A stretch of DNA of 64,000 nt from a virus. The notes beneath the pieces were generated by a model. The model had not been told where the DNA came from. It ran no database searches and saw nothing but the letters and a program-made list of their open reading frames with translations. Position 1 is the first letter of the stretch. Each line of letters starts with the position of its first letter. Shown in pieces: positions 1-64,000 of this stretch. The position numbers were made by a program, and so were the translations under genes. The stretch lies in the IMG/VR virus record IMGVR_UViG_3300030098_003955; one strand, written 5' to 3'.

Positions 1-147
1 CTCGCTGTTGACGATGCTGTTACTAACTGGACAAAATCTGGTGAGTTTGTCATTCTTCAAGGCTTTGTTGACTTCACTTCTAGTTCTACTAGTGGTGACG
101 GAACTGCTTCTGAAAACTTGATGGACTACAGTGATATCACTGGTTAG
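1..147 (+). CDS. 3' end of an upstream hypothetical protein (partial)
   Basis: Frame 1 is open from base 1 to TAG at 145-147 (LAVDDAVTNWTKSG...DYSDITG*) and is followed by a terminator. Confidence 0.7.
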   Translation, partial: LAVDDAVTNWTKSGEFVILQGFVDFTSSSTSGDGTASENLMDYSDITG

Positions 148-159
148 TTTTAACTAATT

Positions 160-194
160 GCTAGGGGCGTGCATTGCGCGCTCCTAGCTTTTTT
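160..194 (+). terminator. Rho-independent terminator
   Basis: GCTAGGGGCG...CGCTCCTAGC stem followed by TTTTTT. Confidence 0.8.
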
Positions 195-208
195 ATGGAG
201 TAGAACCG

Positions 209-559
209 ATGAAACCCCTGTTAGCACTTTTTCCTCCTCTTCTAGTTGCTGTTGGAGACATAATTCCAGCCAACTTTGATTGGGGTACAGTGTCTGCTAC
301 AGGATTGCTTGGATGGTATTTGTGGTACACCACTAAAATAATTTTTCCCGCACATCAAAAACAAGTTTCTGAGATGCAGGAATCTTTTAGTGAAGACTTT
401 AAGTCGCAAAGAAACCACTATGAAAGAATATTAGAAGACGTACAAGTTAGATATGATAGACAACACGAGGCAGACAAAGTACGAGTTGAGAAGCTATCAT
501 CCACTTTAGAAAAAATAAACCAAACCTTATCGGAAATGAACAACAATGAAAACTCTTAA
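209..559 (+). CDS. Membrane protein with C-terminal coiled coil (holin/BhlA-like architecture)
   Basis: GGAG RBS; hydrophobic N-terminal segments, then a charged heptad-like tail. Confidence 0.5.
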   Translation: MKPLLALFPPLLVAVGDIIPANFDWGTVSATGLLGWYLWYTTKIIFPAHQKQVSEMQESFSEDFKSQRNHYERILEDVQVRYDRQHEADKVRVEKLSSTLEKINQTLSEMNNNENS

Positions 560-785
560 AAACAAAAAAACGATTGCAGGCATAGTCTCCGTATTAATAG
601 CTTTGCTTGTTGCTATTTATCAGAACGGCGGGCTAGATGGAATTATTGTAAATGTTCCGGGATCTGATCCTATAGAGATTGAAGTCCCAGAAGCCTGCGA
701 AGAATGCGAAGAAGATTGCGAGTGCGACATTGAAGAAGGTGTTGCTGCTTGTGATGTTGGCTGTTCTTGTCCTGCTTGTGTCTAG
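546..785 (+). CDS. Small membrane-anchored protein with acidic Cys-rich tail
   Basis: Basic N-terminus, TM helix, then CEECEEDCEC...CDVGCSCPAC. Confidence 0.6.
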   Translation: MKTLKNKKTIAGIVSVLIALLVAIYQNGGLDGIIVNVPGSDPIEIEVPEACEECEEDCECDIEEGVAACDVGCSCPACV

Positions 786-800
786 CTAGAGGTAAAAAAA

Positions 801-1193
801 ATGAAATATCCAAAAATCAAAGCCGAATGGCGACCAATAGAAAATCCTGATATAAATGTCACAAGCCAAGAGTTAAAAATTTATGTCAACGGCTCGTTGA
901 GAGAAAAAAGAGTCTTTGATCGCTGGGCAAGTGAACATGAATTCTTTGTTCCAGCTTGGGATCAAAAAGGAAATCTTTTAGAAGACAGTACGAGAATTTA
1001 TTACACTGTCGAAGCCAAGACTGATAATTTTTCTTCTGAAGTTGTAGCATCTAACATAGTACAACTAGAAAGTATTTCTGTGACAGAAAAGCCAACGGAC
1101 TTGAAGGTGTCCGTCATGCCCTTTCCAGAATTTTATCAAGAGTTTAATCCGCAAGTTCCAAGAGACTATATTGTGGGTAGTGGAGTTTTTTAA
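801..1193 (+). CDS. Hypothetical protein (beta-rich, possibly Ig/FN3-like)
   Basis: AGAGGT RBS; alternating beta-strand pattern (YYTVEAK). Confidence 0.5.
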   Translation: MKYPKIKAEWRPIENPDINVTSQELKIYVNGSLREKRVFDRWASEHEFFVPAWDQKGNLLEDSTRIYYTVEAKTDNFSSEVVASNIVQLESISVTEKPTDLKVSVMPFPEFYQEFNPQVPRDYIVGSGVF

Positions 1194-2444
1194 ATGACTT
1201 GGCAGGACTTGCATGAACAGTCAATAATATTCGACTGGCACAATCATGGAACTCTTAAGAACTTTCTATTTGATCGCTCTTTAGACGGCAAAAACTCTAG
1301 ATTCTTATCTACTCTTTTTAAGAGAAGCTTTTGGCCTCTGAGTGAAAGAAACACCTTACCTAAAATGAAAGAGGGAGGACTAGATGTAGTCCTCTCTACT
1401 TCATACATTCCAGAAATAGAATGGATAGATGACCAGTGGCTAATAAAGTTGCTGAAGTATATATACCCATCGGTCAACAAAAGAGTGTTTCAGCCTACCT
1501 ATTTCGATGCAACAAACGCCATGATGGATCGAATGGAGAAAGAAGTAGAAAACTATAATAAAATTTCTTTGATGTTAAGTTCTGACCACAAATTCAAATT
1601 TGTTAAAAACGTCAAAGAGTTAGAAGAAGCCATTGTAAATGGCGACACTGCCATGATCCATGCAATTGAAGGTGGTCACTCCCTCAACGGCGAGCTTGCT
1701 AAAAAAAGAGTTGACGAATCGACGGCTATGAAACCTTTTGTTAGAGAAGAAATACACTCTAACCTAGAACATTTTTATAATAGGGGAGTAGCATACCTGA
1801 CTTTAGCCCATTTCTACCCTAACCATCTAGTCAGTCCAGTATTCCCTTATCCAGAGTATGGCATTAAGAAGAGTAACTGGAAGAAACTAATGGCTGGTTG
1901 GGATATGAATAAAGGACTCACGCCTACAGGCAAAAGCGTAGTTGGAGCCATGAAAGAAATGGGGATGATAATAGACATTAGCCACTGTACCCCAAAGGCA
2001 AGGCAGGAAGTGTATGACATTGTAGGAAATGACAAGTCAAAAGTCATTGCAAGCCATGTTGGTTCCTTCTCAATAAATCCAGACCCCTATAATTTGGAAG
2101 ACTGGGAAATAAGATGGCTAGCAGAGCATGAATGTTTAATTGGATTGATACTAATGAACTACTGGATCAGTCCGATTGACTCAGCGTTAGGCTTAAAACA
2201 CATAGAAAGAACAATAGACCATATAATAAATATAGCTGGTGATGAAGTCTTAGCTATTGGTACAGACTTCGATGGGTTTACAGACCCTCCAGATGAGATA
2301 ACAGACATATCTGAACTACCTAGACTGACTAGATACCTATCTTCTTTCATGTCTGGCATATCAGAAAGAAAATACTCAGACCAAACAATCGCAAACTTAC
2401 TTGGAAGAAATTCCCTTAAATTCATATTAGAGGCTTGGAAATAA
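1194..2444 (+). CDS. Membrane/renal dipeptidase family (peptidase M19) Zn metallo-dipeptidase
   Basis: Motifs DWHNH, AIEGGH, YLTLAH, IIDISH, IASH, AIGTDFDG, LLGRN. Confidence 0.88.
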   Translation: MTWQDLHEQSIIFDWHNHGTLKNFLFDRSLDGKNSRFLSTLFKRSFWPLSERNTLPKMKEGGLDVVLSTSYIPEIEWIDDQWLIKLLKYIYPSVNKRVFQPTYFDATNAMMDRMEKEVENYNKISLMLSSDHKFKFVKNVKELEEAIVNGDTAMIHAIEGGHSLNGELAKKRVDESTAMKPFVREEIHSNLEHFYNRGVAYLTLAHFYPNHLVSPVFPYPEYGIKKSNWKKLMAGWDMNKGLTPTGKSVVGAMKEMGMIIDISHCTPKARQEVYDIVGNDKSKVIASHVGSFSINPDPYNLEDWEIRWLAEHECLIGLILMNYWISPIDSALGLKHIERTIDHIINIAGDEVLAIGTDFDGFTDPPDEITDISELPRLTRYLSSFMSGISERKYSDQTIANLLGRNSLKFILEAWK

Positions 2445-3502
2445 TGTTTTTTAAAGATAATGAATACACTAAGGCTTTGAGTGATTATATTGCTTTAGGC
2501 TTTGAAGAAGAAATTACAGAAGACAACTTCGTAATCCCAACAGAAGCAGATTATGTTGACTTTGGGGAAGAAACCGAAGACTGGGATATTGCTCAGGCAA
2601 AGCCCGGCCTTTGGGAAAATATCCGAAGAAAGAAAGAGAGAGAAGGCAAAAACTACAAGCCTGCTAAGACCGAAAAAGAAGGCAGGCCAAGTCAAGAAGA
2701 GCTGAAGAAAGCTCAATCTGACAAGCCTTCTAAAAATGACCCTCGTAGGACTCCCGCTCCAAAAAAAGACCAGAAGAAAGGGTCTAAGAAAAACAAACCA
2801 GACAGCGCAAAGAACCCAAGCGGCAAAATAACTTTTAGCAAAGAAGTCACTAAGCAGTTGTCAAACAAAGTCAGAGAACACAATTCAAAAAGCAAAGGTT
2901 CTAAGGCTACGCTCGGTATGCTTAAAGCTGTTTATCGCAGAGGTGCTGGTGCGTACTCGACTAGTCACGCCCCTAAAATGAGTCGCCATGGTTGGGCTAT
3001 TGCTAGAGTAAATGCTTTTTTAACTTTACTTAGAACTGGCAAACCTTCTAACTCTGCTTATACTCAAGACAATGACCTTTTACCAAAAGGCCATCCAAGA
3101 AAGTCTAAAGCTAGCATTATTGAAAGAGTTACAGATGGTTATGCGGCTACTCAAAGTGGCATGAGTGACAAGCAAAAGAAGACACTTGATAAAAACAAAG
3201 ATGGTAAAGTTACGAAAGAAGACTTTGAACTTCTTCGCAAGAAGAAAGAGTCAGAAGGCTCTGAATATCAGGGAAGAAAAGTTAAACTTAACAAGCCATT
3301 CAGAACTCCCGACGGCCCAAAGAAGTTTTCCGTTTATGTTAAGAACGAAAAAGGGAATGTCGTTAAGGTAAACTTTGGTGATCCAAATATGGAGATTAAG
3401 CGAGACGATCCTGCCAGAAGGAAGAGTTTTAGAGCTAGACATAAGTGCGCAACTCCCGGCCCAAAATGGAAGGCAAGATATTGGTCTTGTAAAAAGTGGT
3501 AA
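2444..3502 (+). CDS. Lys/Arg-rich modular viral protein with EF-hand-like loop
   Basis: TAATG-coupled start at 2444; modules VYRRGAGAY/WAIARVNAFL and KVNFGDP...SFRARHKC...ARYWSC of the kind seen in marine viral hypotheticals; DKNKDGKVTKED loop. Confidence 0.65.
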   Translation: MFFKDNEYTKALSDYIALGFEEEITEDNFVIPTEADYVDFGEETEDWDIAQAKPGLWENIRRKKEREGKNYKPAKTEKEGRPSQEELKKAQSDKPSKNDPRRTPAPKKDQKKGSKKNKPDSAKNPSGKITFSKEVTKQLSNKVREHNSKSKGSKATLGMLKAVYRRGAGAYSTSHAPKMSRHGWAIARVNAFLTLLRTGKPSNSAYTQDNDLLPKGHPRKSKASIIERVTDGYAATQSGMSDKQKKTLDKNKDGKVTKEDFELLRKKKESEGSEYQGRKVKLNKPFRTPDGPKKFSVYVKNEKGNVVKVNFGDPNMEIKRDDPARRKSFRARHKCATPGPKWKARYWSCKKW

Positions 3503-3503
3503 T

Positions 3504-3788
3504 ATGTCCAATAATAGACTACAGAAGATTATCGAAAAGCGTCGTCAAAGACATCAGCAAAAGATGGATAAGAAGGACGCAAAAGAAGAAAAGAAAGAAA
3601 ACAGAAGAAACTTTGTCATAGAGCGAATACACTCGGTCAAAGAAAAGTTTTATGCTGTTGCGGCCAAAAGGAAGTGGTTGTTTCTTATTATTGTTGCAGC
3701 TATAATTGCATACTTAGTTATCTTTAAGGGTGGGTTTAGTCTCGGAGGAGGCGGCGGCGTACTCGAAAAGATAAAAACATTTTTTTGA
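3504..3788 (+). CDS. Basic membrane protein
   Basis: ATG at 3504 directly after the previous stop; basic coiled region, then TM helix WLFLIIVAAIIAYLVIF. Confidence 0.6.
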   Translation: MSNNRLQKIIEKRRQRHQQKMDKKDAKEEKKENRRNFVIERIHSVKEKFYAVAAKRKWLFLIIVAAIIAYLVIFKGGFSLGGGGGVLEKIKTFF

Positions 3789-3802
3789 TTTAGGAGATTA
3801 AA

Positions 3803-3985
3803 ATGGAAAAGCTAAAAGCTTTATGGAAAAGTCGCCGCTTTTGGACTGCCGTAGGCGGTGTTGTTGTAGTGGCACTTCAGGACACTATCGGAATTGACCC
3901 AGAAGCAACCAACAGAATCGTTGCTTTGGCCGTAGCTTGGATTGTTGGAGACTCACTTAGAGTCACTGACTCTGGCGGCGAATAG
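3803..3985 (+). CDS. Small 2-TM holin-like protein
   Basis: AGGAG RBS; KSRRFW followed by two hydrophobic helices, 60 aa. Confidence 0.6.
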   Translation: MEKLKALWKSRRFWTAVGGVVVVALQDTIGIDPEATNRIVALAVAWIVGDSLRVTDSGGE

Positions 3986-4102
3986 AAATACAATAGGCGA
4001 AAAAAGTTTTACATGTATTGCCTGCCCCACATGTAAAATTGTGCAACTCTTTCACTACCCCAACCTTTTGCGCCGCCTATTATTTTTTACTAAGGATTGG
4101 AA

Positions 4103-4396
4103 ATGAAGAAGAAAGACTATCAAGTAGTAGTATTTGTTGCAGATTGGTGTCCTCATTGTAAAAACATGAAGAACAATCAGTGGGTACAGGAAGATGTCTT
4201 AGAAGAGGTTAAGCCATATCATGGTGGCAAGCCTGTATTCGTTTCTTGCAACAAACCTCAAAATCAACATCTCTCACAAGAGTTCAGCATTGAATCTTAC
4301 CCAACCGTTGTGATTATGGACGAAGATCACAATGTAAAAAAAAGGGGTAATAACATGAGTGCTGATAAACTTATTGAGTTCTTAAAGGATTTCTAA
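4103..4396 (+). CDS. trxA: Thioredoxin
   Basis: FVADWCPHC active site; cis-Pro motif YPT. Confidence 0.85.
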   Translation: MKKKDYQVVVFVADWCPHCKNMKNNQWVQEDVLEEVKPYHGGKPVFVSCNKPQNQHLSQEFSIESYPTVVIMDEDHNVKKRGNNMSADKLIEFLKDF

Positions 4397-5415
4397 TGTC
4401 CTCACCAAAAGTTCTAATAACAGGAGCTTCTGGTTTTATAGGCAGGCATCTTTACGAAAAACTATCTTCCCAAAGAGAAAATATAGTTGGGGTTGGTGGC
4501 TTCAGAGATGGCGTTGACCTTGTTCTAGAAGCTAATGTCGGATATATATTTGACCAGCACAAGCCGGATGTGGTTATTCATTTAGCGGGAAGATGGAGAG
4601 GTATAGAAATGTATCTCAAAAATCCTGCCGGACTGATATATGACAACATGTGGATGTCTATGCGTATTATGGAAGAGGCTAGACAATCAGGTTGCTCTAG
4701 ATTTATCACCATAGGAGACATAAGTTGCTATCCAGAAAATTGTCCTCTGCCATTCTCAGAAAAAGATCTATGGAACGGAAGGCCTACAGAGGTTGAGTCT
4801 TCTTATGCTATTTATAAAAGAGTATTGATGGAGCTAAATGACTGCTTTGAAAAACAGTTTGAAGGCTTTAGTTCTACGAATGTTATTTTGTCTAATGTTT
4901 ATGGCGGAGGTGATGAAAGACAATTCAATCCTAAGTTTAGCAAAATAGTCCCAATGCTCATCTCGAACATACAACTGGCTAAAGACAAAGGATATTCTCA
5001 GATAGAATTTGGGGGCGATGAAGATGCAACGCATGATCTCCTATACATAGATGATGCAGTTGATGGAATAATCTCTGTTCTAGATTCTGAGTTAGACTTA
5101 GGGACAATCAACATAGGTAGTGGATCTGAAGTATCGCACAAAGATCTTATAGAAATCATATCTGATATTTGCGGATATGATGGGGATGTTGTTTGGTCGA
5201 AAAAGCAAATCATACAAAGAAAAAGAAATCAGCTAGACATAAGCAAGGCGCAAGACCTTTTGAAATTCATGCCAAGAGTGGGTATAAACCAAGGCTTGCA
5301 AGAAACATATGACTGGTCTATCAAAAAATTTACGTACAAGCCTCGTAAGTATGAGGACGTTCCTCCTATAGGTGTCGCATTAGATGATCCAAACATTCGT
5401 CCTGTCCAAAAATAG
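4396..5415 (+). CDS. NAD-dependent epimerase/reductase, GDP-L-fucose synthase-like
   Basis: TGASGFIG, VIHLAG, SCYP, YAIYK, NVYG, LYIDD, INIGSG. Confidence 0.85.
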   Translation: MSSPKVLITGASGFIGRHLYEKLSSQRENIVGVGGFRDGVDLVLEANVGYIFDQHKPDVVIHLAGRWRGIEMYLKNPAGLIYDNMWMSMRIMEEARQSGCSRFITIGDISCYPENCPLPFSEKDLWNGRPTEVESSYAIYKRVLMELNDCFEKQFEGFSSTNVILSNVYGGGDERQFNPKFSKIVPMLISNIQLAKDKGYSQIEFGGDEDATHDLLYIDDAVDGIISVLDSELDLGTINIGSGSEVSHKDLIEIISDICGYDGDVVWSKKQIIQRKRNQLDISKAQDLLKFMPRVGINQGLQETYDWSIKKFTYKPRKYEDVPPIGVALDDPNIRPVQK

Positions 5416-6244
5416 ACCGGCACAACTACATCTATTGCTTGAAAGCATCTATAAGAATTCGGGCAACCAGTTCAAGGTAAATGTAATCTATAGCTCGTCA
5501 ACGAACGAGATAGACTCAGGATATACATTACTTCAAGAAAGATTCTTTAACAAAAACCACAATTCGCTAAGGTCGCCAATATCTTGGACAGTTTCTAAAA
5601 ACACAAAAGAAAGCCTGCTAGAAGCGATTGATTCTAATCATGAGTTCTGCTGCTTCTTTGTTGACGACAATATTGTCTTTAACACACTCCCAACATACAA
5701 AGAAGTTTCAAAGCTGTTTTCTGACGACCAACTGTTTTCTATATCAACAAAGATAGGAAACAACACGGTAATACAAGATCCATATTCGTTTTATAGATCT
5801 GAATATTTTGTAGACATACCATCCTCTGGTGAGTTTTTGTTGGACAAATATTTAGTCTGGGATGCAACTCAAGTAAAACCATACACACTTTTCTCGCTAC
5901 CATTGTCTTTTGACGGTCATATATACAGAACTAAGACAATAAAGAAAATAATTGAAGAAGTTGACTTTGTTGATCCTTCGGGATTTGAAGAAAACTCACA
6001 GACAATGCTTTACAACTCTTCATTTTCATTTGCACCTCCTGTGAAGATGGCGTGCCCAGAATACAGCGCAGCAATAAAAAACACCATAGATAAAATTACA
6101 GACCATCCTCCAACTAACTTTGATTGCTTTGAAGATGGTATAAATTCCAGATATATAACCGGATATAAAATAGACTACAGCTACTACGATTTTGGCTCTA
6201 TATCTATGCCATACGAAAGATTCTTAACAAGGTTTGTTAAATGA
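5384..6244 (+). CDS. Putative GT-A glycosyltransferase-like protein
   Basis: SKNRPAQLHLLLES start, FFVDD motif; lies next to a sugar epimerase. Confidence 0.5.
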   Translation: MIQTFVLSKNRPAQLHLLLESIYKNSGNQFKVNVIYSSSTNEIDSGYTLLQERFFNKNHNSLRSPISWTVSKNTKESLLEAIDSNHEFCCFFVDDNIVFNTLPTYKEVSKLFSDDQLFSISTKIGNNTVIQDPYSFYRSEYFVDIPSSGEFLLDKYLVWDATQVKPYTLFSLPLSFDGHIYRTKTIKKIIEEVDFVDPSGFEENSQTMLYNSSFSFAPPVKMACPEYSAAIKNTIDKITDHPPTNFDCFEDGINSRYITGYKIDYSYYDFGSISMPYERFLTRFVK

Positions 6245-7182
6245 AGGTAGTTTGCACAACAGTTATAAGATCGGTAAGCCCTGAAGAAACTCATGGTGGC
6301 ATCTATATAGTTGATATGGATGATGGAAGGATACTTGAGTACAGACCATATCAAGGTGATATAAGAAACGACAATGAGAGAGGCGGCGAAAGAGGACTAA
6401 GAGGAATACAAGTTCTTGATGATAGTATCATAGTAGCTGATTCATCTGGACTAAGCAGATTTTCAAAAGACCTACAGCTTATAGAAAAGGTCACAAACAG
6501 AGATGTATTCCATTCAATACATGAGATATGTTTATTTGATGGAGACCTGTGGGTAACTTCTACAAGATATGACTCTATCGTTAGGGTTGGGCTAGACTTT
6601 TCTATAAAAGATTTTTATTCAATACAAGGTCATCCAATTAGTGATGGTAAAGTCCTTACTGGAAAGACGAGCATCGAGCATGGGACTGCCGACGACTCTG
6701 ATGAATATCATATAAACTCTATATCCGCAAACAATGGAAGATTAGTAATCAGCGGACTCACGACTGGGCTATACGACCTTTCAAATTTTGAGATGGTGGC
6801 CGATATGCCTTGGGTTCCTGTAGATCATAATGGGCAGAAGATGAGGACAAGGAGTTTTCTGCATAACTATTACGAGTACGAAGATATAAATGTGGTAAAC
6901 CTAACTCACTTTTCTTCTGTTATGATCTTTGATAAAAAAGAAAATTCTGCTGGATTTGCTCAACTACCCCCTGTTCAAAACATTAAGCATGACGATAATG
7001 ACAATATCGCAAAGGCGGGCTGGAACAGAGGCATGACAAGAAATGGCAATTTTCTTTTAGTGGGTAGTTCACCAGCCAGCATTTATGTGCTAGACTTGGG
7101 GTCTAAAACTTTTCATAAGCAGGTTTCTCTAGAGATGGATACAAGACACGCCATACACGGCTTAGAGATATTAGAAAAATAG
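6241..7182 (+). CDS. Beta-propeller protein (DUF4915/TIGR03032-like)
   Basis: GLRGI, YHINSI, GWNRGM, LLVGSS repeated blade motifs. Confidence 0.55.
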   Translation: MKVVCTTVIRSVSPEETHGGIYIVDMDDGRILEYRPYQGDIRNDNERGGERGLRGIQVLDDSIIVADSSGLSRFSKDLQLIEKVTNRDVFHSIHEICLFDGDLWVTSTRYDSIVRVGLDFSIKDFYSIQGHPISDGKVLTGKTSIEHGTADDSDEYHINSISANNGRLVISGLTTGLYDLSNFEMVADMPWVPVDHNGQKMRTRSFLHNYYEYEDINVVNLTHFSSVMIFDKKENSAGFAQLPPVQNIKHDDNDNIAKAGWNRGMTRNGNFLLVGSSPASIYVLDLGSKTFHKQVSLEMDTRHAIHGLEILEK

Positions 7183-7225
7183 CTCGGTCTTACCTATCCT
7201 AAAAAAATATACAGAGTAAATATGG

Positions 7226-7234
7226 GTGTATAAT
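7226..7234 (+). promoter_or_regulatory. Candidate promoter (GTGTATAAT) upstream of nrdA
   Basis: TATAAT hexamer in an intergenic gap; the GTGTATA core recurs upstream of the 46184 gene. Confidence 0.45.
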
Positions 7235-7257
7235 ATGGTGTCGGACAGTTTGAGCCT

Positions 7258-7380
7258 CTTTCAAAAAGCGGCTGGAGCGACACAAGTTCGACAAGCTACC
7301 ATGCACCAAGTGAAAAGTTTAACATCTTGTGTTTTGTAAATATATTACTTGGTTTTGAAGTGTCGCTCTTTTTTTGAAAG
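7258..7380 (+). ncRNA. Candidate structured 5' leader of nrdA
   Basis: Nested complementarity: CTTTCAAAAA/TTTTTGAAAG, GAGCGACAC/GTGTCGCTC, ACCAAGT/ACTTGGT. Confidence 0.5.
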
Positions 7381-7386
7381 TTAAGA

Positions 7387-9828
7387 ATGAGTTCAGATAT
7401 TAAAGTTAAGAAGAGAAATGGCAGGCTTGAAGATGTCAATCTCGACAAGATAAATAAGTGTGTTGAAAGAGCCTGCGAAGGGCTAGATTCTGTAAACCCA
7501 AGCGAAGTCGTGCTTGACGCAAGCCTTCAGCTATATAACAAGATAACAACGTCAGACATAGACAAAGCGCTGATTATGTCTGCTCGCTCAAAAATAGAGC
7601 AAGAGCCTAACTATAGCTACGTTGCCTCTAGACTTTTGCTCAACAGCCTCTACAAAGAAACATTCGGCAAGAGCGTTAACGGTGATTTCGATCCAGAGTA
7701 TAGAAGTCATTTCATTAAGACCATCAAGCATCTTGTAAAAACAGAGAAGCTTTCGGAAAGATTGCTTGAATACGATCTACAGCTTCTGGCCGACAAGCTT
7801 GTCCCAGAGCGAGACGATTTGTTTAAGTACCTTGGCATACAGACTCTTTACGATCGCTACTTCATTCATGAAGAAGGTAGAAGGATGGAGAACCCTCAAT
7901 CTTTCTACATGAGAGTTGCGATGGGTCTTTGCTTGGAAGAAGAGGACAAAGAAGAAAGAGCTGTTGAAATCTACAACATGATGTCTGAGTTTAGATACTC
8001 TCCATCTACTCCAACGCTTTTTAACAGTGGAACCATTCACTCACAGTTGTCGTCTTGCTATCTGAGTACTGTACATGACTCAATAGACGGTATCTTTGGG
8101 ACAATACACAACCAAGCAAGACTTTCTAAATACGCTGGCGGTCTTGGCGTGGACTGGACTCCAACACGATCTACAGGTTCTTATATTAAAGGAACTAATG
8201 GCCAGTCTTCAGGGCTTATACCTTGGCTTAAAATATTTAATGATACGCTTGTAGGTGTGAATCAAGGAGGTAAACGAAAAGGCGCAGGATGTGCCTACCT
8301 AGAAGTATGGCATCTCGATGTAGAAGACTTTCTAGACCTGAGAAAAAATACTGGAGATGATCGCAGGCGATGTCATGATATGAACACAGCCCTTTGGATT
8401 TGCGACGACTTCATGAAGGCCGCGCAGAAAGATAAAGATTGGTACTTATTTGACCCATCAGAGTTTCCACTACTGCACGAAACCTATGGAAACCAGTTTT
8501 CAAAAGAGTACAGAAAAGCCGTAAGGCTTGCTGAATCAGGGAGTGTTAAGAACTTTCGTGTAGTTTCTGCAAAAGACCTATGGAAAAAGATGCTCAAGTC
8601 GTTGTATGAAACAGGGCATCCTTGGGTAACTTTTAAAGATCCTTCCAACATCAGATACAGTAATAGGCATGAGGGCGTAGTTCATTCGTCAAACCTTTGT
8701 ACTGAGATATTGCTACACACCAAGCCTACAACTTATAAAGATGGCGAAGTCGAAGAAGTTGGAGAGACAGCGGTTTGCAACTTGGCTAGTATCAATCTAG
8801 AGAACCACGTTAAGGTTCGCTCGATTGACTGGAAAAAATTACAGCAAACAATAGAAGTAGCAGTCCGTGGTCTGGACAATGTTATTGACATAAATTTCTA
8901 CCCAACCAAAGAAGCCCAAAACTCAAACTTGAGAAACAGACCTGTTGGCCTCGGAGTAATGGGAACTCATGGCCTACTGCACAAACTCAAGATCAATTAC
9001 GATTCGCAAGAAGCAATTGATATGTGCAACAAAATTCAAGAGTTTGTTTCTTATCATGCAATATTAACCTCGTCCAAGCTAGCAAAGGAAAGAGGTCATT
9101 ATGAAAGCTATATGCACTCATCGTGGAGTTACAATAATCTGCCAATAGATACGTATTGTACACTCATGAACTCTAGAAAGAGTACTGACTCATATAAGCC
9201 AAAGGACTTCGAGACTCTTGAATGGGACAAGGTAAGAGACCATATAGCAGAGCATGGGATGAGAAATTCAAATGTGATGGCTATAGCTCCTACGGCTACC
9301 ATATCTTACATTCAGGGGTGCTCTCAATCTATTGAGCCAGACTATTCAGTGCTGTTCGTTTATTCGACCCTTAGCGGCGAGTTTACAATGATAAATGAGC
9401 ACTTTGTAGACATGGCTAAGAAGAAAGGCATTTGGTGCAAGGAACTTGTGGAAGCTCTTAAAGCCGCTGACGGAGATGTTATGGCTATAGACTTGCCAGA
9501 AGAAATACAGAACCAGTTCAAAACTGCGTTTGATGTCAGTGCGGAGGTGCTGATTGAAGCAGCTGCGGCTAGGCAGAGATGGATTGACATGGGACAATCT
9601 TTCAATCTTTACAACAAAGGTACTAGCCTTAAATATCTAAATGATATATACATGAAGTGTTATGAAGACGGTCTTAAGACTACCTACTACCTAAGAAGCA
9701 AGGCGGCAACTAGACTAGAAAAGTCTACAGTTAGCTCCACTAGTGAGGAGTCTCAAGAAGTGCCAGAAGACTTGAGTCAAGTTAAGGCTTGCTCTATTAA
9801 TGATCCAGATTGTGAGAGTTGTCAGTAA
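7387..9828 (+). CDS. nrdA: Ribonucleoside-diphosphate reductase alpha subunit with N-terminal ATP cone
   Basis: VKKRNG ATP cone, SPSTPTLFNSG, LSSCY, SNLCTE, VCNLAS, APTATIS, TTYYLR, C-terminal CESC. Confidence 0.97.
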   Translation: MSSDIKVKKRNGRLEDVNLDKINKCVERACEGLDSVNPSEVVLDASLQLYNKITTSDIDKALIMSARSKIEQEPNYSYVASRLLLNSLYKETFGKSVNGDFDPEYRSHFIKTIKHLVKTEKLSERLLEYDLQLLADKLVPERDDLFKYLGIQTLYDRYFIHEEGRRMENPQSFYMRVAMGLCLEEEDKEERAVEIYNMMSEFRYSPSTPTLFNSGTIHSQLSSCYLSTVHDSIDGIFGTIHNQARLSKYAGGLGVDWTPTRSTGSYIKGTNGQSSGLIPWLKIFNDTLVGVNQGGKRKGAGCAYLEVWHLDVEDFLDLRKNTGDDRRRCHDMNTALWICDDFMKAAQKDKDWYLFDPSEFPLLHETYGNQFSKEYRKAVRLAESGSVKNFRVVSAKDLWKKMLKSLYETGHPWVTFKDPSNIRYSNRHEGVVHSSNLCTEILLHTKPTTYKDGEVEEVGETAVCNLASINLENHVKVRSIDWKKLQQTIEVAVRGLDNVIDINFYPTKEAQNSNLRNRPVGLGVMGTHGLLHKLKINYDSQEAIDMCNKIQEFVSYHAILTSSKLAKERGHYESYMHSSWSYNNLPIDTYCTLMNSRKSTDSYKPKDFETLEWDKVRDHIAEHGMRNSNVMAIAPTATISYIQGCSQSIEPDYSVLFVYSTLSGEFTMINEHFVDMAKKKGIWCKELVEALKAADGDVMAIDLPEEIQNQFKTAFDVSAEVLIEAAAARQRWIDMGQSFNLYNKGTSLKYLNDIYMKCYEDGLKTTYYLRSKAATRLEKSTVSSTSEESQEVPEDLSQVKACSINDPDCESCQ

Positions 9829-10835
9829 TGAGTAAAAGTAAAGAAATAATTTCAGACAAGGTTGCTGTTGTAAATCAAATCCTCCCCCATACAAATAAAT
9901 GGGCATGGGATTTGTTCATCGACGGAGCCGCGAATAACTGGATGCCTACAGAAATATCTATGGCTAAAGACATAGAGCAGTGGAGATCTAGTTCTTTAAC
10001 AGAAGATGAGAAGCTGGTAGTTAAAAGATCATTAGGCTTCTTCGCTGGTTCGGAATCTCTCGTAGCTAACAATCTACTGCTAAGCATCTTCAAGTACGTC
10101 ACAGACGCAGAGTGCAGGCAGTACATTCTCAGACAGGCCTACGAAGAAAGCCTTCACAACCTGACTGTGGTTTACGTATGTGACTCACTGAACTTAGATA
10201 TAGATGAAGTCTACCAAGCATATAACTCGATCCCTAGCATCAAGTCTAAGGATGAGTTCCTGATGAACATCACCAGCGATATTAACAGACCAGACTTCAA
10301 CATCAATACGATTGAAGGCAAGAGAGAATTTCTGAGGAATATCATCACATATTATATAATCTGTGAAGGGATATTTTTCTTCTCTGGATTTGCTATGCTA
10401 CTTTCTTTCAACAGACAAAACAAACTGCCGGGAATTGGCGAGCAAATCCAATACACTCTTAGGGACGAAAGCCTACATATCAAATTTGGGACGACTCTTA
10501 TCAACAGACTAAGAGAAGACAATCCAAAGATTTGGACTAAGGCTATGGAAAAAGAAACGATCGAGCATATAGACACTGCTATGGAGCTTGAACTAGCTTA
10601 CGCTAGGGACGTTCTTCCAAACGGTATCTTAGGACTAAATGCAGACATGTTTATTGACTATGTTCAGTTCATAGCTGACAGAAGGCTTACAAACCTGAAT
10701 CTTCCATCACCATACGGCGATGCAAAAAATCCTTTTCCTTGGATGAGTGAAATCATTGACTTGGAAAAGTGTAAGAACTTCTTTGAAACTCGTGTCACTG
10801 AGTATTCTGTAGGGAACATAGAGGATGATTTTTAA
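9828..10835 (+). CDS. nrdB: Ribonucleotide reductase beta subunit, class Ic (Mn/Fe, R2c)-type
   Basis: GFFAGSESLV (Glu ligand), EESLHNLTV (no radical Tyr), EGIFF, RDESLH, NFFETRVTEY. Confidence 0.93.
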   Translation: MSKSKEIISDKVAVVNQILPHTNKWAWDLFIDGAANNWMPTEISMAKDIEQWRSSSLTEDEKLVVKRSLGFFAGSESLVANNLLLSIFKYVTDAECRQYILRQAYEESLHNLTVVYVCDSLNLDIDEVYQAYNSIPSIKSKDEFLMNITSDINRPDFNINTIEGKREFLRNIITYYIICEGIFFFSGFAMLLSFNRQNKLPGIGEQIQYTLRDESLHIKFGTTLINRLREDNPKIWTKAMEKETIEHIDTAMELELAYARDVLPNGILGLNADMFIDYVQFIADRRLTNLNLPSPYGDAKNPFPWMSEIIDLEKCKNFFETRVTEYSVGNIEDDF

Positions 10836-11266
10836 TGAGTAACTACAATTTTTTTGAAACCAAACTACTTCACGAATCAGCTAAACATCCAAGCAAAGGT
10901 CACATCAACGATGCTGGATGGGATTTATACTCCTCTGAAACGGTGAGCATACCCGCAGGAGCTACGGTGTTAGTATCAACTGGCGTAGCTATGGCCATCC
11001 CTAAAGGCTATGCAGGCTTAATCTGGGACAGGTCTTCTATGGGCGTAAAAGGCATTCATAGGCACGCAGGTGTTATAGACTCTGGATACAGAGGCGAAGT
11101 AAAAGTATGCTTACACAACACAACTCAGGAAACTTATCACGTAGAAAGAGGAGATAGAATAGCTCAACTCTTGATACAAGAGTGTCCTACGTTTATACAA
11201 CACGCAGTAAGCGAACTAGACTCTACGAGCAGAGGTGATGGAGGCTTTGGTTCTACAGGTAAATAA
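10835..11266 (+). CDS. dut: dUTPase (trimeric)
   Basis: AGWDL, DRSS, GVIDSGYRGE, RIAQL, RGDGGFGSTG. Confidence 0.97.
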   Translation: MSNYNFFETKLLHESAKHPSKGHINDAGWDLYSSETVSIPAGATVLVSTGVAMAIPKGYAGLIWDRSSMGVKGIHRHAGVIDSGYRGEVKVCLHNTTQETYHVERGDRIAQLLIQECPTFIQHAVSELDSTSRGDGGFGSTGK

Positions 11267-11935
11267 ATGACCAGAAGACGAAGCAAAAAAAAAGAAAACA
11301 GAACTTATTCATTTGTAACACTAGAGCCTAAATCGTATAACCAGAATCTTTACGTTAGCTCTATAGAAAAGAACGACATTACATTTTGTACTGGGCCATC
11401 TGGCACGGGTAAAAGCTTTATATGTGCTGGCGTATCTGCGAAAAAACTAGTCCAACAAGAAGTCAGACAAATAATTATTACAAGACCTCTTGTCGCTACA
11501 GGTAAAGAAATAGGTTCACTTCCCGGCGACGTCTCAGAAAAAATACTTCCTTACCTAAAACCTATGGAAGAAAACTTAAAATTCTTCTTAAAGGACTACT
11601 ATTCAGACTCTTTAAATTACGGTAGAATTAGATATGAGCCTCTAGAATTAATGAGAGGCGCTACCTTTCATGACTCAATCATGATACTTGACGAGGCTCA
11701 AAACTGCACCTCAGAGCAAATAAAGATGTTCATCACTAGAATGGGTGAAAATTCCAAGGTCATAATAAACGGTGATGTCATGCAAACAGACTTGAATAAA
11801 AAGTCTGGCTTAAACTACTGTATTAATAGGCTTAGAAACATCGACGGAGTTGGTATTATTAAATTTAATTATGAAGATATTCAAAGAAATGGTATCATAG
11901 GAAAAGTATTAGAGGCTTTAGAACGAGATGCCTGA
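11267..11935 (+). CDS. phoH: PhoH-like ATPase
   Basis: GPSGTGKS, ITRP, MRGATF, ILDEAQN, TRMG, GDVMQTD. Confidence 0.95.
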   Translation: MTRRRSKKKENRTYSFVTLEPKSYNQNLYVSSIEKNDITFCTGPSGTGKSFICAGVSAKKLVQQEVRQIIITRPLVATGKEIGSLPGDVSEKILPYLKPMEENLKFFLKDYYSDSLNYGRIRYEPLELMRGATFHDSIMILDEAQNCTSEQIKMFITRMGENSKVIINGDVMQTDLNKKSGLNYCINRLRNIDGVGIIKFNYEDIQRNGIIGKVLEALERDA

Positions 11936-12308
11936 CTACACGTTTGCTTGCGATGACTGCAACATAGGTTGGATTGTTTCTTGCGACAGATCTGAATACA
12001 CAAGCGATCAGGAATGTCCTAAGTGCAATGGAAAAAATACATATCGGGACTTTGCGGAAGATGAAGTCCATGCTCAGGTTTACAACGTGACCACGGTTGG
12101 ACAGCTGGCAGAAAGAAACTCAAAAAAGATTGGCAAGACAAAAGTCCAAGAAAAGGACGCCATCAACAAAGAGAAGTTCAAAGAACATATGGGCAAGGCC
12201 AAACCTACTGAGTCTTGGTGGAACAAGCAGGGAACTGCTAGCCGTTCTGAAATAAACAAGATGACACCTCAGCAACAAAAGAACTACATCATGAAGGGCA
12301 AAAAGTAA
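11928..12308 (+). CDS. FmdB-family zinc-ribbon protein
   Basis: MPDYTFACDDC...CPKC. Confidence 0.75.
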   Translation: MPDYTFACDDCNIGWIVSCDRSEYTSDQECPKCNGKNTYRDFAEDEVHAQVYNVTTVGQLAERNSKKIGKTKVQEKDAINKEKFKEHMGKAKPTESWWNKQGTASRSEINKMTPQQQKNYIMKGKK

Positions 12309-12559
12309 TGCACTATGATCGTAGAACCATAACGTGTGCTGACTGCGGAAAGAATCTAATCACATTAGTTGAGTATGCTGATGGAGATACCCCTGACAGG
12401 TCTCACCTCATAGTGCTGTGTGACATTGAAGGAGAGGCTAGCTGGAAAGTTAACATCATTGGAAAACCTTTTTATGCACCATGCGATGGACTTAAAATAG
12501 CCTCCGTAGACTACGATGAAAAAGAAAAACTAACCACCATACAGATGGGAAAAGCATAA
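12308..12559 (+). CDS. Small Cys-containing hypothetical protein
   Basis: CADC plus two further Cys; TAATG-coupled. Confidence 0.6.
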   Translation: MHYDRRTITCADCGKNLITLVEYADGDTPDRSHLIVLCDIEGEASWKVNIIGKPFYAPCDGLKIASVDYDEKEKLTTIQMGKA

Positions 12560-12879
12560 TGGATGCGGATGAGTTTATCCAAGAGGACACTTATGAAAGC
12601 TTCTACTTTAATGCAAAAGGCGAGGTTGGCGAATCATTAGAAACTAAAACAGTGTGCTACAGGACTAACAATGTAGAGAAAGGAAGCTCTGCATTTTTTA
12701 TCAAAGTCTACAATGGTTCTTTGTTTGACCCATTTGGTATGGATGCAAACAAGATAAATGCAGAAGGAATAAAGTTTAAGAAGGTTAAATTAGAAGTCTT
12801 CAACTTGTATCACAAGTATTTAATAAGAAGAGTATCTGGAGATTTCTACAAAGCACAGAGAGTATTTAACAATGCCTAG
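12559..12879 (+). CDS. Hypothetical protein
   Basis: Coupled ORF in the operon. Confidence 0.65.
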   Translation: MDADEFIQEDTYESFYFNAKGEVGESLETKTVCYRTNNVEKGSSAFFIKVYNGSLFDPFGMDANKINAEGIKFKKVKLEVFNLYHKYLIRRVSGDFYKAQRVFNNA

Positions 12880-13195
12880 AAAAACAGGAAAACTGAGCAA
12901 AGTAGAAGAGTTCTATATTGCGAACAATACACATCTTGGTCTGAAGCAAATAGCTGAGGACTTGAACAGAACGCAAGAAGCCATCAAAAGCGTTTACCAT
13001 GACAACGCAGAAGAAGAGCCTCAGAAAAAAGAAAAGTCTGTTGGAGATATCACAGACAAGTTTGCAAGGCGAGAAGGTAGAGGCGTTACAATGATGACCC
13101 CAACAGCATCCGACGCTGCCGATAGCTCTAGAAAGAGTAGGCTTAATAAAGGCAATAGATATAGCGATTCAATTCATATCATCAAACCGGAGTAG
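12872..13195 (+). CDS. Hypothetical protein with N-terminal HTH-like segment
   Basis: LKQIAEDLNRTQEAIKS. Confidence 0.55.
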   Translation: MPRKTGKLSKVEEFYIANNTHLGLKQIAEDLNRTQEAIKSVYHDNAEEEPQKKEKSVGDITDKFARREGRGVTMMTPTASDAADSSRKSRLNKGNRYSDSIHIIKPE

Positions 13196-13197
13196 TC

Positions 13198-13659
13198 ATG
13201 TCTTTTGTTTCTAAGTCCATTGACACATACGTAAATGTATACGGCGATAGTCATCCTATGTGGATCGCCAAACTTTCAAACGGCGAAACAATTTATCAAG
13301 ATGACGGTAGGCCAGAAGTAGAACCCGCAAGTGCTTGGTTAAGACTCAAGGACTATTGCGATCAAGAAAAAATTCATGTAAAATCTCTACTTCTCAAGAA
13401 CAAGTCCAATCAAATTGTAGCTGTTGAAGACGATGATAATGATGGAATCTTTTTGACGAAGGCGGCTGGAGCATTTTTATTTGGCGATGAGACATTGCAA
13501 TTTTTTAACGTTGGGGTTATAAAAGACGGCAAAGCTTATCTGACAAAGTGGAAGATGCCAGATATGACGAAAGATGTGCAAGAACAGAGAGAGCCAAAGG
13601 ATTACGTAGAAGTTTCTATTTTAAGGGCAGGCAACTTTGGAAAAGAATTACAAACATAA
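13198..13659 (+). CDS. Hypothetical protein
   Basis: Coupled ORF. Confidence 0.65.
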   Translation: MSFVSKSIDTYVNVYGDSHPMWIAKLSNGETIYQDDGRPEVEPASAWLRLKDYCDQEKIHVKSLLLKNKSNQIVAVEDDDNDGIFLTKAAGAFLFGDETLQFFNVGVIKDGKAYLTKWKMPDMTKDVQEQREPKDYVEVSILRAGNFGKELQT

Positions 13660-14074
13660 GATAAATGGAAAGCCATGCAATGCGGCTCAGTACATTGCAG
13701 AGATGGTATGTTTAAGAAAAGCTGAGAAAGAAAGAACTGGCCGACAAGGTGACGACTTTTGGAATACTCCAAAATGGAAGAAAGAGTTCCAAAGTCAGGT
13801 CACGAAAGCTTACGGCCTTCTAAAAAAATATAGCGACAAAGCTATAATTGCGGCATTGAATTCTTATGCTGGGAAGAGTATATTCTCTCTCAGGGTAAAG
13901 AGTCTCGACAAGCTTATTAAGAAAGAACAGTTCAAGCTAGATAAGCAGGCTGAAAAACCAGTGAAGCCCGTAGAGGTTGAAGACAATACGTCCTCAAAAC
14001 CAAGAAAGCCGTTTGGCAACAAGTCACAACTATCGCTACTAAGAGGTTTAGAAAATGGCAAAGAAGAAGACTAA
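13637..14074 (+). CDS. Basic hypothetical protein
   Basis: TTG start; overlaps both neighbours. Confidence 0.6.
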   Translation: MEKNYKHKINGKPCNAAQYIAEMVCLRKAEKERTGRQGDDFWNTPKWKKEFQSQVTKAYGLLKKYSDKAIIAALNSYAGKSIFSLRVKSLDKLIKKEQFKLDKQAEKPVKPVEVEDNTSSKPRKPFGNKSQLSLLRGLENGKEED

Positions 14075-15164
14075 AGCAGACATTGCATTTAGCAGCGAAG
14101 CTGTAGTAGGCGTGCTACAAAAGAAATACGGTAAAGACTATGGAAACATAGTTAAGTCAGGCAATGAGGTATTTGACGATCTCAAAGACCTTGCCTCGAT
14201 ACCAGTCAGCCCTTCTTTGGATCTGATCCTTGGCGGCGGCTTTAGAGAAGGTAGTTGGGTTCAACTAATCGGCGAGCCTAAGTGTGGAAAAACAACAACC
14301 GCACTACAATTTGCATCTAACGCACAGAAGGAAGAGCATGGAGGAAGACATATATACTACGTGGATGTTGAAGGCCGTATGAGCCTCAAAAACATCGAAG
14401 GTATTAATGGGCTTAACCTTGACAAGATTTCTAGAATAAGTGCAGAAAACGGCATTATGTGTGCCGAGGACTATCTTGATATCATCATACAACTAATCAA
14501 AGACCATCCTCAGTGCGTAATTATTCTAGACTCGGTATCTTCACTGATCGCAAGTCGCGACCTTGAAAAGAAGGTAGATGGAGCTTATAGGCCCGGACTT
14601 CCTAGAATACTTTCCGACTTTACTAAGAAGCTCACAACGATTGTTCCAAAGCAGAAAGTAACTGTGATATTAATCACTCACTATATTGCAGACCTTTCAA
14701 ATAGCCGAAGGACAAAGACTGCTGATGGCGGTATAAAAATCCAATATCAAGCAGACACTTCTATGGAAGTTAAGTACGTCCAAGGATGGGAAGAAAAGAG
14801 CAAGCAGATTGGGCAACTGATTCACTGGAACCTCAAGACCTCAGCTCTAGGTGGATTTCCCGGATCGTCCGCTGTTGGATATTTGAGATATGGATTTGGG
14901 TTGGATCACATTCAAGAGCTTTTCAACATGGCAAATGAAGTTGATTTGATATCAGCCGCTGGTGCTTGGTACACTTTTGAATACTTGTTCGATCATGTTG
15001 AAGAGATCAGAGCTTCGCTTGAAGAAAAGGGTTACGACTTATCCGATGATAAGATAAGCTCTACCCTCAAGTTTCAAGGAGCTGGAGCTTGTAGGGAGTT
15101 CATGGTTCAAAATCCAATCGTGGTTGACATACTAAGAAAAGAACTGACTTTCGATGAAAGTTAG
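14055..15164 (+). CDS. recA: RecA/UvsX recombinase
   Basis: SLDLILGGG, Walker A GEPKCGKTT, YVDVE, IILDSVSSL, GAWY. Confidence 0.93.
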   Translation: MAKKKTKADIAFSSEAVVGVLQKKYGKDYGNIVKSGNEVFDDLKDLASIPVSPSLDLILGGGFREGSWVQLIGEPKCGKTTTALQFASNAQKEEHGGRHIYYVDVEGRMSLKNIEGINGLNLDKISRISAENGIMCAEDYLDIIIQLIKDHPQCVIILDSVSSLIASRDLEKKVDGAYRPGLPRILSDFTKKLTTIVPKQKVTVILITHYIADLSNSRRTKTADGGIKIQYQADTSMEVKYVQGWEEKSKQIGQLIHWNLKTSALGGFPGSSAVGYLRYGFGLDHIQELFNMANEVDLISAAGAWYTFEYLFDHVEEIRASLEEKGYDLSDDKISSTLKFQGAGACREFMVQNPIVVDILRKELTFDES

Positions 15165-15582
15165 AGGCTTTGATGGTAGGGACAGGAACTGGAGGCTTGA
15201 TAAGTACAAGGTCTACGGCGACGATAGTAAGAGAAGATCTTCTTATCATATAAGGGCAAGAGGTATCTTGTGCTCACTGTTACCTCACGATAGAATACTT
15301 GAGGAAGTTAAACTTCCCGGATCTAACAAACTATCGAGAGGCCTGCTAATAGCCGATTTTTACGTGCCAAGCAGGATGCTGATGGTTGAGGTTCATGGTA
15401 GGCAGCACTATGAATATGTATCTCATTTTCATGGTAATAGGTTTGAGTTTCTCAGGGCAAAGGCGAGAGACAGAGACAAAGTAAAATGGTGCGAACTGAA
15501 CGAGATAAATATTGTGGAGTTGAAATACGATGAATCAGACCAACAATGGGAAGACAGAATTAGATCAGTATTACAACTATGA
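15154..15582 (+). CDS. Vsr/DUF559-like endonuclease
   Basis: IADFY...VEVHGRQH...RDRDK. Confidence 0.7.
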   Translation: MKVRGFDGRDRNWRLDKYKVYGDDSKRRSSYHIRARGILCSLLPHDRILEEVKLPGSNKLSRGLLIADFYVPSRMLMVEVHGRQHYEYVSHFHGNRFEFLRAKARDRDKVKWCELNEINIVELKYDESDQQWEDRIRSVLQL

Positions 15583-16027
15583 ACCAATTGAAGAATTAAT
15601 TACCAAGCTGGACAATTACCTTTTGTCAGAAGGTGTTGTGGTTAATGAAAAGAATGAAGAGGCTGAGGAGACGCTAAAGCTCGGATATGAAAAAATATTA
15701 CTACTCTCTCCAAAAGAATGTTTGGCTAAAGCGTATGTACTGTTTTCCTACTGCAACCACCTCCAGCTCATTTACAACAAACATAAAATCAGGCTCGACT
15801 GGTGTGACGACGTTCTCAATAGAACTGTCAGCAGACAGGCAGACCAGTTCGACAAGTATACAAAATGGGAACAAAAGTATCACTTAGTTATAGCTCAGGA
15901 CGCTTTTGCCGAGAAGGTTTGGAACGTCAGGAGATTAGCAAACTCAAGGGTTGTCTGGTTCGACAACCTAATAAGAGATACAAGAAGAATGGCAGATACC
16001 CTTTTAGAACTAGGTAAAAAATTATGA
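15530..16027 (+). CDS. Helical protein, possible UvsY-like recombination mediator
   Basis: All-helical 165 aa protein near recA; function inferred from context only. Confidence 0.4.
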   Translation: MNQTNNGKTELDQYYNYEPIEELITKLDNYLLSEGVVVNEKNEEAEETLKLGYEKILLLSPKECLAKAYVLFSYCNHLQLIYNKHKIRLDWCDDVLNRTVSRQADQFDKYTKWEQKYHLVIAQDAFAEKVWNVRRLANSRVVWFDNLIRDTRRMADTLLELGKKL

Positions 16028-16518
16028 ATTTGATACAAGGCCTATCGCTGATTAAGGAAGGAATACTTTCAGATGATATTGAAAAAATTAAAGCAGGTTA
16101 TGAACTACTTTCGGGAGAAAGGTTGCCAGAAGAAGTGCGAGAAGATGGGCCAGCAGATGTCGAAGATGACACCTCCGCTGCCTCCAGTCCCGCCACTACC
16201 ACCGCTGCCGAAAAAGAAGTGTTGCGGAGGCAGGTGCAAGATGAAGACTTCTCAACAAACCACAACAAAAACAAATCAGTAGGTGGAAAGTACGGAAGAA
16301 GAGAATCAATTCAGGTTAGAGAGAACCAGTTTGTTGACGATGGAACAGAGGCTAAAGACAAGGCGAATATAACTCCCGATGTCGATCCCGTTCCTAGAAA
16401 TAGAAAGCCAGCTAAGTTTATTAACTTGGAGTGTCATGCTTGCGGTAAGTCTTTTGAGGTAAGCGCAAGTATAGCAAGAGCTGGGGAGTATTATAGATGT
16501 GATAGGTGTGTAGGTTAA
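16024..16518 (+). CDS. Hypothetical protein with C-terminal zinc ribbon
   Basis: CHAC...CDRC. Confidence 0.65.
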   Translation: MNLIQGLSLIKEGILSDDIEKIKAGYELLSGERLPEEVREDGPADVEDDTSAASSPATTTAAEKEVLRRQVQDEDFSTNHNKNKSVGGKYGRRESIQVRENQFVDDGTEAKDKANITPDVDPVPRNRKPAKFINLECHACGKSFEVSASIARAGEYYRCDRCVG

Positions 16519-16521
16519 TTC

Positions 16522-18009
16522 ATGGAAGAACAACAAAATTTAGCTTCAGAGAGAGCCGTACTTGCTGGCTTAATGCAGTACGGGGCAGATGCTTTTGACG
16601 AGATCGAAGAGATAGTCGGAAACGACTCATTTACACTTGAAGAAAATCAAGTAGTGTTTGCTTGTATTAAGAGATGCTTAAAGAACGATCAAGAGGTTGA
16701 TATAACTTCAATCTTGAGCGCTGGCGAAAGTCTTGGTTACTCAGAGTACCTGACTAGAAAAATACCAGAGAATCACTACAGGTCTCTCGCAAACTTGGAC
16801 ATTAGTATTAAGGCAACACAAGACCACGCCCTACTTCTGAGGAAGCTCTGCATCAGACGACGAGCTGTTAGGGATTTACTAAGAACGGTTGAGAGGCTAC
16901 AAAACTTAGATGACTCAACTTCAATAGACAACGTAATCTCGACCGCTGAAGAACCAATATTCACATTGTCGGACTCTTTGAATCAGGAGATGGACAACAA
17001 GCCAGTGCTTTTAGGAGAGGGCGTAAGAGAACACATGAAGAATGTATTCGACAATCCATGTAAACAAATCGGCATCAGTAGTGGCTTTCCAAGATACGAC
17101 AAAGCAATCGGCGGAGGCTTCAGAAGAAAATGCGTAGATGTCATAGGCGCTAGGCCAAAGACTGGTAAAAGCATGTTTGCAGACGCTGTAGCAATACACG
17201 CAGCCGTCGAACTAGACATCCCAGTCCTAATACTCGACACAGAAATGTCTGAACAAGACCACTGGCACAGGATACTTGCTAGATTTAGTGGCTATGACAT
17301 AAACGACATCGCTACTGGCAATGCCGCCGAACAAGCTGGCGGCAGAGAAAGTGTACTCAAGGCAATAGATAAATTTGAGAAATCCAAAATACACTACAAA
17401 AGTGTGGCTGGCAGACCCTTCGATGAGACCCTTTCTATTATAAGAAGATGGGTCAAGAAAGAAGTTGGTTCTGATGAAAATGGAAATACTAATGACTGTC
17501 TTGTAATTTACGACTACTTGAAGATAATGAGTGCTTCTGAAACTGCTGATAGGCAGGAGTATGAGGTACTTGGCCAGCAGATGATTGACTTGCACAATCT
17601 AGCAAAGAATAATGACTTTGCTTGTCTTACGTTTGTTCAACTGAATAGAGATGGGATAAGCAGGGAATCTACGGATGCTGTAGCTGGCTCCGATAGAATT
17701 ATTTGGAACTGTACTAGCTTCTCAATATTCAAGCTGAAATCTGATGAAGAGATAGCTGAAGACAAAGGTGAAAGCGGTAATCGGAAATTAATTCCAATTG
17801 TTGTTAGGCACGGAGCAGGACTCGAAAACATAGGTGATTATATTAACCTAAAGATGAAGGGTTCTACTGCCGAAATTGAAGAAACAGGCACCAAGGTCGA
17901 GCTCCAAGAGCTTGGTAGGTTTAAGAAAGAGGGTTTTGACAATGAGGTTCCAGACAAACAAGAGTTTAGACTCGATGAATCAGAAGCAGAAGAAGACCCG
18001 TTCGCCTAA
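16522..18009 (+). CDS. dnaB: Replicative DNA helicase
   Basis: ERAVLAGL, GISSGF, GARPKTGKS, DTEMS, YDYLK, QLNR. Confidence 0.95.
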   Translation: MEEQQNLASERAVLAGLMQYGADAFDEIEEIVGNDSFTLEENQVVFACIKRCLKNDQEVDITSILSAGESLGYSEYLTRKIPENHYRSLANLDISIKATQDHALLLRKLCIRRRAVRDLLRTVERLQNLDDSTSIDNVISTAEEPIFTLSDSLNQEMDNKPVLLGEGVREHMKNVFDNPCKQIGISSGFPRYDKAIGGGFRRKCVDVIGARPKTGKSMFADAVAIHAAVELDIPVLILDTEMSEQDHWHRILARFSGYDINDIATGNAAEQAGGRESVLKAIDKFEKSKIHYKSVAGRPFDETLSIIRRWVKKEVGSDENGNTNDCLVIYDYLKIMSASETADRQEYEVLGQQMIDLHNLAKNNDFACLTFVQLNRDGISRESTDAVAGSDRIIWNCTSFSIFKLKSDEEIAEDKGESGNRKLIPIVVRHGAGLENIGDYINLKMKGSTAEIEETGTKVELQELGRFKKEGFDNEVPDKQEFRLDESEAEEDPFA

Positions 18010-19054
18010 TTTTCTCAGTCAAGAAGAGCTCGCAGAACTTTGCATCTTAATTGCTGGCAAGATGAGGGAGTTGCTAGACCACTTTGAGCTTGAGTACGAA
18101 GACTTGGGCGACATGATAAGAATGGTATGTCCAATCCATGAAGGCGCTGATAACCCTCATGGATGCACCATCCGCTTGAATCCTGAGAAGGAATTCTATG
18201 GCTGTTGGAAATGCTGGACTAACCAATGCGAGAAAGAGTTCTTTACGACACCAATTGGATTTATTAGAGCTTTATTGTCACGAGACAGAGAAGAGAACGC
18301 AACATTTAAAGAGGCGGTTACCTTCGCTCTTAAGTTCACAAATCCAAAGTCCTTGGATAATGATTTTGACTTTGTTGAAAGAAACTTCCAAAGGATAATA
18401 AACGCAGTAAATAGTAAACCTGAGAAGAAGACCTCTGGCATAAGCAGGCAGGACGTTAGGAAAGCATTAGTGATGCCTCCTCAGTACTACATAAAAAGAG
18501 GTTACTCAAAAGAAGTATTAGACAAGTTTGATATAGGGCTGTCTATTAAAGAAGGCTCCCCAATGAAAAACAGAGTCGTCGTACCTGTGTACGATGATGA
18601 CCATGAGTTTGTGGTAGCCCACCTTGGAAGACAAACCACAGAACAAGACAATGGGTACAAGTGGATAAACTCCAAAAACTTTAAGAAGTCAAACTACCTA
18701 TATGGATATTGGTTTGCAAAAGACAAGATCAGAGAGCTGCGCAGTGTCATACTTGTCGAAGGTCAGGGTGATGTATGGAGACTCCATGAGTCAGGAATAG
18801 AGAATGTAGTCGGAATGTTTGGAGCTAGTCTGAGCGATGCTCAATCTAGAATTATCGAGACATCTGGAGCATTTAATGTTATCATACTAACAGACAACGA
18901 CAATGCTGGAGAAAAGGCTAAGCAGACAATCAGAGAGAGGTTGGGTAGAATCTGCAAAATAATCGAGCCGCAGATACCAGCAAAAGACGTAGGCGAAATG
19001 ACCGTCGAAGAGATAAAACAAATGATCGTGCCCCAAATACAGAAGTGGATCTAA
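17942..19054 (+). CDS. dnaG: DNA primase (Zn finger + TOPRIM); start uncertain (17942 or 17975)
   Basis: CPIH...CWTNQC, RVVVP, YKWINS, VEGQGD, TDNDNAG, KDVGE. Confidence 0.92.
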   Translation: MRFQTNKSLDSMNQKQKKTRSPNFLSQEELAELCILIAGKMRELLDHFELEYEDLGDMIRMVCPIHEGADNPHGCTIRLNPEKEFYGCWKCWTNQCEKEFFTTPIGFIRALLSRDREENATFKEAVTFALKFTNPKSLDNDFDFVERNFQRIINAVNSKPEKKTSGISRQDVRKALVMPPQYYIKRGYSKEVLDKFDIGLSIKEGSPMKNRVVVPVYDDDHEFVVAHLGRQTTEQDNGYKWINSKNFKKSNYLYGYWFAKDKIRELRSVILVEGQGDVWRLHESGIENVVGMFGASLSDAQSRIIETSGAFNVIILTDNDNAGEKAKQTIRERLGRICKIIEPQIPAKDVGEMTVEEIKQMIVPQIQKWI

Positions 19055-19055
19055 C

Positions 19056-19841
19056 ATGAAGATAATAGGAATATCTGGAGCAAAGCAGGCTGGCAAAAAT
19101 ACATGTGCCAACTTTCTACATGGTTATCAACTGAGATATTACGAAGTTATTAGTAAATTCATGATGAACGAGTCTGGAGATTTACTAGTGAATACCACAA
19201 CCCTAGACGAGAATGGTCAGGAAAAGGAAGGGGTTGGCAAGCTTGAAATTGAAAGAATGGATGAAGAGTTCGCCGCCTTTGCGTCTCGATCTATATGGCC
19301 TTTTGTTAGGCTCTTCAGTTTCGCTGATGCTCTTAAATTTTTAGCCGTAGAAATATTTGGATTAGAACCAGAGCAATGCTATGGCACCAACGAAGAAAAG
19401 GACACGCCGACTAAACTGCTTTGGGAGAACATGCCCGGCTATACAGGCTCTGCAACTGGCCCAATGACAGGTAGGGAGTTCTTGCAATACTTTGGAACCG
19501 ATATATGCAGAAAAATGTATGACAACATTTGGATTGATAGCTGCATCAAAAGAATAGCCTCATCAAACACAGAGCTTGCAATCATAGCCGATGTTAGATT
19601 TCCTAACGAAGTCAAGGCCATACAAGAGGCAGGCGGAAAAGTCATCAGACTTACGAGACGGGCATTCTCTGAAGATCAACACTCTAGTGAAAGCGCTCTT
19701 TCAGATTATGAAGGTTTCGACGCTGTAATTGACAACTCAGAATCAACTATTGACGAAACAAATAGAGCCATACTCAAACAGCTACTTGATTGGGGATGGT
19801 TGCAATCAAAGACATCAGACTTCAGGATCAAAAATGACTAA
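19056..19841 (+). CDS. Deoxynucleoside monophosphate kinase
   Basis: IGISGAKQAGK, SFADALK, REFLQYFGT, IADVRFPNE, HSSE. Confidence 0.9.
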   Translation: MKIIGISGAKQAGKNTCANFLHGYQLRYYEVISKFMMNESGDLLVNTTTLDENGQEKEGVGKLEIERMDEEFAAFASRSIWPFVRLFSFADALKFLAVEIFGLEPEQCYGTNEEKDTPTKLLWENMPGYTGSATGPMTGREFLQYFGTDICRKMYDNIWIDSCIKRIASSNTELAIIADVRFPNEVKAIQEAGGKVIRLTRRAFSEDQHSSESALSDYEGFDAVIDNSESTIDETNRAILKQLLDWGWLQSKTSDFRIKND

Positions 19842-20421
19842 TATCTTAGAGATACCGTTTGACCAACAGATGGTACGGAGAGCTTACGAGAAGTCTCTCG
19901 CCTTGGGATCAATCAACAACTCCATACTTAATGGCAAAGGAAACACGGCTGGATACCTTGGCGAAGAGGCTGTAGCTGCCTACATACAGGCGGTCATCAT
20001 GAGTAGCGACGAGGGCAGCGACAAGTACAACCATGACTTGATTGTTGACAATCACAAGTACAAAAAAATAGAAGTCAAAACAAAACGCAGAAAATATGAC
20101 CCAAGGCCGGACTGGCAAGTGTCAATTGCCAAGACCAGCAAGCACCAAAATCCTGACCTTTACATCTTTACAAGCATTACCTTTGGAAGGCATATAGGAG
20201 AAGGAAGAGACAGAATTTATTACGAACCTAAATCCATATGGATCACTGGACAAATGCAACCAAAAGAATATTTTGCTAAAGCTCGTCTGTGTCAAAAAGG
20301 CAAACCAGACCCTGACAGGCGAGGCAGGACTAATGACTTTGAGACCCATGTGGAAATGTACAATATGAACATAGAAGATTTGGAACCACTAGATGTTAGT
20401 TTGTTACCACAGAAGCAGTAG
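19834..20421 (+). CDS. PD-(D/E)xK restriction-endonuclease-like protein
   Basis: GYLGEE...HDLIV...IEVKTK; ATG at 19834. Confidence 0.55.
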   Translation: MTNILEIPFDQQMVRRAYEKSLALGSINNSILNGKGNTAGYLGEEAVAAYIQAVIMSSDEGSDKYNHDLIVDNHKYKKIEVKTKRRKYDPRPDWQVSIAKTSKHQNPDLYIFTSITFGRHIGEGRDRIYYEPKSIWITGQMQPKEYFAKARLCQKGKPDPDRRGRTNDFETHVEMYNMNIEDLEPLDVSLLPQKQ

Positions 20422-21418
20422 CTTAGGCACGCTGGAATTTTGCCAGCAGAAATACTTTCTTCAATACAACCTGTCCTTCAAGGACAAGACAAATAAGAAG
20501 GCCTTGATGGGTACTATCACTCACAAGGTAATGCAAACTCTGGGCGATAAGAAGGTCGCCATGAACAAAGGTCTTGACATCGTTGATGACGACGAGACCG
20601 GAAGGCAGTTGACGCTGGCAGAGTGCGATGACATAAAGCTTTTGAATGACATTGCGTTTGACTACTACACTAGTGCGTTCCCCGAAGTGAATATTACCGA
20701 AGCTGATAGGAGGACTTGCTTAAGATGGGCGGAGAAAGCTCTTGCGTACAATCACGGAGACCTAGACCCAAGAAATCAAGACGTATATGCAACCGAGCTT
20801 TTCTTTGACATTGAGATCAAGAAACCTTGGGCAAAATACAAATATGAAGTTGGTGATGAAGTCCTTGAGGGTTATCTTTCAATAAAAGGGACTGTTGACC
20901 TCATCGTTACTAGGGGTGAAAACTACTTTGAAATTCTAGATTACAAGACGGGCAAGAGACTTAATTGGGCAACTGGAGAAGAAAAAACTATCGAGTGCCT
21001 TGAAAAAGATACTCAACTTCTCTTATACTATTACGCACTCAGAAGTATGTATCCTGACTATGAGTTTTTTGTCAGCATCTACTACATAAATGACGGAGGC
21101 TTATTCTCCATGTGTTTTGACGATGACGATTTTCAAAAGGCAGAAGACATACTGAGGAAAAAGTTTGAGCAGATAAAGTCTTGTCAGTATCCAAGACTTT
21201 TGTCAAACCAGAACTCGCACTGGAAGTGCCAGAAGCTTTGTAAGTTTAGCGAACCTTCTGAGCAAGATCCAAACAGAAGTGTGTGTCAGTTCATTAGAGA
21301 TGAGATTAGAACCAAAGGCATTACGGAAGTAGTGCAGGAATATGGAAATGTTTCCAAAATTGCCAAATACGGCGACGGCGGAGGCAGACTTGCAGAGGAC
21401 GAAGAAGACAAGAAATGA
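20393..21418 (+). CDS. Cas4/AddB-like PD-(D/E)xK exonuclease with Fe-S cysteines
   Basis: FCQQKY, GTITH, GTVDL, DYKTG, QLLLY, C-terminal CQKLC...C. Confidence 0.85.
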   Translation: MLVCYHRSSSLGTLEFCQQKYFLQYNLSFKDKTNKKALMGTITHKVMQTLGDKKVAMNKGLDIVDDDETGRQLTLAECDDIKLLNDIAFDYYTSAFPEVNITEADRRTCLRWAEKALAYNHGDLDPRNQDVYATELFFDIEIKKPWAKYKYEVGDEVLEGYLSIKGTVDLIVTRGENYFEILDYKTGKRLNWATGEEKTIECLEKDTQLLLYYYALRSMYPDYEFFVSIYYINDGGLFSMCFDDDDFQKAEDILRKKFEQIKSCQYPRLLSNQNSHWKCQKLCKFSEPSEQDPNRSVCQFIRDEIRTKGITEVVQEYGNVSKIAKYGDGGGRLAEDEEDKK

Positions 21419-23316
21419 GTTGGACTCCACTCCATTTACACACGCACTATAGTTTACTAGATGGACTCAGCAAGCCAGAACAAGTGGCTGATAGATGTGA
21501 GAAGTTGGGTTACACATCTTGCGCTATTACAGATCATGGAAACATATCTGGAGCTGTGGCTTTTGTTCAGGCGATGAAAAAGAAAAACATCAAGCCAATA
21601 TTAGGTTGTGAGTTTTATCTTTGTAAACAGTCCCCTTCAGTGCAGACTGCTGAAAATAGAGACCTAAGCCATTTGTGTGTTATTTCTAAAAACAAAACCG
21701 GATGGGACAACCTAGTTAAAGCAGTCTCTCGCAGCAATGACGAAGATTGTTTCTACTACAAGCCAAGGCTTGATTTAGACACACTTGCTAATTATTCGGA
21801 AGGACTGATTGCATTCAGCGGACATCCCAATAGCGATATAGCTAATGCGATGTTCTCTGATCCAAAAGCTGCTTACTCAGCAGAAACAGAAGAGGCTGTT
21901 AAGTCTTATATTGCTGATGACTGGAATGAAAAAGTGATGGAGAAAGTGCGTCAGTACCAATCCATCTTTGGTGAAGAAAACTTCTTCATTGAAATACAAG
22001 CAATCGACCAAGAAAACTCTGCGGCGGTCAGGATGATTGTCAAAGGTTTAAGGTGGTTGTGCAAAAAATACAAACTACATTCGATAGCAACAGCAGACTC
22101 TCACTACCCAGAGAAGCAAGACTCTATTGACCATACGCTATTGCTATGCTCTTTGATGAACACCACGATGAAGAAGTTGAAGAAGAAGATAGAGGAAAAC
22201 CAAGATGTGTCTTTTGGATGTTTTCTAAGATCGAACAACTTTCACATACCGTCACTAGAAGAAATCAAAGAAGTAAATCTAGAGCATGAAATACAAAACG
22301 CCAAGCTCATAGCTGACATGTGTGAAGAATACGACATACTCGATCAGCCAAAACTTCCTAAGTTTGAATGTCCTGACGGACTTTCTGAAATTGAATACCT
22401 AAGACAACTGTGTCGTGAAGGATGGGCAAACATACTGATAAAGCAAGGCAAGGTAGGTACGGAAGAAGCTATAGAAGAGTATAGGGCTAGGATTGAAAAA
22501 GAACTAAAGGTCATTAATGATGCAGATCTGGCTGGATACTTTTTGATAGTCAGGGATATTGTCAATTATGTTAACAACCTCGGCTTGCTTGCTGGGCCGG
22601 GCAGAGGATCTGCGGCTGGATGCTTAGTCTCGTACCTAGTTGGTATAACTTTAGTCGACCCGATCGAGCATGGGCTCATCTTCGAGAGGTTCTATAACTC
22701 TGGTAGAAACACAGCAGATCACGTATCCTTGCCAGATATAGATATTGATGTCCCTGCACTTAGTAGAGATGATGTTATTGATTATATTAAATCGAAGTAC
22801 GGCAAAGACAACGTTAGCCAGATGATCACATATATATGCCTTCAAGGAAGAAGTGCGCTTAGCGAAGTTCTACGCCTGCATGAGGCGTGCTCTTACGACG
22901 AGATAAAGAAGATAACAAGTTGTCTTCCACAGGAAAGCCAAATATCAGACCAGCTTGCTGAGATGGATAATCCGTCGCTAATCACTTGGGCGCTGATGAA
23001 TCAGCCTGACGAACTGTATGACTATTGCAGGATAGACGAGGACGGGAACTTGTCTGGAGATCACTCTAAGTTTTTTGAGCAGGCGATAAGAATTGAGGGA
23101 ACGTTCAAGTCTCAAGGGAAGCACGCAGCTGGAGTCGTGATATCCTCCCAAAATTTGAACCACGTTTGCCCAATGCTGTCTGACAAGAAATCTTCCGAGA
23201 AGATAGCTGGAATGGAAATGAATGACTTAGAAGCTATGGGGCATGTTAAATTCGACATACTAGGAATATCGCTATTAGATAAGGTTATGGGCGTGACTCA
23301 TGAACAAAACTCATAA
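21415..23316 (+). CDS. dnaE: DNA polymerase III alpha, N-terminal part (PHP + palm/thumb)
   Basis: HLHTHYSLLDG, ITDHG, GPGRGSAAG, FERF, PDIDID, HAAGVV, KFDILG, then stop. Confidence 0.95.
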   Translation: MSWTPLHLHTHYSLLDGLSKPEQVADRCEKLGYTSCAITDHGNISGAVAFVQAMKKKNIKPILGCEFYLCKQSPSVQTAENRDLSHLCVISKNKTGWDNLVKAVSRSNDEDCFYYKPRLDLDTLANYSEGLIAFSGHPNSDIANAMFSDPKAAYSAETEEAVKSYIADDWNEKVMEKVRQYQSIFGEENFFIEIQAIDQENSAAVRMIVKGLRWLCKKYKLHSIATADSHYPEKQDSIDHTLLLCSLMNTTMKKLKKKIEENQDVSFGCFLRSNNFHIPSLEEIKEVNLEHEIQNAKLIADMCEEYDILDQPKLPKFECPDGLSEIEYLRQLCREGWANILIKQGKVGTEEAIEEYRARIEKELKVINDADLAGYFLIVRDIVNYVNNLGLLAGPGRGSAAGCLVSYLVGITLVDPIEHGLIFERFYNSGRNTADHVSLPDIDIDVPALSRDDVIDYIKSKYGKDNVSQMITYICLQGRSALSEVLRLHEACSYDEIKKITSCLPQESQISDQLAEMDNPSLITWALMNQPDELYDYCRIDEDGNLSGDHSKFFEQAIRIEGTFKSQGKHAAGVVISSQNLNHVCPMLSDKKSSEKIAGMEMNDLEAMGHVKFDILGISLLDKVMGVTHEQNS

Positions 23317-23545
23317 AGAAAAAATCATAGAGAGGCTTGAAACTAGAGGCTTTTCAGAGTACAAAAGAAAGTTGTCCCTGTGTGACTTGAGTAAATGCAA
23401 CATTCAAGGGATGGTTAATCGCACTGGCTTTCAAGTGTGGTATGAAAACGGCGCAAAAATAGAAACAAACATTTTTTATAATTTGGAAGAAGCGCTAGAT
23501 GCCTTCTTCAAAACCAAGAAGAAAGTTGACAGATCGTATGAATAG
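23300..23545 (+). CDS. Hypothetical protein between the dnaE halves
   Basis: 81 aa ORF overlapping both neighbours. Confidence 0.6.
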   Translation: MNKTHKEKIIERLETRGFSEYKRKLSLCDLSKCNIQGMVNRTGFQVWYENGAKIETNIFYNLEEALDAFFKTKKKVDRSYE

Positions 23546-24221
23546 AAAAGACATAATTGTTTTTGACTTTGAAACAGGGTCAAGAGACCCACATAAAACG
23601 CAAGCTATTCAGATTGCGGCAGTGGCGATTCACGGCAGGAACTTGACCGTACAGCCTGACGGTTATTTTGAGAGCCTGATTAGGCCAGAATTAGATGACG
23701 ATAAGGCAATTGAGATGGGTGTAGACCCAATAGAAGATGGAGCCTTAGCCGTCAATAAAAAGACCAGAGAGGAGCTAAAAGACGCTCCCTTGCCAAAGGT
23801 TGTATGGGAGAAGTTTACTGAGTTCGTAAACAGATACAACTGGAAAGGCACACCGTACTATGCGCCTATCGCTGCGGGCTACAACATCAACGGGTTTGAT
23901 ATGCCGATTGTTGAAAGACTATGCCAACAATACGGGCCTATAAACAAGAAAACTGGCAAGCAATGCTTATTTGACAAGATTCATAGGTTAGACCTCATGG
24001 ATACTGTTTGGATGTGGATGGAAAATAATCCCGATGTCAATAGGATCGGTATGGACTCTATGCGAGAACTCATGGGTATGGACACAACCAATGCTCATGA
24101 CGCATTGCAGGATGTCAAAGACACCGCTAATATGATGATTGGATTTATGAAGTTGCACAGACGCTTCGCTCCTCAGATCCGTTTTGAAAAGGCATTTGCT
24201 GATGGAAAAACACACCTCTAA
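23538..24221 (+). CDS. DEDDh 3'-5' exonuclease (DnaQ/epsilon-like)
   Basis: VFDFETG, AGYNINGFD, AHDALQD. Confidence 0.9.
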   Translation: MNRKDIIVFDFETGSRDPHKTQAIQIAAVAIHGRNLTVQPDGYFESLIRPELDDDKAIEMGVDPIEDGALAVNKKTREELKDAPLPKVVWEKFTEFVNRYNWKGTPYYAPIAAGYNINGFDMPIVERLCQQYGPINKKTGKQCLFDKIHRLDLMDTVWMWMENNPDVNRIGMDSMRELMGMDTTNAHDALQDVKDTANMMIGFMKLHRRFAPQIRFEKAFADGKTHL

Positions 24222-25803
24222 TAACTCAAATATCGACATAAGAAACGTAGGTTTCAATGACAAAGATACTTGGGACTTGATTTGCTCTGGGCAAACCAAA
24301 GGTGTGTTTCAGCTTGAAAGCAGTCTTGGTAGATCTTGGGCAAAAAAAGTAAAACCAAGAAATCTAGAAGAGCTATCTGCACTTCTTTCGATCATTAGGC
24401 CGGGAACTCTTAAGGCGATTGTCGATGGTAAGTCGATGACGCAGCACTATGTCGATAGAAAAGACGGCGATGAAGAGATAGAGTACCTCCATGAATCACT
24501 AGAGCCAATCTTGAAGTCGACTCAGGGCGTGCTTGTATATCAAGAGCAATCAATGCAGATAGCCCAAAAACTAGCTGGCTTCTCTCTTGAGGAAGCGGAC
24601 AACTTGAGAAAGGCGATCGGCAAGAAAAAGGCATCTCTCATGGCGGAAGTTAAAAAAGACTTCATCAAGGGAGCCAAGAAGGTAGGTATCATAAAAAAGG
24701 ATGTGGCTGAGGAGATATTTAGCTGGATCGAAAAGTCTAGCCGTTATGCCTTCAACAAGTCTCATGCTGTTAGTTATGCAATATGCGGTTACTGGAGTGC
24801 GTATTGCAAGGCTCATTTTCCTAAAAAATTCTACGCAAGCTGGCTGTCTCACGCTCATGCCAAGCCAAACCCTCAAGAAGAGGTTAGAGAGCTTATAAGT
24901 GACGCTAGACTCTCTGACATATATGTATTTCCGCCGTCCTTGAACTTTATCAAGCCTCACACCAGCCTTTGCGACGATAAGATCAGGTTTGGATTCTTGG
25001 ACGTTAAGTCTGTCGGCAAAAGTCATCTAGATAAAATACGCGATGTAGTCGATTTTTCTAACAGCTACACCAATAAAAACGTAGAAGAACTAAATTGGTT
25101 TCAAGCCTTGTGTTTGGTACTAGGAAGGCTTCCACAAAGGCCTGTCACTGCAATGATACATGCGGGAGTCTTTATGTTCACAGGCATAGCAAGAAACAAA
25201 ATGCTTGCAGACCTGTCTGTTTTTAATGCGCTGACCAATAAAGAGAAAGAGTGGGCGCAAGAGAGGTGGGAACAACATGAAAGCCTAGAATCTTTACTAG
25301 AAGCCTTATGGCCTACCAAGAAGCAAGGCGGTGGCACGTCTACTAAGAAGAGATCTGAGTTTGTGAAGAGCCAGTTAGACTCAATCAAGAACCCAATGAT
25401 GAGCATGGAAGACGACCCTATTATGATAATACGTCATGAAGAGGAGTATCTTGGTACGTCTATAAGCTATTCAAAGGTTCGTTCCTCAGAAAACTACTCA
25501 ATCGCCAACACCTCTTGCAAGGACATAGTAAATGGCAAAAAGGGCAATGTGACCCTAGCCGTTAACCTTTCTGAGATCAGAAAGTACACATCAAAGAAGG
25601 GAAAGAACGTAGGAAGGGACATGGCTTTCCTAAAAGTCGAGGATTCTTCTGGCACTATTGATAATGTTGTTGTTTTTCATGACGCTTATGAGGAACATAA
25701 ACATATAATGTATGAAGGCAACAACCTCTTGCTAGTTGGCAAAGTTGATACAAACAACAAACAAGACTCGGTAGTCGTTGACAGCGTGAAGGAGCTAGAT
25801 TAG
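24202..25803 (+). CDS. dnaE: DNA polymerase III alpha, C-terminal part (fingers, HhH, OB)
   Basis: GVFQLES, IIRPG, VYQEQ, LRKAIGKK, YAFNKSHA, IRFGF, MAFLKVED. Confidence 0.95.
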   Translation: MEKHTSNNSNIDIRNVGFNDKDTWDLICSGQTKGVFQLESSLGRSWAKKVKPRNLEELSALLSIIRPGTLKAIVDGKSMTQHYVDRKDGDEEIEYLHESLEPILKSTQGVLVYQEQSMQIAQKLAGFSLEEADNLRKAIGKKKASLMAEVKKDFIKGAKKVGIIKKDVAEEIFSWIEKSSRYAFNKSHAVSYAICGYWSAYCKAHFPKKFYASWLSHAHAKPNPQEEVRELISDARLSDIYVFPPSLNFIKPHTSLCDDKIRFGFLDVKSVGKSHLDKIRDVVDFSNSYTNKNVEELNWFQALCLVLGRLPQRPVTAMIHAGVFMFTGIARNKMLADLSVFNALTNKEKEWAQERWEQHESLESLLEALWPTKKQGGGTSTKKRSEFVKSQLDSIKNPMMSMEDDPIMIIRHEEEYLGTSISYSKVRSSENYSIANTSCKDIVNGKKGNVTLAVNLSEIRKYTSKKGKNVGRDMAFLKVEDSSGTIDNVVVFHDAYEEHKHIMYEGNNLLLVGKVDTNNKQDSVVVDSVKELD

Positions 25804-26162
25804 TGCAGACTATTTCAAACTATTGCAGATTTATCGGAAGGCTGACTTCAGACCCAAAGATGATTGACTTCGATTCTGGAGCTAGGCTGACGACTTTTAG
25901 ACTGGCTATAACTGAACACAGGAAAGTAAAAGACGGAGATACTCAGGAGTTCGTTAATTTCTTTGATTTTGAGGCTTGGGACACTGGCGGTGAAGTCATT
26001 TTCTCAAAGTGTAAGAAGGGTGATAAAATCGAAGTTGTAGCTTGTGCTAGGAACAACAACTGGAGCAGTAAGAAGACTGGTAAAATGCACCAAACGACAA
26101 GATTCAGAGTTAATGAATTTGAAATACTGAGCAACAAAAAGAAAGTTCATGAAGTCGCTTAG
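25803..26162 (+). CDS. ssb: Single-stranded DNA-binding protein
   Basis: IGRLTSDP, FRLAI, FFDFEAW, KKGDKI; lacks an acidic tail. Confidence 0.85.
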   Translation: MQTISNYCRFIGRLTSDPKMIDFDSGARLTTFRLAITEHRKVKDGDTQEFVNFFDFEAWDTGGEVIFSKCKKGDKIEVVACARNNNWSSKKTGKMHQTTRFRVNEFEILSNKKKVHEVA

Positions 26163-26613
26163 CGAAGATGAAATCATTAAGGAGAATTATGGACTTGTTG
26201 TAGCCGAAGCAATGAGCTTCTTGTCCGACCCGTCAGAAAGCATTGATGACTTTATACAAGTTGGACTCATTGGGCTGTTGTATGCAGTGAGAAACCATGA
26301 CGAAAAAAAGTCCAAGTTCTCAAAGTTTGCTAGGATCTGCATTAGAAATCACATTGCTAGGCTTACGAAAAAACCAAGAACAGAACACCTTGACACAGAT
26401 CTTCTAGACAACAATCCACTGTCTTTTTCAGAGTACATACCTGACTCGTTATCAGACATACAAAAGCTTGTTTTAGAAATGAAACGACAAGGATATACTT
26501 ACTTTGAAATTTCCGAACTATTGCTTGGGAGCCATTACGAATCCCTCAACAAACCTGAAGTAAAAAAGTTCGTCAAGGAAATAATTGAGATACTAAGAGA
26601 CTCCAACAAATGA
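26149..26613 (+). CDS. Phage sigma-70-family factor (regions 2 and 4)
   Basis: DDFIQVGLIGLLYAV...FSKFA..CIRN; GYTYFEISELL. Confidence 0.8.
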   Translation: MKSLSEDEIIKENYGLVVAEAMSFLSDPSESIDDFIQVGLIGLLYAVRNHDEKKSKFSKFARICIRNHIARLTKKPRTEHLDTDLLDNNPLSFSEYIPDSLSDIQKLVLEMKRQGYTYFEISELLLGSHYESLNKPEVKKFVKEIIEILRDSNK

Positions 26614-28244
26614 AGAAAAAAATACTCTTCTGTTCAGAAGCTTCCTACTTGAACACAGGATATGCAACTTACAGTCGTGAAATCCTTAGAAGGCTACACG
26701 CTAGCGGTAAATATGAAATCGCTGAGTTCGCGTCATATGGCAAAGATGGCGATCCTAGAATCGCATCAATCCCTTGGAGATTTTATCCAAACACTCCTGC
26801 TGATGACGATAGGGAAGGTCATAGAATTTATGGAGAAGAGCCGGTAAACCAGTTTGGCGCTTGGAGATTTGATGCAGTAGCATTAGATTTCAAGCCCGAC
26901 ATTGTATGTGATATTAGAGATTTTTGGATGATCGAGCATCAGCAAAAGTCTACCTTTAGAGATTTCTTCAGTTGGGTCATTATGCCGACTGTAGATGCCG
27001 CTCCACAAAACGAACAGTGGATTGATACATTCGCCAGTGCTGATTACGTCCTAAATTATTCAGACTGGGGATATGAAACCTTAGTCAAAGAATCCAACAA
27101 TAGAATAAACTGCGTTGGCAGCGCTTGTCCTTCTGCGGATATGGCTTATCAGCCAATAGAAGATAAGCAAAAACATAGAGAGTCTCTAGGCTTTAGTTCT
27201 GATATTAAAATAATTGGAACAGTCATGAGAAACCAAAGGAGGAAGCTATTTCCTGACTTGTTTGAGGCTTTCGCTAAGTTTTTAGAAAAGCCTAACTCAG
27301 AAAAAACATATCTATATTGTCATACCAGTTTCCCAGATTTAGGATGGGATCTACCTAAGATAATAAATAGATATGGCCTTTCTTCTAAAGTGCTAATGAC
27401 TTACGTCTGCCCTAGATGTAAACACGCATTTCCAAGCTTTTTCCAAGACGCATTTGCAAAGTGTACACATTGTGGATTCAATGACGCAGTGCCTGCAAAT
27501 GTGCAGCATGGAGTTAGCTATGAATTTCTGTCTTCAATCATGAATACATTTGATTTGTACGTCCAGTATGCAAATAGCGAAGGTTTTGGTCTTCCGCAGG
27601 TCGAGGCTGCTGGATGCGGAATTCCTGTGGCGAGTATAGATTACTCTGCTATGTCTAGTGTTGTCAGAAAATTGCAAGGCTACCCAATACCTCTGAAATC
27701 AACATATATAGAACTAGAAACCGGATGTGAAAGAGCTGTTCCTGATAATGATGCTGCTGCTCAAATATTCTCTGACTTCTTTGGGATGTCAAGCGAGGAA
27801 AGAGACGCCAAGTCTAAGAAAACAAGAGACTTGTTTGAGAAGCACTATCAGTGGGACAAAACCTGCAAGAAATGGGAATCAGTATTTGATGCAATAGAAG
27901 CTAAACCACATAGTACGACTTGGGAATCTGCGTCTAGAATTTTTCACCCATTAGACAGAGTCCCTGCAAACATGAGCAATAGAGAATATGCTAGATGGCT
28001 AATCATAAATGTTTTAGGAATGCCTTCTAAGCTCGACTCCTACATGGAATCCAGATTGATTAGGGATCTGAATTATGGAGTTTATATAGAAGGTACTGGA
28101 AATGAATACTTTAACGAAGATTCTTGGAAATCAGTCAAGCCGCAGTATGCTGAATTTGACAGAAATACAGCTTATCAAATGCTGTACGAGATGAGAGAAA
28201 AGTTCAACCAATGGGAATCTAGGAGGCTCCAAAATGTCAGATAA
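26610..28244 (+). CDS. GT4 (GT-B) glycosyltransferase with zinc-ribbon insert
   Basis: TGYATY, RNQRRK, EGFGLPQVEAAGCG; CPRC...CTHC insert. Confidence 0.88.
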   Translation: MKKKILFCSEASYLNTGYATYSREILRRLHASGKYEIAEFASYGKDGDPRIASIPWRFYPNTPADDDREGHRIYGEEPVNQFGAWRFDAVALDFKPDIVCDIRDFWMIEHQQKSTFRDFFSWVIMPTVDAAPQNEQWIDTFASADYVLNYSDWGYETLVKESNNRINCVGSACPSADMAYQPIEDKQKHRESLGFSSDIKIIGTVMRNQRRKLFPDLFEAFAKFLEKPNSEKTYLYCHTSFPDLGWDLPKIINRYGLSSKVLMTYVCPRCKHAFPSFFQDAFAKCTHCGFNDAVPANVQHGVSYEFLSSIMNTFDLYVQYANSEGFGLPQVEAAGCGIPVASIDYSAMSSVVRKLQGYPIPLKSTYIELETGCERAVPDNDAAAQIFSDFFGMSSEERDAKSKKTRDLFEKHYQWDKTCKKWESVFDAIEAKPHSTTWESASRIFHPLDRVPANMSNREYARWLIINVLGMPSKLDSYMESRLIRDLNYGVYIEGTGNEYFNEDSWKSVKPQYAEFDRNTAYQMLYEMREKFNQWESRRLQNVR

Positions 28245-28929
28245 AAAATATGAAGCATGGCCTCTAGGTAGGCTGCCTAAAAAATGGCAGCGGAATGAAT
28301 TAGAAGATGTTAAATCTATTGGCTATGAATGGAACGACCCAAGAGACGTTGTGGATGCTTTTGAAGAAGAGGTAGCCAAACTTACTGGAAGCAAGTATGC
28401 AGTAGCTGTAGATTGTTGTTCTCACGGCCTGTTCTTAGCTATGAAATATCTAGGATGCGAAGGTGACATAACGATCCCTAGCAGAACATGGGTTTCAGTG
28501 CCAATGCAAATTAAACACGCTGGATGCAATCCTGTGTTTGACGACCTTGAATGGAGTGGTGCCTATCAACTAAAGCCATATCCAATATGGGACGCTGCTG
28601 TTAGGTTCACTAAAGGCATGTATAAGCCTAATACACTTATGGTACTATCTTTTCAAATCAAAAAGATTTTGCCAATAGGTAGGGGCGGCATGATTCTTAC
28701 AGATAGCAAAGAAGCCTATGATTGGCTGAGAAAAGCCAGAATAGACGGTAGAAATACTACAGCTACCTATGATGAAGATAATGTTGATATGGTTGGCTGG
28801 CATTTTTACATGACTCCAGAAGACGCAGCTAGAGGATTGCTTATATTAAACGATTTGCCAGACATTAACGCTGACAGTTGCTCGCATAGAAATTACATTG
28901 ATGTCTCGAAGTTTGAAGTGTTTAAGTAG
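28234..28929 (+). CDS. Shortened DegT/DnrJ-family PLP sugar aminotransferase
   Basis: FEEEVA...YAVAV, DAA, SFQIKK, GRGGMILT. Confidence 0.85.
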   Translation: MSDKKYEAWPLGRLPKKWQRNELEDVKSIGYEWNDPRDVVDAFEEEVAKLTGSKYAVAVDCCSHGLFLAMKYLGCEGDITIPSRTWVSVPMQIKHAGCNPVFDDLEWSGAYQLKPYPIWDAAVRFTKGMYKPNTLMVLSFQIKKILPIGRGGMILTDSKEAYDWLRKARIDGRNTTATYDEDNVDMVGWHFYMTPEDAARGLLILNDLPDINADSCSHRNYIDVSKFEVFK

Positions 28930-29540
28930 TGAAAATATTATTTGCTTCACATGGCTGTGATTGTTCTAAGAAGGCTCTTGATATAATTGAGTCTTGCTCT
29001 CCTGTAATTAACCACAGCCTTAAACAAAAAATATCTAAATTTCCTGAGTACGATATTGGCATTAGCTTTTTATATACTTACAAAATACCCGCTGAACAAC
29101 TTGACAAGACTTGGATAAACTTTCATCCAGCACCTTTACCTGAATACGGTGGTAGAAACGTGGCTTACCATGCCATAATGAATGAATCAGAAAACTTTGG
29201 CGCGACCATGCACTATATGAATGAAGAGTTCGATCGCGGGGATATAATAGAGTGCCAAAGATTTGCTATAGAAAAGACAGACACGGCAGGAGACTTAGTA
29301 CACAAGTCATACGAAACCTTACTGACTATATTAAGAAAGCACGCTCGTAATATTTGTGACGGGAAACTGCCAGAATCCTTCGCTCAAGACGAAACTACAT
29401 ATTATAAGAAAGAACCTATAAACGATTTTGTTGAGATTGACGAGACTACAAAAATAAAGATAAGGTCTTTGACCGTACATCCTAATTACTATGCTAAAAT
29501 CAACATCGACGGAAAAATTTATAATATCACGCCAGAATAA
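28929..29540 (+). CDS. N10-formyl-THF-dependent (sugar) formyltransferase
   Basis: INFHPAPLPEYGG, GATMHYM, FDRGDII. Confidence 0.9.
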   Translation: MKILFASHGCDCSKKALDIIESCSPVINHSLKQKISKFPEYDIGISFLYTYKIPAEQLDKTWINFHPAPLPEYGGRNVAYHAIMNESENFGATMHYMNEEFDRGDIIECQRFAIEKTDTAGDLVHKSYETLLTILRKHARNICDGKLPESFAQDETTYYKKEPINDFVEIDETTKIKIRSLTVHPNYYAKINIDGKIYNITPE

Positions 29541-29959
29541 TGAATGATTTTGAATTGACAACTTTGTCTGAACATCACCTTGAGGGCGCTCTTGACCTTT
29601 TAGACCAGCTTAGTGATTGTCCATACAAAATATCGCCTGAAGATTCTTGGGAATTGTATGTAGACGATCTGACGCAAATGATAGTTGTCGCCGAATATAA
29701 AGGCACAGTTATCGGCACGGGTAAAGTAATCATTGAGCAAAAACTAAGAGGCGACTGCGTTGCACATATAGAAGATGTAGTTGTAGAAAAAAAGTATCGT
29801 GGGCTAGGCATAGGAAGACAAATAGTTGATTATCTATGTGAATTAGCTGTAGATTCTGATTGTTCTAAGGTCATGCTACACTGCTCTGAAGAGAACGTAG
29901 ATTTTTATGAAAACTGCGGATTTACACAAGAAAACGGCATGAGAAAAGATTTGGTATGA
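29540..29959 (+). CDS. GNAT acetyltransferase, glucosamine-6-P N-acetyltransferase (GNA1)-like
   Basis: AHIEDVVV, YRGLGIG, CSKVMLHC, FYENCGF. Confidence 0.85.
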   Translation: MNDFELTTLSEHHLEGALDLLDQLSDCPYKISPEDSWELYVDDLTQMIVVAEYKGTVIGTGKVIIEQKLRGDCVAHIEDVVVEKKYRGLGIGRQIVDYLCELAVDSDCSKVMLHCSEENVDFYENCGFTQENGMRKDLV

Positions 29960-31074
29960 AAGTTTTATATATTGCACACTATAGAGAAGGCACTGGCTGG
30001 GCCAAGGCGGCAATTGACTATATATTGTCAATGGACAAAGCAGGCATAGACGTAGTACCAAGATGTGTGAAGCTAAATAACAACAACCCAGAGCTGCCTC
30101 AGAGACTTCTTGAACTTGAAAAGAAAGATTCTTCTGGATGCGATTACTGCATACAACATGTATTGCCGCATTACATGGACTATAGCGACAGCTTTAAGAA
30201 AAATATAGCAATATATGCAACAGAGACTAGCCATTTTTCAAATACAATATGGGCTAGAAAAATCAATCTAATGGATGAAGCTTGGGTCATAAACCAAGAC
30301 ATGGTTGCCGCCTCTAAAAAAAGCGGAGTCAATATACCGATAAGAGTTGTTCCTCACGCCACTGAGTTTGAAAAGTTTGAAAAAAGCTATAAGCCTATAC
30401 AACTACCTTGTCCAGAAGATGATTTTATTTTTTACTTCGTTGGCGAACTAAACCCAAGAAAAAATGTACAAGCACTAATAAGAGCTTTCCATCTAGAATT
30501 TCATAAAAATGAACCAACATCTTTGGTTCTAAAAGTTAATGGAGGAAACCCAGAATCTGTAGCAAACTCTGTCAGAGAAATGTGTTACTCAATAAAGTCT
30601 TCGATGAAAATATATCAAGACCCAAATCAATACAAAGAAGACTACATAATATCTGATTACTTACAAGAAGAAGATCTGTATAGACTGCATAGTACTTGCG
30701 ACTGCTTTGTCATGCCTAGCCATGGAGAGGCTTGGTCTATACCTGCTTTTGACGCTATGGGTTTTGGAAAAACTCCAATATGCTCAAACTATGGCGGTAT
30801 GAGAGATTTTATAGAGGATTCTGGACTGCTCGTAGAGGGCATAATGCAACCAGTTGATGGAATGAAGAACTCATTCAATGATCTATATGTAGGAAATGAA
30901 GATTGGTTCTGTATTGATATAAACAAACTTAGGAAGTCTATGAGAGCTATATATGAGATGAGAGATTCTTCTCCATCAAATTACGAGCAGATGAAGAACA
31001 AAGGCAAAGCAAATGCTCATAAGTATTCATACGAAATCATAGGAAGCATGATGAAGAGTTTTTTGAATGAATAA
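29956..31074 (+). CDS. GT4 glycosyltransferase
   Basis: TGWAKAA, PRKNV, CFVMPSHGEAWSIP. Confidence 0.88.
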   Translation: MKVLYIAHYREGTGWAKAAIDYILSMDKAGIDVVPRCVKLNNNNPELPQRLLELEKKDSSGCDYCIQHVLPHYMDYSDSFKKNIAIYATETSHFSNTIWARKINLMDEAWVINQDMVAASKKSGVNIPIRVVPHATEFEKFEKSYKPIQLPCPEDDFIFYFVGELNPRKNVQALIRAFHLEFHKNEPTSLVLKVNGGNPESVANSVREMCYSIKSSMKIYQDPNQYKEDYIISDYLQEEDLYRLHSTCDCFVMPSHGEAWSIPAFDAMGFGKTPICSNYGGMRDFIEDSGLLVEGIMQPVDGMKNSFNDLYVGNEDWFCIDINKLRKSMRAIYEMRDSSPSNYEQMKNKGKANAHKYSYEIIGSMMKSFLNE

Positions 31075-32080
31075 TCCTGTACAAAATATAATCAGAGCCT
31101 CCACCAGAACAATTGGAGAGCCACTAAACATACTGACTTTTCCTACTCACGAAAGGTATGAAACGATGCTCTGCAAGACGGGGCATAATTTCTATGCTTT
31201 TAGAGCGGACGGAATTAAACACTGGAATGAGTCCTATGCAAAGCTTCCTCCTAACTATGTTATACTGGATGAGAGTTTAGGGGATTTGCAAATTCCAAAC
31301 TATGTTGACTTTGACCTTGTTCTTTCACAGAACAAATTTGGACAATTTCAAATAGCGTCCCAGCTCGCTAAAAAGATGCATCTTCCGATGATAAGTTTAG
31401 AGCATACCCTGCCTGTTCCAAACTGGCCTCAAGAAGTCAAAGAGCAAACTAGACTTATGAGAGGAGATATAAATTTATTTATATCTGAATACAGCATAGG
31501 AGAATGGAGATGGGAAGTTGGAAATGATACAGATGTCATCACTCATGGAGTTGATACAGAACTATTTAAACCATTAAAGTGTGATAAAGACAATCACTCT
31601 TTATCTGTTGTCAATGACTGGATAAACAGAGACTGGTGTTGTGGATTTGGCATATGGCAGCGTGTTATTGAAGGTTTGCCGCACAGGGTAATTGGCGACA
31701 CTAAAGGTTTGTCAAAGCCATCCTCCTCTATAGAGGAATTAGTGTCAGCCTACCAAACAAGCAGAATATTTTTGAACACATCTACAATATCGCCAATACC
31801 AACAGCATTACTGGAAGCAATGTCTTGTGGTTGTGCTGTAGTAAGCACGGCGACATGCATGATACCAGAGATCATAGAACATGGCGTTGATGGATTCATT
31901 ACCAACGACGAAAAAGAAATGCGAGAATATCTTGAGTTGCTCAGTAACGATGAAGAAATGGCGTTAGAAATGGGCAAAAAAGCAAGACAAAAAATAGTTG
32001 ACCACTACTCTGAAGAGCAATTTGTCAACCAGTGGTTAGACATATTTTACGAAGCATCAAAAGTAACTTTTAGAGGATAG
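31067..32080 (+). CDS. GT4 glycosyltransferase
   Basis: HGVDTELF, ALLEAMSCG, EIIEHGVDGF. Confidence 0.88.
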   Translation: MNNPVQNIIRASTRTIGEPLNILTFPTHERYETMLCKTGHNFYAFRADGIKHWNESYAKLPPNYVILDESLGDLQIPNYVDFDLVLSQNKFGQFQIASQLAKKMHLPMISLEHTLPVPNWPQEVKEQTRLMRGDINLFISEYSIGEWRWEVGNDTDVITHGVDTELFKPLKCDKDNHSLSVVNDWINRDWCCGFGIWQRVIEGLPHRVIGDTKGLSKPSSSIEELVSAYQTSRIFLNTSTISPIPTALLEAMSCGCAVVSTATCMIPEIIEHGVDGFITNDEKEMREYLELLSNDEEMALEMGKKARQKIVDHYSEEQFVNQWLDIFYEASKVTFRG

Positions 32081-32081
32081 T

Positions 32082-32549
32082 ATGAAAATCTATATTACTA
32101 TAAAAGGAACGGCTACTAAGAGCGGCTATGTTAATATCAACCCAGTGGCAAATCAATCTGGATTTGTAAAGGCTGATGTTAGAAACTTAAATGATTTTGT
32201 TTCAGACAACGAGTGCACCGAAATCTTGATTGACAACGTGCTTTCATTTTTGGAAAAGAAACAGGCGTTGCAAGCCATAGACCATTGGATCAGCAAGCTA
32301 CGGCACGGCGGCAAGATAATAATTAAAGATATTGACTCGTTAGAAATTTCAAGAAATTTTGTTTCTTCTACGATAAATGACGAACAATATGACGAGCTTG
32401 TTCATGGAAAATTTACCCAGCCTTGGGACGTTAAGTTAAGCTCATATACGTTAGAATCAATATCCAACCAGCTATCATCTAGAAACTTGAGACTCACAAA
32501 AAAAAGAATAAGAGGATTTGACTTAGTTGTTGAAGGAACTCGCCAATGA
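32082..32549 (+). CDS. Methyltransferase-like protein (divergent)
   Basis: WISKLRHGGKIII resembles the class I MTase motif; SAM motif degenerate. Confidence 0.5.
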   Translation: MKIYITIKGTATKSGYVNINPVANQSGFVKADVRNLNDFVSDNECTEILIDNVLSFLEKKQALQAIDHWISKLRHGGKIIIKDIDSLEISRNFVSSTINDEQYDELVHGKFTQPWDVKLSSYTLESISNQLSSRNLRLTKKRIRGFDLVVEGTRQ

Positions 32550-33349
32550 AACCAATAAAAAAACAAAAGCTGACTACAGACTGTATAGATTGTGTATTTG
32601 CAGATTTTGAAGAAAATTCTCAAACAAGATGCAAAATTGGAAGAATTGAAAAATATGCAGAACAAGGCTTTAATATCAATACCGTAACCGACGAAGCGAC
32701 CGAAAAAAAATACAAACAAGTTGAAGGCGCTCTTTGCTCTCTAAATAGAAATGAGGACTGGATTGAGTTTGTTGTTGGCTCAGAAGATCCTTTAGAGGTA
32801 GTCTATGAAGAGGCCAAAATTGCAGTCGGTTATTTCATTGATGCCTCTGGACTCTTGTCATATTCAAAGATTAAAGAAGACGTAGAGTCCACCGTAGAAT
32901 CTATGCCAGAGTTGGGCAAGAAAAGTTTTATTACCATCTTCGTAGGTAAGAATATAACGGTAAATGAGATCATAGAGTTGTCTGCGACTTGTGAATCTCT
33001 CACTGGTATCACCACTAAAGTAGTTGTTGAAAACACTGCCTTGTCTATTACTAATGTTATAGATGCCTTAGACAATTCCTTCTCTACCTTAAAAAATGGC
33101 TATCTCGTCTGTGTAAAAGCAGGAGAAAAGTTCACAATTAATCCAGAAGAAAAAATAAACAACGCAATAGTGAAAGACCTCAAGAGCGTATCATACTTTG
33201 ATTCTGATGAGACATTTTCAGGATATGCTTTTTCGACCTTTATATTCAAGAACTTAAGAGGTAATCGTGGAATTCCTATAAAAGAAAAAATTGAAGAGAT
33301 GGAAAAGCACTACAATCAAAAAGGCATTTATTCTTGGTCGGAAGTATGA
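32546..33349 (+). CDS. Hypothetical protein
   Basis: N-terminal CIDC...C...C; coupled ORF. Confidence 0.6.
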   Translation: MKPIKKQKLTTDCIDCVFADFEENSQTRCKIGRIEKYAEQGFNINTVTDEATEKKYKQVEGALCSLNRNEDWIEFVVGSEDPLEVVYEEAKIAVGYFIDASGLLSYSKIKEDVESTVESMPELGKKSFITIFVGKNITVNEIIELSATCESLTGITTKVVVENTALSITNVIDALDNSFSTLKNGYLVCVKAGEKFTINPEEKINNAIVKDLKSVSYFDSDETFSGYAFSTFIFKNLRGNRGIPIKEKIEEMEKHYNQKGIYSWSEV

Positions 33350-34152
33350 ACCCAGTAGTAACGACACTGATAGCAAACTATAACCTCTCGCAATATCTAG
33401 GAAATGCAATAGATAGCGCTTTAGAGCAAACGTACTCGGTGTACAAGAACATAATTTGCATAGTAGATGACGGATCTACCGACGGCTCTTGGGATTTGAT
33501 CACAAGCTATTTTACAGACTCTTATGCCGAGATAGTTAAAGATGAAACCGAAGAGGGCGGTCTTCTTATTATAAGAGAAGACAACACAGGGCCTTATGGC
33601 TACACGACCTTGATTGCAATCAAATGCGAAAATGGCGGGCCTAGTAGGGCGAGAAACATCGGCATTGACTACACCATCGACGAAACTGATATCTACGCAA
33701 TATTAGACGCTGATGACTGGATGAAATCATCAAAGATAAACACATGTGTATCTGTGCTGAAAAAAAGCCCAATGATAGGAGCTGTCTATGCAGACTATGA
33801 CACGATTAATACTGAGACGGGTAAGGTCATACGAGAATACAAAGAGCCTTACAGTCGTGATAAATTAGTTAGAGAATGTATTGTTCATAGTGGTTCTTTG
33901 ATAACAAAACAAGCCTTGGTCAACACCAAAGAAGAAACTGGATACTATGATGAGACTATGAGGACTTGTGAAGACTACGACTTATGGATGAGGATAAGTG
34001 AAAAGTACATAATTGGGCATGTACCTTTAGCACTTACAAATGTAAGAGTCACTGGACTGAATTCTAGTTTTACGGTAGACCAGTCTGTTTGGGGAAGAAA
34101 TTGGAAACGGGTAGTAGAAAAAGCACAGCAGAGAGCAAATGGCCAGCAATAG
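33346..34152 (+). CDS. GT2 glycosyltransferase
   Basis: IVDDGSTDGS, GPSRARN, LDADD, EDYDLW. Confidence 0.92.
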   Translation: MNPVVTTLIANYNLSQYLGNAIDSALEQTYSVYKNIICIVDDGSTDGSWDLITSYFTDSYAEIVKDETEEGGLLIIREDNTGPYGYTTLIAIKCENGGPSRARNIGIDYTIDETDIYAILDADDWMKSSKINTCVSVLKKSPMIGAVYADYDTINTETGKVIREYKEPYSRDKLVRECIVHSGSLITKQALVNTKEETGYYDETMRTCEDYDLWMRISEKYIIGHVPLALTNVRVTGLNSSFTVDQSVWGRNWKRVVEKAQQRANGQQ

Positions 34153-34858
34153 GTTTACTACCCAAATAAAAAACAATCATCCGGGATTGAATCCAGAAAA
34201 GCCACTTACGGTAATAATACCTATAGCTGGTATTGGCAACCGCATGAAGTCATATGGCCCAAAGTGTCTTTTAGAAGTTCCTAAGAAAAACAAAAGCATA
34301 ATAGAAGAAATAATAGCGTCAATCAAAAATATATACCCTTATTCAGACATAATTGTTTGTGTCGGATTTGAGGCAGATAAGGTCATAAAGTCGTTACTGG
34401 GCAAGGTTAGGATAGTAGAGAACAAAGATTACGACGAGACGAATATAACCGAGTCCATAAGACTATGCATGAATGTTTGCATGACCGATCACGTCATGAT
34501 AGTATACGGAGATCTCATATTTAGCCCATCCGCGATCAGCGAAATAACAAAGCACGGATCTTGCGCTCTAGTAGATAGTAAACTAAGATTTAAGGAGAGC
34601 GAGATAGGGGTTAATGTAGTTGACAAAAAGATAACTAACTTTGCCTATGGGCTAGACACGAAATGGGCACACATAATATTTTTAGAAAATGAAGAACTAA
34701 AATTTTTCAAAAAGCAGTGTGTCGAAAAAAGAAAATCAAAGCTTTATCCATTTGAAATTTTCAACAAGATACTAGACAAGGGTCTTACAATAAATGCGAT
34801 AGAGCCTAGAAATATGCGAATCAAAGAGATCGACTCTTCTAGGGACTTATTTGAATGA
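34139..34858 (+). CDS. Sugar/phosphocholine nucleotidyltransferase (NTP_transferase, LicC-like)
   Basis: IPIAGIGNRM, PKCLL, YGDL, EIDS. Confidence 0.8.
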   Translation: MASNRFTTQIKNNHPGLNPEKPLTVIIPIAGIGNRMKSYGPKCLLEVPKKNKSIIEEIIASIKNIYPYSDIIVCVGFEADKVIKSLLGKVRIVENKDYDETNITESIRLCMNVCMTDHVMIVYGDLIFSPSAISEITKHGSCALVDSKLRFKESEIGVNVVDKKITNFAYGLDTKWAHIIFLENEELKFFKKQCVEKRKSKLYPFEIFNKILDKGLTINAIEPRNMRIKEIDSSRDLFE

Positions 34859-35886
34859 GAGTGATGATACAGAGTGATGGGCCTCATGCTCATTACTATA
34901 TAAGAATGGGATGGGCAAAGGTCTTTTCTGCAATCGGGTGGAATGTAAGCCTGTGGGAAAAGGATGGCAAGTCTGCCTTTGATGCGTTCGATGAGTTTGA
35001 ACCTACTGTATTTATGGGTCAAACTTACAATCTCAGCGATGCAATCATTAAGTGTATAAAAGAAAGACCTCACATGAAGGTCGTTATGAGAGCTTCTGAT
35101 TGGGGACAACTCAACGAGTCTATAGATAGAGAAAAATATCCTATTCTCAAGGCTAGTGAAGATGAAATAAGGCTAGTAGACAGACTTAAAAGACAAACCG
35201 GCAAGCCTGACTTTGTTCACAATCACTACACCCAAAAGTGGATAGAAGAGACTCATGGTCACTGGAGAGAGATAGGGGTAGAGCCTGTCTCACTCATACA
35301 TGGGGCGGATGTTTATGATTACTATAATGGCTCCTTTGATGAGCACCTAGCATCTGACGTAGCCTTTGTTGGTGGCTACTGGCCCTATAAAGCCAAGTCA
35401 TTAGATAAATATATGCTACCCATATGTGATGAAGACCTGAATGTAAAAATATTTGGAAACAACTGGCCTACACCAAAAGGATTAGGCAGGCTTTCAAACG
35501 AGAGAGTTAAAGACCTTTTCTTCTCTAGCGTTGTTTGCCCAAACGTAAGCGAGCCGCACTCACAAGACTTCGGGTATGACATTATAGAAAGACCGTTCAA
35601 GGTTTTACTGAGCAAAGGTTTTTGCATATCGGATCGAGTTCAATCTATGGAAGAAGAAGTCTTTCCTGACCAGATTGTTTATGCGGACAATCCACAAGAC
35701 TTCAAAGAAAAAATACACCACTTTGTTAAGAACCCCGAAGAAAGACAAAAGTACATCCAAAAAGGCTTTCTTGAGGTCTTGACTAAGCATACTTATTTTC
35801 ATAGAGTGTCTTTCATACTAGAAAAATTAGGATTCAAAAAAGAATCCGAGCAATGTCTTTCCATTCTAAGGGATATCATTTCATGA
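34855..35886 (+). CDS. CgeB-family glycosyltransferase-like protein
   Basis: DVAFVGG, ERPF, ISD, HTYFHR. Confidence 0.75.
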   Translation: MRVMIQSDGPHAHYYIRMGWAKVFSAIGWNVSLWEKDGKSAFDAFDEFEPTVFMGQTYNLSDAIIKCIKERPHMKVVMRASDWGQLNESIDREKYPILKASEDEIRLVDRLKRQTGKPDFVHNHYTQKWIEETHGHWREIGVEPVSLIHGADVYDYYNGSFDEHLASDVAFVGGYWPYKAKSLDKYMLPICDEDLNVKIFGNNWPTPKGLGRLSNERVKDLFFSSVVCPNVSEPHSQDFGYDIIERPFKVLLSKGFCISDRVQSMEEEVFPDQIVYADNPQDFKEKIHHFVKNPEERQKYIQKGFLEVLTKHTYFHRVSFILEKLGFKKESEQCLSILRDIIS

Positions 35887-36845
35887 GAGCCTTAATTACA
35901 GGTGCCTCTGGGTTTATAGGCAGAAACCTTCTTAAAAGATTACTTCTTCTCGAAAATCAATTTGAAGAAATAATCACGGTAACTAGGACTCCTTTTATTA
36001 TCCCAAACAAGAAGGTGAAAAACTTTGCGTGCGATCTTGGCGATTCTAAAAAATTTGGAATTAAAGACCCTGCTTACGCAGCTATAGCGATAGAGAAGCC
36101 AGACGTAATTTTTCATCTGGCTAGTAAGCCTGTAGTAAAGTTTGAGGACGGAGAAAATCCTTTCAAGATTGTAGACAACAACATCACGTCAACTTATAAG
36201 GTGTGTGAATATGCGCCAAAAGGATCTCGTGTCGTTATGGCGTCGTCGGTTATTGTCTACGGCGATTGGATGTTTGACGAAGATCAAAAAGACCTACTAT
36301 CTCCTCTCGTACCATACTCAGAGGAAGACAAGACCAAGCCAACATCTATTTATGGCATGACAAAAAGAGCATCAGAGAGCATACTAGATGTATATAACGA
36401 GCTAGGGATTAGCTGCGCCTCTGCGAGATTATGTGCTACAGTTGGAGAAGGTCTTACGCACGGAGTCATAAAAGACTTTATCAGAAAGCTGAATACTGAT
36501 AGTGATATGCTGGATGTGCTGGGTGACGCTCCGGGATCTACAAAGCCTTACCTACATATTGACGATGCCCTTTCTGCTCTAATCAAAATATCGCAAACAA
36601 CAGGAAATGAACACTACAATGTATGCCCTGATGACCAGATCAACATAGCAGATGTAGCAGATGCAGTCATGATAGGAACAGACATTCATAAGCCACTAAA
36701 CTGGCTTGGTGAGGGTGCGAACTGGAAGGGTGATAATAGAATAATCACAGTTTCAAATAAGAAGCTTAGATCCATAGGATGGGAGCCTAAGTTTCCTAAA
36801 TCTAAAGAAGTTATTATCGACATAGTAAGAAAGATTGGTGGATAA
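35883..36845 (+). CDS. NAD-dependent epimerase/dehydratase
   Basis: TGASGFIG, FHLA, ASSVIVYG, YGMTK. Confidence 0.9.
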   Translation: MRALITGASGFIGRNLLKRLLLLENQFEEIITVTRTPFIIPNKKVKNFACDLGDSKKFGIKDPAYAAIAIEKPDVIFHLASKPVVKFEDGENPFKIVDNNITSTYKVCEYAPKGSRVVMASSVIVYGDWMFDEDQKDLLSPLVPYSEEDKTKPTSIYGMTKRASESILDVYNELGISCASARLCATVGEGLTHGVIKDFIRKLNTDSDMLDVLGDAPGSTKPYLHIDDALSALIKISQTTGNEHYNVCPDDQINIADVADAVMIGTDIHKPLNWLGEGANWKGDNRIITVSNKKLRSIGWEPKFPKSKEVIIDIVRKIGG

Positions 36846-37523
36846 ATGGAAGGCTGGAGACAAGCTTTAGCGCAAATAGAATACGCCGAGCATACAGATG
36901 TTTATGAGTTTGGTGTCTTTACAGGAAAGTCTATCAAGTATATAAATGATGCACTTTCGCATGTTGGCAAAGATATTAGAAAAATATTTGGCTTTGATTC
37001 TTTTTGCGGACTCCCAAAAGAAACAGAAGACGAGAGAGATGAAGTCATCTCAGAGGTTGGTATATATCAGTGGAGAGAGGGCGACTTTGATTCACAAAGA
37101 CATTTTGGCGTTAGTGGAGTAGACAAAGTAATAGATTCTGTCAACTCATTTGTAAGAGAGTCTGTTCCTGAAAGTGTTGACATTGAATGGATTGCTGGGT
37201 TTTATTCTGACTCTTTGCAGGACAACATAGTCAAAGAACTGGACATGCAGCCAGCTTCTTATGTTGATCTAGATGCAGACCTATACCTATCAACAATAGA
37301 AGCTCTAGACTTTATGTTTAGAAATGGTTTGATACAGAAGGGAACTGTCATTGGATATGACGATTGGGGAGGAACTCCAAGATGGAACACACAAGAAGAT
37401 GGGGCTAGCAAAGCGCATGTAGAGATGTGTGAAAAATACAACGTAGACATGCAGCTTTTGGCAAAAATGGGAGACTCCTATCCTCACGTACAAACACTCT
37501 TCTTGGTGGACTCAATTGGCTGA
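36846..37523 (+). CDS. TylF/MycF-family sugar O-methyltransferase
   Basis: EFGVFTGKS, GFDSFCGLP, DLDADLY, YDDW. Confidence 0.85.
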   Translation: MEGWRQALAQIEYAEHTDVYEFGVFTGKSIKYINDALSHVGKDIRKIFGFDSFCGLPKETEDERDEVISEVGIYQWREGDFDSQRHFGVSGVDKVIDSVNSFVRESVPESVDIEWIAGFYSDSLQDNIVKELDMQPASYVDLDADLYLSTIEALDFMFRNGLIQKGTVIGYDDWGGTPRWNTQEDGASKAHVEMCEKYNVDMQLLAKMGDSYPHVQTLFLVDSIG

Positions 37524-37654
37524 TGACAACAACAGAACGAATGATAATAATAATAGAACATAGAGACTCATTGCTCATGGTAACTGGTTCTCATCTTCTT
37601 ACTTTTGGTATATCAATGCTGTTGTTTTCTTTTTGCTGTAAAGACAGGGCATAA
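37523..37654 (+). CDS. Possible 43 aa small hydrophobic protein (not in ORF track)
   Basis: TGATG-coupled ATG at 37523; TAA at 37652-37654 abuts the next start. Confidence 0.35.
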   Translation: MTTTERMIIIIEHRDSLLMVTGSHLLTFGISMLLFSFCCKDRA

Positions 37655-38344
37655 GTGATGATAACTGACTTTTACGATAAAGCTCACTGTTTGGTTCTTG
37701 ATAAGAGATATCAAGAATTTACAGAAACATCGTTGAAAGAATTGAGATCTGTCTCCATAGAGCCGGAGCTATTCATAGCTGGGGATGGCAGTCACGATCT
37801 AACATACAATCATATAGACACAAAAGATTTGCCTAAAGTTATAGATGGAACTACAGGATATCCAACTTGGTTGAGAAGACCAAACCCATACAATGCTTGG
37901 CTATGCCATAAAAAAATGTTTGAATCGTTCCTGAAGAGTAGAGGGGAAAATCTACTTTTGCTAGAGGACGACGTTAAAATAGAAGATGACTTCCTAGAAG
38001 TATTTGGAAAAGCAGAAGAATTTTTTCAGAACAACGACTGGGACATGATTTACTTAGGTTGTTATGTCAATGACAGGAACCCAGTAGAGCCAACTAGCAA
38101 CGAACATGTCTACCGTGTAAAGGGCAGTGGTGGATTTCATGGTGTTATCATAAATAAAAGGGTTTTATCGTTATTAAACAGGTTTAATCCAATCGGGCCG
38201 TTTGACTGGATAACAGGTCAATTTATACATAAGCAAGATTGGGCGAATTGTTTTGCGATTAACCCTTGCATAATTAGCCAAAAGTCGGGATACTCATATG
38301 TAGAGGATGGTGTTCTAGACAAACCAAGCAGGTACATTGCATGA
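37655..38344 (+). CDS. GT25-like glycosyltransferase
   Basis: AWLCH, LLLEDD, WDMIYLG. Confidence 0.8.
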   Translation: MMITDFYDKAHCLVLDKRYQEFTETSLKELRSVSIEPELFIAGDGSHDLTYNHIDTKDLPKVIDGTTGYPTWLRRPNPYNAWLCHKKMFESFLKSRGENLLLLEDDVKIEDDFLEVFGKAEEFFQNNDWDMIYLGCYVNDRNPVEPTSNEHVYRVKGSGGFHGVIINKRVLSLLNRFNPIGPFDWITGQFIHKQDWANCFAINPCIISQKSGYSYVEDGVLDKPSRYIA

Positions 38345-39327
38345 AGATATACGCGGTAACAGAAGACTCAAAGCCATTTGTAAGCTTGTCCACAGGTAAA
38401 GCCTTTAGCAACCTTTCAAGCTATTACGATTGCGAAGTACAAGTTAAAGACTTTAACTACTGGCGGAACAGAGAAATAGATTCTGACTCTGGTAACGATG
38501 TGGTAGTAATATTTGAGTCTGTATATCTCGAACTAGCTGGAATGAGCACTAGGGACTTGAGAGAGTACTACCCTAATGCCAAATTTGTAGCTATGGGAAG
38601 TGACACAATCTACTATCTAGTGACTAACAAGAACAATGGCTATCAATTTGATAGTCCGTTTGAGGTTGACTTGTTCTTGGAAAAGATGGAAGACTGCATA
38701 GATCAATATAGAGCTAGAGGGATCAATGTAGACCATTGGATGTGGACAGCCTCTGACTGGCTATTAGATTATGTCCAGAAGTTTGATGAGGGCAAGAAGT
38801 TTGAAGAGAAAGAAAATGACTTCATAGGATTGTATGCACCACATACTATTCAAAGACCTAACTCCTATAGAAACAAGATGGTAAACTTTCTAGCCAGTAA
38901 AGGCAAGAAGTTTACTCAAGGAGGTGGCAGTGGGCACGACGATCCAGATGTTGACAAAATATTCCAACAGTACGCAAACAGCAAATTCACACTTGGAACC
39001 ACCTCTCATGATAACCCATTGTTTCACGGAATGAAGGGGTTTAGAGACTGGATTGGGCCGCATATGGGTTCCATGCTGATATATGATGATTATCCAGATA
39101 TCAGAAAGCACTTTCAAGGCGGCGAACTTGTACCGTTATATGAGTATGGAGTCTTTGAGGGAATATTGGCAATTCATGACCACTATTCGCAAAATACGAA
39201 CCAGTACTATGAAGTTATAGAGCACCAAAAAGCTTGGGCTCTAGACAACACAATAGAAAAACAATTAGTAAAATTATTTACTAAGCATGGGATCATAGAT
39301 GAAAGTTTTATTTCACAGCCTAGTTGA
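38341..39327 (+). CDS. Putative glycosyltransferase (CgeB/GT-B-like)
   Basis: Cluster context; YANSKFTLG and C-terminal WALDNTIE resemble a GT-B C-domain. Confidence 0.5.
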   Translation: MKIYAVTEDSKPFVSLSTGKAFSNLSSYYDCEVQVKDFNYWRNREIDSDSGNDVVVIFESVYLELAGMSTRDLREYYPNAKFVAMGSDTIYYLVTNKNNGYQFDSPFEVDLFLEKMEDCIDQYRARGINVDHWMWTASDWLLDYVQKFDEGKKFEEKENDFIGLYAPHTIQRPNSYRNKMVNFLASKGKKFTQGGGSGHDDPDVDKIFQQYANSKFTLGTTSHDNPLFHGMKGFRDWIGPHMGSMLIYDDYPDIRKHFQGGELVPLYEYGVFEGILAIHDHYSQNTNQYYEVIEHQKAWALDNTIEKQLVKLFTKHGIIDESFISQPS

Positions 39328-40324
39328 TTACGAAGATCTTCCTGAGTACGGTCACAGACTAGACTACTTGGCTGATTCTGTCTTTCATGGGTTTAGGGAT
39401 CTTCTTGGAGAAGATGCTGTTGATTACCCAAAGATGGAACACATGTACAAGGAGAACTTTTCTCTTGTAAAGACAGACAAGTGCAAGGGCTTTAGTCTGT
39501 ACAATAGACTGGATGATATACCAGTTGATAGAGAAGACATTGAGCAAAAGATAAGAAACAACTACTTTGACATTGTTGTAGTTGCAATACATCACAGCTA
39601 CCTGTCAAATAGAGAAGCTGTAATAAGAATAATTGGCGAGATAGAACATCTAAACCCTCACCAAAAAATAGCTTTGCTCGACGGCAATGACTCACAAGGT
39701 GATGACCATGAGCTGTTTGGCTTAGCTCGATACTACAAACGAGAGATGAAGGGTGCGAATAGACACCTATGTCTTCCAATAGCTTTTTCGATACCAGAGT
39801 CTGTAGTGGTTGACGAAGTGCCGGAGAAGACAAAAGACTTTGCCACTATTGTACCATCCTTCATGAGGCATCCTCATTGGGCTACTTATGTCTTTGATGA
39901 AGAAGAGAAATACTTTGCAGACTATGAAAATAGTTTTTATGGATTTACTTGCAAGAAAGGCGGATGGGATTGTCTACGCCATTACGAGATATTAGCGCGT
40001 GGATGTGTTCCTTTCTTTACAGATCTAGAGCAATGCCCAGACCTAACCTTATTTAACTTTCCTAAAAATCTAACAATATTAGGTAAACAAATCCAAGGAC
40101 TAGAGCCTTGCCTTGTAGATGGTTCTAAGTATGATCCAAATCATAGCTTTATAGGTACTTGCATGAATTCATTATGCACCTATAATCACAAGATAAATCA
40201 CTCTGTCTTTAATAAAGACATGTATTACGAAATAGCAAACGAGCTATTAGATTACACTAGATCAAAATTGACAACTAAGTATATTGCAAAATATATTATC
40301 GAAACGATAAAAATTGGAGTTTAA
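39299..40324 (+). CDS. Putative glycosyltransferase (exostosin/GT47-like C-terminus)
   Basis: YYKRE, KKGGWDCLRHYEILARGCVP. Confidence 0.65.
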   Translation: MKVLFHSLVDYEDLPEYGHRLDYLADSVFHGFRDLLGEDAVDYPKMEHMYKENFSLVKTDKCKGFSLYNRLDDIPVDREDIEQKIRNNYFDIVVVAIHHSYLSNREAVIRIIGEIEHLNPHQKIALLDGNDSQGDDHELFGLARYYKREMKGANRHLCLPIAFSIPESVVVDEVPEKTKDFATIVPSFMRHPHWATYVFDEEEKYFADYENSFYGFTCKKGGWDCLRHYEILARGCVPFFTDLEQCPDLTLFNFPKNLTILGKQIQGLEPCLVDGSKYDPNHSFIGTCMNSLCTYNHKINHSVFNKDMYYEIANELLDYTRSKLTTKYIAKYIIETIKIGV

Positions 40325-40325
40325 T

Positions 40326-41261
40326 ATGGCTAAAGTTTTAGTTACTGGTGGCGGCGGATATGTAGGAAATGTTCTTTGCAGACATTTGCTAGACAATGGA
40401 CATCAAGTAAAGTGCATTGATAATTTTCACAAGGGTCAATGTGATGCGATTATTCCATTAGCTACAAATCCAAACTTTGAGTTTGAGTATGGGGACGTTA
40501 CTATACTAGACCAGATGAAGGAGGCTGTTCATGGGTGTGATGCTATTATTCACCTTGCTGCTATTGTTGGCTTTCCGGCTTGCAAATCCCAACCCGCTTT
40601 GGCGACGGCGGTAAACGTAGAAGGCACTAGAAATATGCTTTTTGCAAGAGAAGCCTATAATCCAAAAATGCCGTTTGTCTATGCTTCTACAGGAAGCGTG
40701 TATGGCAAAGTTGAAGACTTATGTACGGAAGAGTCTCCACTGAACGCTGTGTCGCTATACGGCGTGAATAAGCGCGTTGCAGAGGAAATGGTGGCCACTC
40801 AGGAGAACACGGTTTCATTTCGCTTCGCAACTGGGTTTGGTGTTAGCCCATGTATGCGGGTCAACCTGCTTGTGAACGACTTTGTGTATCAGGCTATTAC
40901 GAATCGTATACTGACTATTTTTCAGGCAGATTTTAGACGCACATTTATCCATGTCCGTGACATGGCAAAGGCCTTTACTATGGGCTTTGAAAATATGAAT
41001 AATTGGAAACATAAAGTTTATAACTGTGGAGCAAACCATCTCAACTGGACTAAGAGAGAGCTTGCAGAGTATGTAAAAGAGCAGACTGGTTGCTTTGTCC
41101 ATTACGAAGAGATTGGCACAGACGCAGACCAAAGAGACTACGAAGTAAGCTATGACAAGCTAGAGAACGAAGGTTTTGTTTGTGATGTTGACATGAAGAC
41201 CGGAATTCAAGAACTAATCAAGGTAGCACCATTACTACAAATCAGACATCAGTACGCATAA
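40326..41261 (+). CDS. NAD-dependent epimerase/dehydratase
   Basis: TGGGGYVG, HLAAIVG, ASTGSVYG, YGVNK. Confidence 0.92.
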   Translation: MAKVLVTGGGGYVGNVLCRHLLDNGHQVKCIDNFHKGQCDAIIPLATNPNFEFEYGDVTILDQMKEAVHGCDAIIHLAAIVGFPACKSQPALATAVNVEGTRNMLFAREAYNPKMPFVYASTGSVYGKVEDLCTEESPLNAVSLYGVNKRVAEEMVATQENTVSFRFATGFGVSPCMRVNLLVNDFVYQAITNRILTIFQADFRRTFIHVRDMAKAFTMGFENMNNWKHKVYNCGANHLNWTKRELAEYVKEQTGCFVHYEEIGTDADQRDYEVSYDKLENEGFVCDVDMKTGIQELIKVAPLLQIRHQYA

Positions 41262-41262
41262 A

Positions 41263-41892
41263 ATGAAAAGCACATCTGAAATAGGTTGGTTTCCTTTCGA
41301 CGGTAAACCTCATCATTATAATAATATACAAGGTTGGTTCAGCTTTCCGGCTGTTTATGACGAGATAGTAGAATCTTTTGACAACGCTACTTTTGTAGAA
41401 ATAGGCTGCTGGCTTGGAAAATCAACTTGCTATATGGCAGAAGCTATATCTCTAAGTCGCAAGAATATAGATTTCTACTGTGTTGACACTTGGGAAGGGA
41501 CTCCAGATGAACCAGCACACGCCTCAATGATAGAGAGCTTAGGTGGAGATATCTATTCCGTGTTTAACAATAACATGGCCTCTGCTGGCGTAAGTCATAT
41601 TGTCAAGCCTATGAAAATGACTTCAATAGAAGCCTCTACCAAATTTGAAGACAACTCCTTAGACTTTATCTTCATAGACGGTGGTCATACATACGAAGAT
41701 GTTAACAATGACATAGCTCACTGGCTACCAAAACTTAAAGATGGTGGCCGAATTGCAGGTCATGATTATTATGAATGGTCTAATGAAGAAGTTCATGATG
41801 GAGTGAAGAAGGCGGTAGCCAACTTTTTTACTAGAGAAGAAATAGAATTAAAAGCAGATTGCTGGATAACAAAACCAGATTGGAGAAAATAA
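41263..41892 (+). CDS. Class I SAM methyltransferase (Methyltransf_24-like)
   Basis: VEIGCWLGKS, VDTW, FIDGGHTY, GHDY. Confidence 0.9.
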   Translation: MKSTSEIGWFPFDGKPHHYNNIQGWFSFPAVYDEIVESFDNATFVEIGCWLGKSTCYMAEAISLSRKNIDFYCVDTWEGTPDEPAHASMIESLGGDIYSVFNNNMASAGVSHIVKPMKMTSIEASTKFEDNSLDFIFIDGGHTYEDVNNDIAHWLPKLKDGGRIAGHDYYEWSNEEVHDGVKKAVANFFTREEIELKADCWITKPDWRK

Positions 41893-42842
41893 TGCAGCTA
41901 GAAGGCAAAAAAGTATTAGTCACTGGAGGAGAAGGCTTTTTAGGAAAAGCTATATGCCTGAACTTAGAGACTAAAGGTGCAGAAGTAATTGTGTTAAAAC
42001 ACAGCGAAGTTGACCTGTGTAACTTAGCAGATACGCTTGTGTTTGTTGACAGTGTGAAGCCTGACTATTGTATACATGCCGCTGGTCACAACGGAGGCAT
42101 TGAGTTTAACAGGATGTATCCTGCTGACATTCTCTATGCCAATACTGTGATGGGCTTGAATATACACAACGCCTGCACATTCTCTGGCGTTAAAAAGATA
42201 GTTTCAATCATGACATCTTGCGCATATCCTGACACTGGTATGGAAGTTCTGGAAGAAGACACTTTCTGGAATGGGCTTCCTAATAAAACAATTAGAGCTC
42301 ATGGTATAGCTAAGAGAATCTTGCAAACAGCTTCTGAGGCTTATAAAGACCAGTATGATTTAGACGCAGTAACTGTTTGCATTACTAATCTATATGGGCC
42401 ATACGACACATTTAACCTCGTCAGAACTAAGGTTGTAGGAGCTTTGATTAGGAAATTTGTAGAGGCGGTCATAGAAGAAAAAGATACGGTTGAGTGCTGG
42501 GGTACAGGAGCTCCTATGAGAGAGTTCATGTATGTAGCCGATGCGGCAGAAGCTGTGGTTCAATCATTACAAAATTACAATGATGAAACAAAGCCTCTAA
42601 ACATAGGAACCGGCAAAGACATATCAATTAAGGAATTAGTTGAAGGTATTGTTGAAGTCACTGGTTATAAAGGCGAAGTGTTCTGGAACACAGACAAACC
42701 TGACGGACAACTCAAAAAGCTTTTAAGCACCGAAAGAATGAAAGAGTTTGTAGAGCTAGAACCTACAGACTTCAAAGATGGCTTAAAGCAAACTATTAAT
42801 TGGTACACAGAGAATAAGCAAGAAGCTGATGCAAAACACTAA
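41892..42842 (+). CDS. GDP-L-fucose synthase-like epimerase/reductase
   Basis: TGGEGFLG, GGIEFN, SCAYP, NLYGP, WGTGAPMREF, KPDG. Confidence 0.9.
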   Translation: MQLEGKKVLVTGGEGFLGKAICLNLETKGAEVIVLKHSEVDLCNLADTLVFVDSVKPDYCIHAAGHNGGIEFNRMYPADILYANTVMGLNIHNACTFSGVKKIVSIMTSCAYPDTGMEVLEEDTFWNGLPNKTIRAHGIAKRILQTASEAYKDQYDLDAVTVCITNLYGPYDTFNLVRTKVVGALIRKFVEAVIEEKDTVECWGTGAPMREFMYVADAAEAVVQSLQNYNDETKPLNIGTGKDISIKELVEGIVEVTGYKGEVFWNTDKPDGQLKKLLSTERMKEFVELEPTDFKDGLKQTINWYTENKQEADAKH

Positions 42843-43311
42843 AAAGATTGGTATAATAGTAAGAGATCTTAGTCCTAGTTACTTATCTTTCTGCTTGATT
42901 GACATGATTAATAAGCAGGTTGAAGAAACTCCAGACTATGACTTCACCATATTTTACGAAAACAGGTATCCTAACTCTCTTGACGTGTTGTGTTCTACAA
43001 TGTCGTCTAGTGAGATATGGAACTTTGATGGGGTATTAATATCAACAGATATTTCCACAACGCTTTCGTCGTTAAATTCGTCGAGTGTTCGTAGAAGGCT
43101 GTTCTATGTTTGGGACTTAGAATGGACTAGGCAGGAAGGTAAAGACTACGACTACGTAAGCAAGGCTTACAACCACAAAGAAGTTGAATTAGTTTCTAGA
43201 TCTGTAGATCACTCTCCTCTTTTAGAAAACTATTCAAACAAGAAGGTTAGCGGAGTCGTTAATGATTTTTCTTTCAAAGATCTAAAGGAGATTTTAGATG
43301 GACAGCAATAG
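42829..43311 (+). CDS. Hypothetical protein (possible stand-alone GT-B N-domain)
   Basis: LFYVWDLE; lies at the end of the glycan cluster. Confidence 0.5.
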   Translation: MQNTKKIGIIVRDLSPSYLSFCLIDMINKQVEETPDYDFTIFYENRYPNSLDVLCSTMSSSEIWNFDGVLISTDISTTLSSLNSSSVRRRLFYVWDLEWTRQEGKDYDYVSKAYNHKEVELVSRSVDHSPLLENYSNKKVSGVVNDFSFKDLKEILDGQQ

Positions 43312-44092
43312 CGAATTTATTAAGAAGCACGGAAATGCAATCAGCAAGATGTACCTAAAAGAAAGCAAGAGTACCTATGAGATTGCTCAAGAATTCAACA
43401 CATACCCAAACAAAATCAGAAGGACTCTCAAGACTCTTGGTGTGTCTCTCAGGGACAAAAGTAAGGCTCAAACCGTAGCTATTAAGAATGGTAGGCATGA
43501 GCATCCTACGAGAGGGAAAAAGAGGTCTGAGTCCGAGAAGATTGCGATTAGCAATGGTATGTCAAAGTTTTGGAACGACATGGAAGAAGAGGAGAGGGCT
43601 AGAAGATGTGAGATTTCTAGAAAGCAGTGGGCATCAATGTCGGACGAACAAAGAGAGCTTCTTAGAAAGTCTGCCACTGAAGCTGTTCTGAAAGCCAGTA
43701 AAGAAGGATCTAAGATAGAAAAATATATCTACAAGGGCTTGACCGCAGAAGGATATGAGGTTATCTTCCATAAAAAGAACTTGGTGTCTGATAGAAAACT
43801 TGAAGTTGACCTGTTCTTGCCGACCCTGAATCTTGCAATAGAAATTGATGGGCCTGCTCACTTTCTGCCTATATGGGGAGAAGAAAAATTGCAAAAGCAC
43901 ATAAATGCAGATGCTAGGAAAGCAGGTTTGTTATTGCAATCAGGGTTTGTATTAATAAGGCTTAAGAACATCACTAAGAATGTTTCCAAAGCCAACATGG
44001 CGAAGAGCCTTGGTGCTGTCGTCGAAGAAGTTAAGAAGGTGGAAAACAAGTTTCCGCCCAAATCCAAAAGACTTATTGAGATTGAAGTTTAA
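43298..44092 (+). CDS. HTH + Vsr/DUF559-like endonuclease, putative free-standing homing endonuclease
   Basis: STYEIAQEF HTH; NUMOD3-like GKKRSESEKIAIS; EVDLF...IEIDGPAH. Confidence 0.7.
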   Translation: MDSNSEFIKKHGNAISKMYLKESKSTYEIAQEFNTYPNKIRRTLKTLGVSLRDKSKAQTVAIKNGRHEHPTRGKKRSESEKIAISNGMSKFWNDMEEEERARRCEISRKQWASMSDEQRELLRKSATEAVLKASKEGSKIEKYIYKGLTAEGYEVIFHKKNLVSDRKLEVDLFLPTLNLAIEIDGPAHFLPIWGEEKLQKHINADARKAGLLLQSGFVLIRLKNITKNVSKANMAKSLGAVVEEVKKVENKFPPKSKRLIEIEV

Positions 44093-45015
44093 TGAAGAAT
44101 TACGAAGACTGTACAGTTAAAGAACTGAAGCAAATTTTGAATGAACATAATTACTCCTGTCCTTCAGGAGCAAAGAAGGAGGATTTAGTAGGAATGGTCA
44201 AGGAACTTATGGAAGTAGATGGACTATCGGAAGAAGTAGAGGAAATCTTGGAAGGCGTAACCGAAAAGATCGAGAACATAGAAGAAAAGCTGGAAGAAAA
44301 GGTTAACGATGATTCTAGACCTTCAATGCACTCGCCAGAATGGAATGATTACGTCATGTCTCATTTTGAGCCACACGAGTTGGTCGATGGAAATCCAATT
44401 TGTGCAGGATTAAGAAGAGTCGCTGAAAAGCTTTTAGGAACGATTGTCGAATCTGGGCCGGATCAAGTATTTCCAGCTACAGAAGGAGACGGTCCGGGAA
44501 GAGCTACTGTAGTATTCAAAGTAGTTTTTAGCTGGATGGATACAGGAATGATGAAAGTCTTCAAGGAAGTAGCAGATGTGTGGCATGGTAATACTGATGA
44601 TTTGTTCTGCGCTCATCCTGTCGCTACTGCTAGCACGAGGGCTGAAGGGAGAGCTTTGAGAAAGGCTCTTAAAATAAGATGCTTAGCCGCTGAAGAATTG
44701 GCACGTAAAGACATCGCTGAGATTGTCAGGAGTGCGGTAACAGGATCTCAGGCGGTTAAGTTTGGAGATACTTCCAACTTAGGACAGGAAGGCAAGATTA
44801 CAACACAGCAGGTTCAGTATTTAGACAACGTATGTCTACAACTGGATATCAACGCATTCTCGTACATCAATTCGGGAGAACGAGAATACGACGCTGTTGC
44901 GGACATCCCGAAGGAAAAAGCTAAGCTGATTATCCGTAAGATTAATCAGTACAAAAATAACAAAGACCTAATCCCTGATGGTATTAAGGGATATGACCCT
45001 AACTGGAGAAATTGA
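44092..45015 (+). CDS. Rad52/Sak-like ssDNA annealing protein with N-terminal HeH/SAP-like motif
   Basis: TVKELKQIL...KEDLV; ATASTRAEGRALRKAL; ITTQQVQYL. Confidence 0.6.
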   Translation: MKNYEDCTVKELKQILNEHNYSCPSGAKKEDLVGMVKELMEVDGLSEEVEEILEGVTEKIENIEEKLEEKVNDDSRPSMHSPEWNDYVMSHFEPHELVDGNPICAGLRRVAEKLLGTIVESGPDQVFPATEGDGPGRATVVFKVVFSWMDTGMMKVFKEVADVWHGNTDDLFCAHPVATASTRAEGRALRKALKIRCLAAEELARKDIAEIVRSAVTGSQAVKFGDTSNLGQEGKITTQQVQYLDNVCLQLDINAFSYINSGEREYDAVADIPKEKAKLIIRKINQYKNNKDLIPDGIKGYDPNWRN

Positions 45016-45350
45016 TGAAGATCACTTACAGTACCCCCAATAAGAGAATTACAGTTGAAATCGAGGCTGAAAGCCAAAGAGAGGCCTTTGCCGAGCTCGC
45101 AAACTTCCAAGAGGTATTTGACAATACTGAATGTGGAAAATGCGGCAGCGATAACGTTGTGTTCTGTACTAGAACTGTGGACGACAACCTCTACTATGAA
45201 TTGAGATGTCGTGACTGCGGAGCTAAGCTAAGCTTTGGTGTTATGAAGAAGGGCGGTAGGCTCTTTCCTAAGCGCAAGGACAAGGATGGTAAATGGCTTC
45301 CAGACAATGGATGGGTCAAGTGGAATGCTGAAACCCAACGCGAGGAATAA
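45012..45350 (+). CDS. Zinc-ribbon hypothetical protein
   Basis: CGKC...CRDC. Confidence 0.7.
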   Translation: MMKITYSTPNKRITVEIEAESQREAFAELANFQEVFDNTECGKCGSDNVVFCTRTVDDNLYYELRCRDCGAKLSFGVMKKGGRLFPKRKDKDGKWLPDNGWVKWNAETQREE

Positions 45351-45398
45351 GATGAGAGCCATCCTGAAGGTGAAATCCATTTAAGAGATGCTCAATAG

Positions 45399-45427
45399 AA
45401 ACCCTACCAGAAATGGTAGGGTTTTTT
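45399..45427 (+). terminator. Rho-independent terminator of the + block
   Basis: AAACCCTACCA-GAAA-TGGTAGGGTTT plus T run. Confidence 0.9.
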
Positions 45428-45435
45428 AATGGCAT

Positions 45436-45463
45436 AAAAAAACGCCCTGCGAACAGGGCGTTT
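45436..45463 (-). terminator. Rho-independent terminator of the - block
   Basis: On the minus strand: CGCCCTG-TTCG-CAGGGCG-TTTTTTT. Confidence 0.9.
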
Positions 45464-45473
45464 GCTACGAGCA

Positions 45474-46184
45474 TTAGAGATATTCCAGCTCGACATATAA
45501 CCCATACTGGGTCTTACTGCCGATACTGTCTGGCGAAGCTGAGATGCCCACATACCAGTCATGCTGAGTGTACTGTCGAGTGTTTCCACTACCGTCACCA
45601 GCGTGTTGGCCACTTGGGCCGGGAGACTGAGCAAGGGGAACGTAAATCCCACTTCCGCCTACGGTATTTGTACCGGCTGGAAGTCTATCGCTGGGATTTG
45701 GAGAGCCTTGAATCGCTCCCTGAGCATCAGCGCCAGTAGAACTTGCACTACCCCACCAGACGGAATCTCCAGAGCCTTCTACACTTGTGCTTGTGGCTGG
45801 GTGAATAAACTCACACGCACGAGTAATCACCCCACTAGCAGGGTGGTTTTTGTTTACTCTGTCAAAGATTCTCATCTTGCAGTTCTGCGTTCTAACTGCC
45901 GTAGCGTTAGTAAACCTAATATTTAATGTAGCTTTGCTATTAGGAATGTATTTTAAGCCAGTAGGAGGCGTAGCCCACTGAACACTGGCTAAAGTGTCAG
46001 AATAGTATTTATTATTGTTTGTAGCGCCACCATTAGTGCTTCCATTACCATCGGTAATGAATGTAGTACTTTGAAATGTGTTTAGTTCTACCGATTGACC
46101 GAAAGAACCACCAAAGAATCCAAGTCCAGATCCCGAAAGGTGATTTACTGCGGTATTACCGGCATAAAATGCAATACTAGCCAT
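45474..46184 (-). CDS. Putative virion structural protein
   Basis: AGGAGT RBS; Gly/Ser/Thr-rich beta protein; own terminator. Confidence 0.6.
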   Translation of the reverse strand: MASIAFYAGNTAVNHLSGSGLGFFGGSFGQSVELNTFQSTTFITDGNGSTNGGATNNNKYYSDTLASVQWATPPTGLKYIPNSKATLNIRFTNATAVRTQNCKMRIFDRVNKNHPASGVITRACEFIHPATSTSVEGSGDSVWWGSASSTGADAQGAIQGSPNPSDRLPAGTNTVGGSGIYVPLAQSPGPSGQHAGDGSGNTRQYTQHDWYVGISASPDSIGSKTQYGLYVELEYL

Positions 46185-46210
46185 TATGTTTTACTCCTAA
46201 AGCTATTAGG

Positions 46211-46227
46211 TCTATATTAATATACAC
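46211..46227 (-). promoter_or_regulatory. Candidate phage promoter GTGTATATTAATATAGA
   Basis: Intergenic AT-rich motif sharing the GTGTATA core with 7226-7232. Confidence 0.35.
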
Positions 46228-46715
46228 TATTCTTGAAAAAAGCCTTTTGTTTTCTTAGGCTTCTTACCATAAGGGAATAGGTTGTTTAGTTTCTCTTGTC
46301 TTCCTCCGCATCCGCAGTCTTTACCCATAGCCTCAAAGGCGGTATCTACTACCTTTTTGATACCTGTGGCCTTTGTAAATTTTGCAAATGTGTCTCCAAA
46401 ACCTCTAGATTCCTTGGGAATTCTAGGATCTCCCATGAAGTATTCTTCTTGGCCTTCCTCTTCTTTAGCTTCCTCTTGGCGTTCTATCTCTTGACCAACT
46501 ACTCTATTGTCCACAATTCTGTGTTCTTGCATTGGCCCTATGCCTTGCTCCCACAAATCAAAATATTTATGATTGAACTTGCATAAATTTTGCAAACTAG
46601 GAGTCTTTTGGCATTGGTGTCTTGGGCAGTATATGTTCGACTCGCTATAAGGACAATCGCACTTTGTGTGCATGGAATCTGCCTGCTCGTCGTCGTTGAA
46701 AAATCCTTTTGTCAT
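46227..46715 (-). CDS. Cys-containing hypothetical protein
   Basis: CDC...CPRH.C; GFGDTFAKFT...DCGCGGRQEKLN. Confidence 0.7.
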   Translation of the reverse strand: MTKGFFNDDEQADSMHTKCDCPYSESNIYCPRHQCQKTPSLQNLCKFNHKYFDLWEQGIGPMQEHRIVDNRVVGQEIERQEEAKEEEGQEEYFMGDPRIPKESRGFGDTFAKFTKATGIKKVVDTAFEAMGKDCGCGGRQEKLNNLFPYGKKPKKTKGFFQE

Positions 46716-49700
46716 TTACCCACCTCCTGTCTCTGGTCTTATAGTTCTTGCCTGTTCGTGTAGATGTACTTTTAGAACTGCCGTCCCAACTCCGGGCTCT
46801 GTCTGTACCATAACCGGACCTCCCGGAAGATCATATCCTTTTGATGTTATTATACCCTTCGGTGGCTTGAAGTGCTGACATGTTTCGTCTGGCATAAGCA
46901 TATAGTATGTCATGTTCAGAGGAAGATCGCTGTTGTTTTCTCTACAGCTCACAGAGGCGGTAGGCAGTGCTTCTGGGACGCCTATATTTATATTAAATGA
47001 ACCTACATGCCTACTCCAATATCCATATATCTTTTCATCTTCCAGTCCTAAGTCTTCTGGGAATACCCATCCGGTAAACACTCTCTTAGGGACGGCTCCT
47101 GACTGTCTTAAGAAATCACCAGCCCCATTAAACTGAGTGCCAAAGAACATATTTGGTTTTTTCGCAGCAAAGGTAAACTCACTTCCTATAGATGGTCTAG
47201 GCCGAACAGTGTCTGAACTAGGCATTCCTGCCACTTGGCTTGAAATTCCTCCATGCCCTTCTGGGTCGTTTTTCCTATAGCCTTCTAGATTTAATATATT
47301 TCCTCTGTCGGTTCTTTCTGAGAATAACTGGACATAATCATCGCTAGTACTAGGTGCGTGTTCCCTGTGAGAACAAACGGCACTGTAGGTCACACTTGGA
47401 AGACATCCGCCTTGGATACAAATGCCAGTAGGATCTCTCTTGTCACAGAAATATGTACACTCAGGATCTGCCACGCAACCATTTTCATCTTGCGCCTTGC
47501 TAAAGCATCTTCCGGCCACCTCGTCAAGCCTATCGGTCTCCCTGATTGCGCTAATTTCAAGCAGTGTTTGTCCTTCTATCGTCCAGTTTAGATCGCTGTC
47601 AATACCAAAAGATGTGGACTCTAATACGCAATAGTTACTTTCTTCACATGAGCCTTTGTCTAGGACTGAGCAATCAGAGGCGTGAGCGCAAATAAGAACA
47701 TTTTGCCCACCGCCTGTGGTTGAGCTTACAACAACAGTGTCGTGCTGAGCTCCGCAATGGGCGATCTCGTCTAGTCCTAAATTGTTAACTCCTAACAATC
47801 CACTATGCGCTCTAGAAGAAGAATCAATTGCAATATCATCAAGAGTTCCGTTTGGTTGAACTATCTTAGTAGTAGTACTTCTCAAGAACCTCTTAGTCTT
47901 GTCCGTGACATATCCAACAACACCAATGTCTGCTTTTGACAGTATCTCAACCGCGCTACTGACTTTGGTGATATCGTAGAGTTCTCTTTGGAATAGTTGA
48001 TCGGTCTCAACATCTGGCAAGAATGGAGAGAGAAAGGCTTCTCCTACTTTCTTTGTACCGTCCATTCCAGAGTAAAATCCCATAGAATTATGGTCAGAAT
48101 CAAATAGCTGTGTTGGATTTTGTGAATGCTGAATTGGGTATTCAACAAGGCCTTTTTTGTCTAAAGGATCGTATTTAGCTGACTTTTTATTAAACCCAAA
48201 TCTATCTGCGTTGTCTAAAGGATTTCTGCTGTATTTTGCTAGTCTAGTAAAGTCTTGTTCAAAGTCTGTCTGATGCTCCCAACCAATGACAAACGCCTTG
48301 GTGTCGAGAACTCTTACAATATGCTCTCCATCTAATCCAAACAACTCTCCATTGGAATCCTCTCTAGCGCAGAGAGGGCAGTGCGTAACATCTTCTTCTC
48401 CTTCTGTTTTCTCTACTTCGCAGTCTTGGCAGAAGTTTTCATCTAGACATCCTTTCTCTGTCCTAAACGCCTCTATCTGTGCTTGATTTCTACAGAACAC
48501 AGGACATCCCTGCTCATAATCATAAGCACTCTCTATGCTTGCGTCAGGCCCCCAGCTTCCACCAAGAGTGACTTCGCATATGGTTTTGTCTATCGTGTTA
48601 GCCTTAATTGTCACGCCAGCTATGTCTAGGACGCCACTATACCACACAAGATCAGGGTCTTTCTTGCAGTCCGCTTCGGTGATATTAAAGACAGTTCCAA
48701 AGCCATCTTTTTCATAGCATCCTGTATCCTTGGCGTCTGAAATTACAGACCCATCGACAGTACAAGCTGCATCGTAGCATCTATTGCCACTTATTGTAAT
48801 AAGTTCGTTGTCTAGTAAGTCATGATGTCCTAGTACATGGACGACAGTACCTAAGAATTTAGGAACCCAATATCCTCCAAGTGTAGTGCATTCTGTCCTT
48901 GTTAACGCTCTGTCAGGATCTGAAAGTTCTACATGATTCTCGAATAAGCAACTTCCGTTATCGCCAGTATCATAAACATTTTCGATTCTTTCAATGCTAA
49001 TATGCTTATTACCAATACCTGTAGTCGGATCATAAGGAACTACAGAAGTGTAGTAAGTTCCATTAATTGAATCTTCTAAGTTAAGATTATGAGCAGTAGG
49101 TATCAATCCTACTCTAGAGTGATTGACGCCTAGCCCAAACCCTACTCCAAAGGAATCTCCAACGTGAGTTTTTCCGGGTGTTTTGCCTCCACCAAAAGCC
49201 TGACTACCTACTTGCTGGGAACTCTGTACCGGCATTGGCATTGGATAATTACCATAAGGTGCAGGTAGTTGTAGTTTCTTTACAAAGAATGCCTCTGCTG
49301 GCTGTGGATCACCGTATTCATCTACCGGAATAAACTCTTCATAAATGGCGAACTGCCTGAAGTAAGCATTGTTATTAGTCATTAGCCCAGTCGCATCGTC
49401 AACCTTTATGGTTGTGTATGCTGGAAGCTGTATTCCAAACGATGATGCTCCTCTAGTATCTTTGATTTCATCAACTAGTCTAGCATTTCCAGAGATGTAA
49501 GGATTTTTACTTTTCTTATCTATACTACTTCCATTGTAGCTCCCGGTTTCGGCTTCAAACTTTTCAGCCTTGCCAACACTTACAAGAGTACCTTCGCCAT
49601 AGCTACAGCTTTCCCTGTTATCTATATGTAGTAAGTCATAACTTTCTTCATCATTCTCTATTCTTTCTACCCAAAAGACCCTTCTGTTTAGAGTTGGTTT

Positions 49701-52700
49701 TTTAGGATAATAAGGAGAAGAGGAAAAATTCCACATCTCATTTTGGCCTTGATGAGTGTCTGCCTGCATTGGGAACGCTGCGGCTGCACTATATTCATAT
49801 AAATGACCACTGTAGTCATCTACTATTCTTCCACTAATAAACTCGCACCCTCCAGTACACGGTGGCCTTACGTCGCAGTGTTGTCCGGGAATGCTATGAC
49901 AACTTTGTTTAGTGCAAGAATATCCACTTTCTATCATCTCCTCTCTTGTTACGCACAAGAAAGGAGTTTCTACTACATTTGATATAGCATCGCCAATTTT
50001 GTTTCCTTTATCATCTACTACATCTTCGTATTCATATTTAATTACTACATCAGGACACTGGCTATTAGCTGGAGCAGCAGAGATAGCAGAGGTGTTACAA
50101 GCAACACCACAATGAATAACATCCATTTCTAAATTTAATCTTGGATCTGAATACGTTCTATCTTCCCCAAGAGCATCAGGTGGTATTTGACCATTAAGAG
50201 TTTCAAATAGCCCAACTTCAGGACCGCACTGAGCTACAAGGCGGAAGAAATGACCATCCCTATTGCTTGTAGGTCTAGGAAGATCATTAGATTTTTCATA
50301 TAGGCCGCATCCATAATCGTTCGACGGGCAGCTTCCACAGTCTGCGTTTCTTACAACGTCGTGGTTTCCTGCTCTCACTTTGCTCCTTGGAGGACACTGG
50401 AATACATCTCCGTTTACGACAAACTGATTAGATTTTATATTGCTGGGACTAACACCCCCGACCAGCACTGGCTCAAATTCAGTCTTATAAAAATCACTCC
50501 AACAACAATATTGCTTTTCTACATTTGGGACGCGGAAAGTCTCACAGTTTTGACCCCCTACATACTCGCCTTTTCTTACTCCTTGTCCATCAAATTCAAA
50601 CCTTTCTTTTGCTCCCATCAAAGCCCAATCGCTTCTCCAAGCAGAATCGGTGTACTTCAGATCTATAGTCTTAGATTGGCCAAAGCCTAAACATCCTACC
50701 GTTGGAGCATATATGTCCGCATAACAATGAAATCCGTCGTCGGCAGCTCCCATTTCATTTATGTTAGGACAGCCATCTATACCTCCATGTAGACCAGAAG
50801 CAACAACGTTTTGGTTTATATCACATCTATTCTTGATTTCATTTCCAGCATTGTCTTGCTCACAATTAATTGCCACAGTAGGATTTGGGAAAAATTCAGT
50901 TCCTCCACATCTATGATCTTTCTGACCTCTACAAAATCTAGGAGTTACATTTGTCTCTACGCACGATGGCTCGCAGGCAAAAGGCCTGTTGTTTGGATAT
51001 CCTATGCACGGATCACAAACAGGATCTCCTCCGCCAGCATTACTCATCCAATCACAGCCAGCATTGTTACAATCCGTTCTCGTCGATTGTCCGCTACAAG
51101 CAAATGGATCTGGACTGTTATTACCTTCTACACATTCACCACAGTTTTCAAAGACGTCAGTAGGGTCCATTCCCGGATCTGTAAAGCAAACATCTTGAGG
51201 TATTTCACAAGTTATATTCTGTGCTGTATGACTTCCATTCGCATATAAAGTTGCGACATGGCACCCCATCCACTCTTCAATGGTAGGATAGTCTTTTTTA
51301 CAAGGGTCATCTACTGCGGTGTCTCCCGGAATACAGTCCTCAAGACAACAAGGATGACTAGATCTAGACAAATGTTGGTGGGGAATGTTTCTCAGTTGGT
51401 CAGAAGGTCTAGCACAGAATTTCTTCTGAGCGTCACATCTTAATGAAGCATAGGTTTGTTGTAGATAAGAAATCTCATCGTCATATATTTTTTTAGCGAC
51501 ATGGCAAGTGGACGATGGATCAGAGGAGCAAGGTACAGACTCACACTTACAAGTCTTGCCTTCTATTTCCACATACTTATAATTAGGAGCAACGCAGTCA
51601 ACTTTTTCAATTCCGTTGGCTCTACTTCCATCAGAAACGTTTGTACAGAAACCTTGCTTATTGTTGTCTGTACATTCTTGCATTGTGCTATATTCTTGCG
51701 CATTACAAGACAAGGAAGCGGATAAGTTGATTGCAGCAAAAGCGTCACTCACTTCTTGCTGGATATCACTTTCTCTACACAGTCTGTACTCACTTATTTT
51801 AAGGCCGTACTCATCTAATTGATTGGTAGTATGGTAGCCAACAGCATTGAATCCATCACATGAATTAAATCCACAACCATCATCAGTATATAGGTCGTTC
51901 AATATACTTGTACTTACAGAGCCTATAGTCGCACTGATGGTATCAGGCAAAAAGTGATCGCAGCATACGGGGCATGTCTCTTTGTGCTCTACATAAACAT
52001 AATAATCATCAGCAGGAGGCTCATTTATCAGAGAGCTTCCAGTCCAGCCTTTGAAATATCCATTCTTATTTTGTCCAATACCATAAACATCCTCAGTACG
52101 TATAAGTCCATCTGCGTAGTGATTCCAAGTTCCGCTCCAAGGAACATTACCTAGAATTTCTATCTGACCTCCTTGGATGATGCTCGCTCCGCAGGTCATA
52201 GATACTTGAGGATCATTGGTCAGAACAAACTCATTCTGATTGTACGATGTGTCGTCTTGGCCAGCTACTACTTCTCCGGTTATGTGATGTTTAATACTTG
52301 ATAGGGTAGTCCCGTCTGAAGATGTGGGCCCTGAGTAAGTAACATCTTCACAACCCCTTGGACAACAAGTGTCATTCATAGCTTTGCATGAAGTAAACTT
52401 CAGTCCAGCTCCGCTGAATGTAAATATTGTAGAAGGACAGAAATTATTAGAAAGGAATTGAGATATTCTTTCTGTAGATTCTAAAGTATTGCCGTCGCAG
52501 GTAAACAAAGAGAAATGGTCTTTATCTACTTGCTTTTGTACTAAAAATTCAGCAGGAGCAGGATCACCATTTTCTTTGGTTGCAAAAGAGCACATAGGCT
52601 CTCCGTCAATCCTAAAGCTACAGGCAGGTTTGCAGGCGCTTTCCCTATCAATCCATTCACATAAGCCACCTCCAATGTCTGGTCTAGAAGCTGCCAAAGT

Positions 52701-55700
52701 GCCGCAATCAAGTTGATTCCTAGCCATATCACAATTTGGATATTCAGCCGAAGGAACTTTAGAAACACATTTATAAAGAGAAGCTGCGGTAGATGGCTCG
52801 CATTGAGGAGGATGCCATTTATATATTGGTGGCCAACACGCTTCTTCAGAAACGTTAACACCACCTCCAGTGGAAAGGTCTTCACACCAACCCTGAGCTT
52901 CTTCTACGCCACAACCAGAATCGGCACTAGCATAACAAATCCCAAGTATATCAGGACCAAGTATTTTTTCAGGATTACTGCAACTGACAGTGGTCAATCC
53001 TGCGGGAAGACCCATGCATGGATTACCATCATCATCAACTCCACAATTTTGTTTTAGATGCTCTAGGTCTAAAGGTTTAAATGGATTGTCTTCGAGGAAC
53101 TTAGAAAAGCTTCCAATGTCGTCATGCTTGCATCCTCCAGCACCCTTCCTTAAATAGTCATAAGGACATTCAACCAGAGGCCATATTTGATCATCAGGAC
53201 CATGTTTCTTTAAGTCATATTTTTCTGCTTCTTTTTTAATTATCCTAGAAGCCTTGCCAGTGCCATCAGATTCTAAAGCTGCATGGAACTCAGTCTCAAT
53301 CCAGTCTTTCTTGAATATAGGCGCGTTTACTACAAAGTTTCCATACACAGGGTCGTTGTTGATATAACCAATCTGCAACTTTGTTGGGTAAGAGGGGAGC
53401 TTATGATTGCTTGATTTTACAATAACAGGGTCTGTCAGGCTTGCGTGTTCGACATATCCAAATAGCTGATTGCCTTTGCATGAGTCTGCTTCATAACTAG
53501 AGCTTTTATGCTCTGGCCATAATCCAGTTTCTCCCCAGTATTTGAGAGAGTCTTCTTTTCTCTTAGTTATAAAGGATACATCCCTTCCTAAGAGAGATCC
53601 AAATGTGTCTGCGTCACTTACCGTGCCTTCTCTATACAGAACAGATAAAGATTCTGGGCTTAAAAATTCAGCCTCTTGACATCGACTGTCGTCTGATGTG
53701 CTTTTACATGTGTATCCTACGGTAGCTCCTTGAATGTAGGTTGCTCCGCCGGACTTCCAAGCATCATACCAAGAACAGTTGAGCTCTGTGGCTGGCTTAC
53801 AAGTTCCCACATGACCGGGTTCGGGAGCGTTCCCATTAGCATCAAGGAAGTCTTGCCAGACACAGCATGTATAGTCAATCCCATCGCTGTCAGTACCGGA
53901 AAGGTTTTCACATTTGTTCTGATTGTTGTTTGCTGGGTCTGTAGGACTGGCCATTCCGCCACTCGTATTTGCAGAGACCCCGTTTGTGAACTGCCCACAG
54001 TTAAGACCACATATAGCAGTCTTTGCATTGCAGTCTGTTCTTGCTTGATTTCCAGTAGTTCCAATATCTATGAAAAATGCTTGGCATTTTGTTCGAGCAT
54101 AGGTTTCAAAGGGTATCGAGTGGCGTACTACTTGGCCAGCACCAACGGCAGGTTGATCTTGTGTAGCTTCACAAATTTCCGTACCTACTGCGGCGACATC
54201 GCAATACCCACACTCATCAGGATCATCTATAGCGGCGAAAGAAAGCCCTTCTTCTTTATGACCATTAATAAATAGCTTATCGCTATAAGCAAGATCTAAT
54301 TCGTTACATTTACTTCCATCGCCACCTTCTTCTATAGGGGGACAATGCCCAGCCAGAGGAGTCTTAATCTCGGCAATAGTTGGTGTTGGTTCGCAGAACA
54401 AGTCTGGGCAATCACACTCTGATTCACATCTTTCTAAGGTTGTTTTCTTGTCTAGTAAGTCTTTCTCTGGCTTATAAAGATTTCCCAAGCCTATATCATT
54501 ACAGTTGTCTGGGTCCTTTGGAAGACAAACACCACCCATCAATCTGCATCTTGCAACTGGGCAAACTCCAGTACGGAGATATTCAGCGCCGCAGTTTTGC
54601 GTTGGGAAACAAGCAAGCTCTTGACCTATGGAAGGATCTGGATGATATTCCATCGCCCATACGCTGTGTACGGTGCAATTTCTATCAGTCAACCCAATGT
54701 TGTTTTGAATTCTGTAATTTGAGATATCAACAGACAAAAGCTCACAGGCGTCATGATCCATTACCGGACTGAAAGAGCTACCATTATTCCAATTGGTTGG
54801 GTCGTATTGCTTCTCATTGCCTACCATTTTGAAACATCTTCTAGTTTGAGGGTCGTACTCAACTAGAGGGTCTGTATTTCCAAAGCTGTCTTTGCATAAA
54901 TATGCAACAAAGTCATGATCGAACCAGTAGGCAAGTCCTCTGTTTATTGACAAAGGAGAATAAGATGTCGCTCCGTGACATGGAGAAAACCCAAACGATC
55001 CGGGATCAGCATCCTCTGCGTCTACAACTTGTTGGATAGCCAGATTTCGAGCATTGTCACTCGAAGCAGTTTTACCAATACATAAGTGATATTGGTCAAG
55101 GTCAAACTTTGCTTGTGCTAGTGTTTTGTATTTTAATGATTTGTGTTCAGTAGCCTTAAAGGGCTGTGGTTGCAGATTGAGGTTTCTTAGCCTAAAGTCT
55201 CCGACAGCATGATGGCTTCTGTTAAGAATGTTTGTATATGGATAAATACCAACAACGTTACATTTGACTTGTTTTGCTAGGTTTGGAGAAAGGCAAGTGT
55301 AGTATGGGTCAGGATCAAAAGGATTGTTTTCGTCATGGAGTTTCCAACAGTTGCCATCTGCGTCAGGGCCAAGATCACAGTTTCCTAAGTTGGCGAGTCC
55401 TTCACACTTAGTATCAACCCAAATAGACTCAGCAGCTTCGCACGCAGATCTAGTTGTAGACTTACCGTCTTGGCAAGAGCCATCACAATCAGCAGGAACG
55501 TAACTTGACTCAACCTCATCGCAATGGTCTGGACATGTTGGCTCGTGCCATAGGTAGACAGGACCAAGGCAATCTTCTTTTTCTATTGGTACAGTTACAC
55601 CAGTCGCTACTTCTTCACAAAATCCATCTAAAGGAAGTTCGTGAAATCCACCCTTCGGCGATGTTGGGTTTTCTGGATCAGGGTCTCCCTTACATCCAGC

Positions 55701-58700
55701 ACCTCCTGAAAGAACAAAGTCTAGACCCCAAGCTGATTCTGGATAGTAGGCAACAGAACAAGCAGTACCGCCGGTTTCGCCACAAAAATCTGGGTTTGGA
55801 TGAGAAAGCCCTAGATCAGACAAAAACGCCTCGCTAGGACATCCCGGATAATCCGCAAGCTTATTGTCACCTATTTGCCTAATTCCATCTGTTTCAATTC
55901 TGTATTCGTTGGTGCCAGTAACTAAAAAGGGAATTTGTCTTACAAATCCGGGCCTTCCAAAATCTTTGTCAACATCCTCATTTAGGCAATAACAAAAGTC
56001 TTCGTTGTCTAAAGGCCTTCCCGGAAATGCAACTCCAAAGTGCCTATATCCACTATGGTCTTGGTAAGGAACCATATTTAGGTTATCAAAGCAACCGTAA
56101 TAGTAATCACCGCCTTCTTCTATTCCAGTGCATTCTTTGTTCCCATCATTTACAAAGTATGTACCGTCTATATCAATAGCGTGACCTTCGGGATTATCTT
56201 GGTCAGGTGACTTTTTCCAACATGTCGCACTAGGAGTGCAGCCAGTAGGGCAAGAATCTTTGTTGTCATAAATGTCTGGAGGATTGCCGACGTTGGTGCA
56301 ACCGCCGCCAACGTTAGCTTCTGAATCCACAAGAAGATCTCTAGGAATCCAACCTTTTCTAAATCCTATACTATCTACTTCACTAGCAAAGAAATTACTA
56401 GTACTTGCAAATTGATCTGTGGGAATTTGTAGTACTGTGGTTCTTCCTAGTAAGTGTTCTTTTACCTCGCAAGTACCAAAATTTGTCCACTTCTCAGTAG
56501 CCGACGCTGGCCCATTGCCACACTCAGATTGTTTTCTTGGATTTCCGTCATCATCTTGCAGGCACATGCCAGTGCCCTCTCCTGTAGATGGATCTAATTT
56601 CTCACAGCAAGATCCCTCAGTTTTCCAGTAGCAAGGATTTGTTGATATACCGTTATCATAAACAGTATGCTCACCACAAGTTTCAATTTCTTGAACACCA
56701 CAATCTTTGATAACACTTTGCGAAACGCAGTTGCCGTAATAATCACAGCCCCTAATCGCCAAGTTAAAAAAGCCAGTCTCCTCATCAGTAGCTTCAAGAT
56801 GATAATAGTTTCTATCATAGATGTTTTTTATTCCCTGACAGGAACCATCAGCTTGGAATACTACTTCTTTATGTGGACTATAGCAGACTTGATTGTATTT
56901 CAGTCCAGATACATCTCCTTCTGCATCCATGTGCGGTATATGATGAGGGCTATCATCACTTAAGGCTACTCCACCACAGCAACTACTAGCGTCTGAAATT
57001 CCTATCTCCCAATCAGGAGTCCAGTAAACGCTACTACTTCCAACAACCTCTCTATAAGCAAGACATTGGTATTTATCTATGAAGGCCTCGGCAGTATTAT
57101 GAAATCCGCCTTCTCCTAAGCTATAACATTGAGGCCCAATACCTAATCCAGAAGAAGGATCTGTTTCACCCCTATCTTCGTAAGAGCACTGGTCACTAGA
57201 CTTACAAAGATCGGCGCTAGTAAGGTCTCCACAAGCTACAGTGACACAGCTAGTTCCTGACTCCAAGTCTTCCCAAGCCAGCCAAGTCATTAGGTCGTAG
57301 TTTACATTTTTTTCATACTTATCGTAGTGTACAGTCTCATAAGTAGTAGGACTTGATATCGTTATAGGTTTTTTGCAGCATCTAGACTTTGCAGTACACT
57401 CAGATTCTGTAGGCCTTACAGCTTGAACTATATAACCCTTGGTGACTCCATCCGTCGTCTCGAAGCCTTGAGGGCAATTATCTGGAGTGAATTCTGTAGC
57501 AGGGACATAGCCAACCTGAGAGTTGTAGTACATACACTTAGATAGAAGAAGCTCTCCATCGGCAACAACACCTTCTTCTTCTCTCCATTGTGTACATATG
57601 CCATTTGGGTCAAATTCCTCACAAGCGTTTTGCCAACCCTTAAGAGACATCGTGACAGTCTCTTTTTTATCTTTTATATATACGCCACTAACGCCATCAA
57701 AATTACTCTTTTGGCCGTCTACACTACAATAGTTTGGAAATCTTCTAGGAGCGACTCCATCCTCAATACAACCTATCCTCAAATCTCTTTCATCTTTTAA
57801 GGAGTAAATGGTTCTTGTTGGAAGATGAACCGTAGCTATGTTATCTACTACGTTGTCAGATTCAGGCGAGCTTAAAGAGTTGAATGAAAAAGAGGTTGCT
57901 GCCTTGTCAGTCTTATTATGAAATATTCCGGGAGGCAAATCTCCGATAATATCATATGAAGGGAGGGTATAGTTGAGCGTCGCTAGACCAGCGATTTGAG
58001 AAAATGTGTACTGAGCTTCTCTGTATCTTGAGGACTTACCTACAGGGTCTTGATTGGTCCTATTAACGCTTCTAGCTCTATCGTCTACATCATTACTAAC
58101 ATCATCTCTAAAGACAAAAGATGGTCTGTGTATGCCACCACCACCAGAGAAAGAACAGTCAGACCTTTGACCAGTCACATCAAAGTTTACGATTTCGCCG
58201 TTTACCAAGTTTGGCTCTATGTGTTGTACCGACGCTAGAGCTCCACCACTTATTCGGAGAGCGTCAATCGTAGTTACCGAGCACGGCTCACAGCCACTCC
58301 AGTCTTTTATTTTTGACGTTACAGCGAACTCGCCCGGAGATGTCTCCTCATAAGCGTCTGCGTCTGGATGGCATTGAGTTTTATTAGTCTCAAGGTCTCC
58401 TGTGCCAATGTCACCATCTACATAACCCCATTTGCACTGCATTCCTAAAGTCTTGAGTGCTCCGCACTGCTCTTCGCCCGCCTTTCCTCCGTCTTCATCA
58501 TTGCCACTTTTGTCTGCAAGTTCGCAGGCTGGCCTGCACATCTTTGGAGCTTCTTTTCCACGATCTGGACCAGATCTAATTATTAAGTTTGGGACACTGC
58601 CCCATTTGCAAGAGACTCTATCATTACACTCATCTTCATCTGTTATGTTAGAGCATTCGACAGGCCATTCAAAGTATGGATAATCTCCAGCTGGTTCTAC

Positions 58701-59012
58701 ATAGAAAACTCTAGTGTCAGAATCAAAGCAACACTTTCTGCCCCTCCAAGCTCCATTTGAATATTTGACATCAAATCTTTCAGCTTGGCCTAGTTGTATT
58801 TTCTTCCTAGCCTCATCTCTAGAACCAGCTTTGACAATTGACAAAACCAATTCTTGAGGCAGTATGGGTTGATATCCAGTGAGATTGTTTGAGCACTGTT
58901 GTATACAACCACATCCTATATTGCAAGGATGATGAGTGTTATGACTTCGACGGCCTGTTGACCTGTTGACAAGACCGGGCCAAGAGGTGTCAAAGTTGTC
59001 TCCTATTGTCAT
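46716..59012 (-). CDS. Giant (4098 aa) cysteine-rich protein, probably virion-associated
   Basis: Uninterrupted 12.3 kb ORF with dense Cys and recurring C-x-W modules; function inferred. Confidence 0.85.
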   Translation of the reverse strand: MTIGDNFDTSWPGLVNRSTGRRSHNTHHPCNIGCGCIQQCSNNLTGYQPILPQELVLSIVKAGSRDEARKKIQLGQAERFDVKYSNGAWRGRKCCFDSDTRVFYVEPAGDYPYFEWPVECSNITDEDECNDRVSCKWGSVPNLIIRSGPDRGKEAPKMCRPACELADKSGNDEDGGKAGEEQCGALKTLGMQCKWGYVDGDIGTGDLETNKTQCHPDADAYEETSPGEFAVTSKIKDWSGCEPCSVTTIDALRISGGALASVQHIEPNLVNGEIVNFDVTGQRSDCSFSGGGGIHRPSFVFRDDVSNDVDDRARSVNRTNQDPVGKSSRYREAQYTFSQIAGLATLNYTLPSYDIIGDLPPGIFHNKTDKAATSFSFNSLSSPESDNVVDNIATVHLPTRTIYSLKDERDLRIGCIEDGVAPRRFPNYCSVDGQKSNFDGVSGVYIKDKKETVTMSLKGWQNACEEFDPNGICTQWREEEGVVADGELLLSKCMYYNSQVGYVPATEFTPDNCPQGFETTDGVTKGYIVQAVRPTESECTAKSRCCKKPITISSPTTYETVHYDKYEKNVNYDLMTWLAWEDLESGTSCVTVACGDLTSADLCKSSDQCSYEDRGETDPSSGLGIGPQCYSLGEGGFHNTAEAFIDKYQCLAYREVVGSSSVYWTPDWEIGISDASSCCGGVALSDDSPHHIPHMDAEGDVSGLKYNQVCYSPHKEVVFQADGSCQGIKNIYDRNYYHLEATDEETGFFNLAIRGCDYYGNCVSQSVIKDCGVQEIETCGEHTVYDNGISTNPCYWKTEGSCCEKLDPSTGEGTGMCLQDDDGNPRKQSECGNGPASATEKWTNFGTCEVKEHLLGRTTVLQIPTDQFASTSNFFASEVDSIGFRKGWIPRDLLVDSEANVGGGCTNVGNPPDIYDNKDSCPTGCTPSATCWKKSPDQDNPEGHAIDIDGTYFVNDGNKECTGIEEGGDYYYGCFDNLNMVPYQDHSGYRHFGVAFPGRPLDNEDFCYCLNEDVDKDFGRPGFVRQIPFLVTGTNEYRIETDGIRQIGDNKLADYPGCPSEAFLSDLGLSHPNPDFCGETGGTACSVAYYPESAWGLDFVLSGGAGCKGDPDPENPTSPKGGFHELPLDGFCEEVATGVTVPIEKEDCLGPVYLWHEPTCPDHCDEVESSYVPADCDGSCQDGKSTTRSACEAAESIWVDTKCEGLANLGNCDLGPDADGNCWKLHDENNPFDPDPYYTCLSPNLAKQVKCNVVGIYPYTNILNRSHHAVGDFRLRNLNLQPQPFKATEHKSLKYKTLAQAKFDLDQYHLCIGKTASSDNARNLAIQQVVDAEDADPGSFGFSPCHGATSYSPLSINRGLAYWFDHDFVAYLCKDSFGNTDPLVEYDPQTRRCFKMVGNEKQYDPTNWNNGSSFSPVMDHDACELLSVDISNYRIQNNIGLTDRNCTVHSVWAMEYHPDPSIGQELACFPTQNCGAEYLRTGVCPVARCRLMGGVCLPKDPDNCNDIGLGNLYKPEKDLLDKKTTLERCESECDCPDLFCEPTPTIAEIKTPLAGHCPPIEEGGDGSKCNELDLAYSDKLFINGHKEEGLSFAAIDDPDECGYCDVAAVGTEICEATQDQPAVGAGQVVRHSIPFETYARTKCQAFFIDIGTTGNQARTDCNAKTAICGLNCGQFTNGVSANTSGGMASPTDPANNNQNKCENLSGTDSDGIDYTCCVWQDFLDANGNAPEPGHVGTCKPATELNCSWYDAWKSGGATYIQGATVGYTCKSTSDDSRCQEAEFLSPESLSVLYREGTVSDADTFGSLLGRDVSFITKRKEDSLKYWGETGLWPEHKSSSYEADSCKGNQLFGYVEHASLTDPVIVKSSNHKLPSYPTKLQIGYINNDPVYGNFVVNAPIFKKDWIETEFHAALESDGTGKASRIIKKEAEKYDLKKHGPDDQIWPLVECPYDYLRKGAGGCKHDDIGSFSKFLEDNPFKPLDLEHLKQNCGVDDDGNPCMGLPAGLTTVSCSNPEKILGPDILGICYASADSGCGVEEAQGWCEDLSTGGGVNVSEEACWPPIYKWHPPQCEPSTAASLYKCVSKVPSAEYPNCDMARNQLDCGTLAASRPDIGGGLCEWIDRESACKPACSFRIDGEPMCSFATKENGDPAPAEFLVQKQVDKDHFSLFTCDGNTLESTERISQFLSNNFCPSTIFTFSGAGLKFTSCKAMNDTCCPRGCEDVTYSGPTSSDGTTLSSIKHHITGEVVAGQDDTSYNQNEFVLTNDPQVSMTCGASIIQGGQIEILGNVPWSGTWNHYADGLIRTEDVYGIGQNKNGYFKGWTGSSLINEPPADDYYVYVEHKETCPVCCDHFLPDTISATIGSVSTSILNDLYTDDGCGFNSCDGFNAVGYHTTNQLDEYGLKISEYRLCRESDIQQEVSDAFAAINLSASLSCNAQEYSTMQECTDNNKQGFCTNVSDGSRANGIEKVDCVAPNYKYVEIEGKTCKCESVPCSSDPSSTCHVAKKIYDDEISYLQQTYASLRCDAQKKFCARPSDQLRNIPHQHLSRSSHPCCLEDCIPGDTAVDDPCKKDYPTIEEWMGCHVATLYANGSHTAQNITCEIPQDVCFTDPGMDPTDVFENCGECVEGNNSPDPFACSGQSTRTDCNNAGCDWMSNAGGGDPVCDPCIGYPNNRPFACEPSCVETNVTPRFCRGQKDHRCGGTEFFPNPTVAINCEQDNAGNEIKNRCDINQNVVASGLHGGIDGCPNINEMGAADDGFHCYADIYAPTVGCLGFGQSKTIDLKYTDSAWRSDWALMGAKERFEFDGQGVRKGEYVGGQNCETFRVPNVEKQYCCWSDFYKTEFEPVLVGGVSPSNIKSNQFVVNGDVFQCPPRSKVRAGNHDVVRNADCGSCPSNDYGCGLYEKSNDLPRPTSNRDGHFFRLVAQCGPEVGLFETLNGQIPPDALGEDRTYSDPRLNLEMDVIHCGVACNTSAISAAPANSQCPDVVIKYEYEDVVDDKGNKIGDAISNVVETPFLCVTREEMIESGYSCTKQSCHSIPGQHCDVRPPCTGGCEFISGRIVDDYSGHLYEYSAAAAFPMQADTHQGQNEMWNFSSSPYYPKKPTLNRRVFWVERIENDEESYDLLHIDNRESCSYGEGTLVSVGKAEKFEAETGSYNGSSIDKKSKNPYISGNARLVDEIKDTRGASSFGIQLPAYTTIKVDDATGLMTNNNAYFRQFAIYEEFIPVDEYGDPQPAEAFFVKKLQLPAPYGNYPMPMPVQSSQQVGSQAFGGGKTPGKTHVGDSFGVGFGLGVNHSRVGLIPTAHNLNLEDSINGTYYTSVVPYDPTTGIGNKHISIERIENVYDTGDNGSCLFENHVELSDPDRALTRTECTTLGGYWVPKFLGTVVHVLGHHDLLDNELITISGNRCYDAACTVDGSVISDAKDTGCYEKDGFGTVFNITEADCKKDPDLVWYSGVLDIAGVTIKANTIDKTICEVTLGGSWGPDASIESAYDYEQGCPVFCRNQAQIEAFRTEKGCLDENFCQDCEVEKTEGEEDVTHCPLCAREDSNGELFGLDGEHIVRVLDTKAFVIGWEHQTDFEQDFTRLAKYSRNPLDNADRFGFNKKSAKYDPLDKKGLVEYPIQHSQNPTQLFDSDHNSMGFYSGMDGTKKVGEAFLSPFLPDVETDQLFQRELYDITKVSSAVEILSKADIGVVGYVTDKTKRFLRSTTTKIVQPNGTLDDIAIDSSSRAHSGLLGVNNLGLDEIAHCGAQHDTVVVSSTTGGGQNVLICAHASDCSVLDKGSCEESNYCVLESTSFGIDSDLNWTIEGQTLLEISAIRETDRLDEVAGRCFSKAQDENGCVADPECTYFCDKRDPTGICIQGGCLPSVTYSAVCSHREHAPSTSDDYVQLFSERTDRGNILNLEGYRKNDPEGHGGISSQVAGMPSSDTVRPRPSIGSEFTFAAKKPNMFFGTQFNGAGDFLRQSGAVPKRVFTGWVFPEDLGLEDEKIYGYWSRHVGSFNINIGVPEALPTASVSCRENNSDLPLNMTYYMLMPDETCQHFKPPKGIITSKGYDLPGGPVMVQTEPGVGTAVLKVHLHEQARTIRPETGGG

Positions 59013-59015
59013 TCT

Positions 59016-61067
59016 CTATATAATCCCTCTAGTTGGGTAATCATCATTCGGTCCACAATCTTCTGGAGTTACATATCCTTGAGCGAAGAATTTCCTAGTA
59101 CAAGCTGCCATCTCTCCTTGTTCGCAACCTGCGTGGGTAATGATGTCCATTCCAAAGAACTCACCCTGTAGTATAACATGCACTGGTATTATCTCTTTAA
59201 CGGTAACTGGGTTTCCAGCAGGGAATCCATTCCTTATATGAGATCCTTGCATGTCAGACTTTACATACTCAAAAATAACTCTTCTGCCAGTGTCATAGCT
59301 AAAGAAGTTATCACCTAAGTTTAACCCTTGACCTAGTGGGTTTTCTATAAATATTTTTTGATACAAAGTTGACATAGCGGCGTCAGAAAATCTTCCTGCT
59401 TCTACCTTGTGAGAGAGCTGCTCTACCTTGCTTTTTAGTTTCTGGTCAGAGTATGCTCCTCCCATTCCATGGCAAGGGTCTCCCATTCTTCTAGCGTAAG
59501 GAGAGCCGTTTGATGTTTTTCTGAACTTGTCACCACAATCACTGTAATCTCCACCAGCAACATAATGGTCTACAGACCTAAGTATTACTGCGTCATAAAA
59601 AGGAACACAGTTATTCCTAAAGTCTGTACAGTTTACATATGGGTTACCATTACCATCTTCCTTTACCTGACAGTTTCCTCCCCAGTCAATATCTTCAGGA
59701 TCGTAGATTTCTATATCAGGATAGTGAGGACTTCTCGCAAAGTAGACGCTAAACTCACAAGGCTCGTTTGGACATACATTTCTATAAAGCCTTCCGGGAT
59801 TATTGATATTACCTCCAACCCCTAAGTTGAAAGAGTTCTTGCCATCAGGCCCAGCTTTGGGAAGTATACACTTAGTTGCTTTTGACAGGTAAACTCCATT
59901 ATGCCTACCACCAACCCAAACTTTTCTTTCTCTGTCCCATCTCAAGTCGATTGGTCCGGTCTTCCACTTATCAGTCCTTCTGAGGTGACCATTCAAAAAG
60001 TGTTGCTTTGTCGTGTTTGGGATTTTACTTGGGAATGTTTGCTCGGCGATGCAAACTTCACTACTTGTACCTTTGTCTTTTAATGTATAGGTTACGGTTG
60101 AGCCATCGCTAAGAACATAGACCTTGGAGCCATCAGCATCTACGTGCTCACTATCAACAGTTGATGACCAAGTAGAAACATCAAATCCAGTTCCTGCCGG
60201 ATCGCAGCTAGCGGCTCCCGGAAATTTTTGGGAAAACATAATTGTCTTCCCGTATCGTCTACTGTGAGGGTCGCCTACCCTTAAGTCTGACTCTAGTTTG
60301 GCGTTTGGTACAGGCAGTCCTTCTAGGTCAAAGCCCCAGCCAGACATAACCATAGGACCTCTAAAGGCAACAGGCCTAGCAGGGGAATCAGCCTTTATTG
60401 TAGTAGAACCAAACTTTGGAAGTGACGGAGACTGGTTTTTAGTTTTTTGCGTGGCTACTTCTTTAGGGTCGTTGCCAGCTAAGCTCATTTCAATTGTAGA
60501 GCCAATAACGTATGGATTTAGTACTGCACTACTAGGTAATCCACTTCCCTGAACCATAAAGCTAGAAAAAGATTTAGTAGCATCTGCATTATTAACATAA
60601 GCAAAAGGTGTTTCAAATGAAGGAAACCTTAAATCTGTCTCCTTGTCTTTACCGCCTTCAGAGTTGAATATCTCCCCAGATAAAGTTCTTATTTTGAATC
60701 CGGCAGATATCGGTATAAATATAGAGTCTAGGGTGGCAGAAGCGCCTTGGTTGTAGTCTTTGTTTTGTAAGTAATTCTGCTCTTCTGGGTTCGCGCTTTG
60801 CGCCGCTTTATTAGCCGGAAAAAAAGTACTAAGCTGATCTTTTGTGGTTGTACCTACACTGTACTCCGCCATTAAGATAGGAACAGACGTTCCCATAAAT
60901 GTAAGAACGCTAGCACCATCTGCCTTTGTTTGTGTAGGAAGTCCTGTCATCCCAGCGTTCAAAATGACTGGCGATGGTCTATAGTTAGCAGCTAAGACCA
61001 CATGCGAAACATTTGACTGACTGGCATGTGTCTTCTTATGCTGTTCTACTTTGTGTATATTAGCCAT
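59016..61067 (-). CDS. Putative virion/tail protein
   Basis: 683 aa; GPMVMSGWGFD and WKTGPIDLRWD segments; lies in the structural block. Confidence 0.65.
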   Translation of the reverse strand: MANIHKVEQHKKTHASQSNVSHVVLAANYRPSPVILNAGMTGLPTQTKADGASVLTFMGTSVPILMAEYSVGTTTKDQLSTFFPANKAAQSANPEEQNYLQNKDYNQGASATLDSIFIPISAGFKIRTLSGEIFNSEGGKDKETDLRFPSFETPFAYVNNADATKSFSSFMVQGSGLPSSAVLNPYVIGSTIEMSLAGNDPKEVATQKTKNQSPSLPKFGSTTIKADSPARPVAFRGPMVMSGWGFDLEGLPVPNAKLESDLRVGDPHSRRYGKTIMFSQKFPGAASCDPAGTGFDVSTWSSTVDSEHVDADGSKVYVLSDGSTVTYTLKDKGTSSEVCIAEQTFPSKIPNTTKQHFLNGHLRRTDKWKTGPIDLRWDRERKVWVGGRHNGVYLSKATKCILPKAGPDGKNSFNLGVGGNINNPGRLYRNVCPNEPCEFSVYFARSPHYPDIEIYDPEDIDWGGNCQVKEDGNGNPYVNCTDFRNNCVPFYDAVILRSVDHYVAGGDYSDCGDKFRKTSNGSPYARRMGDPCHGMGGAYSDQKLKSKVEQLSHKVEAGRFSDAAMSTLYQKIFIENPLGQGLNLGDNFFSYDTGRRVIFEYVKSDMQGSHIRNGFPAGNPVTVKEIIPVHVILQGEFFGMDIITHAGCEQGEMAACTRKFFAQGYVTPEDCGPNDDYPTRGII

Positions 61068-64000
61068 TGTCTTGTCTCAAGCTTCTTGGGTCTGGAAGCC
61101 TGCTTTTCTTAATTGAATCTGCTTGCTTCTTTTTCATTTCAATCATTGTCTTCTGTATTCTTCTAAGTCTCTTTTCTTGCCTAGAATTATCACCAAACCT
61201 TATTTCTCTGGAAAGGCTATAAGTGGTTTTCATCCCAGCATCTCCAATGTCAACAGACATGTCGGTTATGTATGGGCCGTACTTAGGACTTGAGGTATTT
61301 AATCCAAATTGGATAGGTTTTCCGGGTTGGTATTTAGGTAGACCTGCCAAGGTGACGTTTCCACTTTCATTTTGGTCTATACCAACAGTGTCAAAGTAGA
61401 CTTTTGCTTTCCCAGAAGAATTCAAAATAACTTCAGATCCAAATGCTCCCGGATGATAACTTTCGTCTATGCTGACTTCTGCCTTTCCATAGCCTTGATT
61501 TATAGCCCAAGGTCCCCATCTAACTCTATTGGAAACTTGAGGAACAGCCGCTGCCCAAGGTTTAAATCTAGCAGCTACTAAGCTAGACTTTTCTTGCTCT
61601 GCGTCGGCTAATACTTGTCCTACATTAGGAACATTTGAGTTCAATGATGTTAATGCTAAGTATTCCAACTTTGGTCCAAGCAATGATGCAGGGCCATCAA
61701 TAGCCCCTAAGTGAACGCAATAAGACAACGTATTCAAAGGAGCAGTTAGTTCGGGATTTGATATTGGCGGGGCTATTGCGTTTGGGCCAACAGCATACTC
61801 AGAAGCCTGTGGTGAGTGATAACTTACGTTGAAGTCTAGAGCACCAAGAGCTGGGATTTCTATTTCTTTAACAGCCCCAACGTCTGGAGATACATACTCA
61901 ACAGGATTGTCTACATTTATTAAGGCGTAAGGCCTTAGTTTAGCGCACCTTACCTCATCAGTATCAACGCAGTCTACCCTAACGCTGACTTTCCTCTTTT
62001 TAGGAGCTGCGGTATCCCAGTTATAACCAGAGGCACACTCATTTGTATTAGGGTCTGGTTTTGTTGTTTTCGCAGCATCTTTCGGCAAGTTTGAATTGTC
62101 ATCTTTAACACAACTCTTAAAGCAGTGATTTCCATCACCTTCAATAAGTGAATCCGCATCCTTTTTGTCTAGCACACACCTTCCTCTGTATTCTTCAGCA
62201 TGGTGTATTTCCCAGTCTGGAACATCATAAAGCCAATAGACTTTATCGGACACATTTGCCTTCACAAAGGTCTTACCATAAGTAGGAAAGCCTCTTTCGT
62301 CTGAATACTCAGCCGTCATTGAGTGATGTGTGGTATGAATCTTTTCAGGGGTTACGTTTTGGAAGTTTAGCGGTTCTAATTTTTGAGAAAGGATGTATTT
62401 TATTTTCGTGGGATATACCACGAACGGCATCAAGTTTCCTTCCCCTGTAAAGAAGTTTATGTTCTGTGGATATCTTGTATTGGTAGTATCATTATCAAAC
62501 CTAACCTCGCAAGGCCATCCGTCATTCGCTATACTCCACTTATCTTCAAAGCTATTTGCCGACTCAGGTATAGGTCTCACCCAGTTTGACATCACATTGT
62601 CATACGGCAATGGCATTAAGTAATGAGTCCCATAAAATTTAGAAGCCACTTCATTTATTAGACGAAAAGCAGTGTCTTTCTGCCACCTAATTTTGTCTTC
62701 TGGCTTTAGAGTAAAGGTCACAGGAGCGCACGGATCTCCGTTTGCCTCTGTCGAGTTTTGAGACATCGCCTCTGCTTTTGCGAACGCCTCTTCGCTATAC
62801 GGACCCATAGTCAATGCGTCCATAGCATCGTGTTCTAGCTCTGTATTAGTATTGTTTTCATTTGCGTCATCAGGCCATCCCATGTATGAGGCAAGGTGAT
62901 TGTCGATGTTTCTTATGAACTTCATCCATTGTTCTTGGCCACTAGCAGCAGCCCTAAGCTCTGAAACAGTCGCGTAATAGAACCTGCGGAAGTCTCCATT
63001 ACCACCTGAGAATACTTTCTTAAATTGGAATGGGTCAGTTAAGGCTGCGGTCTTTGGAACTGGGTCGCCTATGTTTGCCCCTTTGTTTTCTAGCAAGGCC
63101 TTGCAAGCGACTGGATCTCTAGAAGTTCTCCAGTCTCCGTATTCACACCGATCATTGTCAGGGTCATATACTACGCAGTCATGCGGTTGTTCTGTCGTTT
63201 TAGAAACACACTTAAACGTTGCGGGATTAAAAGGACCTCCGTCATACCCAATTTCTGACAAGTCGATTGGTATCGTGGCTGTTATTGGTTTGACTGTAGG
63301 CTGTGCAAAATCGTCTACAAGACCACCTTCGTTGTAACATCTTAGAGGATCATCATCCGAGTATTCAAAAGTATCGTCTGGATTCAGTGGGTCTAGAGAT
63401 AGGTCTACACATCCTTTTTGTCTTTTTGCGTATGTGACACCTACACTAAATACTTCAGCAACTTTCTTGGCATAGTTATCGCTTGCCAACTGAGCTGCGT
63501 CTGCCGCGATCCCAAGAACGCCACCTACACCAATTTCCGAAAGAGGTCTTTTAGCTTCTCTTTGTAGATTTTCAAGAGCTCTCCAGTCGAGAACTTCATA
63601 GTCACCTCCGACAAAGAAGTTTGCTGGCTTGTCGAGTGCAGGAAATGGACCTTTTGGCAAATTTGCATCAACAGGACGAAGCGGCATGTTAAGAGGCATA
63701 TCCTGATAAAATGCTTTCATCGCGCCTATGCTCTTGAACTTCCTACAGAAAATAGAGCTTTGCCCTAAGAACTTTCTGACGTTATCTACTATGCCCATCT
63801 GAGAACCGCCCAAATCTAACTCAGTTGCATGAGAAGGTTTAGAAACACTCTGCACAGCAAAAGATCCGGGATTTAGGACAACCGTAGCTTCACTATCTGA
63901 AGACTCTTTTACAAGAACGCCACCTTCTTGCTTCCAGCATATTTCGGAGTTGTCTCCGGGCTCTTTAGCACTTAGGTGCTCCCAAGGATGAAGCCTCGTG
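61060..64000 (-). CDS. Large putative tail/baseplate-hub-like protein (5' partial)
   Basis: Frame stays open to the window edge beyond 63855; C-terminal ESGNVTLAGLP...ITDMSVDIG...TTY resembles hub-type beta strands. Confidence 0.65.
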   Translation of the reverse strand, partial: TRLHPWEHLSAKEPGDNSEICWKQEGGVLVKESSDSEATVVLNPGSFAVQSVSKPSHATELDLGGSQMGIVDNVRKFLGQSSIFCRKFKSIGAMKAFYQDMPLNMPLRPVDANLPKGPFPALDKPANFFVGGDYEVLDWRALENLQREAKRPLSEIGVGGVLGIAADAAQLASDNYAKKVAEVFSVGVTYAKRQKGCVDLSLDPLNPDDTFEYSDDDPLRCYNEGGLVDDFAQPTVKPITATIPIDLSEIGYDGGPFNPATFKCVSKTTEQPHDCVVYDPDNDRCEYGDWRTSRDPVACKALLENKGANIGDPVPKTAALTDPFQFKKVFSGGNGDFRRFYYATVSELRAAASGQEQWMKFIRNIDNHLASYMGWPDDANENNTNTELEHDAMDALTMGPYSEEAFAKAEAMSQNSTEANGDPCAPVTFTLKPEDKIRWQKDTAFRLINEVASKFYGTHYLMPLPYDNVMSNWVRPIPESANSFEDKWSIANDGWPCEVRFDNDTTNTRYPQNINFFTGEGNLMPFVVYPTKIKYILSQKLEPLNFQNVTPEKIHTTHHSMTAEYSDERGFPTYGKTFVKANVSDKVYWLYDVPDWEIHHAEEYRGRCVLDKKDADSLIEGDGNHCFKSCVKDDNSNLPKDAAKTTKPDPNTNECASGYNWDTAAPKKRKVSVRVDCVDTDEVRCAKLRPYALINVDNPVEYVSPDVGAVKEIEIPALGALDFNVSYHSPQASEYAVGPNAIAPPISNPELTAPLNTLSYCVHLGAIDGPASLLGPKLEYLALTSLNSNVPNVGQVLADAEQEKSSLVAARFKPWAAAVPQVSNRVRWGPWAINQGYGKAEVSIDESYHPGAFGSEVILNSSGKAKVYFDTVGIDQNESGNVTLAGLPKYQPGKPIQFGLNTSSPKYGPYITDMSVDIGDAGMKTTYSLSREIRFGDNSRQEKRLRRIQKTMIEMKKKQADSIKKSRLPDPRSLRQDNG

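Follow-up and report, generated by a model that had tools for sequence, protein, structure and literature searches.

Results

Organization of the dnaE Locus

The window analysed here, a stretch of 64,000 nucleotides, comes from an uncultured marine phage with a two-piece DNA polymerase III α subunit (DnaE). Four ORFs on the plus strand make up the locus: dnaE-N (21415–23316, 633 amino acids), covering the PHP, palm and thumb regions of Pol III α; an 81-residue ORF, here termed s81 (23300–23545); a DnaQ/ε-like DEDDh 3′–5′ exonuclease (23499–24221, 240 amino acids); and dnaE-C (24184–25803, 539 amino acids when read from TTG 24184), covering the fingers and a putative HhH/β-binding region and OB fold. 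The dnaE-N stop codon lies at 23314–23316 and dnaE-C follows 0.87 kb downstream as an ORF of its own, so the two do not form one continuous polypeptide; they share one reading frame in the window. The ORF coordinates agree with an earlier sequence-only reading of this DNA, in which the first ORF ended 16 residues past KFDILG, the second resumed at ..NIDIRNVGFNDKDTWDLI..GVFQLES, and an 81-residue ORF and a DEDDh exonuclease lay between them, all four overlapping.

Read at full length, the ORFs overlap by 17 nt (dnaE-N/s81), 47 nt (s81/exonuclease) and 38 nt (exonuclease/dnaE-C). For the exonuclease, ATG 23538 (227 amino acids) is more likely to be the start than 23499; the relatives' exonucleases align only from residue 12–14 of the window's protein, and this ATG overlaps the s81 stop codon as ATGAATAG, giving an overlap of 8 nt. 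Likewise, ATG 24202 (533 amino acids, with AAGG upstream) is a more likely start for dnaE-C than TTG 24184 and leaves an overlap of 20 nt. A promoter and terminator scan gave nothing above shuffled expectation and no terminator-like site above chance between the ORFs. The start and stop codons overlap and no terminator separates the genes, so a single mRNA probably yields the pieces, in coupled amounts. The earlier suggestion that the polymerase is co-translated with its exonuclease holds only in this sense, as a probable translational coupling within the operon.

Immediately upstream is a replication module (16522–21418, plus strand, assigned with Pfam) of a DnaB helicase, a DnaG-type primase, a dNMP kinase, an unassigned ORF and a PD-(D/E)XK nuclease, which is syntenic across all relatives. 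Genes for SSB and a small sigma-70-type factor (25803–26613, plus strand, assigned with Pfam and synteny) abut the 3′ end of dnaE-C. No polymerase gene besides the split dnaE was seen in the DnaB/DnaG/SSB module, and neither a processivity clamp nor a clamp loader was identified within the window.

Division of DnaE between the Two Halves

The Pfam matches of dnaE-N comprise a PHP domain (PF02811, 150.8 bits, residues 6–195) and a complete PF07733 (1–260/260). Its catalytic aspartates, D441, D443 and D614, align to those of the Taq and E. coli palm and are invariant among 26 orthologues (alignment A1). The fingers are found in dnaE-C (PF17657, 172.8 bits, 13–165/166), with the motifs RPG, YQEQ, LRKAIGKK and RYxFNKSH invariant in alignment A2; further matches to HHH_6 (21.6 bits, cut-off 25.6) and to OB (19.8 bits, cut-off 27) are both below threshold, lie in the expected order and are also present in relatives. 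With the three catalytic carboxylates in one half and the finger motifs in the other, the predicted active site is composite, and from the E. coli and Taq α structures we infer that neither half should polymerise alone.

The position of the break was located by profile and by structure. The full-length DnaE profile PHROG 405 is covered from 42 to 607 by dnaE-N and from 622 to 1067 by dnaE-C, and alignment with solved structures equates dnaE-N residue 621 with E. coli α 562 and dnaE-C residue 14 with E. coli α 581. This places the break in a variable loop (E. coli α ~563–580), which in the junction alignment differs in length and is short in fused forms of the gene. Judged from these alignments and the contiguous Pfam and PHROG coverage, at most a loop is lost at the break, much as the sequence-only reading had proposed.

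Search for Rejoining Elements

No Hint or intein family was detected by Pfam in any of the four ORFs, and no Rfam intron family matched. The intein result is meaningful because the same search detects Hint domains in the relatives' genes, at other sites (L063 and L077 (HNH intein), L074 (split intein), P0021, P0007, P0063 and P0054). Moreover, only ~12 residues of the dnaE-N tail and ~13 of the dnaE-C head extend beyond the conserved blocks; as the parts of split inteins measure 88–105 and 33–54 residues (Dassa et al. 2009, PMC2677866), neither end has space for a Hint domain. The absence of an intein signature on both halves, remarked on previously, is thus backed by positive controls. Among relatives the gap between the halves is coding and spans 664–2229 nt, the number and identity of its genes vary, and the reading frames of dnaE-N and dnaE-C differ.

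Genes in the Gap

The exonuclease matches RNase_T (PF00929, 49.4 bits, cut-off 24) and phrog_192, "DNA polymerase exonuclease subunit." Counted from Met14, its ExoI DxE, ExoII D and ExoIII Hx4D residues D10, E12, D121, H187 and D192 do not vary among 24 orthologues.

The small ORF s81 is found only in the nearest subclade, at 64–68% identity, with 23 homologues (alignment A4) and a dN/dS of 0.04–0.19. It has no Pfam match, and across the 23 homologues only scattered matches at E ≥ 0.02 were obtained. The predicted structure is a small α-β4-α protein (pLDDT 80), for which a Foldseek search of the PDB returned nothing at E ≤ 0.001; PUR-α/PC4-like rows (E > 0.4, TM 0.4–0.5) are too weak to be used. 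Neither an AP2-like homing-endonuclease remnant nor an analogue of the θ subunit is supported for s81 by Pfam and Foldseek. A complex prediction of dnaE-N and the exonuclease with s81 as the partner scored 0.01, a value that is uninformative either way on binding. The gaps of relatives hold other cargo, namely a methyltransferase, UDG, a non-specific nuclease, a SET domain protein and a SLOG protein, and in P0116 the N-half is fused to a YpsA/SLOG domain.

Conservation of the Split

Both halves are present in the same synteny in all 54 related viral contigs with at least 4.7 kb of sequence downstream, a result that excludes misassembly, and 45 distinct split loci were found at 42–68% identity. 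Among 1.84 billion proteins, 140 of the best 150 representatives of 50%-identity clusters are N-halves that end at this break. The sequence-only reading had singled out the split point and the intervening genes as features that related phages might share: the split point is kept, whereas the intervening genes are kept only in part, s81 lying outside the conserved core. The nearest record, G001, is a 100-kb fragment 99% identical to the window. No match to the region was found by megablast among 50,697 phage records, and tblastn among phage records found only relatives at ≤34% identity.

Coding sequence at the locus is under purifying selection, with dN/dS of ~0.03–0.09 for dnaE-N, the exonuclease and dnaE-C (0.03–0.05 for dnaE-N and 0.05–0.09 for dnaE-C). 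The conserved synteny, low dN/dS and invariant catalytic and finger motifs argue that the split is neither an artefact nor the product of decay.

Fused Relatives

A few members of this phage lineage, with shared synteny, carry a fused dnaE (L055/56/58, L085 and L086) and have the exonuclease gene elsewhere. In L085 a 239-residue ORF upstream of the fused gene is not the exonuclease, which is located ~4 kb downstream. The two nearest of the phage-record relatives that were checked, both from the human gut (L082 and L083), are fused, as is Brevibacillus phage Sundance (L084). Since fused orthologues take the same syntenic slot, the split and fused forms appear to fill the same role.

In a concatenated maximum likelihood tree the fused L055 group is nested within split forms, yet a single split clade was not rejected by an AU test (p = 0.217). 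At least three changes of state are required by a broader FastTree of the N region, which has local supports only. The trees could fit either one split or repeated fission and re-fusion.

Discussion

The α subunit of Pol III is the textbook single-chain bacterial replicase, and to our knowledge the well-known natural splits of DnaE are all rejoined by inteins. Here, with a probability of roughly 85%, we favor a replicative polymerase that is a two-polypeptide family-C (DnaE-type) enzyme, non-covalently associated and co-expressed with its proofreader. In this enzyme dnaE-N would supply the PHP domain, the palm with its three catalytic aspartates and the thumb, and dnaE-C would supply the fingers, which contact dNTP and template, together with the HhH/clamp-binding region and the OB fold. 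The chain is divided in a variable surface loop just past the palm strand that bears the third catalytic Asp, a placement from which the halves should dock via the palm-fingers interface of single-chain DnaE. As no rejoining element was found, the enzyme is most likely a non-covalent complex. The natural heterodimeric C-family replicase put forward earlier is favored by gene structure, lack of splicing elements, conservation, purifying selection and the fused equivalents in the same lineage; its non-covalent assembly, its activity and the coupling of its genes are predicted.

Alternatively, a single chain might be restored post-transcriptionally or post-translationally, whether by a cryptic intron, by trans-splicing, through an atypical mini-intein or through translational bypassing. 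Such rejoining has a precedent in the split dnaE of cyanobacteria and the "fractured" dnaE of metagenomes, where split inteins reunite the pieces (PMC2677866), and would suit both the frequency of inteins elsewhere in this gene family and the shared frame of dnaE-N and dnaE-C in the window. We consider it very improbable: there is neither a Hint domain nor space for one and no Rfam intron family; what fills the gap is a set of overlapping, conserved protein-coding genes subject to purifying selection, whose number and identity differ among relatives, as do the frames of the N- and C-halves; and the bypasses on record span tens of bases, against 0.7–2.2 kb here (PMC2677866). A broken or decaying gene, or an assembly artefact, in a phage replicated by the host polymerase can be given scarcely any credence. 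Relatives with an intact single-chain gene do exist, but the same architecture recurs in dozens of independent metagenome contigs from many samples, lineages as distant as 42% identity retain intact ORFs and unchanged motifs, and the dN/dS values of 0.03–0.09 speak against decay of one half beside intact relatives, an outcome that the sequence-only reading had allowed for.

The halves might also act apart, dnaE-N for example as a PHP nuclease/nucleotidyltransferase and dnaE-C as a DNA- or clamp-binding adaptor, with no joint polymerase. Minimal Pol III pieces that stand alone, the products of distant genes, have been described (Iyer et al. 2021, PMC7824862), and P0116 joins its N-half to a YpsA/SLOG domain instead. 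Separate action nevertheless seems improbable, because the halves are invariably found together, with their order fixed within a single operon, and sum to exactly one DnaE, because the catalytic aspartates and finger motifs are divided between them and all invariant, and because fused orthologues sit in the same slot.

Compared with single-chain DnaE (E. coli 2HNH/5FKU, T. aquaticus 2HPI/3E0D and M. tuberculosis 5LEW/7PU7), the phage enzyme has the same domain series, PHP-palm-thumb-fingers followed by a probable HhH-OB part, the same Asp triad and finger motifs and, in common with it, an accompanying DnaQ-like exonuclease; it differs in being two polypeptides with the exonuclease gene nested between. 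In cyanobacteria dnaE is likewise in pieces, dnaE-n and dnaE-c, which carry a naturally split intein; in the fractured dnaE of metagenomes, split inteins go together with a homing endonuclease encoded on its own (Dassa et al. 2009, PMC2677866). One relative, L074, matches this fractured arrangement, with split Hint halves and a Vsr-like/DUF559 endonuclease at FNK|S inside the C-half. The palm/fingers break, in contrast, is at a different site and carries no intein halves, its product must remain two chains, and the window's gap holds s81, which has no endonuclease signature, and the DEDDh exonuclease rather than a homing endonuclease. In PolC of Firmicutes a DEDDh proofreading exonuclease is similarly embedded in the polymerase coding region, but as an in-frame domain inside PHP in a single chain, whereas in the phage it is a separate gene between two polymerase genes.

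Splits without inteins are known from other phage enzymes. They include the family-B polymerase gp43A/gp43B of T4-related Aeromonas phages and the Aeh1 NrdA split by mobE (both cited in PMC2677866), the family-A polymerases of marine cyanophages and OM43 phages, and a chimallivirus split polymerase. In the gp43A/B and NrdA type two adjacent same-strand genes amount to one protein and are retained under selection, as is found here too; these cases share with our locus an essential replication enzyme and adjacent genes in one operon, with non-covalent assembly presumed or shown there. Relative to them, the present enzyme is of family C, not A or B, and a proofreader gene rather than a homing endonuclease occupies the gap; those splits are sporadic, whereas this one is ancient and is the prevailing form across a very large clade. 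A minimal split Pol III α, likewise two proteins without inteins, is known from group 2.2 jumbo phages (Iyer et al. 2021, PMC7824862). It has been reduced to a core that lacks PHP, full fingers and OB and is divided within the nucleotidyltransferase module, and its pieces come from distant genes alongside a family-B replicase (PMC7824862), whereas the phage studied here has a full-length DnaE that is interrupted between palm and fingers and encoded in one operon. Full-text literature searches found no description of this palm/fingers split.

A non-covalent two-chain replicase, cut beside the active site in an abundant and ancient lineage of ocean phages, would show the palm-fingers connection to be dispensable and offer a natural design for two-piece family-C polymerases. 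We also raise, as a rather doubtful proposal, that the palm/fingers loop is both a reversible fission point, passing between two chains and one (at least two fused clusters appear to lie among the split forms), and a protected "cargo slot." If so, genes placed between the essential halves, the proofreader and others, would sit co-expressed and resistant to deletion; in a stronger form of the same idea, assembly of the halves may depend on, or be ordered by, the intervening exonuclease. The occurrence of fused and split orthologues in one synteny provides a clean system for studies of gene fission and fusion, and suits the study of polymerase/proofreader stoichiometry at the level of the operon. 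There is also a consequence for annotation: the current labels of these genes, "DNA polymerase-3 subunit alpha" or "hypothetical protein," leave unmarked that each encodes only half an enzyme.

Organization of the Split dnaE Locus

Four ORFs that overlap one another on a single strand were called at 21415-25803 of the window. The first encodes a 633-residue product (N-half) with a PHP domain and the complete palm/thumb module of the Pol III alpha subunit (Pfam PF07733, positions 1-260 of 260), and the last a 539-residue product (C-half) that begins with the fingers (PF17657, positions 13-165 of 166), followed by weak matches to the HhH and OB domains. Between them lie an 81-residue ORF (s81), which matches no Pfam family, and a gene for an RNase_T/DnaQ-type exonuclease of 240 residues as called. 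Inspection of the sequence points to ATG 23538 as the most likely start of the exonuclease, where the overlap with the s81 stop reads ATGAATAG, and to ATG 24202, with AAGG 5' of it, as that of the C-half. The sequence-only reading had described this locus as a split DnaE with an exonuclease gene between its halves, and the ORFs, the domain matches, and the position of the break agree with that description in every detail. No terminator signal was found between the genes, which, together with the ORF overlaps, fits translational coupling. The nearest record is a 100-kb IMG/VR contig (99% identical, CheckV completeness 50%), and the window is probably a fragment of an uncultured phage with a genome of about 200 kb.

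The two products divide the full-length phage DnaE profile phrog_405 (1190 positions) between them, with 42-607 covered by the N-half and 622-1067 by the C-half. Alignment to solved structures places N-half residue 621 at E. coli alpha 562 (Taq 625) and C-half residue 14 at E. coli 581 (Taq 640); the break is thus confined to a loop that spans about 18 residues in E. coli alpha and is replaced in the window by a tail of 12 and a head of 13 residues. A junction alignment shows that this loop varies in length and is short among single-chain relatives. We take the break to be the palm/fingers junction, right after the strand with the third catalytic Asp in the E. coli structure (Lamers et al. 2006).

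Conservation of the Split in Related Phages

Eighty related loci, with identities of 42-68%, were retrieved from IMG/VR. The C-half is present in 54 of the 54 that extend at least 4.7 kb beyond the N-half, every locus without it ends at a contig edge, and in 45 distinct split loci the N-half terminates in the same loop, so that the split point is indeed kept in related phages. An exhaustive HMMER search covered 1.84 billion cluster representatives; among the best 150 matches, which were classified, 140 are N-halves stopping at this split point and 6 run on into the fingers domain. In a second search, the family was traced to marine metagenomes (Tara Oceans, JGI, and ENA), and none of its members bore the name of a cultured phage.

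Where dS was estimable, the N-half has a dN/dS of 0.03-0.05, the exonuclease 0.015-0.07, and the C-half 0.05-0.09, values that are rough because dS is near saturation. The catalytic aspartates Asp-441, Asp-443, and Asp-614 and the GPGRGSAAG motif are invariant in the N-half, as are the finger motifs RPG, YQEQ, LRKAIGKK, and RYxFNKSH in the C-half. A misassembled contig, or decay of one half of a once intact gene, could also present as two ORFs; recurrence of the split in relatives, the low dN/dS, and the invariant motifs refute both, and on this sequence evidence we consider them excluded. In several deeper subclades (loci L045, L048, L059, and L071), the C-half opens with an additional segment that has a conserved CGC motif (e.g. 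KYECGC, KFNCGCC) that is not found in the window.

The gene order is shared across the clade: DnaB, DnaG primase, dNMP kinase, PD-(D/E)XK nuclease, the split locus (N-half, an optional small ORF, exonuclease, C-half), SSB, an optional sigma factor, and a glycosyltransferase. A RecA/UvsX-like recombinase gene (window 14055-15164) lies 5' of the helicase-primase genes, and this synteny is also kept in relatives. A single-chain dnaE occupies the same setting in a few lineages. The exonuclease gene is immediately upstream of it in L055/56/58 and L086; in L085, a 112-kb contig of a second fused lineage, the dnaE gene is at 5001-8402 and the exonuclease at 12316-12984, about 4 kb downstream and separated from it by the genes for SSB and the glycosyltransferase, which gives the gene set a third arrangement. 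A single-chain dnaE is also present in more distant phages, namely Brevibacillus phage Sundance and the gut contigs L082 and L083. In a concatenated maximum likelihood tree the fused L055 group sits within split lineages, and a single split clade is not rejected by the AU test (p = 0.217); in a broader FastTree of the N-region, the in-group fused forms make two clusters and at least three state changes are required. Whichever way the change went, fused and split forms are found at the same position in phages of one kind, and this is good evidence that the two-chain form serves the same function.

Search for Rejoining of the Two Halves

The halves might still be joined after transcription or translation, by a split intein, an intron, or translational bypassing. 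Split-intein parts are 88-105 and 33-54 residues long (PMC2677866), far beyond the 12 and 13 unaligned residues at the break, and Pfam gave no Hint/intein match in any of the window's four proteins, which upholds the earlier claim of an intein-free split. This negative is meaningful since the same scan detects inteins elsewhere in this gene family. Rfam gave no intron match in window 21000-26300. Among relatives, the gap between the halves spans 664-2229 nt and is filled with overlapping, conserved protein genes that vary in number and identity; the frame in which each half is read is not constant among them either. With no Hint domain, no intron, a coding gap of variable size and content, and differing frames, neither splicing nor bypassing is credible.

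The gene family itself is an intein hot spot. In-frame, intein-sized inserts of about 120-400 residues occur in 19 N-half representatives from the best 150 matches, at about residue 64 (PHP) or about residue 400 (near GPGRGSAAG) or, in P0063, at both; Hint/intein domains were found in all four representatives checked (P0021, P0007, P0063, and P0054), with LAGLIDADG in two. Contiguous HNH-endonuclease inteins lie in the C-half fingers near RPG, at about C-half residue 75, in L063 (9624-11975) and L077 (8500-10866). In L074 (9515-12340) the C-half is broken a second time by a split intein, whose Hint N-part follows FNK on the first piece; a free-standing 305-residue NUMOD3/DUF559 (Vsr-like) endonuclease gene separates the pieces, and the second has a head of ~39 residues. 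The L074 dnaE is therefore in three pieces, with one intein-free and one "fractured gene" break at a single locus.

Unrelated cargo genes occupy the gap in some relatives: a TylF-like methyltransferase (L004, 8780-9550; L013, 8649-9425), a uracil-DNA glycosylase (L047, 8597-9391), an Endonuclease_NS non-specific nuclease (L063, 8787-9533; L068, 8598-9299; and, with a SET-domain protein, L064 within 8596-9716), and a YpsA/SLOG protein directly after the N-half (L074, 7808-8311). In P0116 (762 residues), a YpsA/SLOG-like domain is fused to the C terminus of the N-half with no stop at the split. The s81 family is restricted to the window's nearest subclade, with another small ORF or none elsewhere; its predicted alpha-beta4-alpha fold (pLDDT 80) gave no significant fold match.

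A Proposed Two-chain Polymerase and Its Relation to Known Systems

Because the catalytic carboxylates are on one chain and the finger motifs on the other, neither would be expected to polymerize alone. The best-supported model is a non-covalent alpha-N/alpha-C heterodimer that would rebuild the normal palm-fingers interface and work together with the epsilon-like exonuclease. It is suggested by a cut that falls in a loop, a divided active site, and two chains that are both kept, co-located, and probably co-expressed.

Split-intein dnaE genes are known from cyanobacteria and from metagenomic "fractured genes" (PMC2677866), of which L074 is an example at a site other than the palm/fingers break. 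The same paper cites phage family-B gp43 and NrdA as intein-free splits, and paper titles report split family-A polymerases in marine cyanophages and OM43 phages and a split polymerase in chimalliviruses. An intein-free palm/fingers split with a nested exonuclease was not found described in full-text searches, which leave out a large share of subscription journals. Weinheimer and Aylward (2022) use PF07733 to mark a large marine jumbo-phage cluster, the split being unmentioned (PMC9123017). The minimal Pol III core that Iyer et al. (2021) reported from T4-like jumbo phages is divided over distant genes (PMC7824862) and differs from the window's split in both architecture and cut.

Elsewhere in the window, a single ORF of 4098 residues occupies 46716-59012 on the minus strand and adjoins ORFs of 683 and 931 residues; the long ORF is probably a structural gene.
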